NCBI GenBank assembly: GCA_023131895.1
Contig: JAGLYZ010000002.1
Location: 1 to 41,363 of the forward strand
DNA from: Candidatus Parcubacteria bacterium
Lineage (GTDB): Bacteria; Patescibacteriota; Minisyncoccia; Minisyncoccales; JAGMDC01
DNA: 41,363 nt
Reading direction: 5' to 3'
Shown here: piece after piece, positions 1-41,363 of the stretch
Layout of the letters: every line of letters starts with the position of its first letter
Position numbering within the stretch: position 1 is the first letter of the stretch
Notes under the pieces: generated by a model
Told to the model about the DNA's origin: nothing
Database searches by the model: none
What the model saw: the letters and a program-made list of their open reading frames with translations, nothing else
Made by a program: the position numbers and the translations under genes

Positions 1-290
1 CGTGAGACAGGTTGGTCCCTATCTACCGCAGGCGTCGAGTCTTGAGGAGGGTTGGTCCTTGTACGAGAGGATCGGACTGAACTAACCTCTGGTGTACCAG
101 TTGTTCCGCCAGGAGCATAGCTGGGTAGCTAAGTTGGGAACTGATAAGTGCTGAAAGCATCTAAGCACGAAGCAGGCTCCAAGATCAGGACTTTTAAATC
201 GGTCGAAGAACACGACCTTGATAGGACACAGGTGTAAGCGCCGTAAGGCGTTAAGCCAAGTGTTACTAATGATTTATTAAAATATTTCTT
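1..290 (+). rRNA. rrl: 23S rRNA, 3'-terminal ~290 nt (partial; gene continues upstream of the window)
   Basis: Domain VI signatures are present: CGTGAGACAGGTTGGTCCCTATCT at 1-24, the sarcin-ricin loop GTACGAGAGGATC at 61-73, and GTGCTGAAAGCATCTAAGCACGAAG at 148-172. The region is GC-rich relative to the rest of the window. The 3' end is approximate. Confidence 0.9.
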
Positions 291-338
291 GGCTAGTAAT
301 TAATGACCATAAACTTTATTTAGTATAGAGTTCTGCTA

Positions 339-446
339 TTTGGTGGTAATACCGGAGATGTTCCACCCGATTCCATATCGAACTCGGAAGTGAAATTCTT
401 CAGGGCCGATGATAGTCCTTTGGGCGAAAGTAGGTCGCCGCCAAAT
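339..446 (+). rRNA. rrf: 5S rRNA
   Basis: About 108 nt with typical 5S ends (TTTGGTGGTAATACC...GTCGCCGCCAAAT) and internal CCCGATTCCATATCGAACTCGGAAGTGAAA. It lies about 50 nt after the 23S end. An 18-bp perfect helix (326-343 pairing with 441-458) extends helix I by about 9 bp, which looks like a precursor processing stem. Confidence 0.85.
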
Positions 447-466
447 AGCAGAACTCTATTTAAAAA

Positions 467-495
467 CCCCTGATTCTATATCAGGAGTTTTTTTA
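467..495 (+). terminator. Rho-independent terminator after the rRNA operon
   Basis: Hairpin CCCCTGAT-TCTAT-ATCAGGAG (one mismatch) followed by the run TTTTTTTATTTT. Confidence 0.6.
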
Positions 496-497
496 TT

Positions 498-525
498 TTG
501 AAAAATGTATATAAATGTATATAAT
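498..525 (+). promoter_or_regulatory. Sigma70-like promoter of mreC (TTGAAA-16-TATAAT)
   Basis: TTGAAA at 498-503 and TATAAT at 520-525. The ATG at 533 is 7 nt after the -10 hexamer, so the transcript would be leaderless or nearly so. The promoter is embedded in a direct repeat AAATGTATAT x2 (503-522). Confidence 0.4.
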
Positions 526-532
526 AGAAATA

Positions 533-1333
533 ATGAGGTTTAATATTGGAAAAAGAAAAGTTATAATAATAGCCTTAGTATTTTTACTTTTTTTATTTTT
601 AAATCTATCTGGTCTTTCAAAAGAAGTGAGAGAGGTTTTTTATAATATTTCTTATCCTGTTCAAAAAGTTTTTTGGGAAAAGGGGAGTGTTGTGTCTAAT
701 TTCTTTAGCCCTATTTTCAATGCAAAAAATTTAAATAAAGAAAATTACGAATTAAAATATAAAAACCAAGAGTTTATTCAACAACTTATTTTTTTACAAG
801 GATTAGAAGAAGAAAACAAAACACTAAGACAAGCGTTAGAAATTAATTTACAAAAAGAATTTAAATTAGTATTTTCAGAAATAATTGGAAAAGATATAGG
901 TGAAGATTTTATTTTAATAAACAAAGGCGCAAAAGACGGGGTTCTGGAAGGCATGCCTGTTATTACTTCAAACAAGATTTTAGTCGGAAGAATTAAAGAA
1001 GTTTATGAGAGTTTTTCAAAAGTAATACTGCTTTCTAATAAAGCTAAGGAAAATTCTTTTTATGTTAAAATTCATTCCCTTGATATTTCTATCAAAGCGA
1101 AAGGCAAAGGGGGTTCTAAATTATCTCTGGAAATGGTTCCTAAAGATCAAGAGCTTTTAAGGGGAGAGATTGTGAGAACTGATATTTTAGGAGGAATTTT
1201 TCCAAAAGATCTTTTGATTGGTGAAATTCAAAAAGTTGAAAAAAACGATGTTGAGCCATTTCAAAAAGTAGAGATATCGCTCTTTTTTGACATTAAAGAA
1301 TGTAATTATTTATTTGTTATTTCGGAATTTTAA
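533..1333 (+). CDS. mreC: Rod shape-determining protein MreC
   Basis: N-terminal TM helix, a coiled-coil segment (LQGLEEENKTLRQALE), then the beta-rich MreC core (INKGAKDGVLEGMPV, GEIVRTD..GGIFPKDLLIGEI). It is followed by mreD and PBP2. The ORF is open from 515. I prefer a start at 533 (MRFNIGKRK) because of the promoter position. Confidence 0.8.
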   Translation: MRFNIGKRKVIIIALVFLLFLFLNLSGLSKEVREVFYNISYPVQKVFWEKGSVVSNFFSPIFNAKNLNKENYELKYKNQEFIQQLIFLQGLEEENKTLRQALEINLQKEFKLVFSEIIGKDIGEDFILINKGAKDGVLEGMPVITSNKILVGRIKEVYESFSKVILLSNKAKENSFYVKIHSLDISIKAKGKGGSKLSLEMVPKDQELLRGEIVRTDILGGIFPKDLLIGEIQKVEKNDVEPFQKVEISLFFDIKECNYLFVISEF

Positions 1334-1345
1334 AAATTAAGAGAT

Positions 1346-1657
1346 ATGTTAAAAAAAATATTGCTCGTCATTTTAATTTTTTATTTTTTAACTTTATTTC
1401 AAGCAAGCTTTATGCCTTTTTTTGATATAAAGGGATTTACTATAAATATTGTCTTGGCTTTAGTAATTTTTATAAATCTTTTTGAATCTCAAGACAAGAA
1501 ACTCGGCATTTACAGCGCTTTGGTCGCTGGATTTTTTTTAGATGTTTGGTCAAGCCAGTTTTTTGGGACAGAAATTCTATTATTAGTATTAACAGCGATT
1601 TTTATAAAATTAATTGTTAAAAAATATGTTCAAATTCCTACGTTTGGAAAGCTATAA
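1346..1657 (+). CDS. mreD: Rod shape-determining protein MreD-like small membrane protein
   Basis: 103 aa with 3-4 hydrophobic helices, positioned between mreC and PBP2 as in canonical mre operons. The call rests on position and topology, so sequence-level recognition is weak. Confidence 0.55.
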   Translation: MLKKILLVILIFYFLTLFQASFMPFFDIKGFTINIVLALVIFINLFESQDKKLGIYSALVAGFFLDVWSSQFFGTEILLLVLTAIFIKLIVKKYVQIPTFGKL

Positions 1658-3536
1658 AAACCGAAGAGTAAAAATAAAGTTTAAGGAAGAGATTGAACCT
1701 CAAGAAATTTTTTTAGATAAGCTGTCTAAAAGCAAATATGAAGATGGCGGTGTTTCTGAAAAAAAACTTGAGGTTCCTCTTTCAAAAAGAATCCTTCAGG
1801 GAATTTATTTGATTTTTTTAATCTTAATTCTTGTTCTTTTTGGAAAGACATTCCAGCTTCAAATAGTTCAAGGAGAAGATTTTTCTAAGTTGTCTAATGC
1901 AAACAAATTTATTGTTCAACAAATTGAAGCTCAAAGAGGAGTAATCTATGATAAAGATTTTATTCAGCTCGTTTTTAACAAAGCGAGTTTTGATTTAGTT
2001 TGCAATAAAGAGAATCTTCCTAAGAATGGAGAAAAAAGAAAACAAGTTTTTAGGGAAATTTCTGCAGTTATTGAAAAAGATATCGCTGTTCTTGATCAAG
2101 AAATAAATCAATCTCATGATTCTCCAGTTTTAATTAGCGAGAATCTTGCTTATGAAGAATTAATTGTACTTGAAGCAAGAAAAAAAGAATTTTCTGGATT
2201 TGAAATTGTTAATAATATAGTCAGAGGATATAAGGATGGAGAAATCTTTTCTCACATTATTGGTTATGAAAGAAAAACAGGAGAAAAAACAGGATTAGAA
2301 GATTCTTATAACCAATTTTTAGAAGAGAACTTAGGGAAAGTTGATATTGAAAGAGATGCTCAGGGCAATATAATATCAGAAAAAATTATTTCTCAGCCGG
2401 AACCAGGCAACAGTTTAAAGCTTTGGCTGGATTCTCAATTACAAGAAAAAGTTAAAACAGAATTAGAAGCAATAATTGAAGAGGTCGGTTCTAAAAAAGG
2501 AGCAGCTGTTGTTTTAGACGCTGAAACAGGCGGTGTTTTAGCAATGGTTAGTATTCCTAGTTTTGACAATAATCTTTTCAGCCAGGGAATGTCTGCTGAA
2601 CAATGGGAAGAAATGAGTAAGAACATAGATAAACCATTATTTAATAGAGCGGTTTCAGCTACTTATCCAACTGGTTCTACTATTAAACCCTTAATCGCTG
2701 CTGCTGCTTTGGAGGAAAACATAGTCACTCCAGAAAAAAAGATTTTTTGTGAGGGAAAAATTATTATTAATAGTCCATGGGATGAGGAAGTGTTTTGGCA
2801 ATTTAATGATTGGAAGGTCCATCATTGGACGAATATAAGGAAAGCTATTGCTGAATCTTGTAATATCTTTTTTTATACAGTTGGCGGAGGATATAAAGAT
2901 ATTAAAGGATTGGGAGTAGATAAAATGAAAAAGTATCTTGAGCTTTTTGGCTGGGCGCAAAAAACAAATATTGATCTTCCTGAAGAAAAAAAAGGATTTA
3001 TTCCAGATAAAGAATGGAAGAAAAGGTATTTTAAGAATAAAATAGATCAAATGTGGATGCCCGGTGATAATTATAATCTTGCTATTGGCCAGGGATATTT
3101 GGAAGTTACTCCATTACAGGTAGCTAGTGCTTTTGTAAGTATTGCTAATAGAGGCACTCTTTATGAACCAAGGGTGGTTAAAGAAATTATAGATAAAAAT
3201 AAAAATATTAAAGAAGAAATTGAGCCAAAAATTATTCGTCAGGATTTTATAAGCCAAGAAACTATTGAAGTTGTTAGACAAGGAATGCGGCAGGCAGTTA
3301 CCAATGGTTCAGCTACTGGCTGGCTGGATTCTTTACCAGTAAAAGCAGCGGCAAAAACAGGTACTACTGAAACAGGCAGAAAGGATTATTATCATAATTG
3401 GGTGACTGTTTTTGCACCTTATGATGACCCAAAAATTGTTTTAACTCTTGTCATTGAGGATGTTAAAGGCGAGATGGTCGCTGCACTGCCAACTGCCCGC
3501 GCCATACTTGATTGGTATTTTCGCCCGCAAGAATAA
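1614..3536 (+). CDS. mrdA: Penicillin-binding protein 2 (class B transpeptidase)
   Basis: N-terminal TM anchor and QLQIVQG dimerisation-domain start. Catalytic motifs are STIKP (SxxK), SCN (SxN) and KTGT. The start overlaps the mreD 3' end (1614, or an alternative ATG at 1626). Confidence 0.9.
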   Translation: MLKNMFKFLRLESYKNRRVKIKFKEEIEPQEIFLDKLSKSKYEDGGVSEKKLEVPLSKRILQGIYLIFLILILVLFGKTFQLQIVQGEDFSKLSNANKFIVQQIEAQRGVIYDKDFIQLVFNKASFDLVCNKENLPKNGEKRKQVFREISAVIEKDIAVLDQEINQSHDSPVLISENLAYEELIVLEARKKEFSGFEIVNNIVRGYKDGEIFSHIIGYERKTGEKTGLEDSYNQFLEENLGKVDIERDAQGNIISEKIISQPEPGNSLKLWLDSQLQEKVKTELEAIIEEVGSKKGAAVVLDAETGGVLAMVSIPSFDNNLFSQGMSAEQWEEMSKNIDKPLFNRAVSATYPTGSTIKPLIAAAALEENIVTPEKKIFCEGKIIINSPWDEEVFWQFNDWKVHHWTNIRKAIAESCNIFFYTVGGGYKDIKGLGVDKMKKYLELFGWAQKTNIDLPEEKKGFIPDKEWKKRYFKNKIDQMWMPGDNYNLAIGQGYLEVTPLQVASAFVSIANRGTLYEPRVVKEIIDKNKNIKEEIEPKIIRQDFISQETIEVVRQGMRQAVTNGSATGWLDSLPVKAAAKTGTTETGRKDYYHNWVTVFAPYDDPKIVLTLVIEDVKGEMVAALPTARAILDWYFRPQE

Positions 3537-3604
3537 AAAGATCAAGATAGATTTTTCAATTTTTTTGACTTAAAGCAAAAAATAGGATAACCTATAATTA
3601 GGTC

Positions 3605-3650
3605 AATTTTTAATTTTTCACTTTTCATTTTTAACTTGAGCGAAGCGAAT
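3605..3650 (+). promoter_or_regulatory. Conserved T-tract leader module upstream of lysS
   Basis: AATTTTTAATTTTTCACTTTTCATTTTTAACTTGAGCGAAGCGAAT: four T4-5 tracts with a 7-nt period, then AGCGAAGCG. Near-identical modules occur at 28271-28327 (minus, before rpmA) and 18644-18687 (before tRNA-Lys). A TATAAT at 3593-3598 would place the transcription start at the start of the module. Confidence 0.45.
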
Positions 3651-5156
3651 ATGTCAACAATAGAAGAAATTAGAAAAATACGTTTGAAAAAACTTAAAGC
3701 TATTGAAAAAGCAGGTTTTTCTGCTTATCCATTAGAAACAAAAAGAACTCATACTTGTTTAGCGGCAATTAAAGATTTTGCCAAATTATCCCGTTCTCAA
3801 AAAGAGATAATTGTAGTGGGCAGAATCCGCTCTATTCGTGAGCACGGCGGTTCAACTTTTTTACATATTAAAGACGGTACTGGCATAATCCAGATTTATT
3901 TTAAAAAAGACAGATTGGGTGAAAAAAGCTATAAATTCTTTTTGGAAAATTTTGACATTGGTGATTTTATTGAAACAAGAGGGATTTTATTTAAAACAAA
4001 AAGAGAAGAAAAAACTCTTGAAGTGAGTGATTATAAAATACTGGCAAAGGCATTGCTTCCTCTGCCGGAAAAATGGCATGGCTTAAAAGATATTGAAGAA
4101 AGATATAGAAAAAGATACTTGGATTTAATATTCAACCAGGAAGTGAAAGAAAGATTTATTTTACGCACAAGGATTATCAAGGAAATTCGCAGTTTTTTAG
4201 ATAAAAAAGGATTTTTAGAAGTGGAAACACCTATTTTACAGCCAATCTATGGCGGGGCCAAAGCAAAGCCGTTTAAGACCCATTTGAATGCTCTTAATAT
4301 GGATTTATTTTTAAGAATTGCCCCAGAGCTTCAATTAAAAAAACTTTTAGTAGGTGGTTTTGAAAAACTTTATGAAATAGGCAGATTATTTAGAAACGAA
4401 GGCATGGATAGGGAGCATAATCCAGAATATACTTCATTTGAACTTTATTGGGCTTATGCTGATTATAAAGATATGATGAAATTTTTTGAAGAAATGTTTG
4501 GATATTTCCTAAAAAAGACATTTGGTAAATTGGAGATTGAGTATGAAAATAAAAAAATTAACTTTAAAACGCCTTGGCAGCGAATTGAATTTTCACAGCT
4601 TCTTAGGAAATATGCGAAGATTAATTTGTCGGAAATAAATGAAAAGGCATTGGCAAAAAAAGCAAAGCAATTGGGAATTAAATTAGATAAGGGGATAGGA
4701 AAAGCAGAAATCGCTGATGAAATTTATAAAAAGTTTTGCCGTCCAAAAATTTGGCAACCAACATTTGTAATTCATCATCCATTAGGAAGTTTTCCCTTGG
4801 CAAAAGAACTTGGAAAAAGTAGTTCAGCGCACATTAGAGATGAAATTTCTGGGAAAGAAAAATTAGCCAATTTTCAATTAGTAATTGCTGGTTGGGAAAT
4901 AGCTCTGGGTTTTTCTGAACTTAATAATCCTTTAGAGCAGAGAAAAAGATTTGAGGAACAGGAAAGAATGTTTAAGAAAGGATTTGAGGAAGCGCAGAGA
5001 ATAGATGAGGATTTTTTAGGGGCGTTGGAATACGGTATGCCACCAGCTGCTGGTTTTGGAATGGGCATTGACCGCTTGGTTGCATTACTTACTAATTCGC
5101 ATTCATTGCGAGAAGTAATTTTATTCCCAACGATGAAAAAACGCTCAGAAATATAA
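3651..5156 (+). CDS. lysS: Lysyl-tRNA synthetase, class II
   Basis: OB-fold N-domain plus class II core: FLEVETPILQP, GGAKAKPF, LRIAPELQLKKLLVGGFEKLYEIGRLFRNEGMDREHNPEYTSFELYWAYADY, GMGIDRL. The ORF is open from 3636 (TTG); the ATG at 3651 is preferred. Confidence 0.95.
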   Translation: MSTIEEIRKIRLKKLKAIEKAGFSAYPLETKRTHTCLAAIKDFAKLSRSQKEIIVVGRIRSIREHGGSTFLHIKDGTGIIQIYFKKDRLGEKSYKFFLENFDIGDFIETRGILFKTKREEKTLEVSDYKILAKALLPLPEKWHGLKDIEERYRKRYLDLIFNQEVKERFILRTRIIKEIRSFLDKKGFLEVETPILQPIYGGAKAKPFKTHLNALNMDLFLRIAPELQLKKLLVGGFEKLYEIGRLFRNEGMDREHNPEYTSFELYWAYADYKDMMKFFEEMFGYFLKKTFGKLEIEYENKKINFKTPWQRIEFSQLLRKYAKINLSEINEKALAKKAKQLGIKLDKGIGKAEIADEIYKKFCRPKIWQPTFVIHHPLGSFPLAKELGKSSSAHIRDEISGKEKLANFQLVIAGWEIALGFSELNNPLEQRKRFEEQERMFKKGFEEAQRIDEDFLGALEYGMPPAAGFGMGIDRLVALLTNSHSLREVILFPTMKKRSEI

Positions 5157-5266
5157 CTTTTAGGATACGTTCGCTCACCCCATCCGGCTCGCTCACTCTA
5201 TCCTCGCCTCGCTCTCTCGCTCCGCTCGAACCATGCCCGCTCGGCTCCGGGTGCTCATAAAAGTTA
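5154..5266. repeat. GC-rich, C/T-skewed intergenic element bounded by inverted repeats
   Basis: TAACTTTTA (5154-5162) is the inverse of TAAAAGTTA (5258-5266), and CACCC pairs with GGGTG further in. The ~70-nt core is pyrimidine-rich with reiterated CTCGCT/GCTCGC units and is far more GC-rich than the flanks. Confidence 0.5.
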
Positions 5267-5290
5267 CATTTCCCTCGCTAAAATAAAATT

Positions 5291-6547
5291 ATGCTTGACA
5301 TAAAATTTATCAGAGAAAATCCAGAAAAAGTTAAACAAGGTTGTCAAAAAAAGCAGGTCAAGGTTGATATTGATCAGATTTTGCTTTTGGATAAAAAAAG
5401 AAGAGGATTCCTTCAAAAAATAGATTCTTTACGTGCTGCCCAAAACAAGATTAGCGAAGGAGGAGGAAAAGATAAAGCCCAAATTGAGAAAGCAAAAGAA
5501 TTAAAAAATCAGATTAAAAAATTAGAAAAGGAATTTAAAAAAACTTATCAAGAGTTTAACGCTTTGATGCTCCAAGTTCCGAATTTACCTTTTGATGATG
5601 TGCCAGAAGGAAAAGATGAATCAGAAAATAAAGTTTTAAGAGAAGGGGGCAAGAAGCCGAAATTTGACTTTAAAAACAAGGATTATTTAGAAATTGCTCA
5701 AGATTTGGATTTAATTGATATCAAAAGAGCAGCCAAAGTTTCTGGTACAAGATTTGGTTATCTAAAAAACGAAGCAGTTTTGCTTGAGTTTGCATTAATA
5801 AATTTCGCTTTTGAGACATTAACAAAGGAGGGTTTTATTCCAATTATTCCTCCGGTGATGATAAAATCAGAAACAATGGAGGCAATGGGTTATATTGCCA
5901 CAAAAGAGGATTTAGCCGAAAGATATTTTTTTGAAAAAGATAATTTATTTTTAGTGGGAACAGCAGAGCAGTCAGTTGGACCAATGCATAAAGATGAGAT
6001 TTTTGAAGAAAATGACTTACCAAAAAGATATTTAGCTTTTTCAACTTGTTTCAGAGAAGAAGCAGGTTCTTATGGTAAGGATACCAAGGGAATACTTCGG
6101 GTTCATCAGTTTGATAAGGTTGAAATGTTTAGTTTTTGCAAACCTGACATTTCAAAGAGAGAACATGAATTTTTTCTGAGCTTAGAAGAAAAATTAATGA
6201 AGGCATTAAATCTTCCTTATCAGGTAGTCAAAAATTGTAGTGGTGATATGGCATTTCCTACTGCTATTCAATACGATATTGAAACATGGATTCCTTCTGA
6301 AGATAGATATAGAGAAACTCATTCTACTTCAAATTGCACAGATTTTCAGAGCAGACGATTAAATATCCGTTATCGCAATTCTAAAACTCAAAAATTAGAG
6401 TTTATTCATACTGTTAATGGTACTGCTTTTGCTATTGGAAGAATTTTAATTGCCATTTTAGAAAACTTCCAACAAAAAGATGGCTCTGTTTTAATCCCAA
6501 AAGTTTTACAGAAATACTTAGATTGTAAAATTATTTCTAAAAAATGA
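5291..6547 (+). CDS. serS: Seryl-tRNA synthetase
   Basis: MLDIKFIRENPE start, a long coiled-coil arm, and class II core motifs (FREEAGSYGKDTKGILRVHQFDKVE, TVNGTAFAIGRILIAILEN). Confidence 0.95.
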   Translation: MLDIKFIRENPEKVKQGCQKKQVKVDIDQILLLDKKRRGFLQKIDSLRAAQNKISEGGGKDKAQIEKAKELKNQIKKLEKEFKKTYQEFNALMLQVPNLPFDDVPEGKDESENKVLREGGKKPKFDFKNKDYLEIAQDLDLIDIKRAAKVSGTRFGYLKNEAVLLEFALINFAFETLTKEGFIPIIPPVMIKSETMEAMGYIATKEDLAERYFFEKDNLFLVGTAEQSVGPMHKDEIFEENDLPKRYLAFSTCFREEAGSYGKDTKGILRVHQFDKVEMFSFCKPDISKREHEFFLSLEEKLMKALNLPYQVVKNCSGDMAFPTAIQYDIETWIPSEDRYRETHSTSNCTDFQSRRLNIRYRNSKTQKLEFIHTVNGTAFAIGRILIAILENFQQKDGSVLIPKVLQKYLDCKIISKK

Positions 6548-7314
6548 AAACTTTAGTTATCCTTCACGGCTGGCAGAGTTCAAAAGAGAAATGGCAAACC
6601 GTAAAACAAGAACTCCAAAAACGCACCGAGAACGGTTCTCGGTGTGTTGAAATTAAGGTAATTATTCCTGATTTGCCGGGTTTTAAGAAAGAGACACAAT
6701 TAGACAGAGTTTGGGATTTAGATGATTATATTAAATGGTTAGAGAATTTTATTTCTGAAAATTCGAAAACCTCTTGCCCTGAGCTTGCCGAAGGGTTTTA
6801 TTTATTAGGTCACTCATTTGGCGGCAGAATGGCAATAAAATTCGCTGTCAAGCATCCAGAAAAACTAAAGGGCCTGATTTTAGTTTCTTCTGCCGGCATA
6901 AAACCAAAACAAAACATTTTCTACTTGACGTTTCTTGCGGTCGCAAAATTTGTCAAATCTATATTTTTAAAAATTCCTATATTGAAAAATTCTTTTCCCT
7001 TTTTTAGAAATATTTTTTATAAATATATTTTAAGAAAAACTGATTATTTAAAAGCAGAAAAATTGCCATATCTCCAAGAAACTTTTAAGAATATCATTAA
7101 AGAAGATTTAAGAGAGTATTTTTCTAAAATTAAAATCCCGACTTTAATTATCTGGGGCGATAAAGACAGAATGACCCTCTTAAAAGACGCTTATTTGATG
7201 AAAGAAAAAATAAAAGGTTCAGAATTAGAAATTATAAAAAATGTTGCCCACACTCCGCATTTAGAAAAACCAGAAATTTTAGCTCAAAAAATCATGAATT
7301 TCATTAAAAAATAA
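6544..7314 (+). CDS. Alpha/beta-fold hydrolase
   Basis: Nucleophile elbow GHSFGG (GxSxG), IWGDKDR, and a C-terminal AHTPHLE (catalytic His region). ATGA overlap with serS. Confidence 0.8.
   Translation: MKTLVILHGWQSSKEKWQTVKQELQKRTENGSRCVEIKVIIPDLPGFKKETQLDRVWDLDDYIKWLENFISENSKTSCPELAEGFYLLGHSFGGRMAIKFAVKHPEKLKGLILVSSAGIKPKQNIFYLTFLAVAKFVKSIFLKIPILKNSFPFFRNIFYKYILRKTDYLKAEKLPYLQETFKNIIKEDLREYFSKIKIPTLIIWGDKDRMTLLKDAYLMKEKIKGSELEIIKNVAHTPHLEKPEILAQKIMNFIKK
6624..6644. repeat. In-CDS perfect palindrome CACCGAGAAC-G-GTTCTCGGTG
   Basis: 10+1+10 nt perfect hairpin palindrome, about 62% GC, in-frame in the hydrolase gene (encodes TENGSRC). The 22-mer 6624-6645 is identical to 13917-13938. Confidence 0.9.
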
Positions 7315-8873
7315 TGTTTTCTGTATTTATTTTATTATTTTTTTTAATACCATTTCTTTGGTTTATTCGGACAACCAAGGCTGTTTTGTTTTGGTTTTAT
7401 CTTTGGCAATTAAAAGAATATCATATTCACAGATTTAAAGCTCATTTTCAAACATATAAAGGAAAACACCTCATATTTAACAAGCTTTTACTTCTAAAAA
7501 TTATTTTATTACTTAGTTTTCTCTTTTCCAGCGTCCTCGTTGGCATTCAATTGCTTAATTTTGTGGTATTGCTTCCTTTGATTCTTTTTTTCTTGTATTT
7601 ACTTGAGGCGGTTAAAACTCTGAAAGATTTTTTTCAAAAGAAATTAAAAAAGCCAGTTCTTACTAAAAAAACTATACCAATTTTAGTTTTCACTTTTATC
7701 TTATTTACTTTCATTCCTATTTTTTTATGGCAGAAAGTAACATTGAGTCAGGTTATTTATGACTATCCTCCTTTACATAGGTTTTGTTTCTGGCTTTTAC
7801 TGATTGACGTTCTTGTTCCAGTAATTGTTTCTTTAATCGTTTTTGTTTTCCAGCCATTTACAGTTTTATTGAGAAACAGGATTTTAGAAAAGGCAAAGAA
7901 AAAAAAAGAAAGTTTTAAAAAGCTTTTAGTCATTGGGATTACTGGCAGTTATGGTAAAACCTCAACAAAAGAATTTTTATACACAATTTTATCTAAAAAA
8001 TATAGGGTCTTGAAAACCAAAGAGCATCAGAATTCAGAGATTGGAATCTCTAATTGTATTTTAAATGATTTAAAGCCAGAACATCAGATTTTCATCTGTG
8101 AAATGGGCGCTTATAATAGGGGAGGAATAAAACTTTTATGTGATATTGCCAAACCAAAAATAGGAGTTTTAACCGGCATTAATGAACAGCATTTAGCAAC
8201 TTTTGGCTCCCAAGAGAATATTATTCGCGCTAAATTTGAGCTGATTGAGAGTTTGCCAAAAGATGGGATAGCATTTTTTAACGCTAAAAATGAATATTGT
8301 GTTGAGCTTTATGAAAAAACCCGGATTAAAAAAATACTCTATGGCAAGGAAGCTGTTTTTTCTGGACAGGAAAACATTTTAGGAGCTATGGCTGTAGCAA
8401 AAGAAATAGGAATGAACAAAAAAGATATTTTAAGCGTCTGTGGAAAAATTAAAGATAAGATTGCAGGAATAGAACTAAAAAAGGGAACAAATGGCTTGAA
8501 TATTATTGATGCCACATATTCCGCTAATCCTGATAGTGTAATTTCCCATTTAGAATATTTGAAAACTTGGGATGGACGAAAAGTTTTAGTGATGCCTTGT
8601 TTAATTGAGTTAGGAAAAGCGTCTAAACAAGTCCATCAAAGAATTGGCAAAAAAATCGCAGAGGTCTGCAATTTAGCAATTATTACTACAAAAGAATGTT
8701 TTGATGATATTAAAAAATTTGAAAAAATTAGCGTAGGCAGTAAAAGTCAAATTTTATTTTTAGAAGATTCGAAAAAGATTTTTGAAAAAATAAAAGATTT
8801 TGATAAAAAAGAAGATATAATACTTTTAGAAAGCCGAGTGCCAAAAGAGTTGCTTGAATTATTAAATATATGA
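7314..8873 (+). CDS. murF: UDP-MurNAc-tripeptide--D-Ala-D-Ala ligase (MurF) with an N-terminal polytopic membrane domain
   Basis: Mur-ligase P-loop GITGSYGKTSTKEF (aa 208-221) and the MurF-type motif IDATYSANPDS. The first ~190 aa are about 5 hydrophobic helices in place of the usual soluble N-terminal domain. Confidence 0.8.
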   Translation: MFSVFILLFFLIPFLWFIRTTKAVLFWFYLWQLKEYHIHRFKAHFQTYKGKHLIFNKLLLLKIILLLSFLFSSVLVGIQLLNFVVLLPLILFFLYLLEAVKTLKDFFQKKLKKPVLTKKTIPILVFTFILFTFIPIFLWQKVTLSQVIYDYPPLHRFCFWLLLIDVLVPVIVSLIVFVFQPFTVLLRNRILEKAKKKKESFKKLLVIGITGSYGKTSTKEFLYTILSKKYRVLKTKEHQNSEIGISNCILNDLKPEHQIFICEMGAYNRGGIKLLCDIAKPKIGVLTGINEQHLATFGSQENIIRAKFELIESLPKDGIAFFNAKNEYCVELYEKTRIKKILYGKEAVFSGQENILGAMAVAKEIGMNKKDILSVCGKIKDKIAGIELKKGTNGLNIIDATYSANPDSVISHLEYLKTWDGRKVLVMPCLIELGKASKQVHQRIGKKIAEVCNLAIITTKECFDDIKKFEKISVGSKSQILFLEDSKKIFEKIKDFDKKEDIILLESRVPKELLELLNI

Positions 8874-9955
8874 ATAGTATGTTAAAAGTCAAAGAAATTA
8901 TTCAAAAAGAAATTTGGGAGGATTTTCTTTTAGGATGTGATGAAAAGACATTTCTGGATTCTTGGAATTGGGGAGAGTTTCAAAAAAAAATGGGCCAAAA
9001 AATTTGGCGCTTTGGAATTTACTTGTCCGCCGAAGCTTTAGCGAAGGAGGATGAAGTATCTAATCTCCTTACAGTAGCTTTGGTGATTAAAATTCAGGCA
9101 AAAAGAGGATCATTTTTGCTTGTGCCGCACGGACCCGTAATTAAGATTAATAAAGGACGGGCTTCTGTAATTACAGAAGCCCGTCCTTTGAAAGCTTTAT
9201 TAGACAAATTAAAAGAGATTGCCAAACAAGAAAAATGCAGTTTTATTAGGATAAGTCCGGTGTTTCAGAAAAATCAAGAAAATATTAAAGTTTTTAAAGA
9301 TTTAGGTTTTAGACAAGCGCCAATACATATGCATCCTGAAGCGAGCTGGAAATTAGATATTTCAGAGTCAGAACAAGAACTTTTAATGAATATGCGGAAA
9401 ACAACCCGTTATTTAATTAAACAGGCCCAAAAAAATAAAGATCTTGAAATAATTCAAAGCAGCAACATAAAAGATATTGAAATTTTTAACAAACTTTATC
9501 AAAAAGTGGTTAAATCCCAGCATTTTATCCCTTTTTCTTTAGATTATTTAAAGCAGGAGTTTTTGTCATTTCAGCAGGATAATCAAATATCTTTGTTTTT
9601 TGTAAAATATAATAAAGAAATAATTGCTTCAGCATTTGTGCTTTTTTGGTCAAAGATTGGTTTTTATCATCACGCGGCTTTATCTCCGAAATATCACAAA
9701 ATCCCGGCTGCATATCTTTTACAATGGGAAGCGATAAAAGAAGCAAAAAAGAGAGGATGTGTTTTATATGATTTTTGGGGCTATGTTAATCCAAAAGACC
9801 AGCCCAGGCATCCGTGGGCAGGGCCAACATTATTTAAAATGGGATTTGGAGGAAAAGCGTATGAATATGTCAAAACCCAGGATTTGGTTTTATCGCCGAA
9901 ATATTGGCTCACTTATATTATTGAAAAAATAAGAAAAACAAAACGCGGACTTTGA
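8870..9955 (+). CDS. FemAB-family peptidoglycan interpeptide-bridge aminoacyltransferase
   Basis: Typical FemX/FemAB N-terminus (FLDSWNWGEFQKKMGQKIW), MRKTTRYLIKQA, and a C-terminal PTLFKMGFGG. ATGA overlap with murF. Confidence 0.8.
   Translation: MNSMLKVKEIIQKEIWEDFLLGCDEKTFLDSWNWGEFQKKMGQKIWRFGIYLSAEALAKEDEVSNLLTVALVIKIQAKRGSFLLVPHGPVIKINKGRASVITEARPLKALLDKLKEIAKQEKCSFIRISPVFQKNQENIKVFKDLGFRQAPIHMHPEASWKLDISESEQELLMNMRKTTRYLIKQAQKNKDLEIIQSSNIKDIEIFNKLYQKVVKSQHFIPFSLDYLKQEFLSFQQDNQISLFFVKYNKEIIASAFVLFWSKIGFYHHAALSPKYHKIPAAYLLQWEAIKEAKKRGCVLYDFWGYVNPKDQPRHPWAGPTLFKMGFGGKAYEYVKTQDLVLSPKYWLTYIIEKIRKTKRGL
9152..9189. repeat. In-CDS 38-bp perfect palindrome
   Basis: AAAGGACGGGCTTCTGTAAT|TACAGAAGCCCGTCCTTT is exactly self-complementary, with a GC-rich outer stem. 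It is in-frame in the FemAB-like gene (encodes KGRASVITEARPL). Confidence 0.9.
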
Positions 9956-10059
9956 AATGTATCCATTTTTTCACGATCGTGAGATTTTGGACGAAATTTA
10001 ATCTTAAATTTTAGGAGAAGAGGGGTTTTCTTAAATCTCATTAAAAAATTTTTCATTAT

Positions 10060-10818
10060 ATGAAAAAAAGTCAATACTTTAGAGAACCGCATAGGATAAA
10101 AAGAAAAAAATCTTTGCTAAAAAACAAGTTTTTTTGGATTGGAATTTTGGTTCTGGCAATAGTTGTTTTGCTTTCTTACTTTTTATTTTTTCATTCATTT
10201 TTTAAAATAGACAAGATAGAGATTTCCGGCAATGAGAAATTAAAAACAGAACAAATTGAAAACTTAATAGAAAAAAATAAAAATATTTTTTTGTTTAATA
10301 CAGAAAAAAATAAAAATAAAATTTTAGAAAATTTTCCTGAAGTTGTAGAAATTTATATAGAAAAAGATTTTCCAAGAAGCATCAAAATTCAGGTTGAAGA
10401 AAGAAAACCAGTAGCTGTTTTTTGTCAAAACCAAGAGTATTTTTTTATTGATAAAAAAGGGATTGTTTATGAAAAAGCAGAATCAAACAGTATGCTTAAA
10501 ATAAAAAATTTAACGTTTGATAGAGAATTAGAATTAGGCAATGAAGTTTTAGCGGAAAATGAATTAAAACAGATTTTATATATACAATCAAGGATAGAAG
10601 ATGATTTAGAAATCCAAATTGAATTAGCTGAGATTGTCTCTGCTTCAAGATTAAATATTCAGATATCTGAAGGATGGCAGATTTATTTTAATACTCAAAG
10701 AGCTCTTGATTGGCAGCTCACTGAATTAAAACTGGTTTTAGAAAAAAAAATCCCTCAAGAAAAAAGAGAGGGATTAGAATATATTGATTTAAGATTTGAA
10801 AAAGTTTATTACAAGTGA
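10060..10818 (+). CDS. ftsQ: Cell division protein FtsQ/DivIB (POTRA domain)
   Basis: Basic N-terminus, a single TM helix, then a POTRA-like segment (IDKIEISGNEKLKTEQIENL) and an FtsQ-type beta domain. Confidence 0.75.
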   Translation: MKKSQYFREPHRIKRKKSLLKNKFFWIGILVLAIVVLLSYFLFFHSFFKIDKIEISGNEKLKTEQIENLIEKNKNIFLFNTEKNKNKILENFPEVVEIYIEKDFPRSIKIQVEERKPVAVFCQNQEYFFIDKKGIVYEKAESNSMLKIKNLTFDRELELGNEVLAENELKQILYIQSRIEDDLEIQIELAEIVSASRLNIQISEGWQIYFNTQRALDWQLTELKLVLEKKIPQEKREGLEYIDLRFEKVYYK

Positions 10819-10824
10819 TTTTAT

Positions 10825-12579
10825 TTATTCAATGTAGTATACAAAGATGGAATAGCCGATTTTGGTAATAGGCTGGTATTTGTCAAGCCAGCGATAATGG
10901 TTTGAGGGCTGGTCAAAGCCCTTAACTGGTTCAGCTCTGCCGCCTTGCAAAGAGTTCACTGAAACAGCTAAATAATTTGTTTTTAACATATCATTAAGAT
11001 CTTGCGTGCCATGCCATGGGACGTATTTTTCTTTTAGATAGTATTCAGGATTGCCTCCGCCAAAATAATCAAGGTAAATTTTATTTACATTATTATCATC
11101 ACACCATTTTTTCAAGCGCTTTAAGTCCTGACCCCAATCAAGATTTGAATCAGTAACATATAAATATCCATTATCAGGTCCGCTAGCTAATTCATTAAAG
11201 TAAGCAAGAAAATGAGGAGAAACAGCCATTACTGAACCTGCCTGCCAGAAAATTAAAACAGCCAATATGCCATATTTTATTTTTAAAAATGGTTCTTTTA
11301 AATATTTTGTTATTGCTATGCTTATTAAAATAAAAATAAAAGGAAAAGTTGGCAGCAAATGGCGCACTCCAATATTTAAATTAGATGTTAAGCTTGTTGC
11401 CCAATAAATAATAATAAATAAAAGCATTGAAAATTCAGCAAAATGAGATTTTATCCATTCTTTGATTCTTTGAAATGGTTTTTTCCAAAATGGTTCCCTG
11501 ATATGCCAAGCCAGGCCTAAGAGAGCGATAATGGATAAAATATGAAGAGTTAGGGGTTCTTTAATTGAATAAACAACAGGGAAATAGGTTTTCCATCCAG
11601 CAGCTGAAATCTCTCCAAGAAAATAAGTTGTATTTCCAGTAGTGCTTCTATTAAGAACCATTATTATGCCTAAAAAGTATTGGGAAAACGGCCTTGTTGC
11701 CGGATTGGAGATCATTGCTATGTTTAAATCTGCTAATGGTTTAGGAACAGTTGTTGTGGAAAGAAGAAATTCAGTATCTCTTATCTGTTTTTCAATCGGG
11801 TAATTTAGAATGTGGTATTGATAGACAGGCCAGACAATAAAAATCATTCCAATTATTAAGACAAGAAAAGATAAAGCAATATATTTAAGCAGCTTCTTTT
11901 CATATAAGGCATAAATTAAAGTTATAATCCCAAAAAAAGGAAGCAATAAAATTAAAGAAAATTTTAAAAGCATTGAAACACCAAATGCCAAGCCGGCTAA
12001 AACTATGTTCTTTTTTACTGGTTCTTTCAAGAATTTTAACCAGAAACAAGTTGCTAAAACAACTCCAAAAGCAGCTCCAACATCAGTAGTTACTAATCTT
12101 CCATGGGCCAAGAAGGTAGGCGAGAAAGAAAATAGAAATAGAGCCAATAAAGCTGCTTTGTTTCCAAAGCTGTTTTTTGTCCATAAAAAAATCAATAATC
12201 CCAAAAGAACTAAAAGTAAAATCATTGGCAGGCGGGACCAAAACAAGATTTTGTCAGGATCATTTTCAGAATGGTATAGGAATTGGTTTCCGAAGTCAAA
12301 TTGAAGCCACCAAACAGGATTTCCTTCCTGTATCCAGGAACTGTGGTCTTTGGGAAAATTAAGATCTAAAAAGAGAAGCGGGAAAGCGGCTAAGTCCTTT
12401 ATTAAAGGCGGATGTTCAGCGTTTAAACGGTAATCTTTTTGAGTTAAGTATGAATAGCCGGAAGGAATATGAGAAACTTCATCAAAGGTTAATGTATCAT
12501 CTTTGATGCTTAAAAAAGCAGTAAAAAACATTACAAATAACAGTATGCCGGCAATAATGTAAGTAATTTTATTAGACAT
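10825..12579 (-). CDS. GT39/ArnT-like polyprenyl-phosphate-dependent glycosyltransferase (membrane)
   Basis: 584 aa with more than 10 TM helices. The first loop is DTLTFDEVSHIPSGYSY...EHPPLIK, typical of the PMT/ArnT (GT-C) family, and there is a C-terminal soluble domain. Confidence 0.8.
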   Translation of the reverse strand: MSNKITYIIAGILLFVMFFTAFLSIKDDTLTFDEVSHIPSGYSYLTQKDYRLNAEHPPLIKDLAAFPLLFLDLNFPKDHSSWIQEGNPVWWLQFDFGNQFLYHSENDPDKILFWSRLPMILLLVLLGLLIFLWTKNSFGNKAALLALFLFSFSPTFLAHGRLVTTDVGAAFGVVLATCFWLKFLKEPVKKNIVLAGLAFGVSMLLKFSLILLLPFFGIITLIYALYEKKLLKYIALSFLVLIIGMIFIVWPVYQYHILNYPIEKQIRDTEFLLSTTTVPKPLADLNIAMISNPATRPFSQYFLGIIMVLNRSTTGNTTYFLGEISAAGWKTYFPVVYSIKEPLTLHILSIIALLGLAWHIREPFWKKPFQRIKEWIKSHFAEFSMLLFIIIYWATSLTSNLNIGVRHLLPTFPFIFILISIAITKYLKEPFLKIKYGILAVLIFWQAGSVMAVSPHFLAYFNELASGPDNGYLYVTDSNLDWGQDLKRLKKWCDDNNVNKIYLDYFGGGNPEYYLKEKYVPWHGTQDLNDMLKTNYLAVSVNSLQGGRAEPVKGFDQPSNHYRWLDKYQPITKIGYSIFVYYIE

Positions 12580-12587
12580 ATTTATAT

Positions 12588-12710
12588 TCAGAATAAATTA
12601 GATAGTAAGTTTAAAATAAGACCAAAAGCTAATTCCCAAAATATTGAGAAAGCTATAACGCTGATAACAGCTATCAAAATAAGTAATAATAGTTTTTGTT
12701 TATTCATCAT
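12588..12710 (-). CDS. Possible 40-aa hydrophobic micro-protein between the two GT39 genes
   Basis: Manual translation gives MMNKQKLLLLILIAVISVIAFSIFWELAFGLILNLLSNLF*. The start overlaps the stop of the upstream GT39 gene (ATGATGAATAA). No Shine-Dalgarno site; it is too short for the ORF track. Confidence 0.3.
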   Translation of the reverse strand: MMNKQKLLLLILIAVISVIAFSIFWELAFGLILNLLSNLF

Positions 12711-14259
12711 TGATTTTATAAACCCAAACTGAATCCTCGTTTGCTAACTCTCCTTTAGGAAAAGCAGTTTGAAGCTCTTGAATTGTTTTTTCATTATTAT
12801 CCATCAAAACTATAACTGTCTGCCTTTTATCCGGTTTTATCGCGTTTAAATTATCTTGAAAGACATAGCCTGTCCTTATCTCTTTATTCTTTGTTTTTTC
12901 AATAAAAACAATAGTCTCAACAGGCAATGGAAGATGCGGGCCTGATTCATTTACAATAACATATTTTTGCGTTTCTTCTGAAACAGAATTTAAATACATT
13001 CCAATTTCTACGCATTCTTTTGAAAAGGATCTTTCTACTTCTGGATTTTTCCCCCAGAAAATAAAATATCTGTAATATTGTGTAAAGACAAAAGAAATTA
13101 CTAATAAAACAGAAGCTAGGATTATTAAATAATAAACCCAATCTTTCTTTTTATCTTTTAAAAGATTCTTAGATTTTCTATAAACAAACTCTCCTCCTAT
13201 ACCAACAAAGATAAAAGCGAAAGGAATAGCTCCAATGCATCTTAGAGAATGTGGGATGCCTTCATAGGTTAAGATGCCTGGAACCAGCATTATAAAAAAA
13301 CTAAAGACTAGAAATGAGAAAGGAAAAAATGATTTTTTTAGGATTTTTTTAAAGCTTAAAATCAAGCCGATTAAAAATAATATTCCCACTGGCCAGAATA
13401 AAACAGGGGAGCCGGAAATATTATGGCGCCAATTATAATCGCCCGCAATATTAAACATTGCTGAATGGATAATAAAGCTCTTTCCTAATTCCTTAATCGG
13501 CTCTGGTTGGGAAAAAATTGAAATTCCAGTAGTCCTGCTTACAAAATTTTCAGGGTTTTCAAGGAAATAAAATCCAATAGGCGCGGCAATAATAAAAGTA
13601 AAAAGTAAAAATGAAGAAGTAAAAACCAGGAATTCTTTTTGCAGGTTTTGCTTTCTGTAAATCAACCACCACAAAATAAGAATTACAGGGATAATTAGAA
13701 CAGCTAATCTAAAAGCAATATAAGTATGGAAGCCCAAGCCAAAGATTATGCCGGCAATTATAAAATAAGAGATCTTCTTTGTTCTAAAACCTTTAAATAA
13801 AAAATAAAAAGAAAAGGTTAGGACAAAAGGAACTAAAATAGCCCTAAAGCCGATATGAGAGAAATTAATATGCCATAAGCTTGTCGCTAAAAAGAAAGAA
13901 GCAAAAAGAGCAATACACCGAGAACGGTTCTCGGTGTATTGAGAAAACAATTCCTTTGTTAAAAGATAAAGGCCGAGAACAGTGAGAATGCCGAAAAAAG
14001 CAGAAACAACCTTAAATGACCAAATACTTATGCCAAAAACAGAAAAAGACAGAGCGATTAGATTAATGAATAATCCTTCTCTGCCATTGTTTTCCGGGTA
14101 AAATATTTTTCCAGGTTCAGTAATTGCTTGATTGGCGTTGATAGCTTCATCAGGATAAATTCCAGGCGGAATTGTCTCTATCTGCCATAACCGGAAAAAA
14201 ACAGCTAGGGCAATAATCAATAAAAGCAAAATTAAAAGTTTTGAACTTTTTGGCAACAT
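12700..14259 (-). CDS. GT39/ArnT-like glycosyltransferase (second copy)
   Basis: 519 aa and polytopic. The N-terminal loop PPGIYPDEAINANQA is characteristic of ArnT/GT39-family proteins. Confidence 0.8.
   Translation of the reverse strand: MLPKSSKLLILLLLIIALAVFFRLWQIETIPPGIYPDEAINANQAITEPGKIFYPENNGREGLFINLIALSFSVFGISIWSFKVVSAFFGILTVLGLYLLTKELFSQYTENRSRCIALFASFFLATSLWHINFSHIGFRAILVPFVLTFSFYFLFKGFRTKKISYFIIAGIIFGLGFHTYIAFRLAVLIIPVILILWWLIYRKQNLQKEFLVFTSSFLLFTFIIAAPIGFYFLENPENFVSRTTGISIFSQPEPIKELGKSFIIHSAMFNIAGDYNWRHNISGSPVLFWPVGILFLIGLILSFKKILKKSFFPFSFLVFSFFIMLVPGILTYEGIPHSLRCIGAIPFAFIFVGIGGEFVYRKSKNLLKDKKKDWVYYLIILASVLLVISFVFTQYYRYFIFWGKNPEVERSFSKECVEIGMYLNSVSEETQKYVIVNESGPHLPLPVETIVFIEKTKNKEIRTGYVFQDNLNAIKPDKRQTVIVLMDNNEKTIQELQTAFPKGELANEDSVWVYKINDE
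13911..13941. repeat. In-CDS 31-nt perfect palindrome CAATACACCGAGAAC-G-GTTCTCGGTGTATTG
   Basis: 15+1+15 perfect hairpin palindrome with the same core as 6624-6644. It is in-frame in the minus-strand GT39 gene (encodes YTENRSRCI). Confidence 0.9.
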
Positions 14260-14302
14260 TACTATATTCTATCATATTGCGCAAAAAAGAAACAACGAAT
14301 TC

Positions 14303-14331
14303 TTGACCTTCGGTTTTTAGTTTGATATAAT
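14303..14331 (+). promoter_or_regulatory. Near-consensus sigma70 promoter of grpE (TTGACC-17-TGaTATAAT)
   Basis: TTGACC at 14303-14308, a 17-nt spacer, an extended -10 TG at 14323-14324, and TATAAT at 14326-14331. The ATG at 14338 is the 7th nt after the -10 hexamer, which predicts a leaderless mRNA. Confidence 0.6.
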
Positions 14332-14337
14332 AAATTT

Positions 14338-14838
14338 ATGGAAGAAAAAAAGGATACTGAAGAAAAAGATAAGACCGAAAATATTGAAAAAAAGGAGTTA
14401 GAAAAATGTGAAAAGCAAAAAGAGGAATATTTAGCCGGGTGGCAGAGAGCCCGGGCCGATTTTTTGAATTACAAAAAAGAGGAGATGGAAAGAATTGCCG
14501 GGATAGTGTTTTATTCTCAAGAGGGAATGATTCTGAAAATTTTACCAATTTTAGATAATTTTGATTTGGTGGAAAAAAAACTGCCGCAGGAATTAAAAGA
14601 CGATACTAATGTAGAAGGTATGCTCCAAATAAAAAATCATTTTCATGATTTCTTGAAAAATTATGGCATAGAAGTAATGAAAGTGCTTGGAGAAAAGTTT
14701 GATCCGAATTTCCATGAAGCGGTTGAGCAAATAGAAGCAAAAGGCAAAGAAAAAGGCATTATTGTAGAAGAAATCCAAAAGGGCTACTTAATTCAAAACA
14801 AAGTTTTAAGAGCAGCAAAGGTAAAGGTCGCAAAGTAA
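14338..14838 (+). CDS. grpE: Nucleotide exchange factor GrpE
   Basis: Acidic/Lys-rich N-terminus, the signature AGWQRARADFLNYKKE, and a C-terminal FDPNFHEAV...G.IVEE.QKGY. Confidence 0.9.
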   Translation: MEEKKDTEEKDKTENIEKKELEKCEKQKEEYLAGWQRARADFLNYKKEEMERIAGIVFYSQEGMILKILPILDNFDLVEKKLPQELKDDTNVEGMLQIKNHFHDFLKNYGIEVMKVLGEKFDPNFHEAVEQIEAKGKEKGIIVEEIQKGYLIQNKVLRAAKVKVAK

Positions 14839-14842
14839 GAAT

Positions 14843-14877
14843 CATTCTAACATATTAACATTTAAACATATAAACAT
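14843..14877 (+). repeat. Four tandem 8-nt AACAT repeats immediately upstream of the DUF3467 gene
   Basis: cattCTAACATA TTAACATT TAAACATA TAAACATA tg, with a period of 8 nt. The same repeat type occurs at 17351-17431. Confidence 0.8.
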
Positions 14878-15180
14878 ATGGAACAGCAACAAAAACAAAT
14901 TCAAATTAAAGCCAAAGACGAGGATATAAAAGGCGTTTATTCCAATCTAATGCAGGTAGTCCATACAAAAGAAGAATTTATTCTTGACTTCTTTTTAGCC
15001 TCGCCTCCGCAAGGAGTTCTTTCTTCAAGAGTAATAATGAGCCCAGGCCATGTTAAAAGAATGCTTAAGGCTTTTGAAGAAAACTTGAAGAAATACGAAG
15101 ATAAATTCGGCAAGATTGAAGAGGCAAAAGCGCCAGACACAAAAGAAGAAGGCGAAAGCAAAATCGGCTTTACAGTGTAG
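14878..15180 (+). CDS. DUF3467-family protein
   Basis: 100 aa. The core GVYSNLMQVVHTKEEFILDFF...SRVIMSPGHVKRMLKAFEENLKKYEDKFG matches my recollection of the DUF3467 family pattern. Confidence 0.6.
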   Translation: MEQQQKQIQIKAKDEDIKGVYSNLMQVVHTKEEFILDFFLASPPQGVLSSRVIMSPGHVKRMLKAFEENLKKYEDKFGKIEEAKAPDTKEEGESKIGFTV

Positions 15181-15204
15181 AAATATCAGGTAGATGACTG
15201 ATTG

Positions 15205-15279
15205 GGGCGTGTGGCTCAGTGGTAGAGCGCATTCCTGATAAGAATGAGGTCGAAGGTCCGATTCCTTCCACGCCCACCA
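15205..15279 (+). tRNA. tRNA-Ile (anticodon GAT), CCA encoded
   Basis: Manual cloverleaf: acceptor GGGCGTG/CACGCCC, D arm GCTC..GAGC, anticodon stem CATTC/GAATG with loop CTGATAA, T arm GAAGG-TCCGATT-CCTTC, then discriminator A and CCA. Confidence 0.9.
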
Positions 15280-15289
15280 AAAATTTTAA

Positions 15290-15363
15290 GGGCCCGTAGT
15301 TCAGTTGGTTAGAATATCTCATTTGCAATGAGGAGATCAGCGGTTCGAATCCGCTCGGGTCCA
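15290..15363 (+). tRNA. tRNA-Ala (anticodon TGC), CCA not encoded
   Basis: Acceptor GGGCCCG/CGGGTCC contains the G3:U70 alanine identity pair. The anticodon loop is TTTGCAA and the T arm AGCGG-TTCGAAT-CCGCT is canonical. Confidence 0.85.
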
Positions 15364-15451
15364 ATATATTTTAAAAAATTTCTAACTCATAATTTCTAAT
15401 TTCTAATTAACCTAATCAGTTGTTGGGAGTTAGTTATTAATTATTTTTACT

Positions 15452-17347
15452 ATGGCAAAGATATTAGGTATTGATTTAGGCACAACATTTTCGGCAATGG
15501 CAGTAATTGAAGCAGGCGAGCCCAAGATTATTGAAAATAAAGAAGGGGCGAGAACAACGCCTTCTATTGTGGCATTGGCAAAAAATCAGGAACGATTGGT
15601 TGGAATTTTGGCTAGACGCCAGCAGGTTACTAATCCTCAAAATACGATTTTTTCCACAAAAAGATTGATTGGAAGAAAATTTTCTGACAAAGAGGTGCAA
15701 AAAGATAAAAAACTTATGCCTTATGAGATTAGAGAGGCGGGTGATGGCGGAGTAGAAATAAAAATGGGTGATAAATGGTATAAGCCATTGGAAATTTCAG
15801 CAATGATTTTGCAGAAATTAAAAGCGGACGCTGAAGAAAAGTTAGGAGAAAAAATAGAAGAAGCGATAATTACTTGTCCCGCGTATTTTGACGATTCCCA
15901 AAGAAAAGCGACAAAAGTGGCTGGCGAGGTAGCTGGCTTTAAAGTTAAAAGAGTTATTAACGAGCCAACAGCTGCTGCTTTAGCTTATGGCCTGACAAAG
16001 AAAGGCGAGAAAAAAATAGTTGTTTATGATTTTGGCGGCGGCACCTTTGACATTTCAATTTTAGACGTAAGTGAAGACACAGTTGAAGTAAAGGGGACTG
16101 GCGGCGATACTCATTTGGGCGGAGATGATTTTGACCAAAAAATTATTGAGTGGTTAGTAGATAAATTCAAAAAAGACCAGGGCATTGATTTATCAAAAGA
16201 CCAATTAGCCCTTCAGCGCTTAAAGGAAGCAGCAGAAAAGGCAAAGATAGAATTATCTACCACAATGGAAACAGAAATTAATCTTCCTTTTATTACTTCT
16301 GATTCCGCCGGACCAAAACATCTGCTTTTTAAATTGAATAGGGCAGAATTTGAAAACCTAGTTAAAGAATATATTGACAAATCCATTGAGCTGACTAAGC
16401 AAACCTTGAAAGAAGTCGGTTTTGAGGCAAAAGATATAGACGAGGTTATTTTAGTCGGCGGGCAGACAAGAACTCCAAAAATCCAGGAAGAAATCAAAAA
16501 TCTTCTTGGCAAGGAAGCGAATAAAGAGATCAACCCTGATGAAGTAGTTGCTACAGGCGCTGCGGTTCAAGCGGGTATTCTGCAGGGTGAAGTAAAAGAT
16601 GTTTTGCTTTTAGATGTTACTCCTTTATCTTTGGGGATTGAAACCATGGGTAATGTTAACACTGTTTTAATTTCTAAAAATACAACTGTTCCAACTTCTA
16701 AAACACAGGTTTTTTCCACTGCTGCTGAGAACCAGCCATCAGTAGAAATTCATGTTTTACAGGGAGAAAGGCCAATGGCTGGTGATAATAAAAGCTTAGG
16801 CAGGTTTATTCTAGACGGAATTCCGCCAGCGCCAAGAGGGATTCCTCAAATTGAAGTGAGTTTTGATATTGATGCCAATGGCATTTTAGCTGTGTCAGCA
16901 AAGGATAAAGCCACTGGGAAAAGCCAGTCAATCAGAATAGAGGGTTCCTGCGGTGTATCTAAAGAGGAAGTGGAAAAAATGAAAAAAGAAGCAGAGATAC
17001 ATTCCCAAGAAGATGCAAAGAAAAAAGAACTGATTGAGGCCCGTAATATCGCTGATAATTTAGTTTATACTACAGAAAAGACCTTAAGAGACGCTGGTGA
17101 TAAGGTGTCAGCGGATATAAAAAAAGAAATTGAGGAGAAAGCCAATGAATTGAAAAAAGTTAAGGATAGTGATAATATAGATGAAATTAAAGCAAAAACA
17201 TCTGATTTATCACAGGCGATTCAGAAAATCGGAGCGCAAATGTATGGACAGCAGCCAGGGCAGGGACAACAGCCTGGACAGGAACCGCCAAAAGAAGAAG
17301 GCAAGGATGAAAAGAAGCCGGAAGAAGGAGAATATAAAGAGAAATAA
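15452..17347 (+). CDS. dnaK: Molecular chaperone DnaK (Hsp70)
   Basis: [15 protein letters not shown] and VILVGGQTR signatures, with a C-terminal Gln/Pro/Glu-rich tail. Confidence 0.97.
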
Positions 17348-17350
17348 ATC

Positions 17351-17431
17351 CATTTTAACATTCTAACATACAAACATTTTAACATTCTGAATTTGAATTT
17401 TGTTAATATGTTTAAATGTTAATATGTTTAT
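17351..17431. repeat. Imperfect 80-nt inverted repeat built from 4+4 AACAT octamers in the dnaK-dnaJ spacer
   Basis: The left arm is TTTAACAT TCTAACAT ACAAACAT TTTAACAT. The right arm is the inverse of ATAAACAT ATTAACAT TTAAACAT ATTAACAA. The right arm ends directly at the dnaJ ATG. Confidence 0.8.
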
Positions 17432-18514
17432 ATGATGCCTGAAGATTATTATCAAATACTTGGCATTGCTAGGAATGCCAATCAAGAAGAAATAAAAAAA
17501 GCATATAGAAAGCTGGCTCATAAACACCATCCGGATAAGGGAGGAAGTGAGGCAAAGTTTAAAGAGATAAACGAGGCATATCAGGTTCTTTCTAATAAAG
17601 ATAAGCGAGCCCAGTATGACCGTTTTGGCAGAACATTTGATGGCGCTGGTCAAGGTTTTGACCCGGGTTTTGATTTTGGCGCCGGGTTTGGTGGTGAAGA
17701 ATTTGGAGATTTTGGCGATATAGGGGAGATATTCGAAGAATTTTTTGGGACAGGTTCTGCAGACAGGAGAAAGAAAGACCTAAAAAGAGGAAAAGATATT
17801 GAAATTGACATTGAGATTCCATTAGAAGCAGTTTTAAAAAGCCAAGAGAAAAAAATTACACTTTATAAAATGGTTGTTTGTTCCCGCTGTAATGGAATTG
17901 GAGCTGAACCAGGAACTTCTGTAAAAGAATGTTTTACCTGCCGCGGCACAGGACAGGTTCAGCAGATAAAAAGAACGATTTTTGGCTCTGTAACCCGTTA
18001 TGTTATCTGCCCTGAATGCGGAGGAGAAGGAACAAAGCCGGAAAAACCTTGTAATGTTTGCAAAGGCCAAGGAAGGATCAAAAAAGAGGAAGAAATTATT
18101 CTCTATATTCCTGCTGGCGTTGATACCAATCAAGTGATAAAAATTGAAGGAAAAGGCGATGCTGGCGAAAAGGGAGGACAAGCAGGTGATTTATATGTCA
18201 GAATTCTTGTGAAAAAACACCATCTTTTTATAAGAAGAGGCGATGATTTATACATTTTAATTCCTATTTCTTTTTCACAGGCAGTTTTAGGAGATGAAAA
18301 AGAAGCGCCAACCCTAGAAGGCAAAAAGATTTTATTAAAAGTGCCAAGCGGCACTGAATCAGGAAAGGTCTTGCGAATTTCTGGAAAAGGCATTCCTCGT
18401 TTTGCTGGCTTTGGCAGGGGAAATATGTATGTAGAATTAGAAATAGAAACGCCAAAGAAATTAACAAGAACACAAAAAGAATTATTAAAAAAATTGAAGG
18501 AAGAAGGAATGTAA
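17432..18514 (+). CDS. dnaJ: Co-chaperone DnaJ
   Basis: J-domain (DYYQILGI...HHPDK), a G/F-rich linker, and four CxxCxGxG zinc-finger repeats. Confidence 0.95.
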
Positions 18515-18541
18515 AAGTAAAAAGTAAGGATAAATTTCCTG

Positions 18542-18639
18542 CTGCGAAAACAAAATTTTTAGAATCGCTTATCCCTAAAATTTGCTTTGCAAATTTTGCT
18601 CGCCCACACCTGCGATTTAAAAATTTGTTTTCTTCGCAG
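18542..18639. repeat. Intergenic inverted-repeat element, family copy B
   Basis: CTGCGAAAACAAAATTTTTAGAATCGC (18542-18568) is the imperfect inverse of GCGATTTAAAAATTTGTTTTCTTCGCAG (18612-18639). An internal perfect hairpin AAAATTTGC-TTT-GCAAATTTT lies at 18577-18597. The termini are shared with the copies at 25829-25932 and 28573-28702. Confidence 0.7.
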
Positions 18640-18643
18640 AAAT

Positions 18644-18687
18644 AGTTTTTAGTTTTTCATTTTTAGTTTTTAATTTAGCGAAGCGTT
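18644..18687 (+). promoter_or_regulatory. T-tract leader module upstream of tRNA-Lys
   Basis: TTTTTAGTTTTTCATTTTTAGTTTTTAATTTAGCGAAGCGTT: four T5 tracts with a 7-nt period, then the AGCGAAGCG 9-mer also found before lysS (3641-3649). Confidence 0.45.
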
Positions 18688-18761
18688 GCGCCCATAGCTC
18701 AACTAGGTAGAGCAACGGCCTTTTAAGCCGGTGGTTGCAGGTCCGATTCCTGCTGGGCGCA
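18688..18761 (+). tRNA. tRNA-Lys (anticodon TTT), CCA not encoded
   Basis: Acceptor GCGCCCA/TGGGCGC, D arm GCTC..GAGC, anticodon loop CTTTTAA, T arm GCAGG-TCCGATT-CCTGC. Confidence 0.9.
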
Positions 18762-18774
18762 CATAAGTTTTAAT

Positions 18775-19431
18775 ATGAATAAAGCAGATATCTCATTATT
18801 GAATAAAAATAATATAAAAAAAGGGAGATTGATTGATTTAATGCCGGAATTTTATGAACTCAAGGAGCTTGTTGAAAGCAACTATTGGCATAATAAAGAA
18901 ACAGTTTTTAATCACATACTTTCTGTTTTAGATAATTTAGAAAAAATCATCCGCAATTTAAGAGAAGAAACTAAGCAAGTTTTAAATGAAATTGTTGAAA
19001 AAAAATCAAGGAAAGATTTATTAAGAGTTGCGGCATTGTTTCATGATATTGGCAAAAAAGAAACAATGATTGATTTTAACGGTTTTATGGATTTTCCTGG
19101 CCATGAGCAAAAAGGGGCGGAAAAAGCAGTAAAAATATTAAAAAGATTTAATCTATCCAAAAAAGAGTCTAAAATTGTTGCAGATATAATCAAAAATCAC
19201 AGTTTAGCTCATGAGATAATCACCCCCGAAAATTCAAATTTCCAAAAAGAATACAAAAATTTTAGGAAAAAATTTTTAGATAGTATCTATTTAGAGCTAA
19301 TTTTATTGGCATTTGCAGATACTATTGGCAGTTATTTGAAAAAAACTAAACCGACCGTATTTCGTTATAAAATTGATTTCTATAAAAAAGAATTAAAGAA
19401 TTTGCCGCCAAGGAAAATGGATAAATTATAA
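18775..19431 (+). CDS. HD-domain phosphohydrolase-family protein
   Basis: H...HD motif (NHILSVLD...ALFHDIGK) followed by PGHEQKGAE. This resembles the HD domain found in CCA-adding and polyA-polymerase-type enzymes. There is no nucleotidyltransferase domain. Confidence 0.7.
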   Translation: MNKADISLLNKNNIKKGRLIDLMPEFYELKELVESNYWHNKETVFNHILSVLDNLEKIIRNLREETKQVLNEIVEKKSRKDLLRVAALFHDIGKKETMIDFNGFMDFPGHEQKGAEKAVKILKRFNLSKKESKIVADIIKNHSLAHEIITPENSNFQKEYKNFRKKFLDSIYLELILLAFADTIGSYLKKTKPTVFRYKIDFYKKELKNLPPRKMDKL

Positions 19432-19498
19432 TAAAAATAAAGTGAATTTTCTATACTTCTTTTTTATTTTTATCTTTGTTATAATAATATAATTTATT

Positions 19499-19699
19499 AT
19501 GTTATTTGCTTTAATTTTTATACTTTTAGGAGTGATATTCCTTGCAAAAAACTTGGGAATTATTACTACTCAAACTTGGGGTATCACATGGCCTTGTATT
19601 TTGATTTTAATCGGTGTTTGGCTTCTTATAATGAAATACGAGTGGAGAATTAGAAAAAATAAATTTTTAGAAAAAGTTTGGAGAATAATAGAAAAGTAA
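19499..19699 (+). CDS. Small two-TM membrane protein (LiaF-N/DUF5668-like)
   Basis: 66 aa. Two hydrophobic helices (LFALIFILLGVIFLAKNLGII; WPCILILIGVWLLIM) and a basic tail. Two TATAAT hexamers lie at 19480-19493 just upstream. Confidence 0.5.
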   Translation: MLFALIFILLGVIFLAKNLGIITTQTWGITWPCILILIGVWLLIMKYEWRIRKNKFLEKVWRIIEK

Positions 19700-19702
19700 T
19701 AT

Positions 19703-20938
19703 ATGCGGATAGGGATTTTTACTAATATATATTTGCCGATTGTTAGCGGGGTTGTTACGATAATAGAGAATTACCGGCAAGAGTTGGAAAGGCAGGGCCA
19801 TCAGGTTTTTATTTTTGCGGCTGAAAATCGCGGTTATAAAGATGAAAATCCGCGAGTTTTCCGTTTTAAATCAATAGACCTTAATTACAAAATTTCTTAT
19901 CCATTGCCTATAATTTCTTCTCCTCGCATTAGTAGAATAATCAAAAAAATAAATTTAGATATTGCCCATACGCAGCATTTTTTTATTTGCGGGCAGATTG
20001 CATGGTATCATGCTAAAAAGTTTAATATTCCTTTGGTTTTTACACAGCATACCCGTTATGAATATTACACGCACTATGTTCCTTATCTACCCAAAGAAAT
20101 AAGCAAGCCGCTTGCATTGTCTCTTTGCGCTGTGTATGCTAATTCCTGCGATTCTGTGATTGCTCCGACTGAAGACATTAAGAATTCTCTTTTAAAATAC
20201 AAAGTAAGGACGCCAATAACTATTCTTCCATCCGGAATTGATTTAAACAGATTTATTCAAGCAAATGGCAAAGCAATAAGAGAAAAATATAATATAGGCG
20301 AGGATAAATGCGTGTTATTAACAGTTTGTAGATTAGCTCCAGAAAAAAACATTTCTTTTTTGTTAAAATCATTTAAGCAGATTAGCTTAAAAAATCCAGA
20401 TGTTTATTTTATAATAATAGGGGATGGTCCTTCTAAAAAAGCGTTAATATCTGAAAGCGATAAAATAGGATTAAAAAATAAGATTATATTTACAGGCAAA
20501 GTAGATTGGCAGAAAATCCCTTCTTTTTACAAGGCAGCTGATATTTTCCTTTTTAGCTCTTTTTCAGAGGTTCAGCCAACTGTTATCACTGAGGCTATGG
20601 CTTCCGGCCTTCCTATTATAGCTATAAACGCTAACGGAATAAAAGATGCTGTCATAGATGGAAAAAATGGTATTTTAACCTCTAATAATGTTAATGAATT
20701 CAGCCAAGCTGTTTTAAGGTTAGTAGAGCAAGGAGAATTAAGAAAGAGGATTTCAGAGAGAGCAGAAAAAATGGCTAATAGTTTTTCTTCAGAGAAAGCC
20801 GCGGAAAAACTCATTAATCTTTATAAAAAATTAATAATTCAGAAAAAAGAAAATCGTAAATCAAAAAATAAAAGCCTTGATTTGATCAAAGACAAGTTTA
20901 CAAATTTTAAGTTTGATCAGATTATAAGCCAAAAATGA
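19703..20938 (+). CDS. GT4-family (GT-B) glycosyltransferase, glycolipid-synthase-like
   Basis: N-terminal IGIFTNIYLPIVSGV and a C-terminal EX7E region (FSSFSEVQPTVITEAMASGLPIIA). Confidence 0.85.
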   Translation: MRIGIFTNIYLPIVSGVVTIIENYRQELERQGHQVFIFAAENRGYKDENPRVFRFKSIDLNYKISYPLPIISSPRISRIIKKINLDIAHTQHFFICGQIAWYHAKKFNIPLVFTQHTRYEYYTHYVPYLPKEISKPLALSLCAVYANSCDSVIAPTEDIKNSLLKYKVRTPITILPSGIDLNRFIQANGKAIREKYNIGEDKCVLLTVCRLAPEKNISFLLKSFKQISLKNPDVYFIIIGDGPSKKALISESDKIGLKNKIIFTGKVDWQKIPSFYKAADIFLFSSFSEVQPTVITEAMASGLPIIAINANGIKDAVIDGKNGILTSNNVNEFSQAVLRLVEQGELRKRISERAEKMANSFSSEKAAEKLINLYKKLIIQKKENRKSKNKSLDLIKDKFTNFKFDQIISQK

Positions 20939-21825
20939 GAAACTATCATTATTATTTTAAAATGTTAAGAGTTAAGGATACGGTTAAATTCTTTTTCTGG
21001 ATTCCTATTGTTGGAGCAATATTAGCGAATGTTTCTTTTAATAACATTATTCTTATTGCAATTATCTCTTTCTGCACTGTTTCTTACGCTTTTGTAATAA
21101 ATAATTATTTTGATGTAGAAATAGACAAAAAAAATCCAAAGAAAATCAAGTCAAAAAGCAATCCATTAGCTCAAGGATTTGTGACCAAGAAAGGCGTTTT
21201 AACTCTGTCTGGAATATTATTAATGATTTCTATTTGTCTATCTCTTTTTATAAATTTTATTGGATTTATTTTTGTTTTATTATCTATTTTCGGCGCTACC
21301 CTTTATTCAATGTCTTATATCCGCCTTAAGGAAAGAAATATTATTGATATAGTCAGCCATGGTTTTGCGTTAGGACTTTTTCTTTTTTTGGCTGGAGTAT
21401 TTTTAGCTCAAGGAATTATTAATATGTCTTTGCTGGCAATTTCATTTCTGTTCACTATATTGAGCGCCAATGTCCTTTTAGCGCATCAAATAATGGATTA
21501 TGAAGAGGATTTAGGGAATACACAAACTACTGCCATTAAAATTGGCAAGGGAAGAAGCTATCTCTTCCTTTTTCTTTTTTTAATAGTTTCCATATTTTTA
21601 TTTGAAATAATAATATTGAAATATTATTCAGGTATTGAATGGTGGTTTTTTTATTTTGCTTTATTGCTTTTAATATTTTGGTGGCTTCCGTTTAAGTTAA
21701 TCAGGCAGCTTGGCAAAGAGAGAATCAAAGATACATTAATGGAGGGATTGCTTTTACCGAATATAATTTATGAGAATAAAATAAAACCCTATCAAAATAA
21801 AATAAAGAGAATATTCTTTGAATAG
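20935..21825 (+). CDS. UbiA-superfamily prenyltransferase
   Basis: Polytopic, with the Asp-rich motifs NNYFDVEIDKKN (NxxxDxxxD) and MDYEEDLGN (DxxxD). ATGA overlap with the GT4 gene. Confidence 0.8.
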   Translation: MRNYHYYFKMLRVKDTVKFFFWIPIVGAILANVSFNNIILIAIISFCTVSYAFVINNYFDVEIDKKNPKKIKSKSNPLAQGFVTKKGVLTLSGILLMISICLSLFINFIGFIFVLLSIFGATLYSMSYIRLKERNIIDIVSHGFALGLFLFLAGVFLAQGIINMSLLAISFLFTILSANVLLAHQIMDYEEDLGNTQTTAIKIGKGRSYLFLFLFLIVSIFLFEIIILKYYSGIEWWFFYFALLLLIFWWLPFKLIRQLGKERIKDTLMEGLLLPNIIYENKIKPYQNKIKRIFFE

Positions 21826-21839
21826 ATCCTCTCACCTTT

Positions 21840-22892
21840 ATGAAAAAGTTCATATTTTTCTCCTTCACTCTATTAATAGGTTTAATCCTTTTTTTTATTG
21901 CGTTTAAGGAAATAGGGCTTGAAAATATAGTTTCCGCTCTTTCCAATATTTCAATAAGCCAGTTCTTTTTTGTGTTTGGGGTTATTATCTTTAGTTTTTT
22001 AGTTGGAACTCTGCGGCTGAAAATTATATTAAAAACTCAATTATCTGAAAAAATTTCCTTTTTAGATGTTTTAATAGCCAGGACTGTTGGTTTTACTATT
22101 AATTATCTCACCCCGGTTATTTTTGCTGGAGGCCAGCCGTTTAAGGCATATATTATTAAGGAAAAAACAAAGGCCTCTTTAGATAAAATTATCGTTTCCA
22201 TTATTATAAGCGAAGCTGTTTTTCTAAGTATATTGTTTTTCTTCATTGTTTTAGGAGTATTGTTTTTATTTCTTTCTTTTAATTTACCTTTTATTTTTGA
22301 AATTATAATTTCTGGAATAACACTTTTTTTCTTCCTTATATTTTGTCTTTTTTATTCCCGCATAATTAGAAAATCTCCAGATAAAAAAGGATTTTTCACA
22401 TTCTTTATTGAGTTTCTTCGTTTAGATAGAGTAGGCTTAATAAATGGAATGAAAACAAAAATTGCTGATATTGAGAGAGATATATTTTATTTTTTTAAGC
22501 ACCAAAAAGCTAAATTGATAATAGTTTCTTTTTTAACCCTGATAGAAATTTTACTTTTAATTTTATCTTATTGGCTGATAATATTATTTTTAGGAAGTAT
22601 CTTAAATTTTAAAGAATTACTATCTGTTAATGCTTTAATAGATTTGGTTTATTTTATTCCTATTCCAGCCGCATTGGGAAGTTTTGAATGGAGCCAGGCA
22701 TTAATCTTTGATATTTTTGGTTTAAATTTAAATATGGGTATCGCTTTTAGTTTAATAGTAAGATGCTTTAGTTTAATTATGGCAGGATTGGGAATTCTTT
22801 TGCTAGTCCACTTTGAAATAAAAACTTTGGCAGAAAGATTAGGAGCAGCTATTCAAAAATTTGTTGATATTTTCAGAAATAATAAAATATGA
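21840..22892 (+). CDS. Flippase-like membrane protein (lysyl-PG synthase TM-domain/UPF0104-like)
   Basis: 350 aa with about 8 TM helices. The call rests on size, topology and context (after GT4 and UbiA), so family assignment from sequence alone is tentative. Confidence 0.5.
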   Translation: MKKFIFFSFTLLIGLILFFIAFKEIGLENIVSALSNISISQFFFVFGVIIFSFLVGTLRLKIILKTQLSEKISFLDVLIARTVGFTINYLTPVIFAGGQPFKAYIIKEKTKASLDKIIVSIIISEAVFLSILFFFIVLGVLFLFLSFNLPFIFEIIISGITLFFFLIFCLFYSRIIRKSPDKKGFFTFFIEFLRLDRVGLINGMKTKIADIERDIFYFFKHQKAKLIIVSFLTLIEILLLILSYWLIILFLGSILNFKELLSVNALIDLVYFIPIPAALGSFEWSQALIFDIFGLNLNMGIAFSLIVRCFSLIMAGLGILLLVHFEIKTLAERLGAAIQKFVDIFRNNKI

Positions 22893-23479
22893 CCAAACTA
22901 ATTTTAGCTACAACTTCTCCGCACCGCAAAGAAGCATTTGGATATTTAGGAATTGATTTTGAAATGGAAGGGAGTAATGTTGATGAATCTCAAGCAAAGA
23001 GAAATAATCCTGAAGAATTAGTAAAAACATTATCAAAATTAAAAGCTGAAGCAGTGGCTAAAAATCATTCAGACGCTATTGTAATTGGAATGGATTCAGT
23101 CGGGTATTTCAATGATAAAATTCTGGAAAAACCAAAGTCAAAAGAAGAGGAATTTCAGCGGCTACAATCTCTGTCTGGAAATAACCATCAATTTTATACA
23201 GGAATTTATATGATTAATACAGCTTTGGACAAAGTAATTTCAAGAGTTGTTAAAACAGAGGTATTTATGAGAAAACTTTCAGATAAAGAGATTGAAAAAT
23301 ATCTTAATGAAGATTCTCATTTTAATACTTTTGCCTTAGGTTATGATGCTTTAAGGCATTGCAGCTCGGCATTTGTTAAAAGAATAGAAGGAAGTTATTA
23401 CAATCTTTTAGGAGGCATTCCTTTGGAAACAATAGTGGAAATGCTTCCCGAAGTCGGTTATAAATTTAATCAAGTTTAA
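22889..23479 (+). CDS. maf: Maf-family nucleoside-triphosphate pyrophosphatase
   Basis: LILATTSPHRKEAF start, D..V......I.EKP, and a C-terminal GAY.IQG-like region (GYDALRHCSSAFVKRIEGSYYNLLGGIP). ATGA overlap with the preceding gene. Confidence 0.85.
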   Translation: MTKLILATTSPHRKEAFGYLGIDFEMEGSNVDESQAKRNNPEELVKTLSKLKAEAVAKNHSDAIVIGMDSVGYFNDKILEKPKSKEEEFQRLQSLSGNNHQFYTGIYMINTALDKVISRVVKTEVFMRKLSDKEIEKYLNEDSHFNTFALGYDALRHCSSAFVKRIEGSYYNLLGGIPLETIVEMLPEVGYKFNQV

Positions 23480-23488
23480 ATTTTAATT

Positions 23489-23929
23489 ATGAAAATAACA
23501 ATTTGCTCATCAGCATTTTTTACAAAAGAGTGTTATGACATTAAGAAAGAATTAGAAAAAAATAACCATCTTGTTTTTATCTGGTCGCCAGAAATTGGGG
23601 TGAACGGTAATACTGTATCTATGAAGGATTTTCACGCAATGAGGAAAAACAATCTCACAGAAGATTTATTGAAACTAAAAAAATCATTGATTGATGAGCA
23701 TATAGAAAGAATAAAAGACAGTGATGCGGTTTTAGTTTTGAATTTTGATAAAAATGGGATTAAAAACTATATCGGAGGCAATACTTTTTTAGAAATGGGA
23801 TTTGCTTATGTTTTAGGTAAAAAGATATTTTTACTAAATCCCATTCCTGGCATAAATTACAAGGAAGAAATAGAAGCTATGAGCCCTCTTATTCTTTGTG
23901 GGGATTTGAATAAGATAAAAGAGAATTGA
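23489..23929 (+). CDS. Nucleoside 2-deoxyribosyltransferase-like (flavodoxin-fold) protein
   Basis: 146 aa. MKITICSS start and IGGNTFLEMGFAYVLGKKIFLL resemble the D/GT..E.G.A...GKP motif of the NDT-like superfamily. The assignment is tentative. Confidence 0.4.
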   Translation: MKITICSSAFFTKECYDIKKELEKNNHLVFIWSPEIGVNGNTVSMKDFHAMRKNNLTEDLLKLKKSLIDEHIERIKDSDAVLVLNFDKNGIKNYIGGNTFLEMGFAYVLGKKIFLLNPIPGINYKEEIEAMSPLILCGDLNKIKEN

Positions 23930-23949
23930 AATGAAATATTTTACTTAAT

Positions 23950-24450
23950 ATGGATAAAACAGAAGAGAAAATATTAAAAACCATAAAAGAATTTGCTAAA
24001 AAATTACCAAAATTTCCAGATGGGAGAATTGATTACTCAAATTCTGATATTGCTCCGGTAATAACTGTTTTTATAAAATATAAAGATAAGATTCTTTTAC
24101 TGAAGCGAAGTAATAAAGTCCGTGTATATCAAGAAAAATGGAATACAATTGCTGGATATCTTGATGAAATAAAACCTGTTCGTGAAAAAATCGTAGAGGA
24201 GATTAAAGAAGAGATAGGAATTAGCGAAGATAATATTTCATCAATTCACATAGGAGAACCTTATGAATTTACAGATGCTGAAGTAAATAAAATTTGGATT
24301 GTTTGTCCTGTTTCGGTGGAATTAAGGAATGAACCAAATATAAAATTAGATTGGGAACACACCGAATATAAATGGATTAAACCAGAAGAATTAAAAAAGT
24401 TTGATGTAGTTTTTAATCTTGATAAAAGTTTAGAAAATGTATTTAAGTGA
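23950..24450 (+). CDS. NUDIX hydrolase
   Basis: Nudix-box-like segment AGYLDEIKPVREKIVEEIKEEIGI (Gx5Ex7REx2EExG pattern, slightly degenerate) with the typical flanking beta-strands. Confidence 0.65.
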   Translation: MDKTEEKILKTIKEFAKKLPKFPDGRIDYSNSDIAPVITVFIKYKDKILLLKRSNKVRVYQEKWNTIAGYLDEIKPVREKIVEEIKEEIGISEDNISSIHIGEPYEFTDAEVNKIWIVCPVSVELRNEPNIKLDWEHTEYKWIKPEELKKFDVVFNLDKSLENVFK

Positions 24451-24579
24451 ATGAATAAGTTTTATACAAAGAAAGAGATAGGTAAATATGGGTTTGTTAT
24501 ATTAGCTATACGGAAAAAGTTCAAATTCAAGCAATAGAGTGGATTTTTCGCCTGAATTTTGATATACTAAATATAAATT

Positions 24580-25788
24580 ATGTCTTTTTTAATTGGAAAA
24601 TTTAAAAAAATTATAATTGCATTTTTGATAATTATTGCAGTTTTGTTTAGTTTTGGGTTTGGATATTATTTTGGCGAAATTGAAGGAAAAAGGATGATTT
24701 CTCCTTCTGATGAATTGAATTTTTCTCTATTTTGGGAGGTTTATAATACTTTGAAAGAGAAATACGCGCATCCAGAAGATTTTAACAATGAAAAAATAAT
24801 TTACGGAGCGATTTCAGGCATGGTAGAAAGCTTAGGAGATCCTTATACGGTTTTTTTCAACCCTGAAGAAGCAAAGATATTTGAAGAAGATGTGAAAGGA
24901 GTATTTGAAGGCGTTGGCATGGAGATAGGAATAAGAGAGAAAGGTTTAACTGTAATTGCGCCATTAGAAGGAACTCCTGCGCAAAAAGCTGGATTAAGGC
25001 CAGGCGATAAAATTATAAAAATAGATGATATTTCTACTATTAATATAGCCATAGATGAGGCAGTAAAACTTATTAGAGGGCAAAAAGGGACTGAAGTATC
25101 TTTAACTATTTACAGAGAAGATTGGGGGGAGACAAAAGAAATCAAAATTGTAAGAGGCGTTATAAAGATACCGTCTTTGGCTTGGGAATTAATATCTTCC
25201 AGCGATGAAAGGCAGGATGACATTGCCCATATTAAGCTTTATCAGTTTTCTGAAAAAGCTGCTTATGATTTTAAAACAGCTGCCAGAGAGATTTTAGATT
25301 CATCTGCTGAAAGAATTATTTTGGACTTAAGAAATAATCCAGGCGGTTATTTAACCGTAGCCCAGGATATTACTGGATGGTTTTTGGAAAAAGGACAAAT
25401 TGTAACTATTGAAGATTTTGGCGAAGAAAAAGAGCAGAAACTATACAAAGCAAAGGGTCCAGAGAAGTTTTTATCATATCCAATAGTAGTTTTAATTAAT
25501 GAGGGTTCAGCTTCTGGTTCTGAAATTTTGGCTGGCGCTTTAAGAGACAATAGACAAGTAAAGCTGATTGGAGAAAAAACATTTGGAAAAGGAACGGTTC
25601 AATCCTTAGAATATTTGAGTGAGGGGAGCTTAAAGATTACTATAGCTAGTTGGCTTACTCCAAAGGGCGAGGTTTTAACTGATAAAGGATTAAAGCCGGA
25701 TATAAAAGTGGAAATGACATTAGAGGATTATGAACAGGGAAAAGACCCGCAATTAGAAAAGGCAGTTGAAATTTTAAAAGAAATGTAG
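24580..25788 (+). CDS. ctpA: S41 carboxy-terminal processing peptidase (PDZ domain)
   Basis: N-terminal TM helix, a PDZ domain (GLRPGDKIIKIDD), the catalytic-Ser region NEGSASGSEILAGALRD, and TFGKGTVQ. Confidence 0.9.
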   Translation: MSFLIGKFKKIIIAFLIIIAVLFSFGFGYYFGEIEGKRMISPSDELNFSLFWEVYNTLKEKYAHPEDFNNEKIIYGAISGMVESLGDPYTVFFNPEEAKIFEEDVKGVFEGVGMEIGIREKGLTVIAPLEGTPAQKAGLRPGDKIIKIDDISTINIAIDEAVKLIRGQKGTEVSLTIYREDWGETKEIKIVRGVIKIPSLAWELISSSDERQDDIAHIKLYQFSEKAAYDFKTAAREILDSSAERIILDLRNNPGGYLTVAQDITGWFLEKGQIVTIEDFGEEKEQKLYKAKGPEKFLSYPIVVLINEGSASGSEILAGALRDNRQVKLIGEKTFGKGTVQSLEYLSEGSLKITIASWLTPKGEVLTDKGLKPDIKVEMTLEDYEQGKDPQLEKAVEILKEM

Positions 25789-25828
25789 TAAAATAACTAA
25801 AAAGTTAAAACGAGATTTTTTCTAGCTC

Positions 25829-25932
25829 CGAAAACAAAATTTTTCAAATTCAGCCCCCCTTCGCCCTTTGGGCTTTGCCCTTCGGGCTTCGCCGCGCCCA
25901 AACCCCAGAATTTGAAAAATCTGTTTTCTTCG
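25829..25932. repeat. Intergenic inverted-repeat element, family copy C
   Basis: CGAAAACAAAATTTTTCAAATTCAG (25829-25853) is the imperfect inverse of CAGAATTTGAAAAATCTGTTTTCTTCG (25906-25932). The core is very GC-rich with small hairpins (GCCC-TTT-GGGC, GCCC-TTC-GGGC). The right arm carries TTGAAA-16-TATTAC just before rplI. Confidence 0.7.
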
Positions 25933-25943
25933 CTATTACGATT

Positions 25944-26390
25944 ATGCGAGTAATTCTTCTACAAGATATAGAAAAAATAGGAAAGAAATATGAAATTAAG
26001 GAGGTGGCAGACGGCTATGCCAGGAATTTCCTTATGCCCAAGGGATTGGTTAAGCTGGCAACAGAAAAAAATCTTAAGTGGCTGTCAGTGCAGAAAGAGA
26101 CATTAGAAAAGAAATCAGAAGAAGAGCTTAAAAATATTCAGGATACAGCTACAAAAATAGACGGATTAGAAATAACCATTACAGTTAAAACTGGAAAAGA
26201 GAAGCAGCTATTTGAATCAATAACCGCTCAAAAAATTTCTGATAAATTAAAAGAACTGGGTTTTGAAATTAAAAAATCTCAAATTGACTTGAAAGAACCA
26301 ATTAAAGAAATTGGCGAGTATCCAATTAAAATAAAACTTGAGCATAATTTAGAAGCAGAAATAAGAGTAATAGTCATTGAAGAGAGATAA
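25944..26390 (+). CDS. rplI: Ribosomal protein L9
   Basis: [35 protein letters not shown] is a canonical L9 N-terminus. The track ORF start (25875) runs through the repeat element and is not credible. Confidence 0.9.
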
Positions 26391-26391
26391 T

Positions 26392-28011
26392 ATGCCAAGA
26401 CTTATTTTTATTGCCGGCGGTGTAATGTCAGGCATTGGCAAAGGGATAGCTACAGCATCAATAGGAAAAATTTTACAAAGTAAAGGATTTAGAGTAACAG
26501 CGGTTAAAATTGATCCATATATTAATATTGATGCGGGTACAATGAACCCTATTGAACATGGAGAGGTTTTTGTAACTGATGATGGCGTGGAATGCGATCA
26601 GGATATTGGAAATTACGAAAGATTTTTCAACGCAGATTTATCAACTATTAATTATATTACTACTGGCAGAGTTTATCAGGCAGTAATAAACAGAGAGAGA
26701 AATTTAGAATATGGAGGTAGATGTGTTGAAGTTGTCCCAGATATTCCCAATGAAGCCATTTCCAGAATATTAAAATCAGCCAAAAAGAACAAGGCTGATT
26801 TTGTTTTGGTTGAGATTGGAGGAACAGTAGGCGAGTACCAAAATATGTTGTTTTTAGAAGCAGCAAGATTGACAAAGCTTCGCTATCCAAAAAATGTTCT
26901 TTTTATTTTGGTAAGTTATTTGCCAATTCCAAAAATGATCGGCGAAATGAAAACAAAGCCAACACAGAACGCAGTAAGATTATTAAATGAGGCCGGCATA
27001 CAGCCAGATATTATTTTAGGCCGTTCCCAATTTCCATTAGATGAACCGAGGAAAAGAAAAATTTCAATTTTTTGCAATGTAAATATTAAAGATGTAATTT
27101 CTGCGCCTGATATTAAATCAATTTACGAGGTGCCAATGAATTTTGAAAAAGAGAAGTTAGGCAATCAGATTTTGAAAAAGTTTAATTTGAAGCCAAGAAA
27201 AAGTAATTTGGAAAAATGGGAGAAAATAGTAAAAATCATAAATAGAAAGAAAAAACCAGTTAAGATAGGAATAGTTGGCAAGTATTTTGAAACAGGGAAG
27301 TTTACGTTAATGGACTCTTATATTTCAGTAATTGAGGCAGTAAAGCATGCTTCGTGGTTTTATAACAGGGAGCCGGAGATTCATTGGATAGCAGCTGGAA
27401 GCTTTGAAAGAAATTCAAAATCTTTAAAAGAATTAAAAAAATATGACGGGATTATTGTTCCAGGAGGTTTTGGCAGTAGGGGAATAGAAGGTAAGATAAA
27501 AGCCATTGAGTTTTGCAGAAAAGAAAAAATCCCTTTTTTAGGGCTTTGTTTAGGAATGCAGTTAGCAGTAATTGAATTTGCGCGGAATGTCTGCGGTCTA
27601 AAAAAAGCAGGATCTACTGAATTTACATCTCATTGCCAAAAATCAATAATTGATGTAATGCCTGAACAAAAAGTTCTTTTGAAAGAAAAAAAATATGGCG
27701 GGACTATGCGGTTAGGCGCTTATAACTGCGAGCTAAAAACAGGCACTAAGAGCTGGAAGAGTTACAAGATGGTGAAATACATTTCTGAGCGCCATAGGCA
27801 CCGTTACGAGCTAAATAATGAGTTTAAGAACGTTTTAGAAAGCAACGGTATGCTTATGGCTGGTATAAATCCAGAAAAGGACTTGGTAGAAATTATAGAA
27901 TTAAAAAAACACCCTTTCTTTATCGGTGTGCAGTTTCATCCAGAATTTAAATCAAGATTTTTGAATCCCCATCCATTATTCAAAGAATTTATTAAGGCGT
28001 CTCTACATTGA
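26392..28011 (+). CDS. pyrG: CTP synthase
   Basis: [27 protein letters not shown], the glutaminase domain GLCLGMQ, and HRHRYE. The preferred start is ATG 26392 (MPRLIFI), 1 nt after the rplI stop. Confidence 0.95.
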
Positions 28012-28270
28012 CCTTTTTAACTATCCGCTGGCTTTTATCAAACTTTATTTTTCTTTTAGTAATAAACTTAACAATGCCTTCTTTAACAGCATAAAGGGTG
28101 TCATCGTTTCCTCGTCTGACATTTGTTCCAGGAAGAAACTTTGTTCCGCGCTGGCGAATAATAATACTGCCTGCATTTGCTTTCTGGCCGCTATAAAGCT
28201 TAACCCCTAAATATTTGGGCCTAGAATCTCTTCCTAATTTTGTTGCACCAGTTGCTTTTGTCTTAGACAT
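27992..28270 (-). CDS. rpmA: Ribosomal protein L27
   Basis: [20 protein letters not shown]...[16 protein letters not shown]. The 3' end overlaps the pyrG 3' end by 20 nt (convergent). Confidence 0.95.
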
Positions 28271-28327
28271 GTTCCTTCACTTCGTTCAGTCAAGTTAAAA
28301 ATTAAAAGTGAAAAATTAAAAATTAAC
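28271..28327 (-). promoter_or_regulatory. T-tract leader module upstream of rpmA
   Basis: The minus strand reads GTTAATTTTTAATTTTTCACTTTTAATTTTTAACTTGACTGAACGAAGTGAAGGAAC-ATG. It is near-identical to the lysS leader over about 35 nt. Confidence 0.45.
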
Positions 28328-28382
28328 TTTAAACTTTTAACTATGACTTTTAACTTTTAATTTTGAACTTTAAACTATCTTT

Positions 28383-28559
28383 ATGTTATCAAAATTATTT
28401 CAATTTGTCAAACAAAATAGAGAAGATATTATATTAGTTATTGGAGTTATTTTAATTTCTTTGTTTTCTTTTGCTATGGGCTATATCGTGGCTAAGCAAG
28501 AAAATAAAGAACCAATTCAGTTTGAAATGACTAATGACCAATTTCTAATTTCCAATTAA
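28383..28559 (+). CDS. Possible 58-aa single-TM protein
   Basis: Manual translation gives MLSKLFQFVKQNREDIILVIGVILISLFSFAMGYIVAKQENKEPIQFEMTNDQFLISN*. One clear TM helix; a TAAACT hexamer lies 6 nt upstream of the ATG. It falls below the ORF-track length cutoff. Confidence 0.4.
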   Translation: MLSKLFQFVKQNREDIILVIGVILISLFSFAMGYIVAKQENKEPIQFEMTNDQFLISN

Positions 28560-28572
28560 TTTATCGCTTTAT

Positions 28573-28702
28573 GAACCAAATTTTTCAAATTTTTACGGTT
28601 TGCTCGGATTCCAAATTTTCCTTGCGCTTTACCCTAAAGGGCTCCGACGCGTCTTCGGAAAATTCAGAATCCTCACTAACCTAATTTGAAAAATTTGTTT
28701 TC
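28573..28702. repeat. Intergenic inverted-repeat element, family copy D
   Basis: GAACCAAATTTTTCAAATT (28573-28591) is the inverse of AATTTGAAAAATTTGTTTTC (28683-28702). A nested inverted repeat pairs GGATTCCAAATTTTCC (28606-28621) with GGAAAATTCAGAATCC (28657-28672). The centre is GC-rich. Confidence 0.7.
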
Positions 28703-28725
28703 AGAGCAAGAATTATTAATTTTTT

Positions 28726-29658
28726 ATGAGAATCGCTATTGTCGGAGCAGGTATTTCTGGATTGTATCTGGCATGGAAGCTTTCGAAAAAAGGTCACAAA
28801 GTAAGTGTTTTTGAAAAAAGGAATAAAATTGGAAAGGAGGCCTGTTCAGGACTTTTCAGCCATAGAATACTTAATTTTATTCCAGAAAGCAGAAAACTAA
28901 TCCAAAACGAAATAAGAGAAGTATTAGTCCATTTTCCAAGAAAAACCGTAAGATTGGTTTTTAAGCAAAGTTTTTTTGCAATGGATCATTACAAATTAGA
29001 CAATATGGCTGCTGAATTAGCTAAGCATGCAGGCGCAGAGATTTTTTTAAATCATAAAGTAGACCATATTCCTCAAGAATTTGACAAAATAATTGGATGC
29101 GATGGTCCTAATTCCATTATTAGGAAAGAACTCAATCTTTCAGAACCGCAATTTTTTCTGTCTATCCAAGGATTTTTAGAAAAAAAAGATGATTCTAATT
29201 GTGTTGAAACTTGGGCAACTAATTCTGGTTTTATTTGGAAAATTCCTAGAGGAGAAACAATAGAATATGGTATAATAGAAGATATAAAAAAAGCAAAGAA
29301 TTATTTTGATAACTTTTTAAAAGAAAAGAAAGTTTATTTAATAAGAAAAAAAGCAGGAATAATTCCGCAGACATTCAAGCCAATTATTCCTAAAAATTCT
29401 AAAATCACTCTTTGCGGCGATGCCATTGGCCTTACCAAGCCCTGGTCAGGCGGGGGAGTAATATGGTCTTTGATATGCGCTGATCTCCTCTTGAAGAATT
29501 TCCCAGATTTTATAAAATATAAAAAGGAAGTCAATAAGTTTTTTCTTCCTAAAATTATTTTTTCAAAAATAGTAAAAAAAACAGTTTATTTTTCCGGAAG
29601 AAATTTTCCATGGCTTCTGCCAAAAGAAGTTAACATAGAAGGAGATTTTTTGTTTTAA
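28726..29658 (+). CDS. FAD-dependent oxidoreductase, geranylgeranyl-reductase-like
   Basis: N-terminal Rossmann motif IAIVGAGISGLYLAWKLSKKGHKVSVFEKR and a GGR-type GDAIGLTKPWSGGGV motif. Confidence 0.7.
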   Translation: MRIAIVGAGISGLYLAWKLSKKGHKVSVFEKRNKIGKEACSGLFSHRILNFIPESRKLIQNEIREVLVHFPRKTVRLVFKQSFFAMDHYKLDNMAAELAKHAGAEIFLNHKVDHIPQEFDKIIGCDGPNSIIRKELNLSEPQFFLSIQGFLEKKDDSNCVETWATNSGFIWKIPRGETIEYGIIEDIKKAKNYFDNFLKEKKVYLIRKKAGIIPQTFKPIIPKNSKITLCGDAIGLTKPWSGGGVIWSLICADLLLKNFPDFIKYKKEVNKFFLPKIIFSKIVKKTVYFSGRNFPWLLPKEVNIEGDFLF

Positions 29659-29670
29659 TCATTTAGTCAA

Positions 29671-30345
29671 ATGAAAAAGAAGACACCTCATCATTTAGGC
29701 ATTATTTTAGATGGCAATAGAAGATGGGCAAAAGAAAGGAACTTGCCTGTTTTTGAGGGTCATAAAAAGGGCAGGGAAAAGGTGAAAAAAATTATAAAGG
29801 CTTGTAAAAACAAAGGAATAAAAATTCTAACATTATTTGTTTTTTCTACTGAAAATTGGAAAAGACCAAAAAAAGAAGTTGATTATTTAATGGAACTGAT
29901 TAAAGGCATTATAGGTCTTAAAGAGCTTGACAAACAAGGAATTAAGGTTGTAGTAATTGGTCAGAAAGAGAAATTATCCAATGGCATTCAAAAGGTGATA
30001 GAGAATGCTGAAAAAATTACTAAGAACAACAAGGCAATGATTTTAAATATAGCCTTAAGCTACGGAGGCAGGGCGGAAATCGTTGAAGCAATAAAAAATA
30101 TAATTAAAAAGAAAATTTCTTTAGAAAAAATTGATGAAAATATAATTTCCAAAAATCTTTGGACATCCGACCTTGATTTAATTATCAGGACTGGCAAAGA
30201 GAAACGGATTTCTAATTTTTTAATCTGGCAGGCAGCCTATTCTGAAATTTTCTTTTTTGATAAATATTGGCCTGATTTTACTGAAAAGGATTTAGATAAA
30301 GCTATTAATGAATATTCTCGCCACCTTCGCCGCTTCGGGGAGTAA
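29671..30345 (+). CDS. uppS: Undecaprenyl-diphosphate synthase (cis-prenyltransferase)
   Basis: HLGIILDGNRRWAKERNL, FVFSTENWKRP, IRTGKEKRISNFLIWQAAYSE, and a C-terminal RRFG. Confidence 0.92.
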   Translation: MKKKTPHHLGIILDGNRRWAKERNLPVFEGHKKGREKVKKIIKACKNKGIKILTLFVFSTENWKRPKKEVDYLMELIKGIIGLKELDKQGIKVVVIGQKEKLSNGIQKVIENAEKITKNNKAMILNIALSYGGRAEIVEAIKNIIKKKISLEKIDENIISKNLWTSDLDLIIRTGKEKRISNFLIWQAAYSEIFFFDKYWPDFTEKDLDKAINEYSRHLRRFGE

Positions 30346-30408
30346 ATGTTTCATCACAAATCAGTACGATCGTTTTAATTTGTGACCGGGTTTAAAACGA
30401 AAAAAAGG

Positions 30409-30437
30409 GGCTCGTTTAAATCTTGATTTAAACGAGC
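30409..30437 (-). terminator. Strong hairpin terminator, best on the minus strand and possibly bidirectional
   Basis: 12-bp perfect stem GCTCGTTTAAAT / ATTTAAACGAGC with a 5-nt loop. On the minus strand it is followed by CCCTTTTTTTCG. Confidence 0.7.
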
Positions 30438-30445
30438 TTAACTCT

Positions 30446-30610
30446 TTATTTACAGCCTATTTTTTGTTCGTATTGCCACTGTTTCATCGTTCTTCCGAAA
30501 TACACACCGCGTTCTATTTCTGGATAATAGATTATGGTCATTTCTACCAAATAACCTATTTTCATAAGAAATTCTCCAAGATGCATCTTTAATTTAAAGA
30601 ACATTTTCAT
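30446..30610 (-). CDS. Orphan 54-aa protein with its own promoter, Shine-Dalgarno site and terminator
   Basis: MKMFFKLKMHLGEFLMKIGYLVEMTIIYYPEIERGVYFGRTMKQWQYEQKIGCK. AGGAGGTG lies 2 nt before the ATG at 30610. The track ORF (to 30658) would run through the Shine-Dalgarno site and promoter. Confidence 0.5.
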   Translation of the reverse strand: MKMFFKLKMHLGEFLMKIGYLVEMTIIYYPEIERGVYFGRTMKQWQYEQKIGCK

Positions 30611-30629
30611 TACACCTCCTATATTCAAA

Positions 30630-30658
30630 ATGATAACAGTAATTAATAAATTTGTCAA
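30630..30658 (-). promoter_or_regulatory. Sigma70 promoter TTGACA-17-TATCAT for the 54-aa ORF
   Basis: On the minus strand: TTGACA (30658-30653), a 17-nt spacer, and TATCAT (30635-30630). Confidence 0.55.
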
Positions 30659-30676
30659 ATTTTATATTGATTTACG

Positions 30677-30709
30677 AAAAAAACAGGGGATTTAACCTCT
30701 GTTTTTTTT
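30677..30709 (-). terminator. Hairpin flanked by A and T runs downstream of the recombinase gene
   Basis: AAAAAAACAGGGGATTTAACCTCTGTTTTTTTT. The 6-bp stem has a G.T pair on the plus strand, which becomes an A.C mismatch on the minus strand. T runs are present in both orientations. Confidence 0.45.
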
Positions 30710-30745
30710 ATTCTTTTAGAGGATGGTACTTCTTATTTTTATTAA

Positions 30746-31690
30746 TTAATCTTTGATACCATGATATTTTTGGTGTATTTCTTTTAGGTGAGGCTTGGTA
30801 ACGTGGGTATATATTTGAGTAGTAACTATATTACGATGGCCTAGAAACTCTTGTACAACTCTTAAATCAACACCTTTCATAAGTAGATCGGTTGCAAAAC
30901 TATGCCTAAGTGTGTGGCAGGAAGTGGTTATAGGGAGTCCGGCTAAAATAGCGTATTTTTTAACTGTACGTTCCATGCTTCTTACATTTAAACGAGTTCC
31001 AGGGTTTTTCCCTCTATAGTTTATAAATAGAGCTTTTTCTTTGTCATTACGTATCTCTAAATACTTTCTAAGCCAGTTAATAGTTCTTTCTGATAAATAA
31101 ACAGTTCGAGGATGACCTCCTTTGCCTATAATACTAATCTCTAATTCCTTAGTATCAGGTTTTATTTTAATTTGGTCTCGATTAAGATTTACTAATTCTG
31201 CAACTCTTAATCCTGTAGAAAAAAAGGTTTCTAAAATGGCTTTATCTCTCAGATCTCTTATATTTGAGGTCTTAGACGCGTCTAAAAGCTTTTTGACTTG
31301 TTCTAAAGTAAGAAAATTTACAGTTCTTTCTTCTTTTTCTTTAGGTAGTTTTATCTTTTCTGGTGGAAGAGATAAAATATCTTTTTCAGTGAAATAACTT
31401 AAAAGTGACCTTAAAGCAATTAAATAATAATTTTGTGTTGAACGTTTTAAAGGTTTTTTATCCTTCTGAAGATATTGGCGAGAAAGAAATAATCTATATT
31501 TCCAGATATGATCTGTTGTTAGTTCATGTGGTTTTATATTTTCTATTTTATTTATCTTTAGAAAATCAAAAAACTTTTTCAAAAATCTTGAATAGTTTTC
31601 TTGACTTTTATCAGAAAGACCTTTTTCTAACTCTAACCAATCTAAATAGTCAGAAAAGAGGACTTTAATAGGTTGGTCAATTTTGTTCAT
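30746..31690 (-). CDS. Tyrosine site-specific recombinase, XerC/XerD family
   Basis: 314 aa. N-terminal SAM-like core-binding domain; catalytic residues R (GLRVAEL), HxxR (HTLRHSFAT), and H..Y (LGHRNIVTTQIYTHV). Confidence 0.85.
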   Translation of the reverse strand: MNKIDQPIKVLFSDYLDWLELEKGLSDKSQENYSRFLKKFFDFLKINKIENIKPHELTTDHIWKYRLFLSRQYLQKDKKPLKRSTQNYYLIALRSLLSYFTEKDILSLPPEKIKLPKEKEERTVNFLTLEQVKKLLDASKTSNIRDLRDKAILETFFSTGLRVAELVNLNRDQIKIKPDTKELEISIIGKGGHPRTVYLSERTINWLRKYLEIRNDKEKALFINYRGKNPGTRLNVRSMERTVKKYAILAGLPITTSCHTLRHSFATDLLMKGVDLRVVQEFLGHRNIVTTQIYTHVTKPHLKEIHQKYHGIKD

Positions 31691-31734
31691 AGCTAATAGC
31701 CATTAAGGTACATTATACGACACGATATATATTA

Positions 31735-31763
31735 ATAATATAACAGCCAAATGGCTGTGTCAA
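31735..31763 (-). promoter_or_regulatory. Sigma70 promoter TTGACA-17-TATTAT upstream of the recombinase gene
   Basis: On the minus strand: TTGACA (31763-31758), a 17-nt spacer containing the hairpin CAGCC-ATTT-GGCTG, and TATTAT (31740-31735). A second perfect TATAAT lies at 31717-31712. Confidence 0.45.
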
Positions 31764-31786
31764 GCCCTTCTCTGCCGTATCTGCCA

Positions 31787-32296
31787 CTATTTTATAAGGT
31801 CTTTAAGTTTTTGCCATAATCCTTTGCCGGCTTCAGGAATTTCTTGTTTTAATTCTTGTTTTTCTTTCTCAAATTCTTGCTCAATAACTGGTTTTCTTTC
31901 AATGATTTTTTCATTTATGAAACTTTTAATTTTATCTAATATATTTTGGATCCAGGGCTTAATGGTTTCATGCCAAATACCTGAAAACCAGTCTACTGCC
32001 TCGTTAAACCATAATCTAAGGGTTGGCATGATACTCTTTAGCCATGGCAAAACCGATGTTTTCCACCAATTAGAAACCTTTTCTGCCATTTTTTGCCAAA
32101 AAGGCAGAACTTTGTTTTGCCAGATATCCTTCATTATATTTGGCAATGGCTTAACCAATCTTATTATAAAATCTTTTGCCTCTGTAAAAGTACTCGGAGC
32201 TTCAACAGTTGTCTGGGCAAAACAAAAACTCGGCAAAATTAAACCAGCTATTGACAAAATTAATATATTTTTGTATAATTTTAAGTAGTTCATCAT
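31787..32296 (-). CDS. Secreted Trp-rich hypothetical protein
   Basis: Signal peptide MMNYLKLYKNILILSIAGLILPSFCFAQTT, then an amphipathic helical region with 11 Trp residues (WQNKVLPFWQKMAEKVSNWWKTSVLPWLK...). I recognise no family. Confidence 0.6.
   Translation of the reverse strand: MMNYLKLYKNILILSIAGLILPSFCFAQTTVEAPSTFTEAKDFIIRLVKPLPNIMKDIWQNKVLPFWQKMAEKVSNWWKTSVLPWLKSIMPTLRLWFNEAVDWFSGIWHETIKPWIQNILDKIKSFINEKIIERKPVIEQEFEKEKQELKQEIPEAGKGLWQKLKDLIK
32251..32279 (+). promoter_or_regulatory. Perfect consensus sigma70 promoter TTGACA-17-TATAAT
   Basis: TTGACA at 32251-32256, a 17-nt spacer, and TATAAT at 32274-32279. It lies inside the 5' coding region of the minus-strand Trp-rich gene and points at the 37-aa ORF. 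Confidence 0.6.
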
Positions 32297-32311
32297 AGGA
32301 GGTGAAAAAAA

Positions 32312-32425
32312 ATGGCGAAGATAGGATTGATATTAATAATGGGATTAATACTGGGGTTATTTTGTGTTGCTTCCTTGGTAATGGTTGCCGAAAAATTTGC
32401 TTTAATATTATTCTTGCTTTTATAA
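32312..32425 (+). CDS. 37-aa hydrophobic micro-protein
   Basis: MAKIGLILIMGLILGLFCVASLVMVAEKFALILFLLL*. AGGAGGTG (32297-32304) lies 7 nt before the ATG, with a consensus promoter upstream and a terminator downstream. It is not in the ORF track because it is too short. Confidence 0.5.
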   Translation: MAKIGLILIMGLILGLFCVASLVMVAEKFALILFLLL

Positions 32426-32507
32426 TATTTTTATCAGGAATCATAAGAATAATACTAAACAGGATCGAGAAAAAAATGACATACCCCAAACCTAAGTTTT
32501 AATTTAA

Positions 32508-32549
32508 ACAGCTTTTTATATACAGTTCTCTAAGAGCTGTCTTTTTTTT
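32508..32549 (+). terminator. Rho-independent terminator after the 37-aa ORF
   Basis: 9-bp stem ACAGCTTTT / AAGAGCTGT (one G.T pair), a 15-nt loop, then CTTTTTTTT. Confidence 0.5.
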
Positions 32550-32565
32550 ATTTTAAACCAATAAA

Positions 32566-34113
32566 TTAATTTTTGGAGAACAGTTCTCTGGCTTCTTTAA
32601 TTCTTTTAATAGACTTCTCTTTTCCTAGAATGTCAGCGACTTCAAAAGGCCCGGCAGACGCCTTTTTTCCTGTCAGAGCCACTCTTAATGGCCATAAAAG
32701 CTTTCCTCTATCCCCTGCCTTCCCTGCTTCAAACATTAAAATCTTTTCTAAGTTCTCTTTATTAAAATCTTTAGATTCTATTTTAGACAATATTTTCTCT
32801 AATTTGTCAAGAGTATCATTAACTTCTTTATCTGTCATATCCTTCCATTTTAACAAATCTTTATTATATTCTAATCTCTTCTTAAAAAAGAAATCCGTAA
32901 ATTCAGCAATCTCTGATAAATATCTTAATCTTTCATGGTATGCTTTTACGACTTTTATTAAATAATCGCAGCCAATGATTTCGCCTGTTTCTTTTATTTT
33001 AAACTCTGGTTTTTTTTCTTTGAATAATTCAAATTTTTGAGAACTGTTCTCCTTAGGAGAACAGTTCTCTATAGTTGATACCCATTGTTCTATTAAACCT
33101 GCTTTTATTAAATAAGGAATGCATAATTCAGCTAGCCTTTTATTTGATTTCTGACGGATGTAAAATCCGTTTAAATAGTCAAGCCGTTTGATGTTAAAAA
33201 TCGCGCCTCCTTTTTGAATTTTTTCTAATGAGAACTCTTTAATTAGTGAAGGCAAGACATAGATTTCTCTTTCTGTTCCAGGATTCCAGCCTAAAAATGC
33301 CATAAAATTGATTAAAGTTTCCTTAAGATAACCTTTTTCTTGATATTCTGTGATAGAGGAAGCGCCGTGCCTCTTGCTTAGTTTGCTTCTATCAGGACCC
33401 AATATCAGTGGTAAATGCGCGTATTTTGGATGAGAAAAACCTAATGCTTGTTGAATAAGAATTTGTTTTGGCGTATTAGAAATATGATCTTCTCCTCTAA
33501 TAACATTGGAAATTTCCATTTCAGAATCATCAATAGCTGCGGCAAAATTATAAAAAGGTTTTTTCAATCCTTTGCTAATAATAAAATCACCAATTAGTTT
33601 GGATATAAATTCAATTTTCCCTCTGATTAAATCATCAAAAACTATTTTTTTTGCTGTTTCCGGAACTTTAAACCTGATAACAAAAGGTTTTTTTTCTTTT
33701 AACTTCTTTTCAACTTCTTTTTTAGAAAGCCCCCTGCACTTGCCTGAATAATTAAGAGCTTGACCTACAGAAATTTGATATTCTTTTTGAGCTTCCAATT
33801 CTTCTTCTGTGCAGAAACAATAGTATGCTTTGTCTTCATCTAAAAGTTTTCTGATATATTTTTCATAAATATCTAATCTTTCGCTTTGTTTATAAAATTC
33901 ATCACATTTTAATCCAAGCCATTCCAGGCTTTCCATAATATTTTTTTCATATTCTGGTTTTGATCTTTCTAAATCAGTGTCTTCAATTCTTAAAATAAAC
34001 TGCCCCTGGTTTTGTTTGGCAAAAATATAATTAAAAAGAGCTGTCCTGGCAGTTCCAATATGCAAGAGTCCTGTAGGCGATGGAGCAATTCTTGTTCTAA
34101 TTTGATTAGTCAT
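32566..34113 (-). CDS. gltX: Glutamyl-tRNA synthetase
   Basis: RTRIAPSPTGLLHIGTARTALFNY (HIGH) and KLSKRHG (KMSKS). The preferred start is ATG 34113 (MTNQIRTR), 1 nt after the murG stop. The track ORF extends to 34149. Confidence 0.93.
   Translation of the reverse strand: MTNQIRTRIAPSPTGLLHIGTARTALFNYIFAKQNQGQFILRIEDTDLERSKPEYEKNIMESLEWLGLKCDEFYKQSERLDIYEKYIRKLLDEDKAYYCFCTEEELEAQKEYQISVGQALNYSGKCRGLSKKEVEKKLKEKKPFVIRFKVPETAKKIVFDDLIRGKIEFISKLIGDFIISKGLKKPFYNFAAAIDDSEMEISNVIRGEDHISNTPKQILIQQALGFSHPKYAHLPLILGPDRSKLSKRHGASSITEYQEKGYLKETLINFMAFLGWNPGTEREIYVLPSLIKEFSLEKIQKGGAIFNIKRLDYLNGFYIRQKSNKRLAELCIPYLIKAGLIEQWVSTIENCSPKENSSQKFELFKEKKPEFKIKETGEIIGCDYLIKVVKAYHERLRYLSEIAEFTDFFFKKRLEYNKDLLKWKDMTDKEVNDTLDKLEKILSKIESKDFNKENLEKILMFEAGKAGDRGKLLWPLRVALTGKKASAGPFEVADILGKEKSIKRIKEARELFSKN
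32576..32588. repeat. GAGAAC-A-GTTCTC palindrome unit at the gltX 3' end
   Basis: The 15-mer GGAGAACAGTTCTCT (32575-32589) is identical to 33056-33070. Confidence 0.85.
33039..33069. repeat. In-CDS 31-nt perfect palindrome made of two GAGAAC-N-GTTCTC units
   Basis: GAGAACTGTTCTCCT-T-AGGAGAACAGTTCTC (15+1+15). It is in-frame in gltX and encodes ENCSPKENSS. Confidence 0.9.
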
Positions 34114-34114
34114 T

Positions 34115-35245
34115 TTATTGTTTAAGGTATTCAACAATATATTCAGCAATTATATTTGCTGCTTTTGGCTTTGAGAATTTTTTTGCTTTTTCTGCCATTT
34201 CCTTCATTGCATGCCTTTGCGCAAACAAGTGTTTCAGTTTTTCTAAAAAGAAATGAGGCGTAAAATTGGATTCCTCAATAACTATAGAAGCGCCTGTTCC
34301 GGCAAAACAATAAGCGTTTTTTAATTGATGGTTTTGTGCTGATTCTGGCAAAGGAATTAAAATAGATGGTTTGCCCAAAGCAGCGATTTCAAAAATAGAG
34401 CCAGAGCCAGCCCTGGAGATAATAAGGTCAGAAGCCGCATAAGCATTTTTTAAAGTTTTTTCATCTAATACTGGAAAGACATGATAAAAATTTTCTAATC
34501 CCTTAGGAATAACGACTTTAGCTTCAGATTGAACTCCTTTGAAATTTTTCAAACCAACTTGATGAATTACTTCAAACTCTCTTAGAAAATCTGGCAGAAT
34601 TTGCAAGATTTTGTCATTAATCCTTTGAGCTCCTTGAGAGCCGCCTAGAATCAAAATAACTGGCTTTGTCCCGCTTAATTTTAACATCCTTTGCGCCTCT
34701 TTTTTATCTCCTTGCAGGATTTCAATTCTGATAGGGTTTCCAATAGAAATTAATTTTTCTTGCGGAAAAAATTCAGTTTTTTGGACAGGAAAAGAAACAA
34801 AAATTTCTAAGGAAAATTTAGTTAAAATTCGGTTGGCCAACCCAGCTGCAGTATCAGATTCATGCAGGAAGATTGGTACTCGCAAAAACCAGCCGGAAAA
34901 AACTGCTGGGATTGAGCCATATCCCCCTTTGCTGAAAATAATCTCAGGTGCAAGAGTAAAAATGTGCCAGAACGACTGGCAAATTCCAATAGGCGTTTTA
35001 AATAAAACATCTATTATATTATGGAAAAAACTTTTTATGCCTATATATCTTCTGACTTTTCCAGCTATTATTGTTTTAATCTTAATTCCTTCTTTAGAAA
35101 GCAAAGCAGAACCAAAATCATCTTTTGGCCCAATATAATGAAAAATCAATTCCTGATTATTATAGATTTTTTTAATTTCTCTTGTGATAGCGATAATTGG
35201 ATAAATATGGCCTCCAGTACCGCCGCCTGTGAATAAAATTTTCAT
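34115..35245 (-). CDS. murG: Lipid II synthase MurG (UDP-GlcNAc transferase)
   Basis: MKILFTGGGTGGHIYP start and the C-terminal GT-B motifs (ISRAGSGSIFEIAALGKPSILIP...QNHQLKNA). The track ORF extends to 35290, but ATG 35245 fits the family N-terminus. Confidence 0.92.
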   Translation of the reverse strand: MKILFTGGGTGGHIYPIIAITREIKKIYNNQELIFHYIGPKDDFGSALLSKEGIKIKTIIAGKVRRYIGIKSFFHNIIDVLFKTPIGICQSFWHIFTLAPEIIFSKGGYGSIPAVFSGWFLRVPIFLHESDTAAGLANRILTKFSLEIFVSFPVQKTEFFPQEKLISIGNPIRIEILQGDKKEAQRMLKLSGTKPVILILGGSQGAQRINDKILQILPDFLREFEVIHQVGLKNFKGVQSEAKVVIPKGLENFYHVFPVLDEKTLKNAYAASDLIISRAGSGSIFEIAALGKPSILIPLPESAQNHQLKNAYCFAGTGASIVIEESNFTPHFFLEKLKHLFAQRHAMKEMAEKAKKFSKPKAANIIAEYIVEYLKQ

Positions 35246-35249
35246 ATTT

Positions 35250-36407
35250 TTAAATGTTTTTTGATATATTAAATAATAGTCCGATTCCAATCATTTCTGC
35301 TAATAGATGCGAGCCGCCATAACTTATAAATGGCAAAGGTATGCCGGTTAATGGAAAGATGCCAATCATAGAACTAATATGGATTAAGGCCTGAATAGAA
35401 ATCCAAGAGCAAATTCCTAAAACTAGAAGCCTGGCAAACTCATCAACAGTTTTTTTATAAATTTTATATCCCTGCCAGAAAAAAAATAGAAAAAGCAGAA
35501 TTAAAAACATAGCTCCAATAAAACCGGTCTCTTCAGCATATATAGAAAAAATTGAATCAGACATTGATTGCGGTAAAAATCCAAATTTTTGGTATGACAT
35601 CCCTAAACCTACGCCAAATATGCCTCCAGAACCAATAGCTATTAATGACTGTTTTATTTGATAGCTTATACCCATTGGTTCTATTCTCGGGTCAAATAAA
35701 GTTAATATTCGATTAAGCCTATAAGGAGCGGTTTTTATTAAAATAATTAAAGCTGATACTCCTAATAAAATCATAAAGATGCTATGCCAGAAAGGCGTTC
35801 CAGCAGAAAAATACATTAAAAGAGCTGTTATGAGAATAATGCCCAAAGTGCTGATATCTGGCTGTTTGATTAAGAACAAACTGATTAAACTAATAATTAT
35901 TAAAAAAGGAGCCAATGTTTTGTATATTGTTTCAGTAATTTGCTCTTTATTCCATTTTTTTATCCATTTTATTTTTTCTTTGCTGTTTTTAATTCCATGA
36001 CTGAAATTACTTAACCAAGCAGCTAAATAAACGATAAAACTGATTTTTAAAAATTCTGATGGTTGGAAAGAAACAAAACCAAGATTTATCCATCTGGAAG
36101 CTCCGTAAACATGGAAGCTGATTTGAGGAATAAAAACAAGGCCCAATAAAACCAGATTTCCTAAAAGCAGGGCTAAAGACCATTTTCTTATTAGAGACAA
36201 AGGAACTTTGTAAGCCAAAAAACCTAAAATAATTCCAGGTATTAATCCATATTTGATTTGATGAATTAAATAATAAGAGCTATAACCAAATTTTTCTTGA
36301 GAGATAGGCGCTGAAATGCCGGCTAAAACTATAATCCCTAATCCTATTAAAGTAATTATTGTCCCTAAAAAGACATAATTAGAATATAAGAAACTATCTC
36401 TTTTCAT
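35250..36407 (-). CDS. ftsW: SEDS-family peptidoglycan polymerase FtsW/RodA
   Basis: 10-TM SEDS architecture, QPSEFLK, and a C-terminal PLTGIPLPFISYGGSHL motif. Located between murD and murG. TATAAT lies 7 nt upstream of the ATG. Confidence 0.9.
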   Translation of the reverse strand: MKRDSFLYSNYVFLGTIITLIGLGIIVLAGISAPISQEKFGYSSYYLIHQIKYGLIPGIILGFLAYKVPLSLIRKWSLALLLGNLVLLGLVFIPQISFHVYGASRWINLGFVSFQPSEFLKISFIVYLAAWLSNFSHGIKNSKEKIKWIKKWNKEQITETIYKTLAPFLIIISLISLFLIKQPDISTLGIILITALLMYFSAGTPFWHSIFMILLGVSALIILIKTAPYRLNRILTLFDPRIEPMGISYQIKQSLIAIGSGGIFGVGLGMSYQKFGFLPQSMSDSIFSIYAEETGFIGAMFLILLFLFFFWQGYKIYKKTVDEFARLLVLGICSWISIQALIHISSMIGIFPLTGIPLPFISYGGSHLLAEMIGIGLLFNISKNI

Positions 36408-36415
36408 TATTAGTA

Positions 36416-37726
36416 TTATAACATTTTTATGTATTTTTTAAATAAATCGCCTCTTTCTTGATAATCTTTAAAAATGTTGAAACTTGGCGAAGCTGGCGAC
36501 AATAAGCAGATTTTCCCTTTTTTAGTATGTTTATAAGCCAATTTTACTGCTTCTTTCATGTTATCAACAAAAAAAGCTTTAAACCGTTTTTTGGAAACAA
36601 TAGAAGTCCAAATTTTTTTGCCAGTTTCTGGAAATAAGATTAAGGTTTTCACCTTACTTCTTGATATTACTTTTCCTAATTCTTTAAAATTCAATCCCCT
36701 GTCATAACCGCCTAAAATTAATGTTTGAACATTCTTGCCCAAAGCATTTATTGCCTCTATGGCTGTTTCAGGAATAGTAGAAAGAGAATCATTATAAAAA
36801 GTAATTCCTTTATGGGTGCCCACAAACTCTAATCGATGTGGCAAAGGTTTAAAATTTTTAATTGACTTGGCAATGTTTTTTGAAGAAATTCCCAAAATTT
36901 TTCCAACAGCCACAGCAGCCATTACATTTTGGAGATTTAATTTACCAATTAAAGAAATCTTATCTCTAATTTGTATATTCGTAATAAATTCGTAATTCGT
37001 AGGAATTGGAATTTTCTTGGCTTTGGATTTCGCGGCAATTCCTTTCACTATTTTATTTTTGACATTATAAATCAAATAATCATTTTTTGCCTGCCAGCGA
37101 GTTATATTTTCTTTTGTTTTAATATATTCTTTAAAACTTTTATAATAATCAAGATGCTCTGGATAAATATTTAATAGAATAGCTATATGAGGACTTTTTT
37201 TAAGATTATATAGTTGATGGCAAGATAATTCATAAACAAAAATATCATTTTCCTTTGCTTTTTCTAAATAAGATAAAACTGGTTTTCCAATGTTGCCAAT
37301 TAAATTTACCCTGTTAAATTCCTCCTTTAATATCTGATAGATTAAAGAAGCAGTTGTGCTTTTTCCTTTTGTGCCAGTAACCCCGATAATTATTCCAGGG
37401 CAGTTTTTAAAAAATATTTCGGTCTGCGAAATTATCTTTCCTTGTTTTAAAGCCCTTTCAACCTCTGGCAAAAGGATTGGAACACCTGGTGATTTAATTA
37501 TAATATCGTAATTTTTTATGGCTTTGAGGTATCCTTTGCCAAAATATGATTTGACTTTTTTATCTTTTTTAATTAAACTTTTAACTTCCAATTGGTCTGC
37601 CAATCCCAAAATTTTATTCGGAAATAGCCTTCTCAAAAATTTGAAGTTATCTATTCCCTCTTTTCCTAAACCTAAAACCAGTATTGTTTTGTCTTCTAAT
37701 TCGTTTAGCTTCATTTTTTTTATCAT
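36416..37726 (-). CDS. murD: UDP-MurNAc-L-Ala--Glu ligase (MurD family)
   Basis: N-terminal Rossmann LVLGLGKEG and the Mur-ligase P-loop [14 protein letters not shown], at the dcw position between mraY and ftsW. An alternative start at ATG 37714 (MKLNELEDK) fits the promoter better. Confidence 0.9.
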
Positions 37727-37750
37727 AGCTTAAAATCCTCAAATCGTCAA
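37722..37750 (-). promoter_or_regulatory. Sigma70 promoter TTGACG-17-TATGAT for murD-ftsW-murG-gltX
   Basis: On the minus strand: TTGACG (37750-37745), a 17-nt spacer, and TATGAT (37727-37722). The second ATG (37714) is 8 nt after the -10 hexamer. Confidence 0.45.
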
Positions 37751-37776
37751 AAAAAATAAGGGAACTAATCGTTCCC
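37749..37776 (-). terminator. Rho-independent terminator after the two micro-genes
   Basis: The minus strand reads GGGAAC-GATTA-GTTCCC followed by TTATTTTTTTT. Confidence 0.6.
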
Positions 37777-37788
37777 ATCTTTTATTTT

Positions 37789-38025
37789 TTACTCTTTTAT
37801 TTTTTGTTTTTCTAGCCACTTCCTGCCTTTTTCTGTAAGCATTGGAAATTCGCCAATTAGACCAACTCTTAGTTCAAGATTTAATAAGTCTTCCCTGTGA
37901 GCCCATTCTATAACTTCAGCAATGTTATTAGCTCCATATATTTCCAACAAATTCAGATTTTGCAGTATTCGCCTTCTTATCCGGTCTTTTGTTGCTATCT
38001 TTATTTCTTCTCCCATTTTTATCAC
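37789..38025 (-). CDS. Hypothetical 75-78-aa soluble protein
   Basis: The GTG at 38025 overlaps the stop of the 43-aa ORF (GTGA); an alternative ATG is at 38016. The segment RIRRRILQNLNL...IAEVIEWAHREDLL faintly resembles the last helices of LuxR-type HTH domains, which is weak evidence. Confidence 0.5.
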   Translation of the reverse strand: MIKMGEEIKIATKDRIRRRILQNLNLLEIYGANNIAEVIEWAHREDLLNLELRVGLIGEFPMLTEKGRKWLEKQKIKE

Positions 38026-38153
38026 CCCTTTTGTTTTAGTAATTTCTCTTTCAATGCCTCTTTTAGAGCGAAGAGTACAGCAATTCCAAGCATCACTTCC
38101 ATTATTATTACTGCGATAAATATTGCCATCAAATATCCTATTAGTATGTCCAT
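38022..38153 (-). CDS. 43-aa single-TM micro-protein
   Basis: MDILIGYLMAIFIAVIIMEVMLGIAVLFALKEALKEKLLKQKG*. AAGGAGG lies 8 nt before the ATG, with a near-consensus promoter upstream. It is not in the ORF track. Confidence 0.5.
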   Translation of the reverse strand: MDILIGYLMAIFIAVIIMEVMLGIAVLFALKEALKEKLLKQKG

Positions 38154-38189
38154 TTTATAAACCTCCTTTATTTACTGAAAGGAACTATT

Positions 38190-39650
38190 TTATTTATAAT
38201 ATCCTTTTAATAAAATTTTGTCAAATTTTTTAGGCAAACTGTTTTGCTTATTCCATGAGTTTAATATTTTTTTTGAGTCATTTTCTAATTTCAATTTTGA
38301 GTATTTCGGCAAAATTTTCTTCTCAAAATAATCCAAAACCACTGGCAATTTCTTATTAACCCTCCTTTGCTTAAAGCTACGGAGGGCAAGGTAAAAAGCA
38401 ATCAAACATTCTTTTTTTGTTCCTATGCATTCAAATGGTTTGAACTTGGTCTCCCCTACCAGTTCTTTCATAAGTGGTATTAATTTCTGGTCTTGAAAAA
38501 GGTTTTTATTAAAAATTTCAACAACTTTTTCCTCTTTAATAAAAGGATACAAAATTAAGAAAACAAACAAGCATTTTGAGCACTTACCGCACCATTTGCC
38601 TGTTGGTTTTTTGGTCCAGGAATTTGTTTTTCTTGCTTCGTTACAGCTTAAAAATACAGGAAAATATTCATGAAATTCAGAGAATAATTTTGCTATTTGG
38701 ATTTCATACAAAGGACGCAAAAAACTAAAATAATTTATATCTTTTACTAAGTATTTTTTTAAGTAATTTCTAAATTTATTTTCAAATTCAAATGTTTTAG
38801 ACCATTGATGATTGATCGTTTTGCCAAGATACTTTATATTGCCTTCATCAGCGCTTCTCTCACAGGACATTGCTATATTTTTATATCCAAACAAAACAGC
38901 CGCGAAAACTGCTAAGTTAGAAATTAATGCAGTAATTGGAGTATGACCGTTTAAAAAACCTTTTTGATATAACTTTGATAAAACAAGGTCTACTTTTCGC
39001 CTTACAATTACAGGGTTTTTCGCCCCAGCGATTTTCAAAATTTTAAAATGCCCCTTCTTCGGATTAACAATAAAACAATTTATTTGATTTTTTATGTCCC
39101 TGCCAGATTTTTCAAATTTTTTAAGTAATTCTAATGTAATAATGGAATCCTTTCCTTCACCCATTGGAATTAAAATCTTATCTTCAAGTAAGTTCACGAT
39201 CGTGAGTTTACTTTGATTCTTGTTTATTTCGCTTAGACAACATATTTTTATAAAATCAGGCTTTGTAAAATCAATTTGGTTTTCATAAAAAAATTGTCCC
39301 ATTCCATTAAGGATAAAATCTTTCCACCATTTAATTTGGTCCTTATTTAAATAGCCGGCTTTAATTTCAATTATCGGTGAGCAAGTCGCTTTCCAATAAC
39401 TGGGAATTTCCATTAAACCCAAATGAAAAACAAGATTATCTAATACCTTGTCCCCTATTTGATTTAATCGTTTTTTATCAATATTTCTTATGATTATTTC
39501 CGGTTTAAAGAAAATCGAGCGAGGTCTGTCCTCGTAGTGGGAGATTTTAAAATCAAAAAAAATCTTTAAATCATTTTTAAAGATTTTGTAGGAATAACTT
39601 TCGTAAACAAATCTCGGATATTTTTTCCTTAATCTATCAATCTTATTCAT
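38190..39650 (-). CDS. PP-loop-like (adenine nucleotide alpha-hydrolase-like) protein in the dcw cluster; candidate MurL-type stem-peptide epimerase or modifier
   Basis: 486 aa. It contains an SGGxDS-like motif (IPMGEGKDSIITL) and a C-terminal Cys cluster (CNEARK...WCGKCSKC) of the kind seen in PP-loop ATPases such as QueC-like enzymes. It sits between mraY and murD. TATAAT lies 7 nt upstream of the ATG. The functional call is inference. Confidence 0.6.
   Translation of the reverse strand: MNKIDRLRKKYPRFVYESYSYKIFKNDLKIFFDFKISHYEDRPRSIFFKPEIIIRNIDKKRLNQIGDKVLDNLVFHLGLMEIPSYWKATCSPIIEIKAGYLNKDQIKWWKDFILNGMGQFFYENQIDFTKPDFIKICCLSEINKNQSKLTIVNLLEDKILIPMGEGKDSIITLELLKKFEKSGRDIKNQINCFIVNPKKGHFKILKIAGAKNPVIVRRKVDLVLSKLYQKGFLNGHTPITALISNLAVFAAVLFGYKNIAMSCERSADEGNIKYLGKTINHQWSKTFEFENKFRNYLKKYLVKDINYFSFLRPLYEIQIAKLFSEFHEYFPVFLSCNEARKTNSWTKKPTGKWCGKCSKCLFVFLILYPFIKEEKVVEIFNKNLFQDQKLIPLMKELVGETKFKPFECIGTKKECLIAFYLALRSFKQRRVNKKLPVVLDYFEKKILPKYSKLKLENDSKKILNSWNKQNSLPKKFDKILLKGYYK
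38196..38224 (-). promoter_or_regulatory. Sigma70 promoter TTGACA-17-TATTAT for the micro-gene pair
   Basis: On the minus strand: TTGACA (38224-38219), a 17-nt spacer, and TATTAT (38201-38196). It lies within the last codons of the 486-aa gene. Confidence 0.55.
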
Positions 39651-39685
39651 GTTTTTTATTATATCTTAAAATTTGTCAAGAAGAA

Positions 39686-40747
39686 TTATCCCAGTAAGCG
39701 GATGGCAGTGCCGATTATGGCGAGGACAACTCCGATAATCCAGAAACGCATTGTCACCTGATAAGGAGGCCAGCCCTTTGCTTCAAAGTGATGATGGATC
39801 GGCGTACAGAGCCAAATTTTCTTTTTCCGAAATTTCTTGGATAAAAGCTGTAATATAACAGAACTTACTTCAATTACTAATATGCCCCCAATTATAGGCA
39901 AGATAATTAAAGAATCAGTTAAAAAAGCAACTACAGCTAATGTAGTGGTTAGTCCTAATATGCCTGTTTCTCCCATATAAAATTTAGCTGGAGGGATATT
40001 AAACCATAAAAAAGCAAAAAGAGTCCCAGTGATAGCAATACAAAAAGCAGCTAAATCTATTTTTCCTTGGGAAAAAGCAATAATAGCAAAAGCGCCGAAA
40101 ATAGAAGCGAAAACTCCGCCAGCCAAGCCGTCAATGCCGTCAACCACCCCGCTGCTCCAACAAGCAAGCATAGTTACAATAAATAAAAGAATATACCAAC
40201 AACCTAAAGAAAAATCGCCTACTAAAGGAATATGCATAGAATCCCAGCCAAGCTTGCTATAGAACCACCAAGCGCCGATTACTCCAATTATAATTACCAT
40301 TAGCATCCGTCTTTTAAAAGCCATACCGCCGGCAATATATCTTCCTTTGCCAAAAACCTGTAAAATATCATCGGATAGTCCAACTATAGATGCAGTGACT
40401 AAAGTAAACAAAGGCAGCCAGGTTTCTCCACGAGACAAAAAATTTAAAGATTTTAACCACCAAACATCTGAAAATTTACTTATTAAATAAAATAGAAAAA
40501 TAACTATAAGAACAGAACACCAAATTATCAAACCTCCTGCCCTAGGCACAGTGACTTCTCTGTCCTTGTGCAGACAATAAAATACTTCGGCTTTGTCTCC
40601 AGTAATAGTTTTGGTTCTCGCTTGTTTTTTCCAGAATTTGATTTTGTATAAAAATTTAATCAGCAAAGGCGCTAAAGCAATAGCAATAATTGCCGTAAAA
40701 GATGAAATAAGAAAAATTTTGATTATACTAAAAATAAATAAAGTCAT
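39686..40747 (-). CDS. mraY: Phospho-MurNAc-pentapeptide translocase MraY
   Basis: 10-TM protein with GLSDDILQVFGKG, VDGIDGLAGG and HHHFE motifs. Confidence 0.95.
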   Translation of the reverse strand: MTLFIFSIIKIFLISSFTAIIAIALAPLLIKFLYKIKFWKKQARTKTITGDKAEVFYCLHKDREVTVPRAGGLIIWCSVLIVIFLFYLISKFSDVWWLKSLNFLSRGETWLPLFTLVTASIVGLSDDILQVFGKGRYIAGGMAFKRRMLMVIIIGVIGAWWFYSKLGWDSMHIPLVGDFSLGCWYILLFIVTMLACWSSGVVDGIDGLAGGVFASIFGAFAIIAFSQGKIDLAAFCIAITGTLFAFLWFNIPPAKFYMGETGILGLTTTLAVVAFLTDSLIILPIIGGILVIEVSSVILQLLSKKFRKKKIWLCTPIHHHFEAKGWPPYQVTMRFWIIGVVLAIIGTAIRLLG

Positions 40748-41363
40748 AATTTTTTTCTACCCAGTTTATTAATTTTTTCATTTCTTCAAATCTGTCTTCT
40801 GAACCCAAAATAACATTTATCATATAACCATGTCCTTTTTTAAAAACTAAAATAAGGCAACCTTGGGCTTCAGGCGTCCAGCCGGTTTTGCTTCCAATAA
40901 TTTTTCTCTGCCATTCAGAATCTGATAAAAGTTCATTTGTATTCGCTGGAATAAAATGGTGAAGAGAACCGTCAACGTTAAAAACCTCATATGAGGTTTT
41001 AGAGCTTATCTCAAAAATTTCAGGATAATTGTTTAAAATATATTTAGATAGCTTTGCCAGATCTTGGCTAGTAGAATAATGTTTTGAGAAATTCTCTGGC
41101 TTGTCTTCGTCTACGCCAGTGGGATTAAAAAAATGAGTACTTTCCAGGTCTAAATCTTTTACTTTGAGATTCATCATTTCCACGAATTTTTCTTCTCCTA
41201 TGCATTCTTCTTGTCCGACGATTTTTCCTTCAGCTAAAGCGTATGCAGCGTCATTACTTGACTCAATAAGAATAATGTGTAAAAGATTCTTTACAGAAAG
41301 AACCTCTCCTTGTTTTAAATTGCCTTTTTCTTCTTCTTGTTGAATAGCCTCTTTAGTGATTAT
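40728..41363 (-). CDS. D-alanyl-D-alanine carboxypeptidase (S11, PBP5-like), 5'-truncated by the window edge
   Basis: The reading frame stays open to the window end. My translation of 41184-41363 gives ...LLHIILIESSNDAAYALAE (SxN motif), and a KTGWT (KTG) motif lies downstream. The stop overlaps the mraY start by 20 nt. Confidence 0.8.
   Translation of the reverse strand: MITKEAIQQEEEKGNLKQGEVLSVKNLLHIILIESSNDAAYALAEGKIVGQEECIGEEKFVEMMNLKVKDLDLESTHFFNPTGVDEDKPENFSKHYSTSQDLAKLSKYILNNYPEIFEISSKTSYEVFNVDGSLHHFIPANTNELLSDSEWQRKIIGSKTGWTPEAQGCLILVFKKGHGYMINVILGSEDRFEEMKKLINWVEKNYDFIYF

Follow-up and report, generated by a model that had tools for sequence, protein, structure and literature searches.

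A GC-rich perfect palindrome lies in frame in a hydrolase gene of a Candidatus Parcubacteria bacterium, and an exact stretch of it recurs in an unrelated gene. What kind of element is this, and what keeps it in coding sequence? In the window (the whole 41,363-nt stretch of DNA that was analysed), the palindrome at 6624-6644 is CACCGAGAAC-G-GTTCTCGGTG, with 10+1+10 arms and a GC content of 62% (13/21), and it reads T28-E-N-G-S-R-C34 in the hydrolase, just as a sequence-only reading had described it. That reading also reported an exact 22-mer repeat at 13917-13938 inside a minus-strand GT39 gene. The repeat is exact and lies within a PMT_2-family (GT39/83-like) gene, where it reads TENRSRC, but its coordinates are 13916-13937. 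The core GAGAACNGTTCTC is found exactly five times in the window (starts 6628, 13920, 32576, 33039, and 33057). In 100 dinucleotide-preserving shuffles, GAGAAC-N-GTTCTC has a mean of 0.00 and a maximum of 0, so the claim that five cores are far above chance holds. Allowing up to two mismatches adds no site in the window, where 0.85 are expected. Since solitary GAGAAC half-sites are no commoner than expected (14 vs 13.7), the palindrome is the unit; a DNA-uptake-sequence reading is rejected for the same reason. The copies in the window and their host genes are as follows.

6544 to 7314, plus strand: alpha/beta hydrolase gene (Abhydrolase_1/6; identified by Pfam, orthologue alignment, and AlphaFold2)
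6620 to 6648: family A element in the hydrolase gene, AACGCACCGAGAAC-G-GTTCTCGGTGTGTT, with the perfect core at 6624-6644, in frame as R-T-E-N-G-S-R-C
12700 to 14259, minus strand: PMT_2-family (GT39/83-like) glycosyltransferase gene (Pfam PF13231, translation)
13911 to 13941: family A element in the PMT_2 gene, CAATACACCGAGAAC-G-GTTCTCGGTGTATTG, a perfect 31-mer (15+1+15)
32566 to 34149, minus strand: gene for glutamyl-tRNA synthetase GltX (Pfam PF00749, PF19269)
32576 to 32588: single 13-nt core GAGAACAGTTCTC at the 3' end of gltX, R-E-L-F-S directly ahead of the stop
33039 to 33069: family A doublet in the GltX linker, GAGAACTGTTCTC-CTTAG-GAGAACAGTTCTC, two short cores in one 31-nt nested palindrome
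39510 to 39544, minus strand: degenerate family A copy near the 5' end of a MurL-like gene, ..CACTACGAGG-ACAGA-CCTCGCTCG.., read as S-H-Y-E-D-R-P-R-S-I

These repeats are a genuine family of miniature palindromes and not the product of chance, as had been proposed from the sequence; they lie in frame in unrelated genes. The reading frame is identical for four of the five exact cores (GAG AAC NGT TCT, E-N-x-S), and the fifth (32576) uses another frame at the GltX C-terminus. The proposed size of about 21 nt was too small. The full unit is a palindrome of 29-31 nt, (C)AAYRC-NN-CGAGAAC-N-GTTCTCG-NN-GYRTT(G); the family is called A here. Three of the window copies are long (hydrolase, PMT_2 glycosyltransferase, and MurL-like gene) and three are short cores (GltX), and all six are inside ORFs. 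To our knowledge, the GAAC-N1-GTTC spacing is unlike that of the LexA Cheo box (GAAC-N4-GTTC), CIRCE, the NrdR box, or parS.

The hydrolase copy (29 nt, 14+1+14, with a single G/T mismatch) makes up residues 27-34, matches the covariance model at 6617-6651 with 43.6 bits, and forms a DNA hairpin of -12.5 kcal/mol (z = -4.8). The PMT_2 copy (48 bits; -14.6 kcal/mol, z = -8.0) reads Q-Y-T-E-N-R-S-R-C-I on the minus strand, in a loop between predicted membrane segments. In GltX, the cores at 33039 and 33057 are the two halves of the nested palindrome (-15.1 kcal/mol, z = -6.7), which encodes I-E-N-C-S-P-K-E-N-S-S-Q in a hypervariable linker and is conserved in the orthologue of the JBARPC01 MAG. 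The core at 32576 alone is a weak hairpin (-2.4 kcal/mol, z = -1.3), and at the gltX 3' end the JBARPC01 MAG has a doublet across the stop codon instead of a single core. The degenerate MurL-like copy scores 23.2 bits (E ~2e-4), and codon alignment places a perfect ACTACGAGAAC-A-GTTCTCGTAGT of the JBARPC01 orthologue (L091 4747-4769) on these codons.

Related loci are numbered with L; the sample amounts to about 1 Mb and, apart from L001, represents a single syntenic neighbourhood of the chromosome. With the covariance model, six copies are recovered in the window, and about 20 of the 91 related loci yield some 35 distinct ones. Minisyncoccales/Parcubacteria MAG relatives have family copies at the same sites of the same genes, and intergenic copies as well. 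The JBARPC01 MAG carries the 21-mer between convergent genes and also adjoining tRNA-Glu. L001, on a different contig from the sampled neighbourhood, has three copies in 8 kb, one of which donates a TAG stop to an FN3-domain gene. The earlier proposal that the elements colonise coding sequence therefore stands as to in-frame copies in unrelated genes but not as to coding specificity, given the intergenic 21-mer in JBARPC01.

Copies at unlinked places can be identical or nearly so. The hydrolase copy of L084 is identical to the copy at 2233 in L001, and a near-identical 31-mer, CAATACTACGAGAA(C)-N-(G)TTCTCGTAGTATTG, is found in the PMT_2 gene of L033 and the hydrolase gene of L087, with nothing similar beyond its ends. 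Changes also appear concerted within genomes, the basis being two genomes only: both long window copies (hydrolase and PMT_2) contain CACCGAGAAC, and three JBARPC01 copies have AACACTACGAG(G/A)AC in common, two of them being identical 29-mers on separate contigs. Sub-types CACCGAGAAC, CTACGAGRAC, and CATCGAGAAC exist side by side in JBARPC01. The CACC state is also found in L085 and L083 and is partly inherited from a common ancestor.

Direct traces of movement were sought too. Comparison of flanks found no target-site duplications and no direct repeats beside the copies, and the sampled loci offered no clean empty/filled pair resolved to the nucleotide. Orthologues of the L001 FN3-domain gene were sought for empty intergenic sites; the best match is just 58% identical, which makes a nucleotide-level comparison of junctions impossible. 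Neither the window nor the 61 kb of sequence sampled for its species yielded a transposase or a hairpin-binding enzyme. A RAYT (IS200/IS605-type Y1 HUH) was likewise absent from the window, these 61 kb, and L092/L093. As to a phage link, a search of IMG/VR viral contigs for exact matches to the two 21-mer variants found none.

The hydrolase allows the ancestral state to be judged. Of about 80 orthologues at a greater distance, about 70 lack the block and retain the 33-residue HGW..PGF spacing, so the block is a derived addition. Block-bearing hydrolases fall in at least four clusters, interleaved with empty ones, and separate clusters carry the element at exactly the same codon, implying that random insertion would need either a site preference or repeated precise loss. 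In the AlphaFold2 model (mean pLDDT 85), the block is placed at a helix end and the loop that follows (helix 15-29, strand 37-40), in agreement with a loop position. The peptide in orthologues is always encoded by palindromic or visibly decaying palindromic DNA, so the sequence-only reading withstands its own refuting condition, a conserved peptide encoded without palindromy. The PMT_2 and GltX linker copies do not lengthen their proteins and occupy a variable loop that already existed. Tolerated peptide insertion, as first suggested, thus describes the hydrolase but not PMT_2 or the GltX linker, where copies sit in an existing loop. The intragenic copies probably have no host function, and their peptide would be a passenger, with the hydrolase working without the block in most relatives.

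The arms of orthologous copies differ in sequence and still retain perfect pairing over 14-15 bp. Among hydrolase orthologues the arms differ and each copy is perfect (e.g., AACACTACGAGGAC... in L084, AATACAACGAGAAC... in L089, and ...GAGAAG-A-CTTCTC... in L090). Between the PMT_2 copies of the window, L084, and L085 there are 3-4 differences per arm, all compensated. In a set of 26 copies, pairing extends to 87% of cells, both sides have changed in 61 pair cells vs 24±3.5 in shuffles (0/500), and the covariation score is 0.386 vs at most 0.133 in slid controls. Amino acids encoded by the two arms change in pairs that preserve DNA pairing (T..R, I..Q, Y..R-S). At four-fold third positions, identity of the window to L033, L081, L054, and L066 is down at 0.36-0.48, which means saturation. 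Despite this saturation, L033 has 14-bp perfect arms and L054 has 13-bp outer arms. Decayed copies are also found, in L083 (5/15 mismatches), in L066, and in the MurL-like gene of the window. Such lineage-dependent decay agrees with an active process that lineages may lose. Taken together, the alignments indicate that the copies are old and are kept symmetric by compensated changes, which goes beyond passive tolerance of insertions.

The explanation preferred here, with a probability of roughly 0.55, is that these are DNA palindromes similar to REP and RPE (Rickettsia palindromic element), tolerated in protein loops, whose symmetry is actively kept at the DNA level. The 21-mer would be the core of a near-perfect palindrome of 29-31 bp belonging to a family found in one clade of Minisyncoccales/Parcubacteria (CPR) genomes. 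Copies occur in two settings. Just 3' of genes, the hairpin with the T-run of some copies resembles a terminator and is able to donate a TAG stop; inside housekeeping genes, copies would survive only in flexible loops and linkers, in one hydrophilic, stop-free frame (Q-Y-Y/T-E-N-x-S-R-S/C-I). Once established, a copy is inherited at one site for very long with its arms held exactly complementary. Via the hairpin, one arm could serve as template for its partner (intramolecular template switching, in replication or repair), or a copy could be overwritten from other genomic copies, or both. Asymmetric variants may end up as larger palindromes (doublets and 'family B') through inverted duplication. 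The mode of spread and the template-switch or conversion mechanism are what we infer from these patterns; for the upkeep of symmetry, hairpin-templated copying or overwriting from other copies is most likely the cause.

Palindromy could instead be selected, a tentative and less probable explanation. One CPR clade would then keep a genome-wide set of DNA or RNA hairpins of about 30 bp, many of them deliberately in essential genes, for a conserved factor that recognises a hairpin or dyad. Such a factor might act in replication termination or chromosome organisation near the terminus, in antisense suppression, or as a domesticated hairpin transposase. If this is true, a nucleic-acid constraint overrides the amino-acid sequence of host proteins, and a host factor that reads the hairpins would make them a new kind of cis-element system, in a phylum where experimental genetics hardly exists.

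Somewhat less probable again is that the copies are cis sites for a dimeric DNA-binding protein, either matS/parS-like or an operator set, with the long arms as a by-product. matS is a 13-bp odd palindrome and is often intragenic. Here the symmetric core CGAGAAC-N-GTTCTCG is invariant, with 7-bp half-sites at strictly fixed spacing, GAG.A...T.CTC is invariant across genomes, and core codons are conserved at synonymous positions while the flanks are saturated. The invariance would suit recognition by a conserved, functional host factor equally well. The context is possibly that of a terminus: at about 30.4 kb, gene orientation and GC skew switch convergently, and a 28-bp 11-6-11 palindrome (30410-30437) lies beside an Xer-type recombinase gene, so that the sampled region may be a chromosome terminus. 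The link to dif is suggestive, but the syntenic JBARPC01 locus lacks this site, and a 13-nt match inside pyrG is conserved coding sequence. The core is fixed, but variants of it (GAGGAC/GTCCTC, GAGAAG/CTTCTC, GAGAAT/ATTCTC) are tolerated if paired, and several sub-types coexist within one genome (JBARPC01). Furthermore, the arms co-vary to 14-15 bp, unrelated palindromes occupy the same protein loops in other genomes, and the density is six copies in 41 kb and, on another contig, three in the 8 kb of L001.

At a similarly low level stands a role as functional RNA hairpins, namely terminators or attenuators (including antisense ones), RNase III or other processing sites, or mRNA stabilisers; selection on RNA structure would then preserve the pairing. 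Intergenic copies lie directly 3' of genes or a tRNA, some with a T-run (L087 and the L001 copies at 2233 and 5578); T8 directly follows the intergenic copy at 7004-7020 in L087. A scan with a terminator consensus flags L001 2233-2261 and 5578-5622 and leaves L001 3422-3450 unflagged; of the intragenic copies it flags 13941-13911 and 6644-6624, on the minus strand only. Intergenic copies may act as intrinsic terminators. Hairpins are also stable and covariation is strong. However, pairing is nearly strictly Watson-Crick: among the non-Watson-Crick cells of the 12 inner pairs, 10 of 37 are G-U, without enrichment of wobble, and the single mismatches in the sense strand of L085 and L086 are A/C. 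A 1-nt centre and exact symmetry of both strands are not needed for RNA, and most hydrolase orthologues do without the block. T-runs beside intragenic copies perhaps reflect only Lys/Phe-rich, AT-biased coding. At gathering thresholds Rfam finds rRNA and tRNAs only in the window, with no family matching the palindromes.

It is quite improbable that nothing has moved, each palindrome having formed in place by template-switch inverted duplication in error-prone lineages, with the likeness among copies due to convergence or to common ancestry of short words. Look-alikes of half-elements do occur natively (EAKELL at the GltX C-terminus is close to AGAGAACTGTTCTC), empty hydrolase sites read ..L-E-N/K-x-G-I.., the same genomes contain numerous unrelated palindromes, and the nested doublets resemble inverted duplications. 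Against this are the identical 29-31-mers in unrelated genes and contigs (L084 hydrolase and L001 2233, and nearly so L033 PMT_2 and L087 hydrolase), the 29-mer of another palindrome family, D, shared by a Mur ligase gene and a FemAB gene, and the 12 fixed core bases found five times with none expected. An ancestral or selected peptide (an N-x-S sequon or loop motif) with incidental DNA palindromy is hardly credible: Y-Y/T-E-N-x-S-R-S/C does recur in the same frame in several proteins, always with N-x-S in the GAGAAC type, but most orthologues lack the block, it is present in cytoplasmic enzymes (hydrolase, GltX), the same DNA is also intergenic and in another frame, amino acids of both arms change jointly to keep DNA pairing, and Asn is lost in E-D-x-P variants. 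A function of N-x-S as an N-glycosylation sequon is likewise rejected, since the palindrome forces it, cytoplasmic enzymes have it, and E-D-x-P variants lose it.

Several known systems resemble the tolerated, symmetry-keeping palindromes preferred here. Short intragenic palindromic repeats are already known in other phyla, as intragenic REPs and short RPEs (PMC3733652). REPs and REPINs are hairpin repeats of 20-40 bp with many dispersed copies, mostly just 3' of ORFs; they form inverted doublets that give a larger hairpin, have co-existing sub-families, and persist for long at orthologous sites (PMC3733652, PMC3116915). Their GTAG- and CGTC-tagged families are mobilised by RAYT tyrosine (HUH) transposases, whose genes the repeats usually flank. 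Intragenic GTAG/CGTC REPs in loops as well as REP-derived TAG stops are documented (PMC3733652, PMC3116915). The present elements share with them the dispersed stem-loop unit of 29-31 nt (hairpin z of -4.8 to -8.0), the inverted doublets (GltX), the donated TAG stop (L001), and the terminator-like positions. REPs, however, are palindromic only imperfectly and leave a GTAG or CGTC at one end unpaired (PMC3733652), whereas the present elements are symmetric to their ends; GTAG, where found, is paired with CTAC in the stem, and window copies have GGTG in its place. Most sampled copies, including six of six in the window, are intragenic rather than predominantly extragenic, and the CPR phylum is not among the phyla from which REPs are reported.

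RPEs are in-frame palindromic repeats in unrelated housekeeping genes that encode a conserved passenger peptide with which the proteins still function, and also occur extragenically (PMC10969869); short ones, RPE-4/6, are known (PMC3733652). The in-frame, tolerated extra peptide in unrelated genes (hydrolase, PMT_2, GltX, MurL-like, and others) is alike in both. Classical RPEs are imperfect palindromes of about 100-150 bp (30-50 residues) found in Rickettsia only, whereas the present elements have 29-31 bp (8-10 residues) and perfect, compensated arms; the distinction drawn here is by length and host. Template switching creates and maintains perfect hairpins, with multi-base compensated changes in one step (PMC8794818). 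Its perfect arms, outward arm growth, and inverted duplications match the arm covariation and nested doublets here, but it is a mutational mechanism, not a family, and alone does not account for identical 29-31-mers at unlinked loci. In Nematomorpha mitochondrial genes, coding perfect inverted repeats keep both function and strict DNA symmetry (PMC6649704). Those repeats reach 284 bp, lie in conserved protein regions of animal mitochondria, and form no dispersed family. MITEs differ too: here a single palindrome, centred on 1-3 nt, makes up the entire element, with no TIR-flanked internal region and no flanking direct repeats. HIP1 of cyanobacteria, GCGATCGC, is a short palindrome over-represented in coding sequence and conserved at the DNA level; it has 8 bp without extended arms and is thought to be tied to a methyltransferase or a repair bias. 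Its copy number is orders of magnitude higher than that of the present family.

A literature search of limited scope found no account of palindromes in coding regions of Parcubacteria, Patescibacteria, or CPR. CPR/Patescibacteria genomes are tiny and tightly packed, and a family of repeats that persists chiefly as in-frame copies in housekeeping genes is informative for that reason. The palindromic family would account for a share of the lineage-specific peptide insertions in CPR proteins, and annotators and phylogeneticists should be cautious with such blocks, which appear to be driven by DNA and not by protein. The family also shows, with unusual clarity, compensated evolution from arm to arm beyond synonymous saturation in a natural setting, permitting template switching or gene conversion to be tested against selection as the keeper of perfect hairpins.

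Palindromes of other kinds are found in the same genomes. A count of perfect palindromes with arms of 10 bp or longer gives 88 over 970 kb, vs 4.3 in Markov shuffles, and more than half are inside ORFs. The window has this example:

9152 to 9189: unrelated perfect palindrome in a FemAB-family gene, 38 nt (19+0+19), in frame

Its DNA hairpin has -20.7 kcal/mol (z = -9.2), and relatives have other palindromes in this loop of the FemAB protein. This shows that the phenomenon is not restricted to one family. The family B unit GAGAACGGGTCTC is one base from GAGAACGGTTCTC of family A and always exists as an inverted doublet (L087, L003), and GltX doublets are found in L091 at 11045-11075 and 11526-11556. 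The family D 29-mer is found in the Mur ligase gene of L093 and the FemAB gene of L083.

The main result of this analysis is the covariation between the two arms of the family A element, the palindrome around the core GAGAAC-N-GTTCTC. In the window, GAGAACNGTTCTC occurs exactly five times, where the sequence-only reading had placed it, and not once in 100 dinucleotide-preserving shuffles. Allowing up to two mismatches adds no further window site. Solitary GAGAAC half-sites are not enriched (14 observed vs. 13.7 expected in the window), indicating that the palindrome, and not a word, is the repeated unit.

Family A copies in the window
6624-6644, core of the hydrolase copy, CACCGAGAAC-G-GTTCTCGGTG, in frame in ORF 6544-7314, read T-E-N-G-S-R-C
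6620-6648, full 29-mer of the hydrolase copy by arm extension, single G/T mismatch
13911-13941, perfect 31-mer in a PMT_2 gene by arm extension, CAATACACCGAGAAC-G-GTTCTCGGTGTATTG
33039-33069, gltX linker, two cores 18 nt apart forming the halves of one 31-nt nested palindrome
39510-39544, degenerate copy in a MurL-like gene found with the covariance model, read S-H-Y-E-D-R-P-R-S-I

ORF 6544-7314 encodes an alpha/beta hydrolase (Pfam), and its in-frame core reads as first described. The exact 22-mer does recur in the minus-strand PMT_2 (GT39/83-like glycosyltransferase) gene, where the copy is read T-E-N-R-S-R-C; its true position is 13916-13937, one base from that first given. The palindrome is likewise real, and the 21 nt first assigned to it is too small, since arm extension gives 29-31 nt. 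The gltX linker cores lie between the catalytic and anticodon-binding domains (peptide I-E-N-C-S-P-K-E-N-S-S-Q), and a third gltX core is found directly before the stop codon in a different frame (R-E-L-F-S). Folded as single-stranded DNA, the long window copies form hairpins of -12.5 to -15.1 kcal/mol (z = -4.8 to -8.0). At the gltX 3' end, the isolated 13-mer folds weakly when taken by itself. The covariance model of the family, R1, was built on 26 copies and recovers the known window copies as well as 39510-39544. In JBARPC01, a related Minisyncoccales MAG, these codons of the MurL-like orthologue form the perfect palindrome ACTACGAGAAC-A-GTTCTCGTAGT.

In a scan of one genome per species, the exact 21-mer pattern matched only JBARPC01. 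Both sites are intergenic: one forms the middle of a perfect 45-nt palindrome that lies between convergent genes, and the other lies six bases past the 3' end of tRNA-Glu. The comparison DNA (about 1 Mb; its loci carry L numbers) consists of 80 hydrolase-orthologue loci from metagenomes, eight more obtained by exact protein match, the syntenic gltX region of JBARPC01, and 20 kb flanking the window in a same-species assembly. R1 has matches in about 20 of these related loci, with about 35 distinct copies in all. Intergenic copies are mostly directly 3' of genes. On L001, another JBARPC01 contig, those at 2233-2261 and 5578-5622 carry a terminator-like flag, and the copy at 2233-2261 overlaps the end of an FN3-domain gene and supplies its TAG stop. 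Another, at 7004-7020 of L087, is followed by T8. The elements are thus not specific to coding sequence, which corrects the proposal of a family that colonises it.

The element behaves as a discrete unit. The PMT_2 31-mer of L033 and the hydrolase 31-mer of L087 are identical at 29/31 positions, both differences fall in the central three bases, and similarity ends at the 31-mer boundaries. The JBARPC01 hydrolase 29-mer has an identical copy on another contig of the same MAG. Both long window copies have CACCGAGAAC and three JBARPC01 copies have AACACTACGAG(G/A)AC. This within-genome likeness, seen in two genomes, is suggestive of concerted change; part of the CACC state is common to L085 and L083 too, which makes the likeness partly inherited.

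Copies at the orthologous hydrolase site
L084 (JBARPC01), AACACTACGAGGAC-A-GTCCTCGTAGTGTT, 14+1+14
L087, CAATACTACGAGAA-CAC-TTCTCGTAGTATTG, 14+3+14
L089, AATACAACGAGAAC-A-GTTCTCGTTGTATT, 14+1+14
L090, AATACTACGAGAAG-A-CTTCTCGTAGTATT, 14+1+14
L004, ATCGAGAAC-A-GTTCTCGAT, 9+1+9
L088, GAGAAT-G-ATTCTC, 6+1+6
L085 and L086, one A/C mismatch in each

The left arms at the PMT_2 site are CAATACACCGAGAAC in the window, CAACACTACGAGAAC in L084, and CAATACATTGAGAAC in L085, each perfectly paired with its own right arm, so that residues encoded by the two arms change in concert (T..R-C, Y..R-S, and I..Q-C). Covariation was counted over a 15-pair helix in 26 copies, with 500 column shuffles and slid partners as controls. 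Paired cells make up 87%. The number of cells changed on both sides is 61, against 24±3.5 in the column shuffles (0/500 as high), a count partly biased by ascertainment because a copy could be found by the core pattern only if its 6-bp core was palindromic. This selection did not act on the outer nine pairs, and copies at orthologous sites were picked by gene position, decayed ones included. The covariation score is 0.386 vs. at most 0.133 with slid partners.

Four-fold third-position identity at conserved codons between the window and L033, L081, L054, and L066 is 0.36-0.48, which corresponds to saturation; L033 nevertheless retains 14-bp perfect arms. In the PMT_2 orthologue of L054/L055 (about 18525-18598), 13-bp outer arms remain perfect around a 39-nt GC-rich central insertion encoding T-T-T-R-P-P-R-P-P-T-S-W-A-P; this is an element nested in a family A element. 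Decayed copies exist as well (L083 PMT_2, with 5/15 mismatches, L066, and the window MurL copy). Perfect arms past saturation together with decay elsewhere indicate that symmetry is actively kept in some lineages and lost in others.

By sequence comparison, the hydrolase block is a derived state, since about 70 of about 80 more distant orthologues have a constant 33-residue HGW-PGF spacing (..L-E-K-x-G-I-R-V..); the spacing is 35-48 residues in close relatives. The idea of a tolerated peptide insertion therefore holds for the hydrolase but needs correcting for PMT_2 and the gltX linker, where the element adds no protein length and the DNA of distant orthologues, not palindromic there, encodes a variable loop about as long. 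In the AlphaFold2 model of the hydrolase (mean pLDDT 85), confidence dips at residues 27-34, the final turn of helix 15-29 and the loop preceding strand 37-40, in agreement with the loop placement looked for. In a rough neighbour-joining tree with the block masked, block-bearing hydrolases form at least four clusters interleaved with block-free ones. This implies that the block was gained several times at one codon or else precisely lost several times, a lead only, as the tree is crude. Note that two reading frames of the long consensus are open and the third has a stop (TAG). All long intragenic copies use the hydrophilic open frame (Y-Y-E-N-x-S-R-S), the pattern that selection for loop-compatible peptides would leave.

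Family A is thus a non-chance family with defined ends, intergenic and intragenic copies, frame bias, long persistence, compensated arm evolution, and lineage-specific decay. We infer that its elements are REP/RPE-like selfish or near-neutral DNA whose arm symmetry is kept by a DNA-level process. Pairing that is almost strictly Watson-Crick, equivalent strands, a single-base centre, and the lack of a G-U excess favour the DNA over the RNA level (G-U makes up 10/37 non-Watson-Crick cells of the inner 12 pairs, a small sample in which the rows are oriented arbitrarily). The best candidate for this upkeep would be intramolecular template switching through the hairpin, perhaps assisted by overwriting from other copies. 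In single events, template switching yields compensated changes of several bases, makes stems perfect, extends the arms, and gives rise to inverted duplications (PMC8794818). No transposase was found in 61 kb of the window species (window and flanks), no target-site duplication in the flanks of copies, and no clean empty/filled pair (the best orthologue match of the FN3-domain gene is only 58% identical), so rival explanations are real. For intergenic copies, a role at the RNA level, for example in termination or processing, is plausible, given the terminator-like flags that a consensus scan places on some of them. A dimeric DNA-binding protein could instead read the invariant 15-bp core, attractive in a window that may hold a replication terminus, but sub-types coexist, core variants stay paired, and the dif-like site described below is not conserved in JBARPC01.

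The window (GC about 32%) comes from a CPR lineage whose nearest named relatives are Minisyncoccales/Parcubacteria MAGs. Its gene content by Pfam and RNA annotation is housekeeping: 23S/5S rRNA end, MreC/D, PBP2, LysS, SerS, and the hydrolase, then Mur ligases, FemAB, FtsQ, two PMT_2 genes, GrpE-DnaK-DnaJ, and tRNAs, and finally PyrG, UppS, a Xer-type recombinase, GltX, MurG, FtsW, MurD, and MraY. Positions 1-446 hold the final 290 nt of the 23S rRNA gene and the whole 5S rRNA gene, with mreC directly downstream.

Candidate dif site
30410-30437, 28-bp perfect palindrome, 11+6+11, dif-like layout, GCTCGTTTAAA-TCTTGA-TTTAAACGAGC

This palindrome sits in a 400-nt gap between the convergent genes uppS (29671-30345, +) and the Xer-type tyrosine recombinase (30746-31690, -). 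Exactly there (about 30.4 kb), both the direction of the genes and the cumulative GC skew flip, making it a possible dif site and replication terminus. The same-species assembly has an identical palindrome (L093 20311-20338); the syntenic locus of JBARPC01 lacks it, with xer directly adjoining uppS.

The closest known systems are REP/REPIN elements and RPEs. REPs and family A have in common size, hairpin, doublets, and positions 3' of genes; REPs are also documented within genes, in loops, and as donors of TAG stops (PMC3733652, PMC3116915). RPEs are in-frame palindromic passengers of housekeeping genes (PMC10969869). However, family A lacks the unpaired GTAG/CGTC tag that defines the REP super-families, does not follow the extragenic habit of REPs, and matches RPEs in neither size nor host. 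No description of such elements in CPR/Patescibacteria was found in the literature searched. What sets family A apart is its perfect symmetry, its mostly intragenic placement in a streamlined genome, and the covariation of its arms, documented between genomes that are saturated at synonymous sites.

Family A is part of a wider palindrome habit of these genomes. A census of 970 kb for perfect palindromes, each arm having 10 bp or more with no fewer than 4 G/C, gave 88 vs. 4.3 in Markov shuffles, more than half of the 88 wholly within ORFs of at least 90 codons.

Palindrome in the window FemAB-family gene
9152-9189, 38-nt perfect palindrome, AAAGGACGGGCTTCTGTAATTACAGAAGCCCGTCCTTT, in frame, read K-G-R-A-S-V-I-T-E-A-R-P

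The FemAB variable loop holds unrelated palindromes in L083, L085, L087, and L054/55, and the 29-mer AAAATACACAGGTC-N-GACCTGTGTATTTT is found in both a Mur ligase of the window species and the L083 FemAB. The family B unit GAGAACGGGTCTC differs by one base from the family A core GAGAACGGTTCTC and is invariably an inverted doublet, giving a palindrome with 20-25 bp arms. It occurs at the L003 hydrolase site and the L087 PMT_2 site, exactly where relatives carry family A, and looks like an asymmetric mutant re-symmetrised through inverted duplication.

A second repeat in the window hydrolase, 6780-6798 (CCCTGAGCTTGCCGAAGGG, residues about 77-84, S-C-P-E-L-A-E-G), has a GCCCT/AGGGC stem around GAGCTTGYCGA, a conserved loop of 11 nt. 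If up to 4 mismatches are allowed, the repeat is found at about nine unrelated positions (L003 3873, L014, L021, L063, L069 twice, L079, and L091), read in frame as C-P-E-[LPF]-[AVI]-E-G; the L014 copy has a 15-bp stem. The block is present in many hydrolase orthologues and missing from others. Several Parcubacteria genomes also have perfect palindromes of even length (22-40 nt, mostly 34-40) with CGATCG or CGGCCG at the centre (e.g., TGTAATAGATTTCTTCCGATCGGAAGAAATCTATTACA), 6/9 of which are not wholly within an ORF (intergenic or at gene ends).

CGATCG/CGGCCG-centred palindromes
L087, 12745-12782, 13422-13443, 14027-14066
L089, 2073-2096, 7559-7594
L054, 11543-11578
L064, 13678-13711
L004, 7007-7044
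L008, 2392-2427

Palindromes of the type (TCG)AGCACTCA-N4-TGAGTGCT(CGA) are found in L083 (982-1003, 8669-8696), L085 (662-683), and L086 (465-492), with none seen in the window; they resemble CIRCE/HrcA operator arms, although the spacer is far shorter. A motif with 8-nt periodicity (..CATTCTAACATATTAACATTTAAACAT..) forms arrays, direct and inverted and not CIRCE-like, which lie in the grpE/DUF3467-gene and dnaK/dnaJ gaps of the window (14841-14877, 17351-17385, 17401-17436) and may be regulator binding arrays of chaperone genes. A 43-nt inverted repeat pair (GTCAATTTTTAATTTTTCACTTTTCATTTTTAACTTGAGCGAA, 3602-3644 and 28285-28327, 91% complementary, 24.6 kb apart) is directly upstream of lysS (+) and the small ORF 27992-28270 (-), which is L27 by synteny with L091, and may be a common promoter or leader. 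Intergenic repeats of about 30 nt, TTTCCTGCTGCGAAAACAAAATTTTTAGAAT (18535-18565, 25819-25849) and TTTAAAAATTTGTTTTCTTCGCAGAAAT (18616-18643, 25912-25939, 28686-28713), stand ahead of tRNA-Lys, rplI, and an FAD-oxidoreductase gene and may likewise represent a common promoter or leader motif.

Follow-up and report, generated by a model that had tools for sequence, protein, structure and literature searches.

Palindromes in the window and their host genes

The window, by which we mean the whole 41,363-nt stretch of DNA analysed here, carries perfect palindromes within genes of different function (Table 1). One of them, CAATACACCGAGAAC-G-GTTCTCGGTGTATTG, consists of two 15-nt arms with 100% complementarity around a single central base, as a preliminary description of this DNA had stated, and is located in the minus-strand gene of a GT39 glycosyltransferase, within the part that encodes a variable loop, at residues ~106-115. 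The predicted hairpin of this palindrome as single-stranded DNA has a free energy of -14.5 kcal/mol (z = -9.9 vs shuffles). Its inner 21 nt are found again in an alpha/beta hydrolase gene, and the core shared by the two genes, also noted earlier, is thus confirmed. The hydrolase copy is an in-frame insertion of eight codons (RTENGSRC), found in the window genome, L003, L002, and L004 only; ~35 orthologues lack it. The peptides previously read from the two copies, YTENRSRCI in the GT39 protein and TENGSRC in the hydrolase, are correct; their common E-N-x-S-R-C reading is present in both proteins but has no significance of its own, since it follows from both genes reading the palindrome in the same frame. 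Similarly, the central plus-strand base is G in both window copies, as described; however, this identity is not general, because in the sister genome (L002) the central base is A in both coding senses and the plus-strand bases are therefore opposite.

The glutamyl-tRNA synthetase gene gltX contains a REPIN-like inverted doublet, in which two cores with T and then A as their centres jointly form a 31-nt perfect palindrome that is read in frame as IENCSPKENSSQ. The GluRS region that holds the doublet is a hypervariable insert; the doublet itself is kept in the two closest relatives. At the site of the bare core near the 3' end of gltX, the GluRS proteins of relatives end in REQFS or RELFSSGEQFS. 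The 38-nt palindrome in the FemAB-family gene belongs to a different sequence family and represents the same phenomenon as the GT39 copy with another core; these Patescibacteria genomes contain long perfect palindromes of several unrelated families. An Rfam scan of the whole window identified rRNA and tRNAs only, with no match for the hairpins. The GC skew of the window switches at ~28-31 kb.

Table 1. Palindromic elements, their host genes, and core matches in the window.
Feature	Position	Strand	Description
Host gene, alpha/beta hydrolase	6544..7314	+	256 aa
Second copy of the probable REP-type palindrome	6624..6644	.	perfect 10+1+10, CACCGAGAACGGTTCTCGGTG; 6622-6646 allowing one G.T pair
38-nt perfect palindrome, different sequence family	9152..9189	.	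in frame in FemAB-family gene, KGRASVITEARPL
Host gene, PMT_2/GT39 (ArnT-like) glycosyltransferase	12700..14259	-	intact, 519 aa, Pfam PMT_2
Probable REP-type palindrome at the GT39 site	13911..13941	.	perfect 15+1+15; core GAGAAC-N-GTTCTC; in frame, read QYTENRSRCI
Host gene, glutamyl-tRNA synthetase (gltX)	32566..34149	-	
Bare 13-nt core copy, gltX 3' end	32576..32588	.	other frame, read RELFS
REPIN-like inverted doublet in gltX	33039..33069	.	GAGAACTGTTCTC-CTTAG-GAGAACAGTTCTC; two cores
Core matches	6628, 13920, 32576, 33039, 33057		

Distribution and sequence of the repeat family

The 13-mer core GAGAACNGTTCTC (GAGAAC-N-GTTCTC) has five exact matches in the 41-kb window vs 0.06 expected, and thus copies beyond those in the GT39 and hydrolase genes do exist; a 23-mer pattern has two window matches vs 0.00 expected. 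A chance origin of the repeat shared by the GT39 and hydrolase genes is excluded. Four further core copies were identified in 20.7 kb around a transposase-like gene attributed to the window's organism (see the next section), and the copy counts for the window genome, which cover ~81 kb of it, correspond to ~1 core per 8-9 kb. In 1.28 Mb of related genomes, GAGAAC-N-GTTCTC tops all 6+1+6 palindromes (16 observed vs 0.05 expected, 9 genomes). A metagenome scan revealed the core in at least 120 stretches, mostly on AT-rich contigs, with arms of up to 20 nt; identical 29-31-nt units, AACTATTCCGAGAACNGTTCTCGGAATAGTT, occur on seven contigs with unrelated flanks, and further inverted doublets were found at L022, L083, L101, and L143. 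The centre of the family, (C)CGAGAAC-N-GTTCTCG(G), is conserved; the outer arms are lineage-specific yet still complementary, and variants with an asymmetric 5-nt loop (GAGG-CCCGT-CCTC, GAGA-TCGTT-TCTC) occur as well. Intact copies are perfect Watson-Crick palindromes in which G.T pairs are hardly used; a few such pairs occur in decayed copies, and no clear enrichment of them was observed at the palindrome boundaries. An assembly artefact was rejected, as the same palindromes are present in independent assemblies and species. Searches of literature full text with the exact 13-mers gave irrelevant matches only.

The preliminary description had taken the shared segment for a DNA-level repeat rather than the outcome of convergent protein evolution, and the distribution of the family bears this out. 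Elsewhere, the copies are distributed over the three reading frames (10/13/8), with core peptides such as RE[LQ]FS and PRTVLG; no ORF covers 42 of the 94 copies from metagenomes; and the repeat in the GT39 and hydrolase genes uses rare codons (GAG 24%, AAC 24%, CGT 8%, CGG 5%, ACC 14%, and TAC 19%). The combination of a multi-copy core, rare codons, varied frames, and intergenic copies, together with the eight-residue insertion that distinguishes the hydrolase from its orthologues, points to a DNA repeat and not a protein motif. Within the window's organism, the GT39 copy and at least five others are located in frame inside ORFs rather than outside genes. Selection in both enzymes for a functional peptide E-N-x-S-R, which contains an N-x-S glycosylation sequon, would account for the presence of ENxSR in many GT39 orthologues and for its retention at L017 and L045, where the palindrome has decayed; however, besides the rare codons and alternative readings, the middle residue (R/S/G/C) is always encoded by an NGT codon, the segment is missing from most orthologues, and the hosts are as disparate as a membrane enzyme, a soluble hydrolase, and GluRS, so that the probability of this explanation is close to nil.

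Comparison of GT39 orthologues demonstrates that some have no insert in the loop (KELFNEKIALL) and others have either the ENxSR palindrome or different repeats there, and that the loop is 6-7 codons longer in the window protein than in the shortest orthologues; the segment is thus far from universal among GT39 proteins. The orthologous site holds a palindrome in eight other genomes with covarying arms: seven of the 14 stem pairs have changes on both sides, 88% of the alignment cells are paired vs 34-51% in slid controls, and the observed covariation was reached by none of 500 shuffles. Variation is concentrated in the central 3 nt, which is the pattern of a hairpin loop. The palindrome-bearing species have GT39 proteins that are only ~50-85% identical, and their arms differ while complementarity is kept, which does not support the recent copying suggested by the preliminary description. 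As judged from the occupancy of orthologous sites in several species and the compensatory changes in the arms, the insertions are old, and the GT39 copy may therefore be immobile now.

A host-selected mRNA hairpin, acting as a terminator or attenuator, an RNase site, or a stabiliser, with an incidental link to the transposase, was also considered. In a simple scan, the GT39 copy is terminator-like on the minus (sense) strand, where it is followed by CUCUUUUUG; many intergenic copies have A-run and T-run outer arms and resemble bidirectional terminators; a few G.T pairs are present in decayed copies; and REPs elsewhere affect termination and mRNA stability (PMC3733652). However, the GT39 copy is located at ~codon 110 of a conserved 519-aa ORF, and a terminator at this position would be harmful. 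Furthermore, a U tract is missing from the hydrolase and gltX copies, intact copies are strictly Watson-Crick, the same element occurs in either orientation and any frame, and no Rfam family matches it. Since the mRNA hairpin also leaves the transposase-flanking arrangement of the repeats unexplained, we consider it unlikely.

RAYT-like transposase gene flanked by the repeats

The sequence-specific mechanism proposed in the preliminary description is supported by a Y1/HUH transposase-like gene that has palindromes with the core or a close variant on both sides in all 11 loci examined (L022, L082, L083, L098, L171, L199, L207, L211, L213, L214, and L215). The flanking palindromes are located 3-35 nt from the start and stop of the Y1_Tnp gene; those of L082 and L215 are close core variants, and the asymmetric loop in L215 reveals that the two flanking copies are inverted. 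In most of these loci, one palindrome is also present inside the gene, in frame, at ~residue 56-63, and its frame differs between species. The encoded protein of ~240 aa has a C-terminal extension and visible HUH and Y motifs. Pfam Y1_Tnp matches the family loci with 32-49 bits (cut-off 23), and the top NCBIfam match is the REP-associated tyrosine transposase, with 40-52 bits, which is below its curated cut-off of 80 bits. A Foldseek search with the predicted structure gave 4ER8, the E. coli RAYT bound to a REP hairpin, as the top match (E = 6.4e-5), followed by IS608 TnpA and ISDra2 TnpA. A sequence search of P0313, the family member described below, against PDB gave no match, and the family profile search gave only a marginal one, to ISDra2 TnpA (E = 0.014). 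Many RAYT homologues come from contigs 1-2 kb in length, and two homologues, P0277 and P0309, share a contig of 271,219 bp.

The RAYT-like protein P0313 (240 aa) is encoded on a 329,936-bp contig, which is equal in length to the contig with the window's GT39 and GluRS and is found in the same samples; the window's organism thus very probably encodes it, the genome assignment being inferred. A syntenic gene, whose protein is 77% identical to P0313, is found in the sister genome, where it shares a contig with the GT39 locus. There, the flanking and internal repeats of the RAYT-like gene, CACTACGAGAAC-N-GTTCTCGTAGTG, have the arms of the GT39 and hydrolase copies of that genome, whereas in the window genome the RAYT flanks (GTCCGAGAAC, TGCCGAGAAC, and CATCGAGGAC) resemble the GT39 and hydrolase copies (CACCGAGAAC) in the core but not in the outer arms. 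The gene conversion envisaged in the preliminary description is in line with the homogenisation that we observed between copies inside one genome. In L003, an R-to-Q change is present in both copies, encoded by CAA in GT39 and by CAG in the hydrolase gene.

The flanks of 127 distinct copies, which the preliminary description had proposed to compare, contain neither a target-site duplication above chance (k=2, 10 vs 8.6; k=3, 4 vs 2.2) nor a consensus beyond AT-richness, and the absence of target-site duplications is expected for Y1 transposases. The window copies are symmetric and have no end tag of the GTAG or CGTC kind, the tetranucleotides that characterise the two REP superfamilies described so far; in L002-type arms, GTAG is present solely as a part of the stem.

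Two further explanations have to account for this arrangement. The first is that the palindrome is a double-stranded DNA site for a dimeric protein, for example a nucleoid or segregation factor (in the manner of parS, NBS, or matS), or an uptake signal spread by molecular drive. With its 13 bp and free centre, the palindrome is similar to matS-type sites, intragenic copies occupy conserved positions, the lineage-specific "dialects" around a conserved core recall uptake sequences, and the window contains the GC-skew switch mentioned above. On the other hand, perfect complementarity of 15-20 nt per arm with variable sequence extends far past a protein footprint, the variation in the central 3 nt and the asymmetric 5-nt-loop variants fit a hairpin, known uptake sequences are not themselves palindromes, and the tight REP-gene-REP layout around a Y1 transposase is left unexplained, which makes such a site very improbable. 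A LexA/Cheo-box or a parS/matS-type site was rejected on account of wrong spacing and too long arms.

The second explanation, to which we assign an equally small probability, is a purely mutational origin, in which template switching (quasi-palindrome correction) in repair-poor genomes would create and perfect palindromes with no dedicated enzyme or mobility involved. It agrees with the several unrelated palindrome families of these genomes and with the GT39-site arms, which reach into ancestral coding sequence (ATTG of Ile-Ala), and templated correction would imitate covariation. However, it fails to explain why one core recurs at many unrelated loci and in many genomes, why identical 29-31-nt units have unrelated flanks, and why the arms at the RAYT flanks and in distant genes are identical. 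Templated correction may nevertheless contribute to the perfect arms.

Proposed mechanism and significance

Taken together, these data suggest that the palindrome is likely a REP-type element belonging to a REP-RAYT system of Patescibacteria. The biochemistry of the E. coli TnpA-REP and of IS200/IS605 transposases provides the basis for its proposed action. By analogy with these enzymes, the repeat would fold into a hairpin on single-stranded DNA, and the RAYT would bind this hairpin, cut and rejoin it, and thereby copy or replace repeats with no target-site duplication; a recognition that requires the hairpin would also maintain palindromy. In genomes nearly devoid of spacer DNA, the surviving copies would be those at gene ends or those inserted in frame, free of stop codons, in tolerant loops, where each would add ~7-8 residues to its protein. 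The copies within one genome could then be homogenised through re-copying or gene conversion.

We tentatively consider a further possibility, which we regard as rather doubtful, that an unusual type of REP-RAYT partnership, ancient and vertically inherited, exists in Patescibacteria. The perfectly symmetric, untagged hairpins may point to it, as may the copies that have persisted in frame in housekeeping genes, at identical codon positions, in deeply diverged lineages. Arms repeatedly rewritten to match the flanks of the genome's own RAYT gene would be a sign of in-situ replacement or conversion by the RAYT rather than of new insertion, and the conserved repeat inside the RAYT ORF could be a candidate autoregulatory site. 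If such a partnership exists, it would provide a compact natural system for the co-evolution of a domesticated transposase with its repeats and a general source of protein loop insertions in ultra-small bacteria.

The likely REP-type origin implies that odd short peptide inserts in Patescibacteria proteins (ENxSR, RE[LQ]FS, and PRTVLG) are translated hairpin repeats rather than functional motifs, with consequences for annotation and for inference from alignments; repeats of this kind also break assemblies. It would extend the REP-RAYT association to candidate-phyla-radiation bacteria, in whose genomes, with almost no intergenic space, the repeats persist within genes. The covarying copies at orthologous sites and the genome-specific arms constitute clean comparative data on whether RAYTs rewrite resident repeats.

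Comparison with known systems

Intragenic REPs and Rickettsia palindromic elements (RPEs) are found in frame in functional genes, including those of tRNA synthetases (PMC3733652). The copies described here are likewise inserted in frame and add a short peptide in a tolerant region. They differ from RPEs in size, sequence, and host, the RPE-1 type being ~100-150 bp long, whereas the present repeats are 21-31 nt and RAYT-associated; to our knowledge, RPE-1 type elements have no dedicated transposase.

Mobile G+C-rich palindromic clusters occur in the mitochondrial DNA of yeast and fungi, and palindromes within coding sequence are described for Nematomorpha mitochondria (PMC6649704). The mitochondrial and Patescibacteria elements are alike as relatively GC-rich hairpins in AT-rich compact genomes, some of them located in frame in coding genes and kept perfect, possibly through conversion. 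The genomes and sequences differ, and we know of no Y1 transposase for the mitochondrial palindromes of either yeast and fungi or Nematomorpha.

Miniature elements of the MITE type (50-500 bp, with terminal inverted repeats and a target-site duplication) differ from our unit of 21-31 nt, for which target-site duplications are at the chance level. Unlike the DUS/USS uptake sequences, which are non-palindromic 9-12-mers at ~1/kb, every copy of the present repeat is palindromic, with long variable arms, at ~1 per 8-9 kb. IS200/IS605 transposases, which recognise element-end hairpins on single-stranded DNA, share the enzyme fold and motifs (HUH and the catalytic Tyr) with the RAYT-like protein; however, in our case the multi-copy part is a bare hairpin, and the transposase gene is syntenic in two sister genomes.

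The REP/REPIN and RAYT combination ("REPtron") is known in Escherichia, Pseudomonas, and Stenotrophomonas (PMC5581495); among the literature matches listed, none links RAYTs with Patescibacteria or CPR. The present repeats resemble this system as 20-40-nt multi-copy palindromes with a species-specific sequence and the capacity to form stem-loops, with a Y1/HUH gene flanked by repeats, inverted doublets, conserved synteny of this gene in two sister genomes, some copies at gene 3' ends, and no target-site duplication. In contrast to most described REPs, the Patescibacteria palindromes are perfect and symmetric and carry no GTAG or CGTC end tag; many copies are in frame within essential genes; most of the RAYT genes examined hold a conserved internal copy; and the ~240-aa protein has a C-terminal extension, scores below the NCBIfam cut-off for RAYTs, and belongs to a different host group, the Patescibacteria. 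The GT39 palindrome is likely a known kind of selfish DNA that, among the literature matches listed, had no earlier record in this lineage; in-frame intragenic copies of such DNA have been reported elsewhere.

Palindrome Copies and Their Host Genes

The window belongs to a Patescibacteria MAG of the Minisyncoccales/Parcubacteria type with ~32% G+C. The preliminary description of a perfect 31-nt palindrome in the GT39 gene, sharing its core with a copy in a hydrolase gene, was borne out by the pairing of both elements (see the table), the hydrolase copy being the inner 21 nt of the GT39 palindrome. The 23-mer pattern has two matches in the window versus 0.00 expected, and the 13-mer core GAGAACNGTTCTC has five (at 6628, 13920, 32576, 33039, and 33057) versus 0.06 expected; a chance origin is excluded. 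As single-stranded DNA, the GT39 element folds with -14.5 kcal/mol (z = -9.9). The doublet in gltX, the glutamyl-tRNA synthetase (GluRS) gene, occupies a hypervariable insert region of the protein. A simple scan marked the sense strand of the GT39 copy, located ~110 codons into its ORF, as resembling an intrinsic terminator, since CTCTTTTTG / CTCTTTTTGC comes right after the repeat, and a transcriptional side effect is possible.

Repeat copies and other features in the window (locations without prefix), its organism (L202, L205) and related genomes (L002, sister genome; L003 and L004, further closest relatives)
Feature	Location	Strand	Description
GT39 copy	13911-13941		CAATACACCGAGAAC-G-GTTCTCGGTGTATTG, perfect 15+1+15 palindrome, read as QYTENRSRCI
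Host PMT_2/GT39 glycosyltransferase ORF	12700-14259	minus	intact, 519 aa
Hydrolase copy	6624-6644		perfect 10+1+10 palindrome, read as TENGSRC
Host alpha/beta-hydrolase ORF	6544-7314	plus	
gltX doublet	33039-33069		two cores, centres T and A, jointly a 31-nt palindrome
GT39-site palindrome, L002			CAACACTACGAGAAC-A-GTTCTCGTAGTGTTG
GT39-site palindrome, L003			CAATACATTGAGAAC-C-GTTCTCAATGTATTG
GT39-site palindrome, L034			CAATTTTCCGAGAA-ACG-TTCTCGGAAAATTG
GT39-site palindrome, L016			ATGCCGAGAA-GTG-TTCTCGGCAT
GT39-site palindrome, L027			TACTACGAGG-CCCGT-CCTCGTAGTA
GT39-site palindrome, L005 and L008			both perfect
GT39-site palindrome, L013			one G.T pair
RAYT upstream repeat, L002			AACACTACGAGAACAGTTCTCGTAGTG
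RAYT internal repeat, L002			CACTACGAGAACAGTTCTCGTAGTG
RAYT downstream repeat, L002			ACTACGAGAACTGTTCTCGTAGT
GT39 copy, L002			CAACACTACGAGAACAGTTCTCGTAGTGTTG
Hydrolase copy, L002			AACACTACGAGGACTGTCCTCGTAGTGTT
FemAB-family palindrome	9152-9189		38-nt, perfect, AAAGGACGGGCTTCTGTAAT-ATTACAGAAGCCCGTCCTTT, in frame in variable loop (KGRASVITEARPL)
29-nt palindrome in MurC-like gene	L205:4742-4770		AAAATACACAGGTCAGACCTGTGTATTTT; ~5 kb past right end of window
29-nt palindrome in FemAB gene of another species	L004:11323-11351		identical; frame differs
Palindrome near 3' end of MnmA-like gene	L202:4185-4220		36-nt, perfect; ~5 kb left of window
Hairpin region	30354-30385		similar to hairpins downstream of L202 palindrome
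Intergenic block, AspS-like to SerS genes	5163-5261		GC-rich
Hydrolase segment	6770-6796		short, GC-rich, in frame, SCPELAEG
FemAB segment	9027-9050		short, GC-rich, in frame, SAEALAKED, 10-aa insertion
GC-rich stretch	25848-25914		67 nt, mostly between ORFs; 24 nt exact in L002
AT-rich inverted repeats	28292-28376		
Tyrosine-recombinase ORF	30746-31690		Phage_integrase Pfam
Zn_Ribbon_TF/TFIIB ORF	L205:2492-3415		307 aa, on DAOVNT010000003.1
3' end of 23S rRNA gene, then 5S rRNA	1-446		
Three tRNA genes	15205-15363 and 18688-18761		

The Repeat Is a Nucleic-Acid Feature

The GT39 loop of orthologues often reads Y-x-E-N-[R/S/G/C]-S-R-x-I, with a middle residue encoded every time by an NGT codon, whose N corresponds to the unpaired base at the palindrome centre. 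The codons of the palindrome are rare in the window genome (GAG 24%, AAC 24%, CGT 8%, CGG 5%, ACC 14%, and TAC 19%). A scan of metagenome contigs for CCGAGAACNGTTCTCGG gave at least 120 stretches, and 94 distinct copies in AT-rich contigs were analysed. Among the matches listed, 31 of the 94 copies lie clearly within long ORFs, in all three frames (10, 13, and 8 copies), and translate as ENxSR, RE[LQPR]FS, or PRTVLG; another 42 are not covered by any ORF, and in many of these the outer arms are an A-run and a T-run that resemble a bidirectional terminator. A peptide motif as the explanation of the repeat is ruled out by the rare codons, the use of three frames, and the ORF-free copies, and the same observations uphold the earlier rejection of convergent protein evolution. 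The palindrome is a feature of the nucleic acid.

The core GAGAAC-N-GTTCTC is the commonest of all 6+1+6 palindromes in 1.28 Mb of related genomes, with 16 occurrences in nine genomes versus 0.05 expected, followed by the GAGGCC, GAGGAC, and GAGACC cores. Identical 29-31-nt units recur in unrelated contexts; for instance, AACTATTCCGAGAACNGTTCTCGGAATAGTT is found on seven contigs, the similarity between which ends at the palindrome ends. Inverted doublets such as that in gltX also belong to the family. The flanks proposed for inspection in the preliminary description yielded neither a target-site duplication nor a flank consensus in 127 copies.

Insertion Sites and Their Age

In the hydrolase, RTENGSRC is an eight-residue insertion relative to ~35 orthologues, and beyond the window genome it is carried only by L003, L002, and L004, the three genomes closest to it. 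In the GT39 loop, the minimal form KELFNEKIALL is found in many orthologues, and a palindrome in a subset. Unrelated AT-rich repeat-like inserts (QVSGFRFQVSRN, RITNYELRITNN, KTIKNQQLTINNEL, and similar) occupy this loop in seven loci (L006, L007, L011, L014, L021, L024, and L049), and the loop is a hot spot for small repeats in general.

Palindromes with different arms occur at exactly the GT39 site in eight other species. The palindrome has decayed by drift to A/T codons in L017, L045, L004, and L012; despite this decay, the peptide is kept in the first two, and it is changed as well in the latter two. In a 14-sequence alignment of the site, both partners have changed in seven of the 14 stem pairs, pairing holds in 88% of the cells versus 34-51% in slid controls, and the observed covariation was matched by none of 500 shuffles. 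The hairpin has therefore been maintained while the host GT39 proteins diverged to only 50-85% identity, and the recent copying suggested in the preliminary description is not borne out. The alignments indicate that the insertions sit in tolerant loops and are old. The repeats constitute a multi-copy hairpin family, inserted in frame, whose stem is maintained by compensatory change.

A RAYT-Like Gene Bracketed by the Repeats

[quoted passage not shown] All six scanned ORFs match Pfam Y1_Tnp (32-49 bits versus a cut-off of 23); their best NCBIfam match is the REP-associated tyrosine transposase model NF047646, at 40-52 bits, below its equivalog cut-off of 80, and the IS200 model gives only 18 bits. 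For P0313, the RAYT-like protein assigned to the window's organism, the AlphaFold model (pLDDT 70, pTM 0.70) has as its best PDB match 4ER8 (E = 6.4e-5), a complex of the E. coli RAYT with a REP hairpin; the IS608 and ISDra2 TnpA proteins rank next. The family comprises 1616 homologues at E <= 1e-10, named 'transposase' by the sources, in MAGs of Nealsonbacteria, Parcubacteria, Paceibacteria, and Minisyncoccales; many are on 1-2 kb contigs, as expected for repeat-bracketed genes.

All 11 RAYT loci examined (L022, L082, L083, L098, L171, L199, L207, L211, L213, L214, and L215) share one layout, with one family palindrome upstream of the start codon, at a distance of 8-35 nt, and a second 3-18 nt past the stop; those flanking the gene in L082 and L215 are close variants of the core. 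The L215 repeat has an asymmetric loop (TCGTT versus AACGA), which reveals that the copies on either side of the gene are in inverted orientation, like those of described REPtrons. Most of the 11 loci have a third, in-frame copy at about residues 56-63. Five orthologues keep this internal repeat, with indels in its flanks; the reading frame varies, giving PRTVLG in the window genome and ENSSRS in L002. In the P0313 model the repeat lies within a low-confidence loop.

Genome-Specific Arms

P0313 is encoded on a 329,936-bp contig, equal in length to the one bearing the window's GT39 and GluRS and from the same samples, and very probably belongs to the window's organism. Its sister-genome counterpart P0358, 77% identical, lies on the contig of the L002 GT39 locus in a syntenic position. 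The arms are genome-specific: CACTACGAG..CTCGTAGTG are common to all five sister-genome copies, and CACCGAGAAC..GTTCTCGGTG occur in the GT39 and hydrolase copies of the window genome alike. By parsimony across the relatives, arms would have been converted twice, independently: the GT39 copy of the window lineage went from TAC-type to ACC-type, and the L002 hydrolase copy from ACC-type to TAC-type. These changes point to a homogenisation of copies, whether through re-copying or through gene conversion. The earlier suggestion of gene conversion agrees with the arms within genomes; the agreement is looser in the window genome, where the repeats flanking the RAYT gene have the core of the GT39 copy and different outer arms.

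Other Repeats and Features Nearby

The FemAB palindrome differs from the GAGAAC family in its core, and other repeats occur in the same loop of orthologues. The palindrome AAAATACACAGGTCAGACCTGTGTATTTT, present in a shorter form in L003, appears to represent a second family of mobile hairpins. The L202 palindrome consists of two 17-nt palindromes, AGGAAGTC-N-GACTTCCT, with two more hairpins (TCACAAA...TTTGTGA) just downstream. The hydrolase segment SCPELAEG recurs in L004, L002, and L012, and 21 nt of the FemAB segment have an exact copy in L130, an unrelated metagenome contig; both probably represent further small repeat families. A repeat of at least 150 nt with a 44-nt double palindrome, ACCGAGAACTGTTCTCGGCAAT-ATTGCCGAGAACAGTTCTCGGT, adjoining CGTCATTGCGAGGAGTGAAGCGACGAAGCAATC, lies at the ends of many metagenome contigs, in L101, L134, L141, L142, L151, L168, L174-L176, L198, and L200, and is therefore a multi-copy element that breaks assemblies.

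Within the AspS-SerS block, a stretch of 67 nt (~5201-5267) shares 88-91% identity with the distant genomes L005 and L013. This is much higher than conservation at the protein level and suggests a structured RNA that is not annotated; Rfam gave no match to the block even with E <= 1. The region ~28000-31700, where the cumulative GC skew has its peak and genes change from the plus to the minus strand, also contains the AT-rich inverted repeats and the tyrosine-recombinase ORF, and may be a replication terminus or dif region. The L205 ORF with precomputed Pfam matches to Zn_Ribbon_TF and TFIIB is unusual for a bacterial genome.

Proposed Mechanism and Comparison with Known Systems

By analogy with E. 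coli TnpA-REP and the IS200/IS605 enzymes, we propose that the repeat would fold on single-stranded DNA, where the Y1/HUH enzyme would recognise the hairpin and cut and rejoin it, leaving no target-site duplication. In a genome whose spacers are minimal, a copy would survive only at the end of a gene or, in frame, within a tolerant loop.

Known RAYTs are single-copy, vertically inherited, and associated with REPs arranged as doublets (PMC5581495), and REPs have also been described inside genes, those for tRNA synthetases among them, as have the in-frame Rickettsia palindromic elements (PMC3733652). Among the matches listed, a literature search pairing RAYT with Patescibacteria returned no work combining both. 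The REP-RAYT kind of system is already known, and the window's lineage probably has a new member: its palindromes, unlike described REPs, are perfectly symmetric, lack a GTAG or CGTC tag, and include a high share of intragenic copies; a copy is also kept within the RAYT gene itself, and Patescibacteria are a new host lineage.

Follow-up and report, generated by a model that had tools for sequence, protein, structure and literature searches.

The glutamate–tRNA ligase gene of this Parcubacterium, a metagenome-assembled member of the Minisyncoccales (Patescibacteria), raises an unusual question: why does an essential gene carry a long, perfect palindrome within its reading frame, and does this palindrome serve the gene or something else? 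Within the 41,363-nt stretch of DNA that we analysed (hereafter the window), gltX occupies positions 32566–34113 on the minus strand and encodes a protein of 515 aa with the Pfam domains tRNA-synt_1c and Anticodon_2. Its palindrome at 33039–33069 (minus strand), GAGAACTGTTCTCCT-T-AGGAGAACAGTTCTC, consists of two 15-nt arms that are 100% complementary and flank one central base, giving 31 nt in all; it encodes ENCSPKENSS, residues 349–358 of GluRS. Inside each arm lies a 13-nt palindrome of the form GAGAAC-N-GTTCTC: read on the plus strand, these are GAGAAC-T-GTTCTC at 33039–33051 and GAGAAC-A-GTTCTC at 33057–33069 (both are annotated on the minus strand; the former is the second unit, GAGAACAGTTCTC, on the coding strand). 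With T at the centre of one unit and A at the centre of the other, the central bases are complementary, and the doublet is thus an inverted and not a tandem duplication. A single further unit, GGAGAACAGTTCTCT, is found in the last codons of the gene (32575–32589, minus strand); here the frame differs from that of the internal doublet, and the translation is R-E-L-F-S (aa 509–513) within the terminal ..R-E-L-F-S-K-N*. The palindrome with its two units, its translation within gltX and the third unit in another frame had all been pointed out in the original prediction, and the sequence bears them out.

The part of GluRS that holds the peptide is variable. Residues 322–384 align to ~26 residues of the solved structure 8i9i and thus contain extra sequence, in agreement with the insertion that had been suspected here, and residues 347–362, which include ENCSPKENSS, have a pLDDT below 50 in the AF2 model and are predicted to form a disordered loop. 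Among homologues, the linker holding the peptide is hypervariable: ENCSPKENSS is found only in the three closest relatives (84–100% aa identity), while relatives at 72–79% identity have DCPDGVNCPE or similar instead, with no palindrome. The comparison thus supports the suggestion that the ~10-aa block is lineage-specific. We also considered the ~60 nt conserved 3' of the doublet as an embedded element, and dropped this candidate in view of protein-level conservation in distant homologues; the ~60 nt consist of A/T-rich codons with few alternatives.

In silico, the internal doublet folds into one stable 14-bp hairpin (−14.8 kcal/mol as DNA, z −8; z −5.6 in its RNA context), while the 3' unit alone gives a weak one (−2.3 kcal/mol, z −0.98). 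Neither of them is followed by a T-run or U-tract, as would be expected of an intrinsic terminator. In the sister genomes L001 and L003, the internal doublet is conserved in all but two central positions. The 3' unit is single in the window, doubled in L001 and missing in L003; the doublet at the 3' end in L001 has the stop codon TAA at its centre, and both it and the internal doublet have complementary central bases and a composite stem of 14–15 bp. Judging from these genomes, the presence and copy number of units vary between sister species.

Copies of the unit in the window

The motif is enriched, as had been anticipated: GAGAACNGTTCTC occurs five times in the 41-kb window against 0.06 expected, and five or more were found in 0 of 100 shuffles. 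With a lineage-specific block in GluRS and an enriched motif, neither of the two outcomes that had been named as speaking against the original prediction, conservation of the segment across phyla and a motif count at background level, was found. All five units lie inside ORFs, in three genes and at ~1 per 8 kb; the sites beyond gltX (6628 and 13920) are both within other ORFs. When perfect inverted repeats are counted from an arm length of 10 nt upwards, the window has 6, as opposed to 0.37 in Markov shuffles.

The copy in an alpha/beta-hydrolase ORF (6620–6648, plus strand) reads AACGCACCGAGAAC-G-GTTCTCGGTGTGTT, has one G·T mismatch, and is translated as KRTENGSRCV (aa 26–35). The copy in a GT39/PMT_2 glycosyltransferase ORF (13911–13941, minus strand), CAATACACCGAGAAC-N-GTTCTCGGTGTATTG, is again a 31-nt perfect palindrome, translated as QYTENRSRCI (aa 107–117). 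A variant, partly decayed copy, CACTACGAGGAC-A-GACCTCG, is present in murL (39520–39539, minus strand; HYEDRPRSI); at the same position, a sister species has the perfect palindrome ACTACGAGAAC-A-GTTCTCGTAGT. The sister genome GCA_049642725.1 has further copies in murL and at intergenic, terminator-like positions, with at least 10 sites over three contigs in a sample that was ascertained by the motif. The view of gltX as a special locus is therefore not upheld: the GAGAAC unit is also in frame in the hydrolase and GT39 genes, and in murL and intergenic DNA of the sister genome. The element is not specific to gltX, and we have seen no evidence that it serves GluRS.

Two other palindromic features of the window fall outside the family. 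One is a 38-nt perfect palindrome, KGRASVITEARPL, in a FemAB-family ORF (9152–9189, plus strand); it is a second case of the general phenomenon of a translated perfect palindrome, in an unrelated family. The other is the half-site ACAGTTCTC, which had been reported at 32522–32530. It is indeed present, in a terminator-like hairpin (32522–32540, plus strand), but the hairpin runs along the plus strand, and isolated GAGAAC/GTTCTC hexamers are at chance level in the window (14 vs 13.9 expected), so that we give this half-site no weight. The arms of the hairpins in relatives find no counterpart here in an alignment, and we judge the region to be unrelated to the family.

The ORFs of the window that have a Pfam match are all housekeeping except for one Xer-like recombinase, and a few ORFs are without a match; a search of the window for mobile-element, DNA-binding or RAYT-like genes found none. 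Rfam returned rRNA and tRNA only, and the palindromes match no family. Near 30.4 kb, a sign change in GC skew and convergent genes are found beside the Xer-like recombinase, at what is probably the replication terminus.

Covariation of the arms and the level of constraint

The arms of orthologous copies change together. In GT39, the arms contain ACC/GGT in the window, TAC/GTA in L227 and ATT/AAT in L228, and are perfect in all three; within this loop the protein changes from T to I and from R to Q while the arms stay perfect. The hydrolase copies of the L227 and L228 orthologues likewise have compensated arm changes when compared to the window. Over 19 aligned copies, changes on both sides were found in 7 of 14 pairs, and the covariation score was 0.277, compared to 0.135 for shuffled copies (0 of 500 reached the observed value) and at most 0.108 when slid. 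The core itself can also covary, as in GAGGAC..GTCCTC, which is reached by compensated substitutions. In copies matching GAGAACNGTTCTC, the symmetry continues to the single central base, and thus into the would-be loop. Flanks can moreover be common to copies at different loci: species B has CACTAC..GTAGTG in GT39, hydrolase and murL, and species A has CACC..GGTG in GT39 and hydrolase. Such within-genome sharing of flanks indicates concerted evolution of the copies.

The reading frame of the in-gene copies mostly gives a hydrophilic E-N-x-S(-R) peptide, with the E-N-x-S frame at 7 of 9 independent coding sites. As N-x-S is a glycosylation-type sequon, the repeat might reflect selection on the peptide. 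However, the codons used are minority ones (GAG 24%, AAC 23%, TAC 19%, CGG 5%), and given the peptide the codon set GAG-AAC-..-TCT has p ~0.02 at each site, although it encodes four of the six EN.S peptides of the window. Amino-acid changes are also seen with the palindrome still perfect, the gltX 3' unit is in another frame, and many copies are intergenic. Chance, for its part, is excluded by the shuffle counts, and we regard peptide selection or chance as an extremely unlikely origin of the repeat.

A different possibility is that the hairpins act in RNA, as internal or 3' stabilisers of mRNA, RNase III sites, pause or attenuation signals, or read-through terminators. As RNA, the doublet would form a very stable hairpin (z −5.6), and intergenic relatives in Patescibacteria lie directly after stop codons, several of them with T-runs (L139, L143 and L146); classical REPs are also often transcribed, and can stabilise mRNA (PMC3733652). 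In a wobble test on the sense strand, however, G·U-type cells were not in excess over A·C-type cells (9 vs 14), and selection at the RNA level was rejected for this lack of wobble bias. A role in RNA is further at odds with the symmetry into the would-be loop in copies matching GAGAACNGTTCTC, with the missing U-tract at the gltX copies and the instability of the 3' unit as a hairpin, with the lack of an Rfam family match, and with units that are gained or lost among sister species while gene order is unchanged. We thus consider such a role very unlikely. Taken together, perfect arms kept through compensated double substitutions, minority codons and the absence of a wobble bias argue for a constraint on the hairpin at the DNA level, and this constraint overrides both amino-acid conservation and codon preference.

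The units might instead be sites in duplex DNA, selected for binding of a homodimeric protein such as a nucleoid, segregation or terminus-organising factor or a regulator. This would be in line with the 6-1-6 palindromic core that is symmetric through its centre, with half-sites that are unenriched alone, as for a dimer site, with the conservation of in-gene sites against codon preference, and with the probable replication terminus near 30.4 kb in the window and its adjoining Xer-like recombinase. A duplex-binding protein, however, gives no reason for site-specific palindromic flanks to co-vary between species, and the core, too, changes by compensated substitutions (GAGGAC..GTCCTC); many GT39 homologues have three asymmetric central bases, sister species differ by gain, doubling and loss of the site, and no candidate binding protein was found among the window ORFs. 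Measured against operator, parS or matS-type sites, the units have a conserved core and unenriched half-sites, together with flanks that are self-complementary and covarying and a core that itself covaries. Complementarity from arm to arm is conserved while flanks differ per site, which points to a hairpin and not to an operator. Recognition of the half-site GTTCTC by a DNA-binding protein, which had been put forward in the original prediction, is accordingly not favoured, isolated half-sites being unenriched and arm complementarity being conserved instead; we give a duplex-binding site very little probability. The LexA box of Patescibacteria was considered as well, and rejected since the GAAC-N-GTTC spacing is unmatched.

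Distribution in Patescibacteria and the RAYT-like genes

Over 596 Gbp of reference genomes, ACCGAGAACNGTTCTCGGT was found at 19 sites, 14 of them in Patescibacteria (Saccharibacteria, Minisyncoccales and Parcubacteria), while the remaining 5 are in high-GC genomes at about chance level. Patescibacteria thus show a strong enrichment of the extended core, and their copies are for the most part intergenic. The Patescibacteria sites are mostly directly 3' of stop codons or between convergent genes, and have perfect arms of 9–22 nt with site-specific flanks. Extended palindromes measure 21–45 nt, compared to 13–15 nt for the core, and the hairpins of extended copies are stable as both DNA and RNA. 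Related hairpins are present in the GT39 loop of many Parcubacteria homologues; a lack of symmetry at the three central bases, as in a hairpin loop, is seen in many GT39 homologues. Across 408 kb that surround GT39 genes in other Parcubacteria, matches to the relaxed core were confined to the GT39 loop, so that high copy number is restricted to certain lineages; a high density of the core throughout the CPR was rejected, these 408 kb being empty outside the GT39 loop. Several intergenic relatives (L139, L143 and L146) are followed by T-runs, as read on the upstream gene's strand, and are terminator-like; while the gltX copies have no U-tract, some intergenic relatives elsewhere do fit an intrinsic terminator. 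In viral contigs, a 14-mer scan gave mostly single, chance-like matches among the at least 120 listed, and a 16-base scan gave 6 high-GC matches, none of them with extended palindromy, and a phage vector is thus unsupported. A literature search on the motif found nothing relevant. We consider it likely that the unit, (C/G)GAGAAC-N-GTTCTC(G/C) with 13–15 nt, represents a dispersed palindromic repeat family at the DNA level.

A candidate for an enzyme that handles such hairpins comes from the sister genome, where an ORF of L139 (1829–2560) matches Pfam Y1_Tnp with 30.9 bits (cut-off 23) and NCBIfam REP_Tyr_transpos with 38.9 bits, below the curated cut-off of 80. Both HUH and Y..NP motifs are present in the protein of ~243 aa, and the motifs LMPNHYHLV and CY[VI]FTNP are kept in 40 homologues. 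Its sequence alone gave no significant match in the PDB, and as a profile it reached E 0.1 to ISDra2 TnpA, so that the fold comparison alone is decisive: the best structural match of its AF2 model (pLDDT 84.8) is 4er8_A (E 4.8e-7, target-normalised TM-score 0.69), and 4er8 shows the RAYT of E. coli in complex with a REP hairpin.

The RAYT-like genes are themselves associated with palindromes. All seven that we inspected have an odd palindrome of their own on one or both sides (ATACACAGGTC-N-GACCTGTGTAT in the case of L139), and five of the seven contain a perfect in-frame copy of this palindrome inside the ORF; no such copy was detected inside the ORFs of L229 and L132. The conserved apex of the bracketing palindromes is GGTY-N-RACC, unlike GAGAAC-N-GTTCTC. 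At the sequence level, stems are nonetheless common to the two groups: ACGAG-GTC-A-GAC-CTCGT in L236 can be compared to TACGAG-GAC-A-GTC-CTCGTA in the L227 hydrolase and TACGAG-AAC-A-GTT-CTCGTA in L001 murL, and the stem of the GT39 copy in the window, ATACACC..GGTGTAT, is that of the L234 palindrome. In L139, two GAGAAC hairpins are found at the outer edges of a RAYT-MNT-HEPN cassette; they lie within a duplicated 64-nt terminator-plus-promoter module, and since they belong to this module we rejected them as proof of a cognate pair. In the literature searched, we found no report linking RAYTs or REPINs to Patescibacteria.

We suggest that the relevant form of the repeat would be a single-stranded DNA hairpin or a cruciform, and that a hairpin-specific process would spread the copies, overwrite them and keep them symmetric. 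The most likely agent would be an HUH (Y1) transposase resembling RAYTs, such as the one seen in the sister genome, with fold-back template switching possibly assisting; the latter would also produce inverted doublets. In-frame copies would be retained since they do the host protein no harm. The gltX palindrome is thus probably a REPIN-like inverted doublet of a REP-like hairpin repeat family in Patescibacteria, tolerated in frame. The link between GAGAAC repeats and the RAYT-like transposase is one that we infer, and we put forward tentatively that this enzyme is what moves the family; against it, symmetry and compensated changes could come from template switching alone.

Arm correction by template switching is known from the bacterial literature on quasi-palindrome correction. 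The process can create perfect inverted repeats in one step and copy a change in one arm to the other (10.1101/2023.04.19.537475), and the palindromes might accordingly have arisen from replication errors of the fold-back or template-switch kind, with no enzyme of their own. In such an event, a nascent strand would copy neighbouring sequence as its reverse complement, giving a perfect palindrome; later switches would keep the arms identical, in-frame products in tolerant loops would survive, and the shared GAGAAC core would be due to common descent and short-patch conversion between copies. Perfect arms, compensated changes and inverted doublets would all be expected, and the gltX and L001 doublets do match the prediction for fold-back synthesis. 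The gltX 3' unit is suggestive as well: its left arm corresponds to the ancestral coding sequence A[A/G]AGAA[T/C]TG (K/R-E-L), and compared to L003 its right arm alone is additional. ORFs moreover contain many long perfect palindromes that are unrelated (9152–9189 in the window, and in other Parcubacteria L147 with 44 nt, L191 with 48 nt and L200 with 38 nt), a wobble bias is absent, and CPR phyla have the highest reported density of perfect inverted repeats (PMC13155455). Template switching is a mutational process and not an element family, however, and alone it leaves unexplained why one core recurs at non-orthologous sites and in distant Patescibacteria classes, why copies of one genome have lineage-specific flanks in common, and why palindromes with related stems are systematically found around RAYT-like genes. 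We therefore believe that template switching is unlikely to be the whole explanation.

A bolder extension of the REP-like reading is that a distinct hairpin system has perhaps been domesticated in Patescibacteria. Its RAYT-like HUH enzymes would read the apex (GGTC-N-GACC, GAGAAC-N-GTTCTC) and not a GTAG tag, most would hold a translated copy of their own target, and they would write, overwrite and double palindromes in frame in disordered loops of housekeeping and envelope proteins. We think this rather improbable; if true, the repeats would go beyond tolerated junk, and would represent enzyme-driven loop diversification or a signal for replication or chromosome handling.

Comparison with known palindromic repeats

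The family is most readily compared to the REP/REPIN-RAYT system. Shared features are short, hairpin-forming palindromes that are dispersed and over-represented, positions in related genomes that are often just 3' of a gene or between two convergent ones, a longer hairpin formed by inverted doublets, concerted evolution within a genome, and, in the sister genome, an HUH enzyme that is RAYT-like, is closest in structure to 4er8 and is flanked by palindromes. REPs are also known from inside ORFs, where they occur singly or as dimers, and tRNA synthetase genes are among their hosts; some provide the stop codon of a gene. RPE-4 and RPE-6, both short, have been counted among such intragenic REPs (PMC3733652). 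There are differences as well. GAGAAC copies lack the unpaired GTAG or CGTC tag, and their flanks differ between sites; CTAC..GTAG in the copies of species B consists of paired stem bases, and CACC..GGTG is found instead in the window. The copies are perfect odd palindromes with a single central base, with the apex conserved and the lower stem variable, and unlike classical REPs the window copies are all inside ORFs. Next to RAYT-like genes, the apex of the palindromes is a different one (GGTY-N-RACC); of the seven such genes inspected, five contain their own palindrome in frame, and the enzyme is longer (~243 aa) and scores below the NCBIfam RAYT cut-off.

RPE-1 of Rickettsia offers a further parallel, being an in-frame palindromic repeat in housekeeping genes of a reduced genome that leaves ORFs intact and occupies tolerated sites; the RPE peptide is reportedly surface-exposed. 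RPE-1 has a length of ~100–150 bp, whereas the repeats described here have 13–31 bp, are unrelated in sequence and do not belong to the Rickettsia families. To our knowledge, RPE-1 has no known enzyme. Another difference is the compensated arm evolution in orthologous copies here, along with rapid gain, doubling and loss. Read through as a flexible protein loop, the gltX copy closely resembles the 'selfish' palindromes of the REP and RPE type.

If our reading holds, the ultra-small, 'streamlined' genomes of Patescibacteria carry REP-like palindromes that are translated in essential genes such as gltX, and repeat copies, not functional domains, may often lie behind odd lineage-specific inserts in CPR proteins and behind breaks in CPR assemblies. 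Perfect in-gene palindromes should then not be taken as regulatory sites unless comparative evidence points to it. The loops of GT39, hydrolase, murL and gltX provide orthologous sites at which hairpin gain, doubling, overwriting and decay can be tracked, and the RAYT-like genes with their own palindromes provide a testable pair of enzyme and substrate. For the function of GluRS itself, the finding seems to have no bearing.

Comparable repeats are also known from organelles. Yeast mitochondria have GC-rich palindromic clusters, and in the organelles of Volvox GC-rich hairpins are found in an AT-rich genome, some of them in coding sequence, and are regarded as selfish (PMC2670323). The likeness lies in GC-rich, selfish hairpins, some of them coding, that are scattered over a small AT-rich genome; the organelle palindromes differ in that they are not bacterial, belong to unrelated families and are not known to be associated with an HUH transposase. 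HIP1, finally, is a palindrome of 8–10 nt with ~1 copy per kb genome-wide, whereas the unit described here has 13–15 nt, occurs at ~1 per 8 kb in the window, and has extended, site-specific stems.

A doubled palindrome in a variable loop of glutamate--tRNA ligase

The window has a G+C content of 31%, and a Minisyncoccales (Patescibacteria) MAG, GCA_030630045.1, contains the identical sequence. Its gltX gene (32566-34113, minus strand) encodes glutamate--tRNA ligase (GluRS; Pfam tRNA-synt_1c at residues 4-312, Anticodon_2 at 382-508) and contains, at 33039-33069, the perfect 15+1+15 palindrome GAGAACTGTTCTCCT-T-AGGAGAACAGTTCTC. A GAGAAC-N-GTTCTC palindrome (a unit) is present within each arm, which agrees with the original prediction of a 31-nt perfect palindrome built from two such units; this doublet is translated as ENCSPKENSS, residues 349-358 of GluRS. 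The third unit that had been proposed for the end of the gene is also found, as the 15-mer GGAGAACAGTTCTCT at 32575-32589, where the last gltX codons read it in another frame (R-E-L-F-S). A half-site at 32522-32530 does exist within a terminator-like hairpin on the + strand, but lone GAGAAC/GTTCTC hexamers occur at chance frequency (14 vs 13.9).

The original prediction held that the peptide looks like part of an insertion and proposed checking whether this block of ~10 residues is lineage-specific; both points hold. Among 60 aligned GluRS homologues, the linker from the catalytic domain to the anticodon-binding helices is hypervariable, and ENCSPKENSS is confined to the query and its two nearest relatives (84-85% amino acid identity); farther homologues carry DCPDGVNCPE, NPGNPEE or YPPAYGG at this place, and the DNA of three homologous loci (L126, L127 and L128; 68-79% amino acid identity) contains no palindrome at the linker. 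Solved GluRS structures align to query residues 4-321 and 385-512; the intervening 63 residues have about 26 counterparts in 8i9i. In an AlphaFold model (40 homologues, mean pLDDT 85.7), residues 347-362 have a pLDDT below 50, and the doublet-encoded peptide is thus predicted to be a disordered loop.

We compared gltX with two sister loci, each ~80% identical to the window at the nucleotide level: L001, from species B (GCA_049642725.1), and L003, a JGI contig. The internal doublet is kept in both save for two central positions (CCT to CCC, AAG to AAA), and it sits in the gltX stretch that is best conserved across all three pairwise comparisons. The 3' unit is single in the window, doubled in L001 and absent in L003; in L001 it forms the inverted doublet AGAGAACAGTTCTCC-TAA-GGAGAACTGTTCTCC, with the stop codon as its centre. 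In the internal doublet as in the L001 3' doublet, the two units have complementary bases at their centres (T/A or A/T), and the doublets are therefore inverted rather than tandem duplications. Inverted doublets can also be accounted for by our main rival explanation, in which fold-back template switching alone makes and maintains the palindromes. Nucleotide identity along gltX is itself a mosaic (window and L001 above 90% in the first ~450 nt, L001 and L003 above 90% around positions 530-740), suggesting that these sister populations have recombined.

On the best-supported reading, the palindrome in gltX represents an inverted, REPIN-like doublet of a short hairpin repeat of REP-like type. 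Such a doublet would be maintained as a DNA hairpin and tolerated in frame because its landing site is a disordered, hypervariable loop, and between sister species the repeat would arise, double, be overwritten or disappear. Rickettsia palindromic elements (RPEs) are the classic in-frame palindromic repeats, and among REP and RPE elements there is precedent for every feature of the gltX finding itself. In other phyla REPs are known to occur inside genes, there also as dimers (tRNA synthetase genes included), and to supply stop codons (PMC3733652).

Arm complementarity and distribution of the repeat family

With 0.06 expected, the window contains five occurrences of the motif GAGAACNGTTCTC, which excludes chance. 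Two copies that the original prediction did not list lie inside other genes: AACGCACCGAGAAC-G-GTTCTCGGTGTGTT in an alpha/beta-hydrolase ORF (6620-6648, peptide KRTENGSRCV), and the 31-nt perfect palindrome CAATACACCGAGAAC-N-GTTCTCGGTGTATTG in a GT39/PMT_2 glycosyltransferase ORF (13911-13941, QYTENRSRCI). murL of L001 carries the perfect ACTACGAGAAC-A-GTTCTCGTAGT (HYENSSRSI), and at this position the window carries CGAGGAC-A-GACCTCG (HYEDRPRSI), of equal length.

Syntenic loci from species B (L227) and a third species (L228) were used for orthologous comparison. The GT39 loop is perfectly paired in the window (CAATAC-ACC-GAGAAC..GTTCTC-GGT-GTATTG), in L227 (CAACAC-TAC-..-GTA-GTGTTG) and in L228 (CAATAC-ATT-..-AAT-GTATTG), all arm changes being mirrored on the opposite arm despite T-to-I and R-to-Q changes in the protein. 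In the L227 hydrolase copy, CACTACGAGGAC-A-GTCCTCGTAGTG, the core itself bears a compensated A-to-G/T-to-C change. Across an ungapped alignment of 19 GT39, hydrolase and murL copies, including 11 metagenomic GT39 loops, 81% of cells pair and both-side changes affect 7 of 14 pairs (28 cells); the covariation score is 0.277 vs 0.135 for shuffled data (0.277 was reached in none of 500 shuffles), and sliding the partners gives no more than 0.108.

Selection on the peptide is excluded, as the arms stay perfect despite amino acid changes and the copies use codons that are in the minority in this genome (GAG 24%, AAC 23%, TAC 19%, CGG 5%); given the peptide E-N-x-S, GAG-AAC-..-TCT has a chance of ~0.02, but it encodes four of the window's six EN.S peptides. 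Mismatches show no sense-strand preference for G.U (9 G.U vs 14 A.C). Copies matching GAGAACNGTTCTC are symmetric up to one central base, whereas several GT39 homologues have a free three-base loop at the centre. The lack of G.U bias, the minority codons and the symmetry up to the central base thus place the constraint in DNA rather than in peptide or RNA, and, judging from these sequences, the conserved feature is arm-to-arm complementarity at the DNA level. A function in RNA is accordingly a less likely explanation. A duplex DNA-binding site is also less likely, since each site has palindromic flanks of its own that co-vary between species. The same co-evolution of arms is seen in an unrelated element, the translated palindrome AGGAGAAGAAGAT-tt-ATCTTCTTCTCCT (KGEEDKSSSP; L155:150-177 and L156:2478-2505), whose two versions differ by a compensated A-to-C/T-to-G pair.

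A scan for ACCGAGAACNGTTCTCGGT in one genome per species (596 Gbp) returned 19 sites. Five are in high-GC genomes, close to chance level (about 9 expected by our calculation for 18 fixed bases), while the other 14, all in Patescibacteria MAGs, come from five Saccharibacteria species, from species B (three sites), from a Parcubacteria genome (two sites) and from one other. Copies at the Patescibacteria loci are mostly intergenic, either directly behind a stop codon or where two genes converge; they have perfect arms of 9-22 nt with site-specific outer parts, and in several cases a T-run follows on the strand of the gene upstream. Seven of nine independent coding sites use the frame E-N-x-S-R. 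At the GT39 loop, about ten sampled metagenomic lineages have CGAGAA-NNN-TTCTCG hairpins; other lineages show a GAGG..CCTC variant, long unrelated palindromes, tandem repeats or none of these. Away from this loop, 408 kb of these other Parcubacteria contain no relaxed core (1.1 expected), and its high local density in the window and species B therefore represents a lineage-specific expansion. Copies of one genome also have flanks in common (CACTAC..GTAGTG in the GT39, hydrolase and murL copies of species B; CACC..GGTG in the GT39 and hydrolase copies of the window), a sequence pattern that indicates concerted evolution.

Long perfect palindromes within ORFs are common in these genomes, and CPR phyla have the highest perfect inverted-repeat densities in a published survey (PMC13155455). 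Template switching accounts for the many unique palindromes, but it leaves unexplained a core common to different loci and classes.

The GT39 loops of L164, L179, L181 and L208 hold short tandem repeats (e.g. TKYKILNTKY; L181 has a 38-nt direct duplication); this loop accepts several kinds of repeat-driven insertion. Five phage-like IMG/VR contigs (L079, L082, L083, L099 and L108; 52-58% G+C) have 3-6 hairpin copies each, with the apex GGGAGAAC-S-GTTCTCCC as in the GAGAAC family and variable outer stems, ~10-20 nt past a small ORF in the clearest cases; the likeness may be coincidental or may reflect a common recognition motif.

A candidate RAYT-like enzyme

Species B encodes a 243-residue protein (L139:1829-2560) resembling REP-associated tyrosine transposases (RAYTs), which scores 30.9 bits against Pfam Y1_Tnp (cut-off 23) and 38.9 bits against NCBIfam REP_Tyr_transpos, below the cut-off of 80. 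It has more than 2,000 homologues, those with a named source being nearly all from Parcubacteria MAGs, and the motifs LMPNHYHLV (HUH) and CY[VI]FTNP are conserved. The top PDB match of its AlphaFold model (pLDDT 84.8) is the REP-associated tyrosine transposase of E. coli in complex with a REP hairpin (4er8; E 4.8e-7, target-normalised TM-score 0.69), ahead of IS200/IS605 transposases.

The seven RAYT-like genes inspected, from Parcubacteria and Saccharibacteria (regions L139:1782-2602, L234:5954-6767, L229:5440-6270, L236:736-752, L132:4236-4975 and L235:152-2188), are each bordered on one side or on both by an odd palindrome of their own: ATACACAGGTC-N-GACCTGTGTAT (L139), ATACACCGGTT-N-AACCGGTGTAT (L234), CGGGGTC-A-GACCCCG (L229), ACGAGGTC-A-GACCTCGT (L236), TGGGAAGGTC-N-GACCTTCCCA (Saccharibacteria, L132) and, for two tandem genes (L235), a different palindrome each, present three times. 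Five of the seven also hold a perfect in-frame copy within the ORF (residues ~63-72, a loop with pLDDT below 50) encoding x-G-x-T-x, with G69 and T71 nearly invariant; none was detected in the L229 and L132 genes. This systematic pairing of related palindromes with RAYT-like genes is not explained by template switching, and a REP-like process and template switching may both operate.

The RAYT-like gene palindromes combine a conserved apex, GGTY-N-RACC, with variable stems, the same architecture as in the GAGAAC family. ACGAG-GTC-A-GAC-CTCGT (L236), TACGAG-GAC-A-GTC-CTCGTA (L227 hydrolase) and TACGAG-AAC-A-GTT-CTCGTA (L001 murL) are distinguished solely by compensated changes at the apex; the murL copy of the window is the L236 type with one mismatch, and the window's GT39 stem ATACACC..GGTGTAT is the L234 stem. 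We consider this link through the stems suggestive rather than proof, because the two GAGAAC hairpins edging the RAYT-MNT-HEPN cassette in L139 are part of a duplicated 64-nt terminator-plus-promoter module. In the library searched we found no literature tying RAYTs or REPINs to Patescibacteria, and the repeat family and its host phylum thus appear undescribed. If confirmed, apex-centred hairpin recognition, RAYT-like genes holding a translated copy of their own palindrome, and the repeated reuse of the same protein loops would be unusual and of added interest.

Other features of the window and related contigs

A FemAB-family ORF contains a 38-nt perfect palindrome, AAAGGACGGGCTTCTGTAATTACAGAAGCCCGTCCTTT, at 9152-9189, translated as KGRASVITEARPL. 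At this loop, species C (L228) carries the RAYT-type palindrome ATACACAGGTCAGACCTGTGT and species B (L227) a low-complexity, A-rich sequence, and we therefore regard the loop as a hot spot with element turnover. On a Parcubacteria contig, a diversity-generating-retroelement-like pair (bAvd/23S_rRNA_IVP and RVT_1 reverse transcriptase; L229:1491-3229 and L232:388-2126) lies 2-3 kb from a RAYT-like gene. Precomputed weak Pfam hits mark a LAGLIDADG-domain intein that splits a NifU-family gene in Nealsonbacteria (L234:1269-2744).

Genes converge at 30345-31690 and GC skew reverses near 30.4 kb; two palindromes (30354-30385 and 30410-30437) and a minus-strand XerC/D-like tyrosine recombinase gene (30746-31690) adjoin this switch. 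The region is probably the replication terminus with dif. The usual place of tRNA-Ile(GAT) and tRNA-Ala(TGC) is the 16S-23S spacer; here they lie at 15205-15363, flanked by a DUF3467 gene and dnaK, and the 23S-5S end (1-446) is some 15 kb away.
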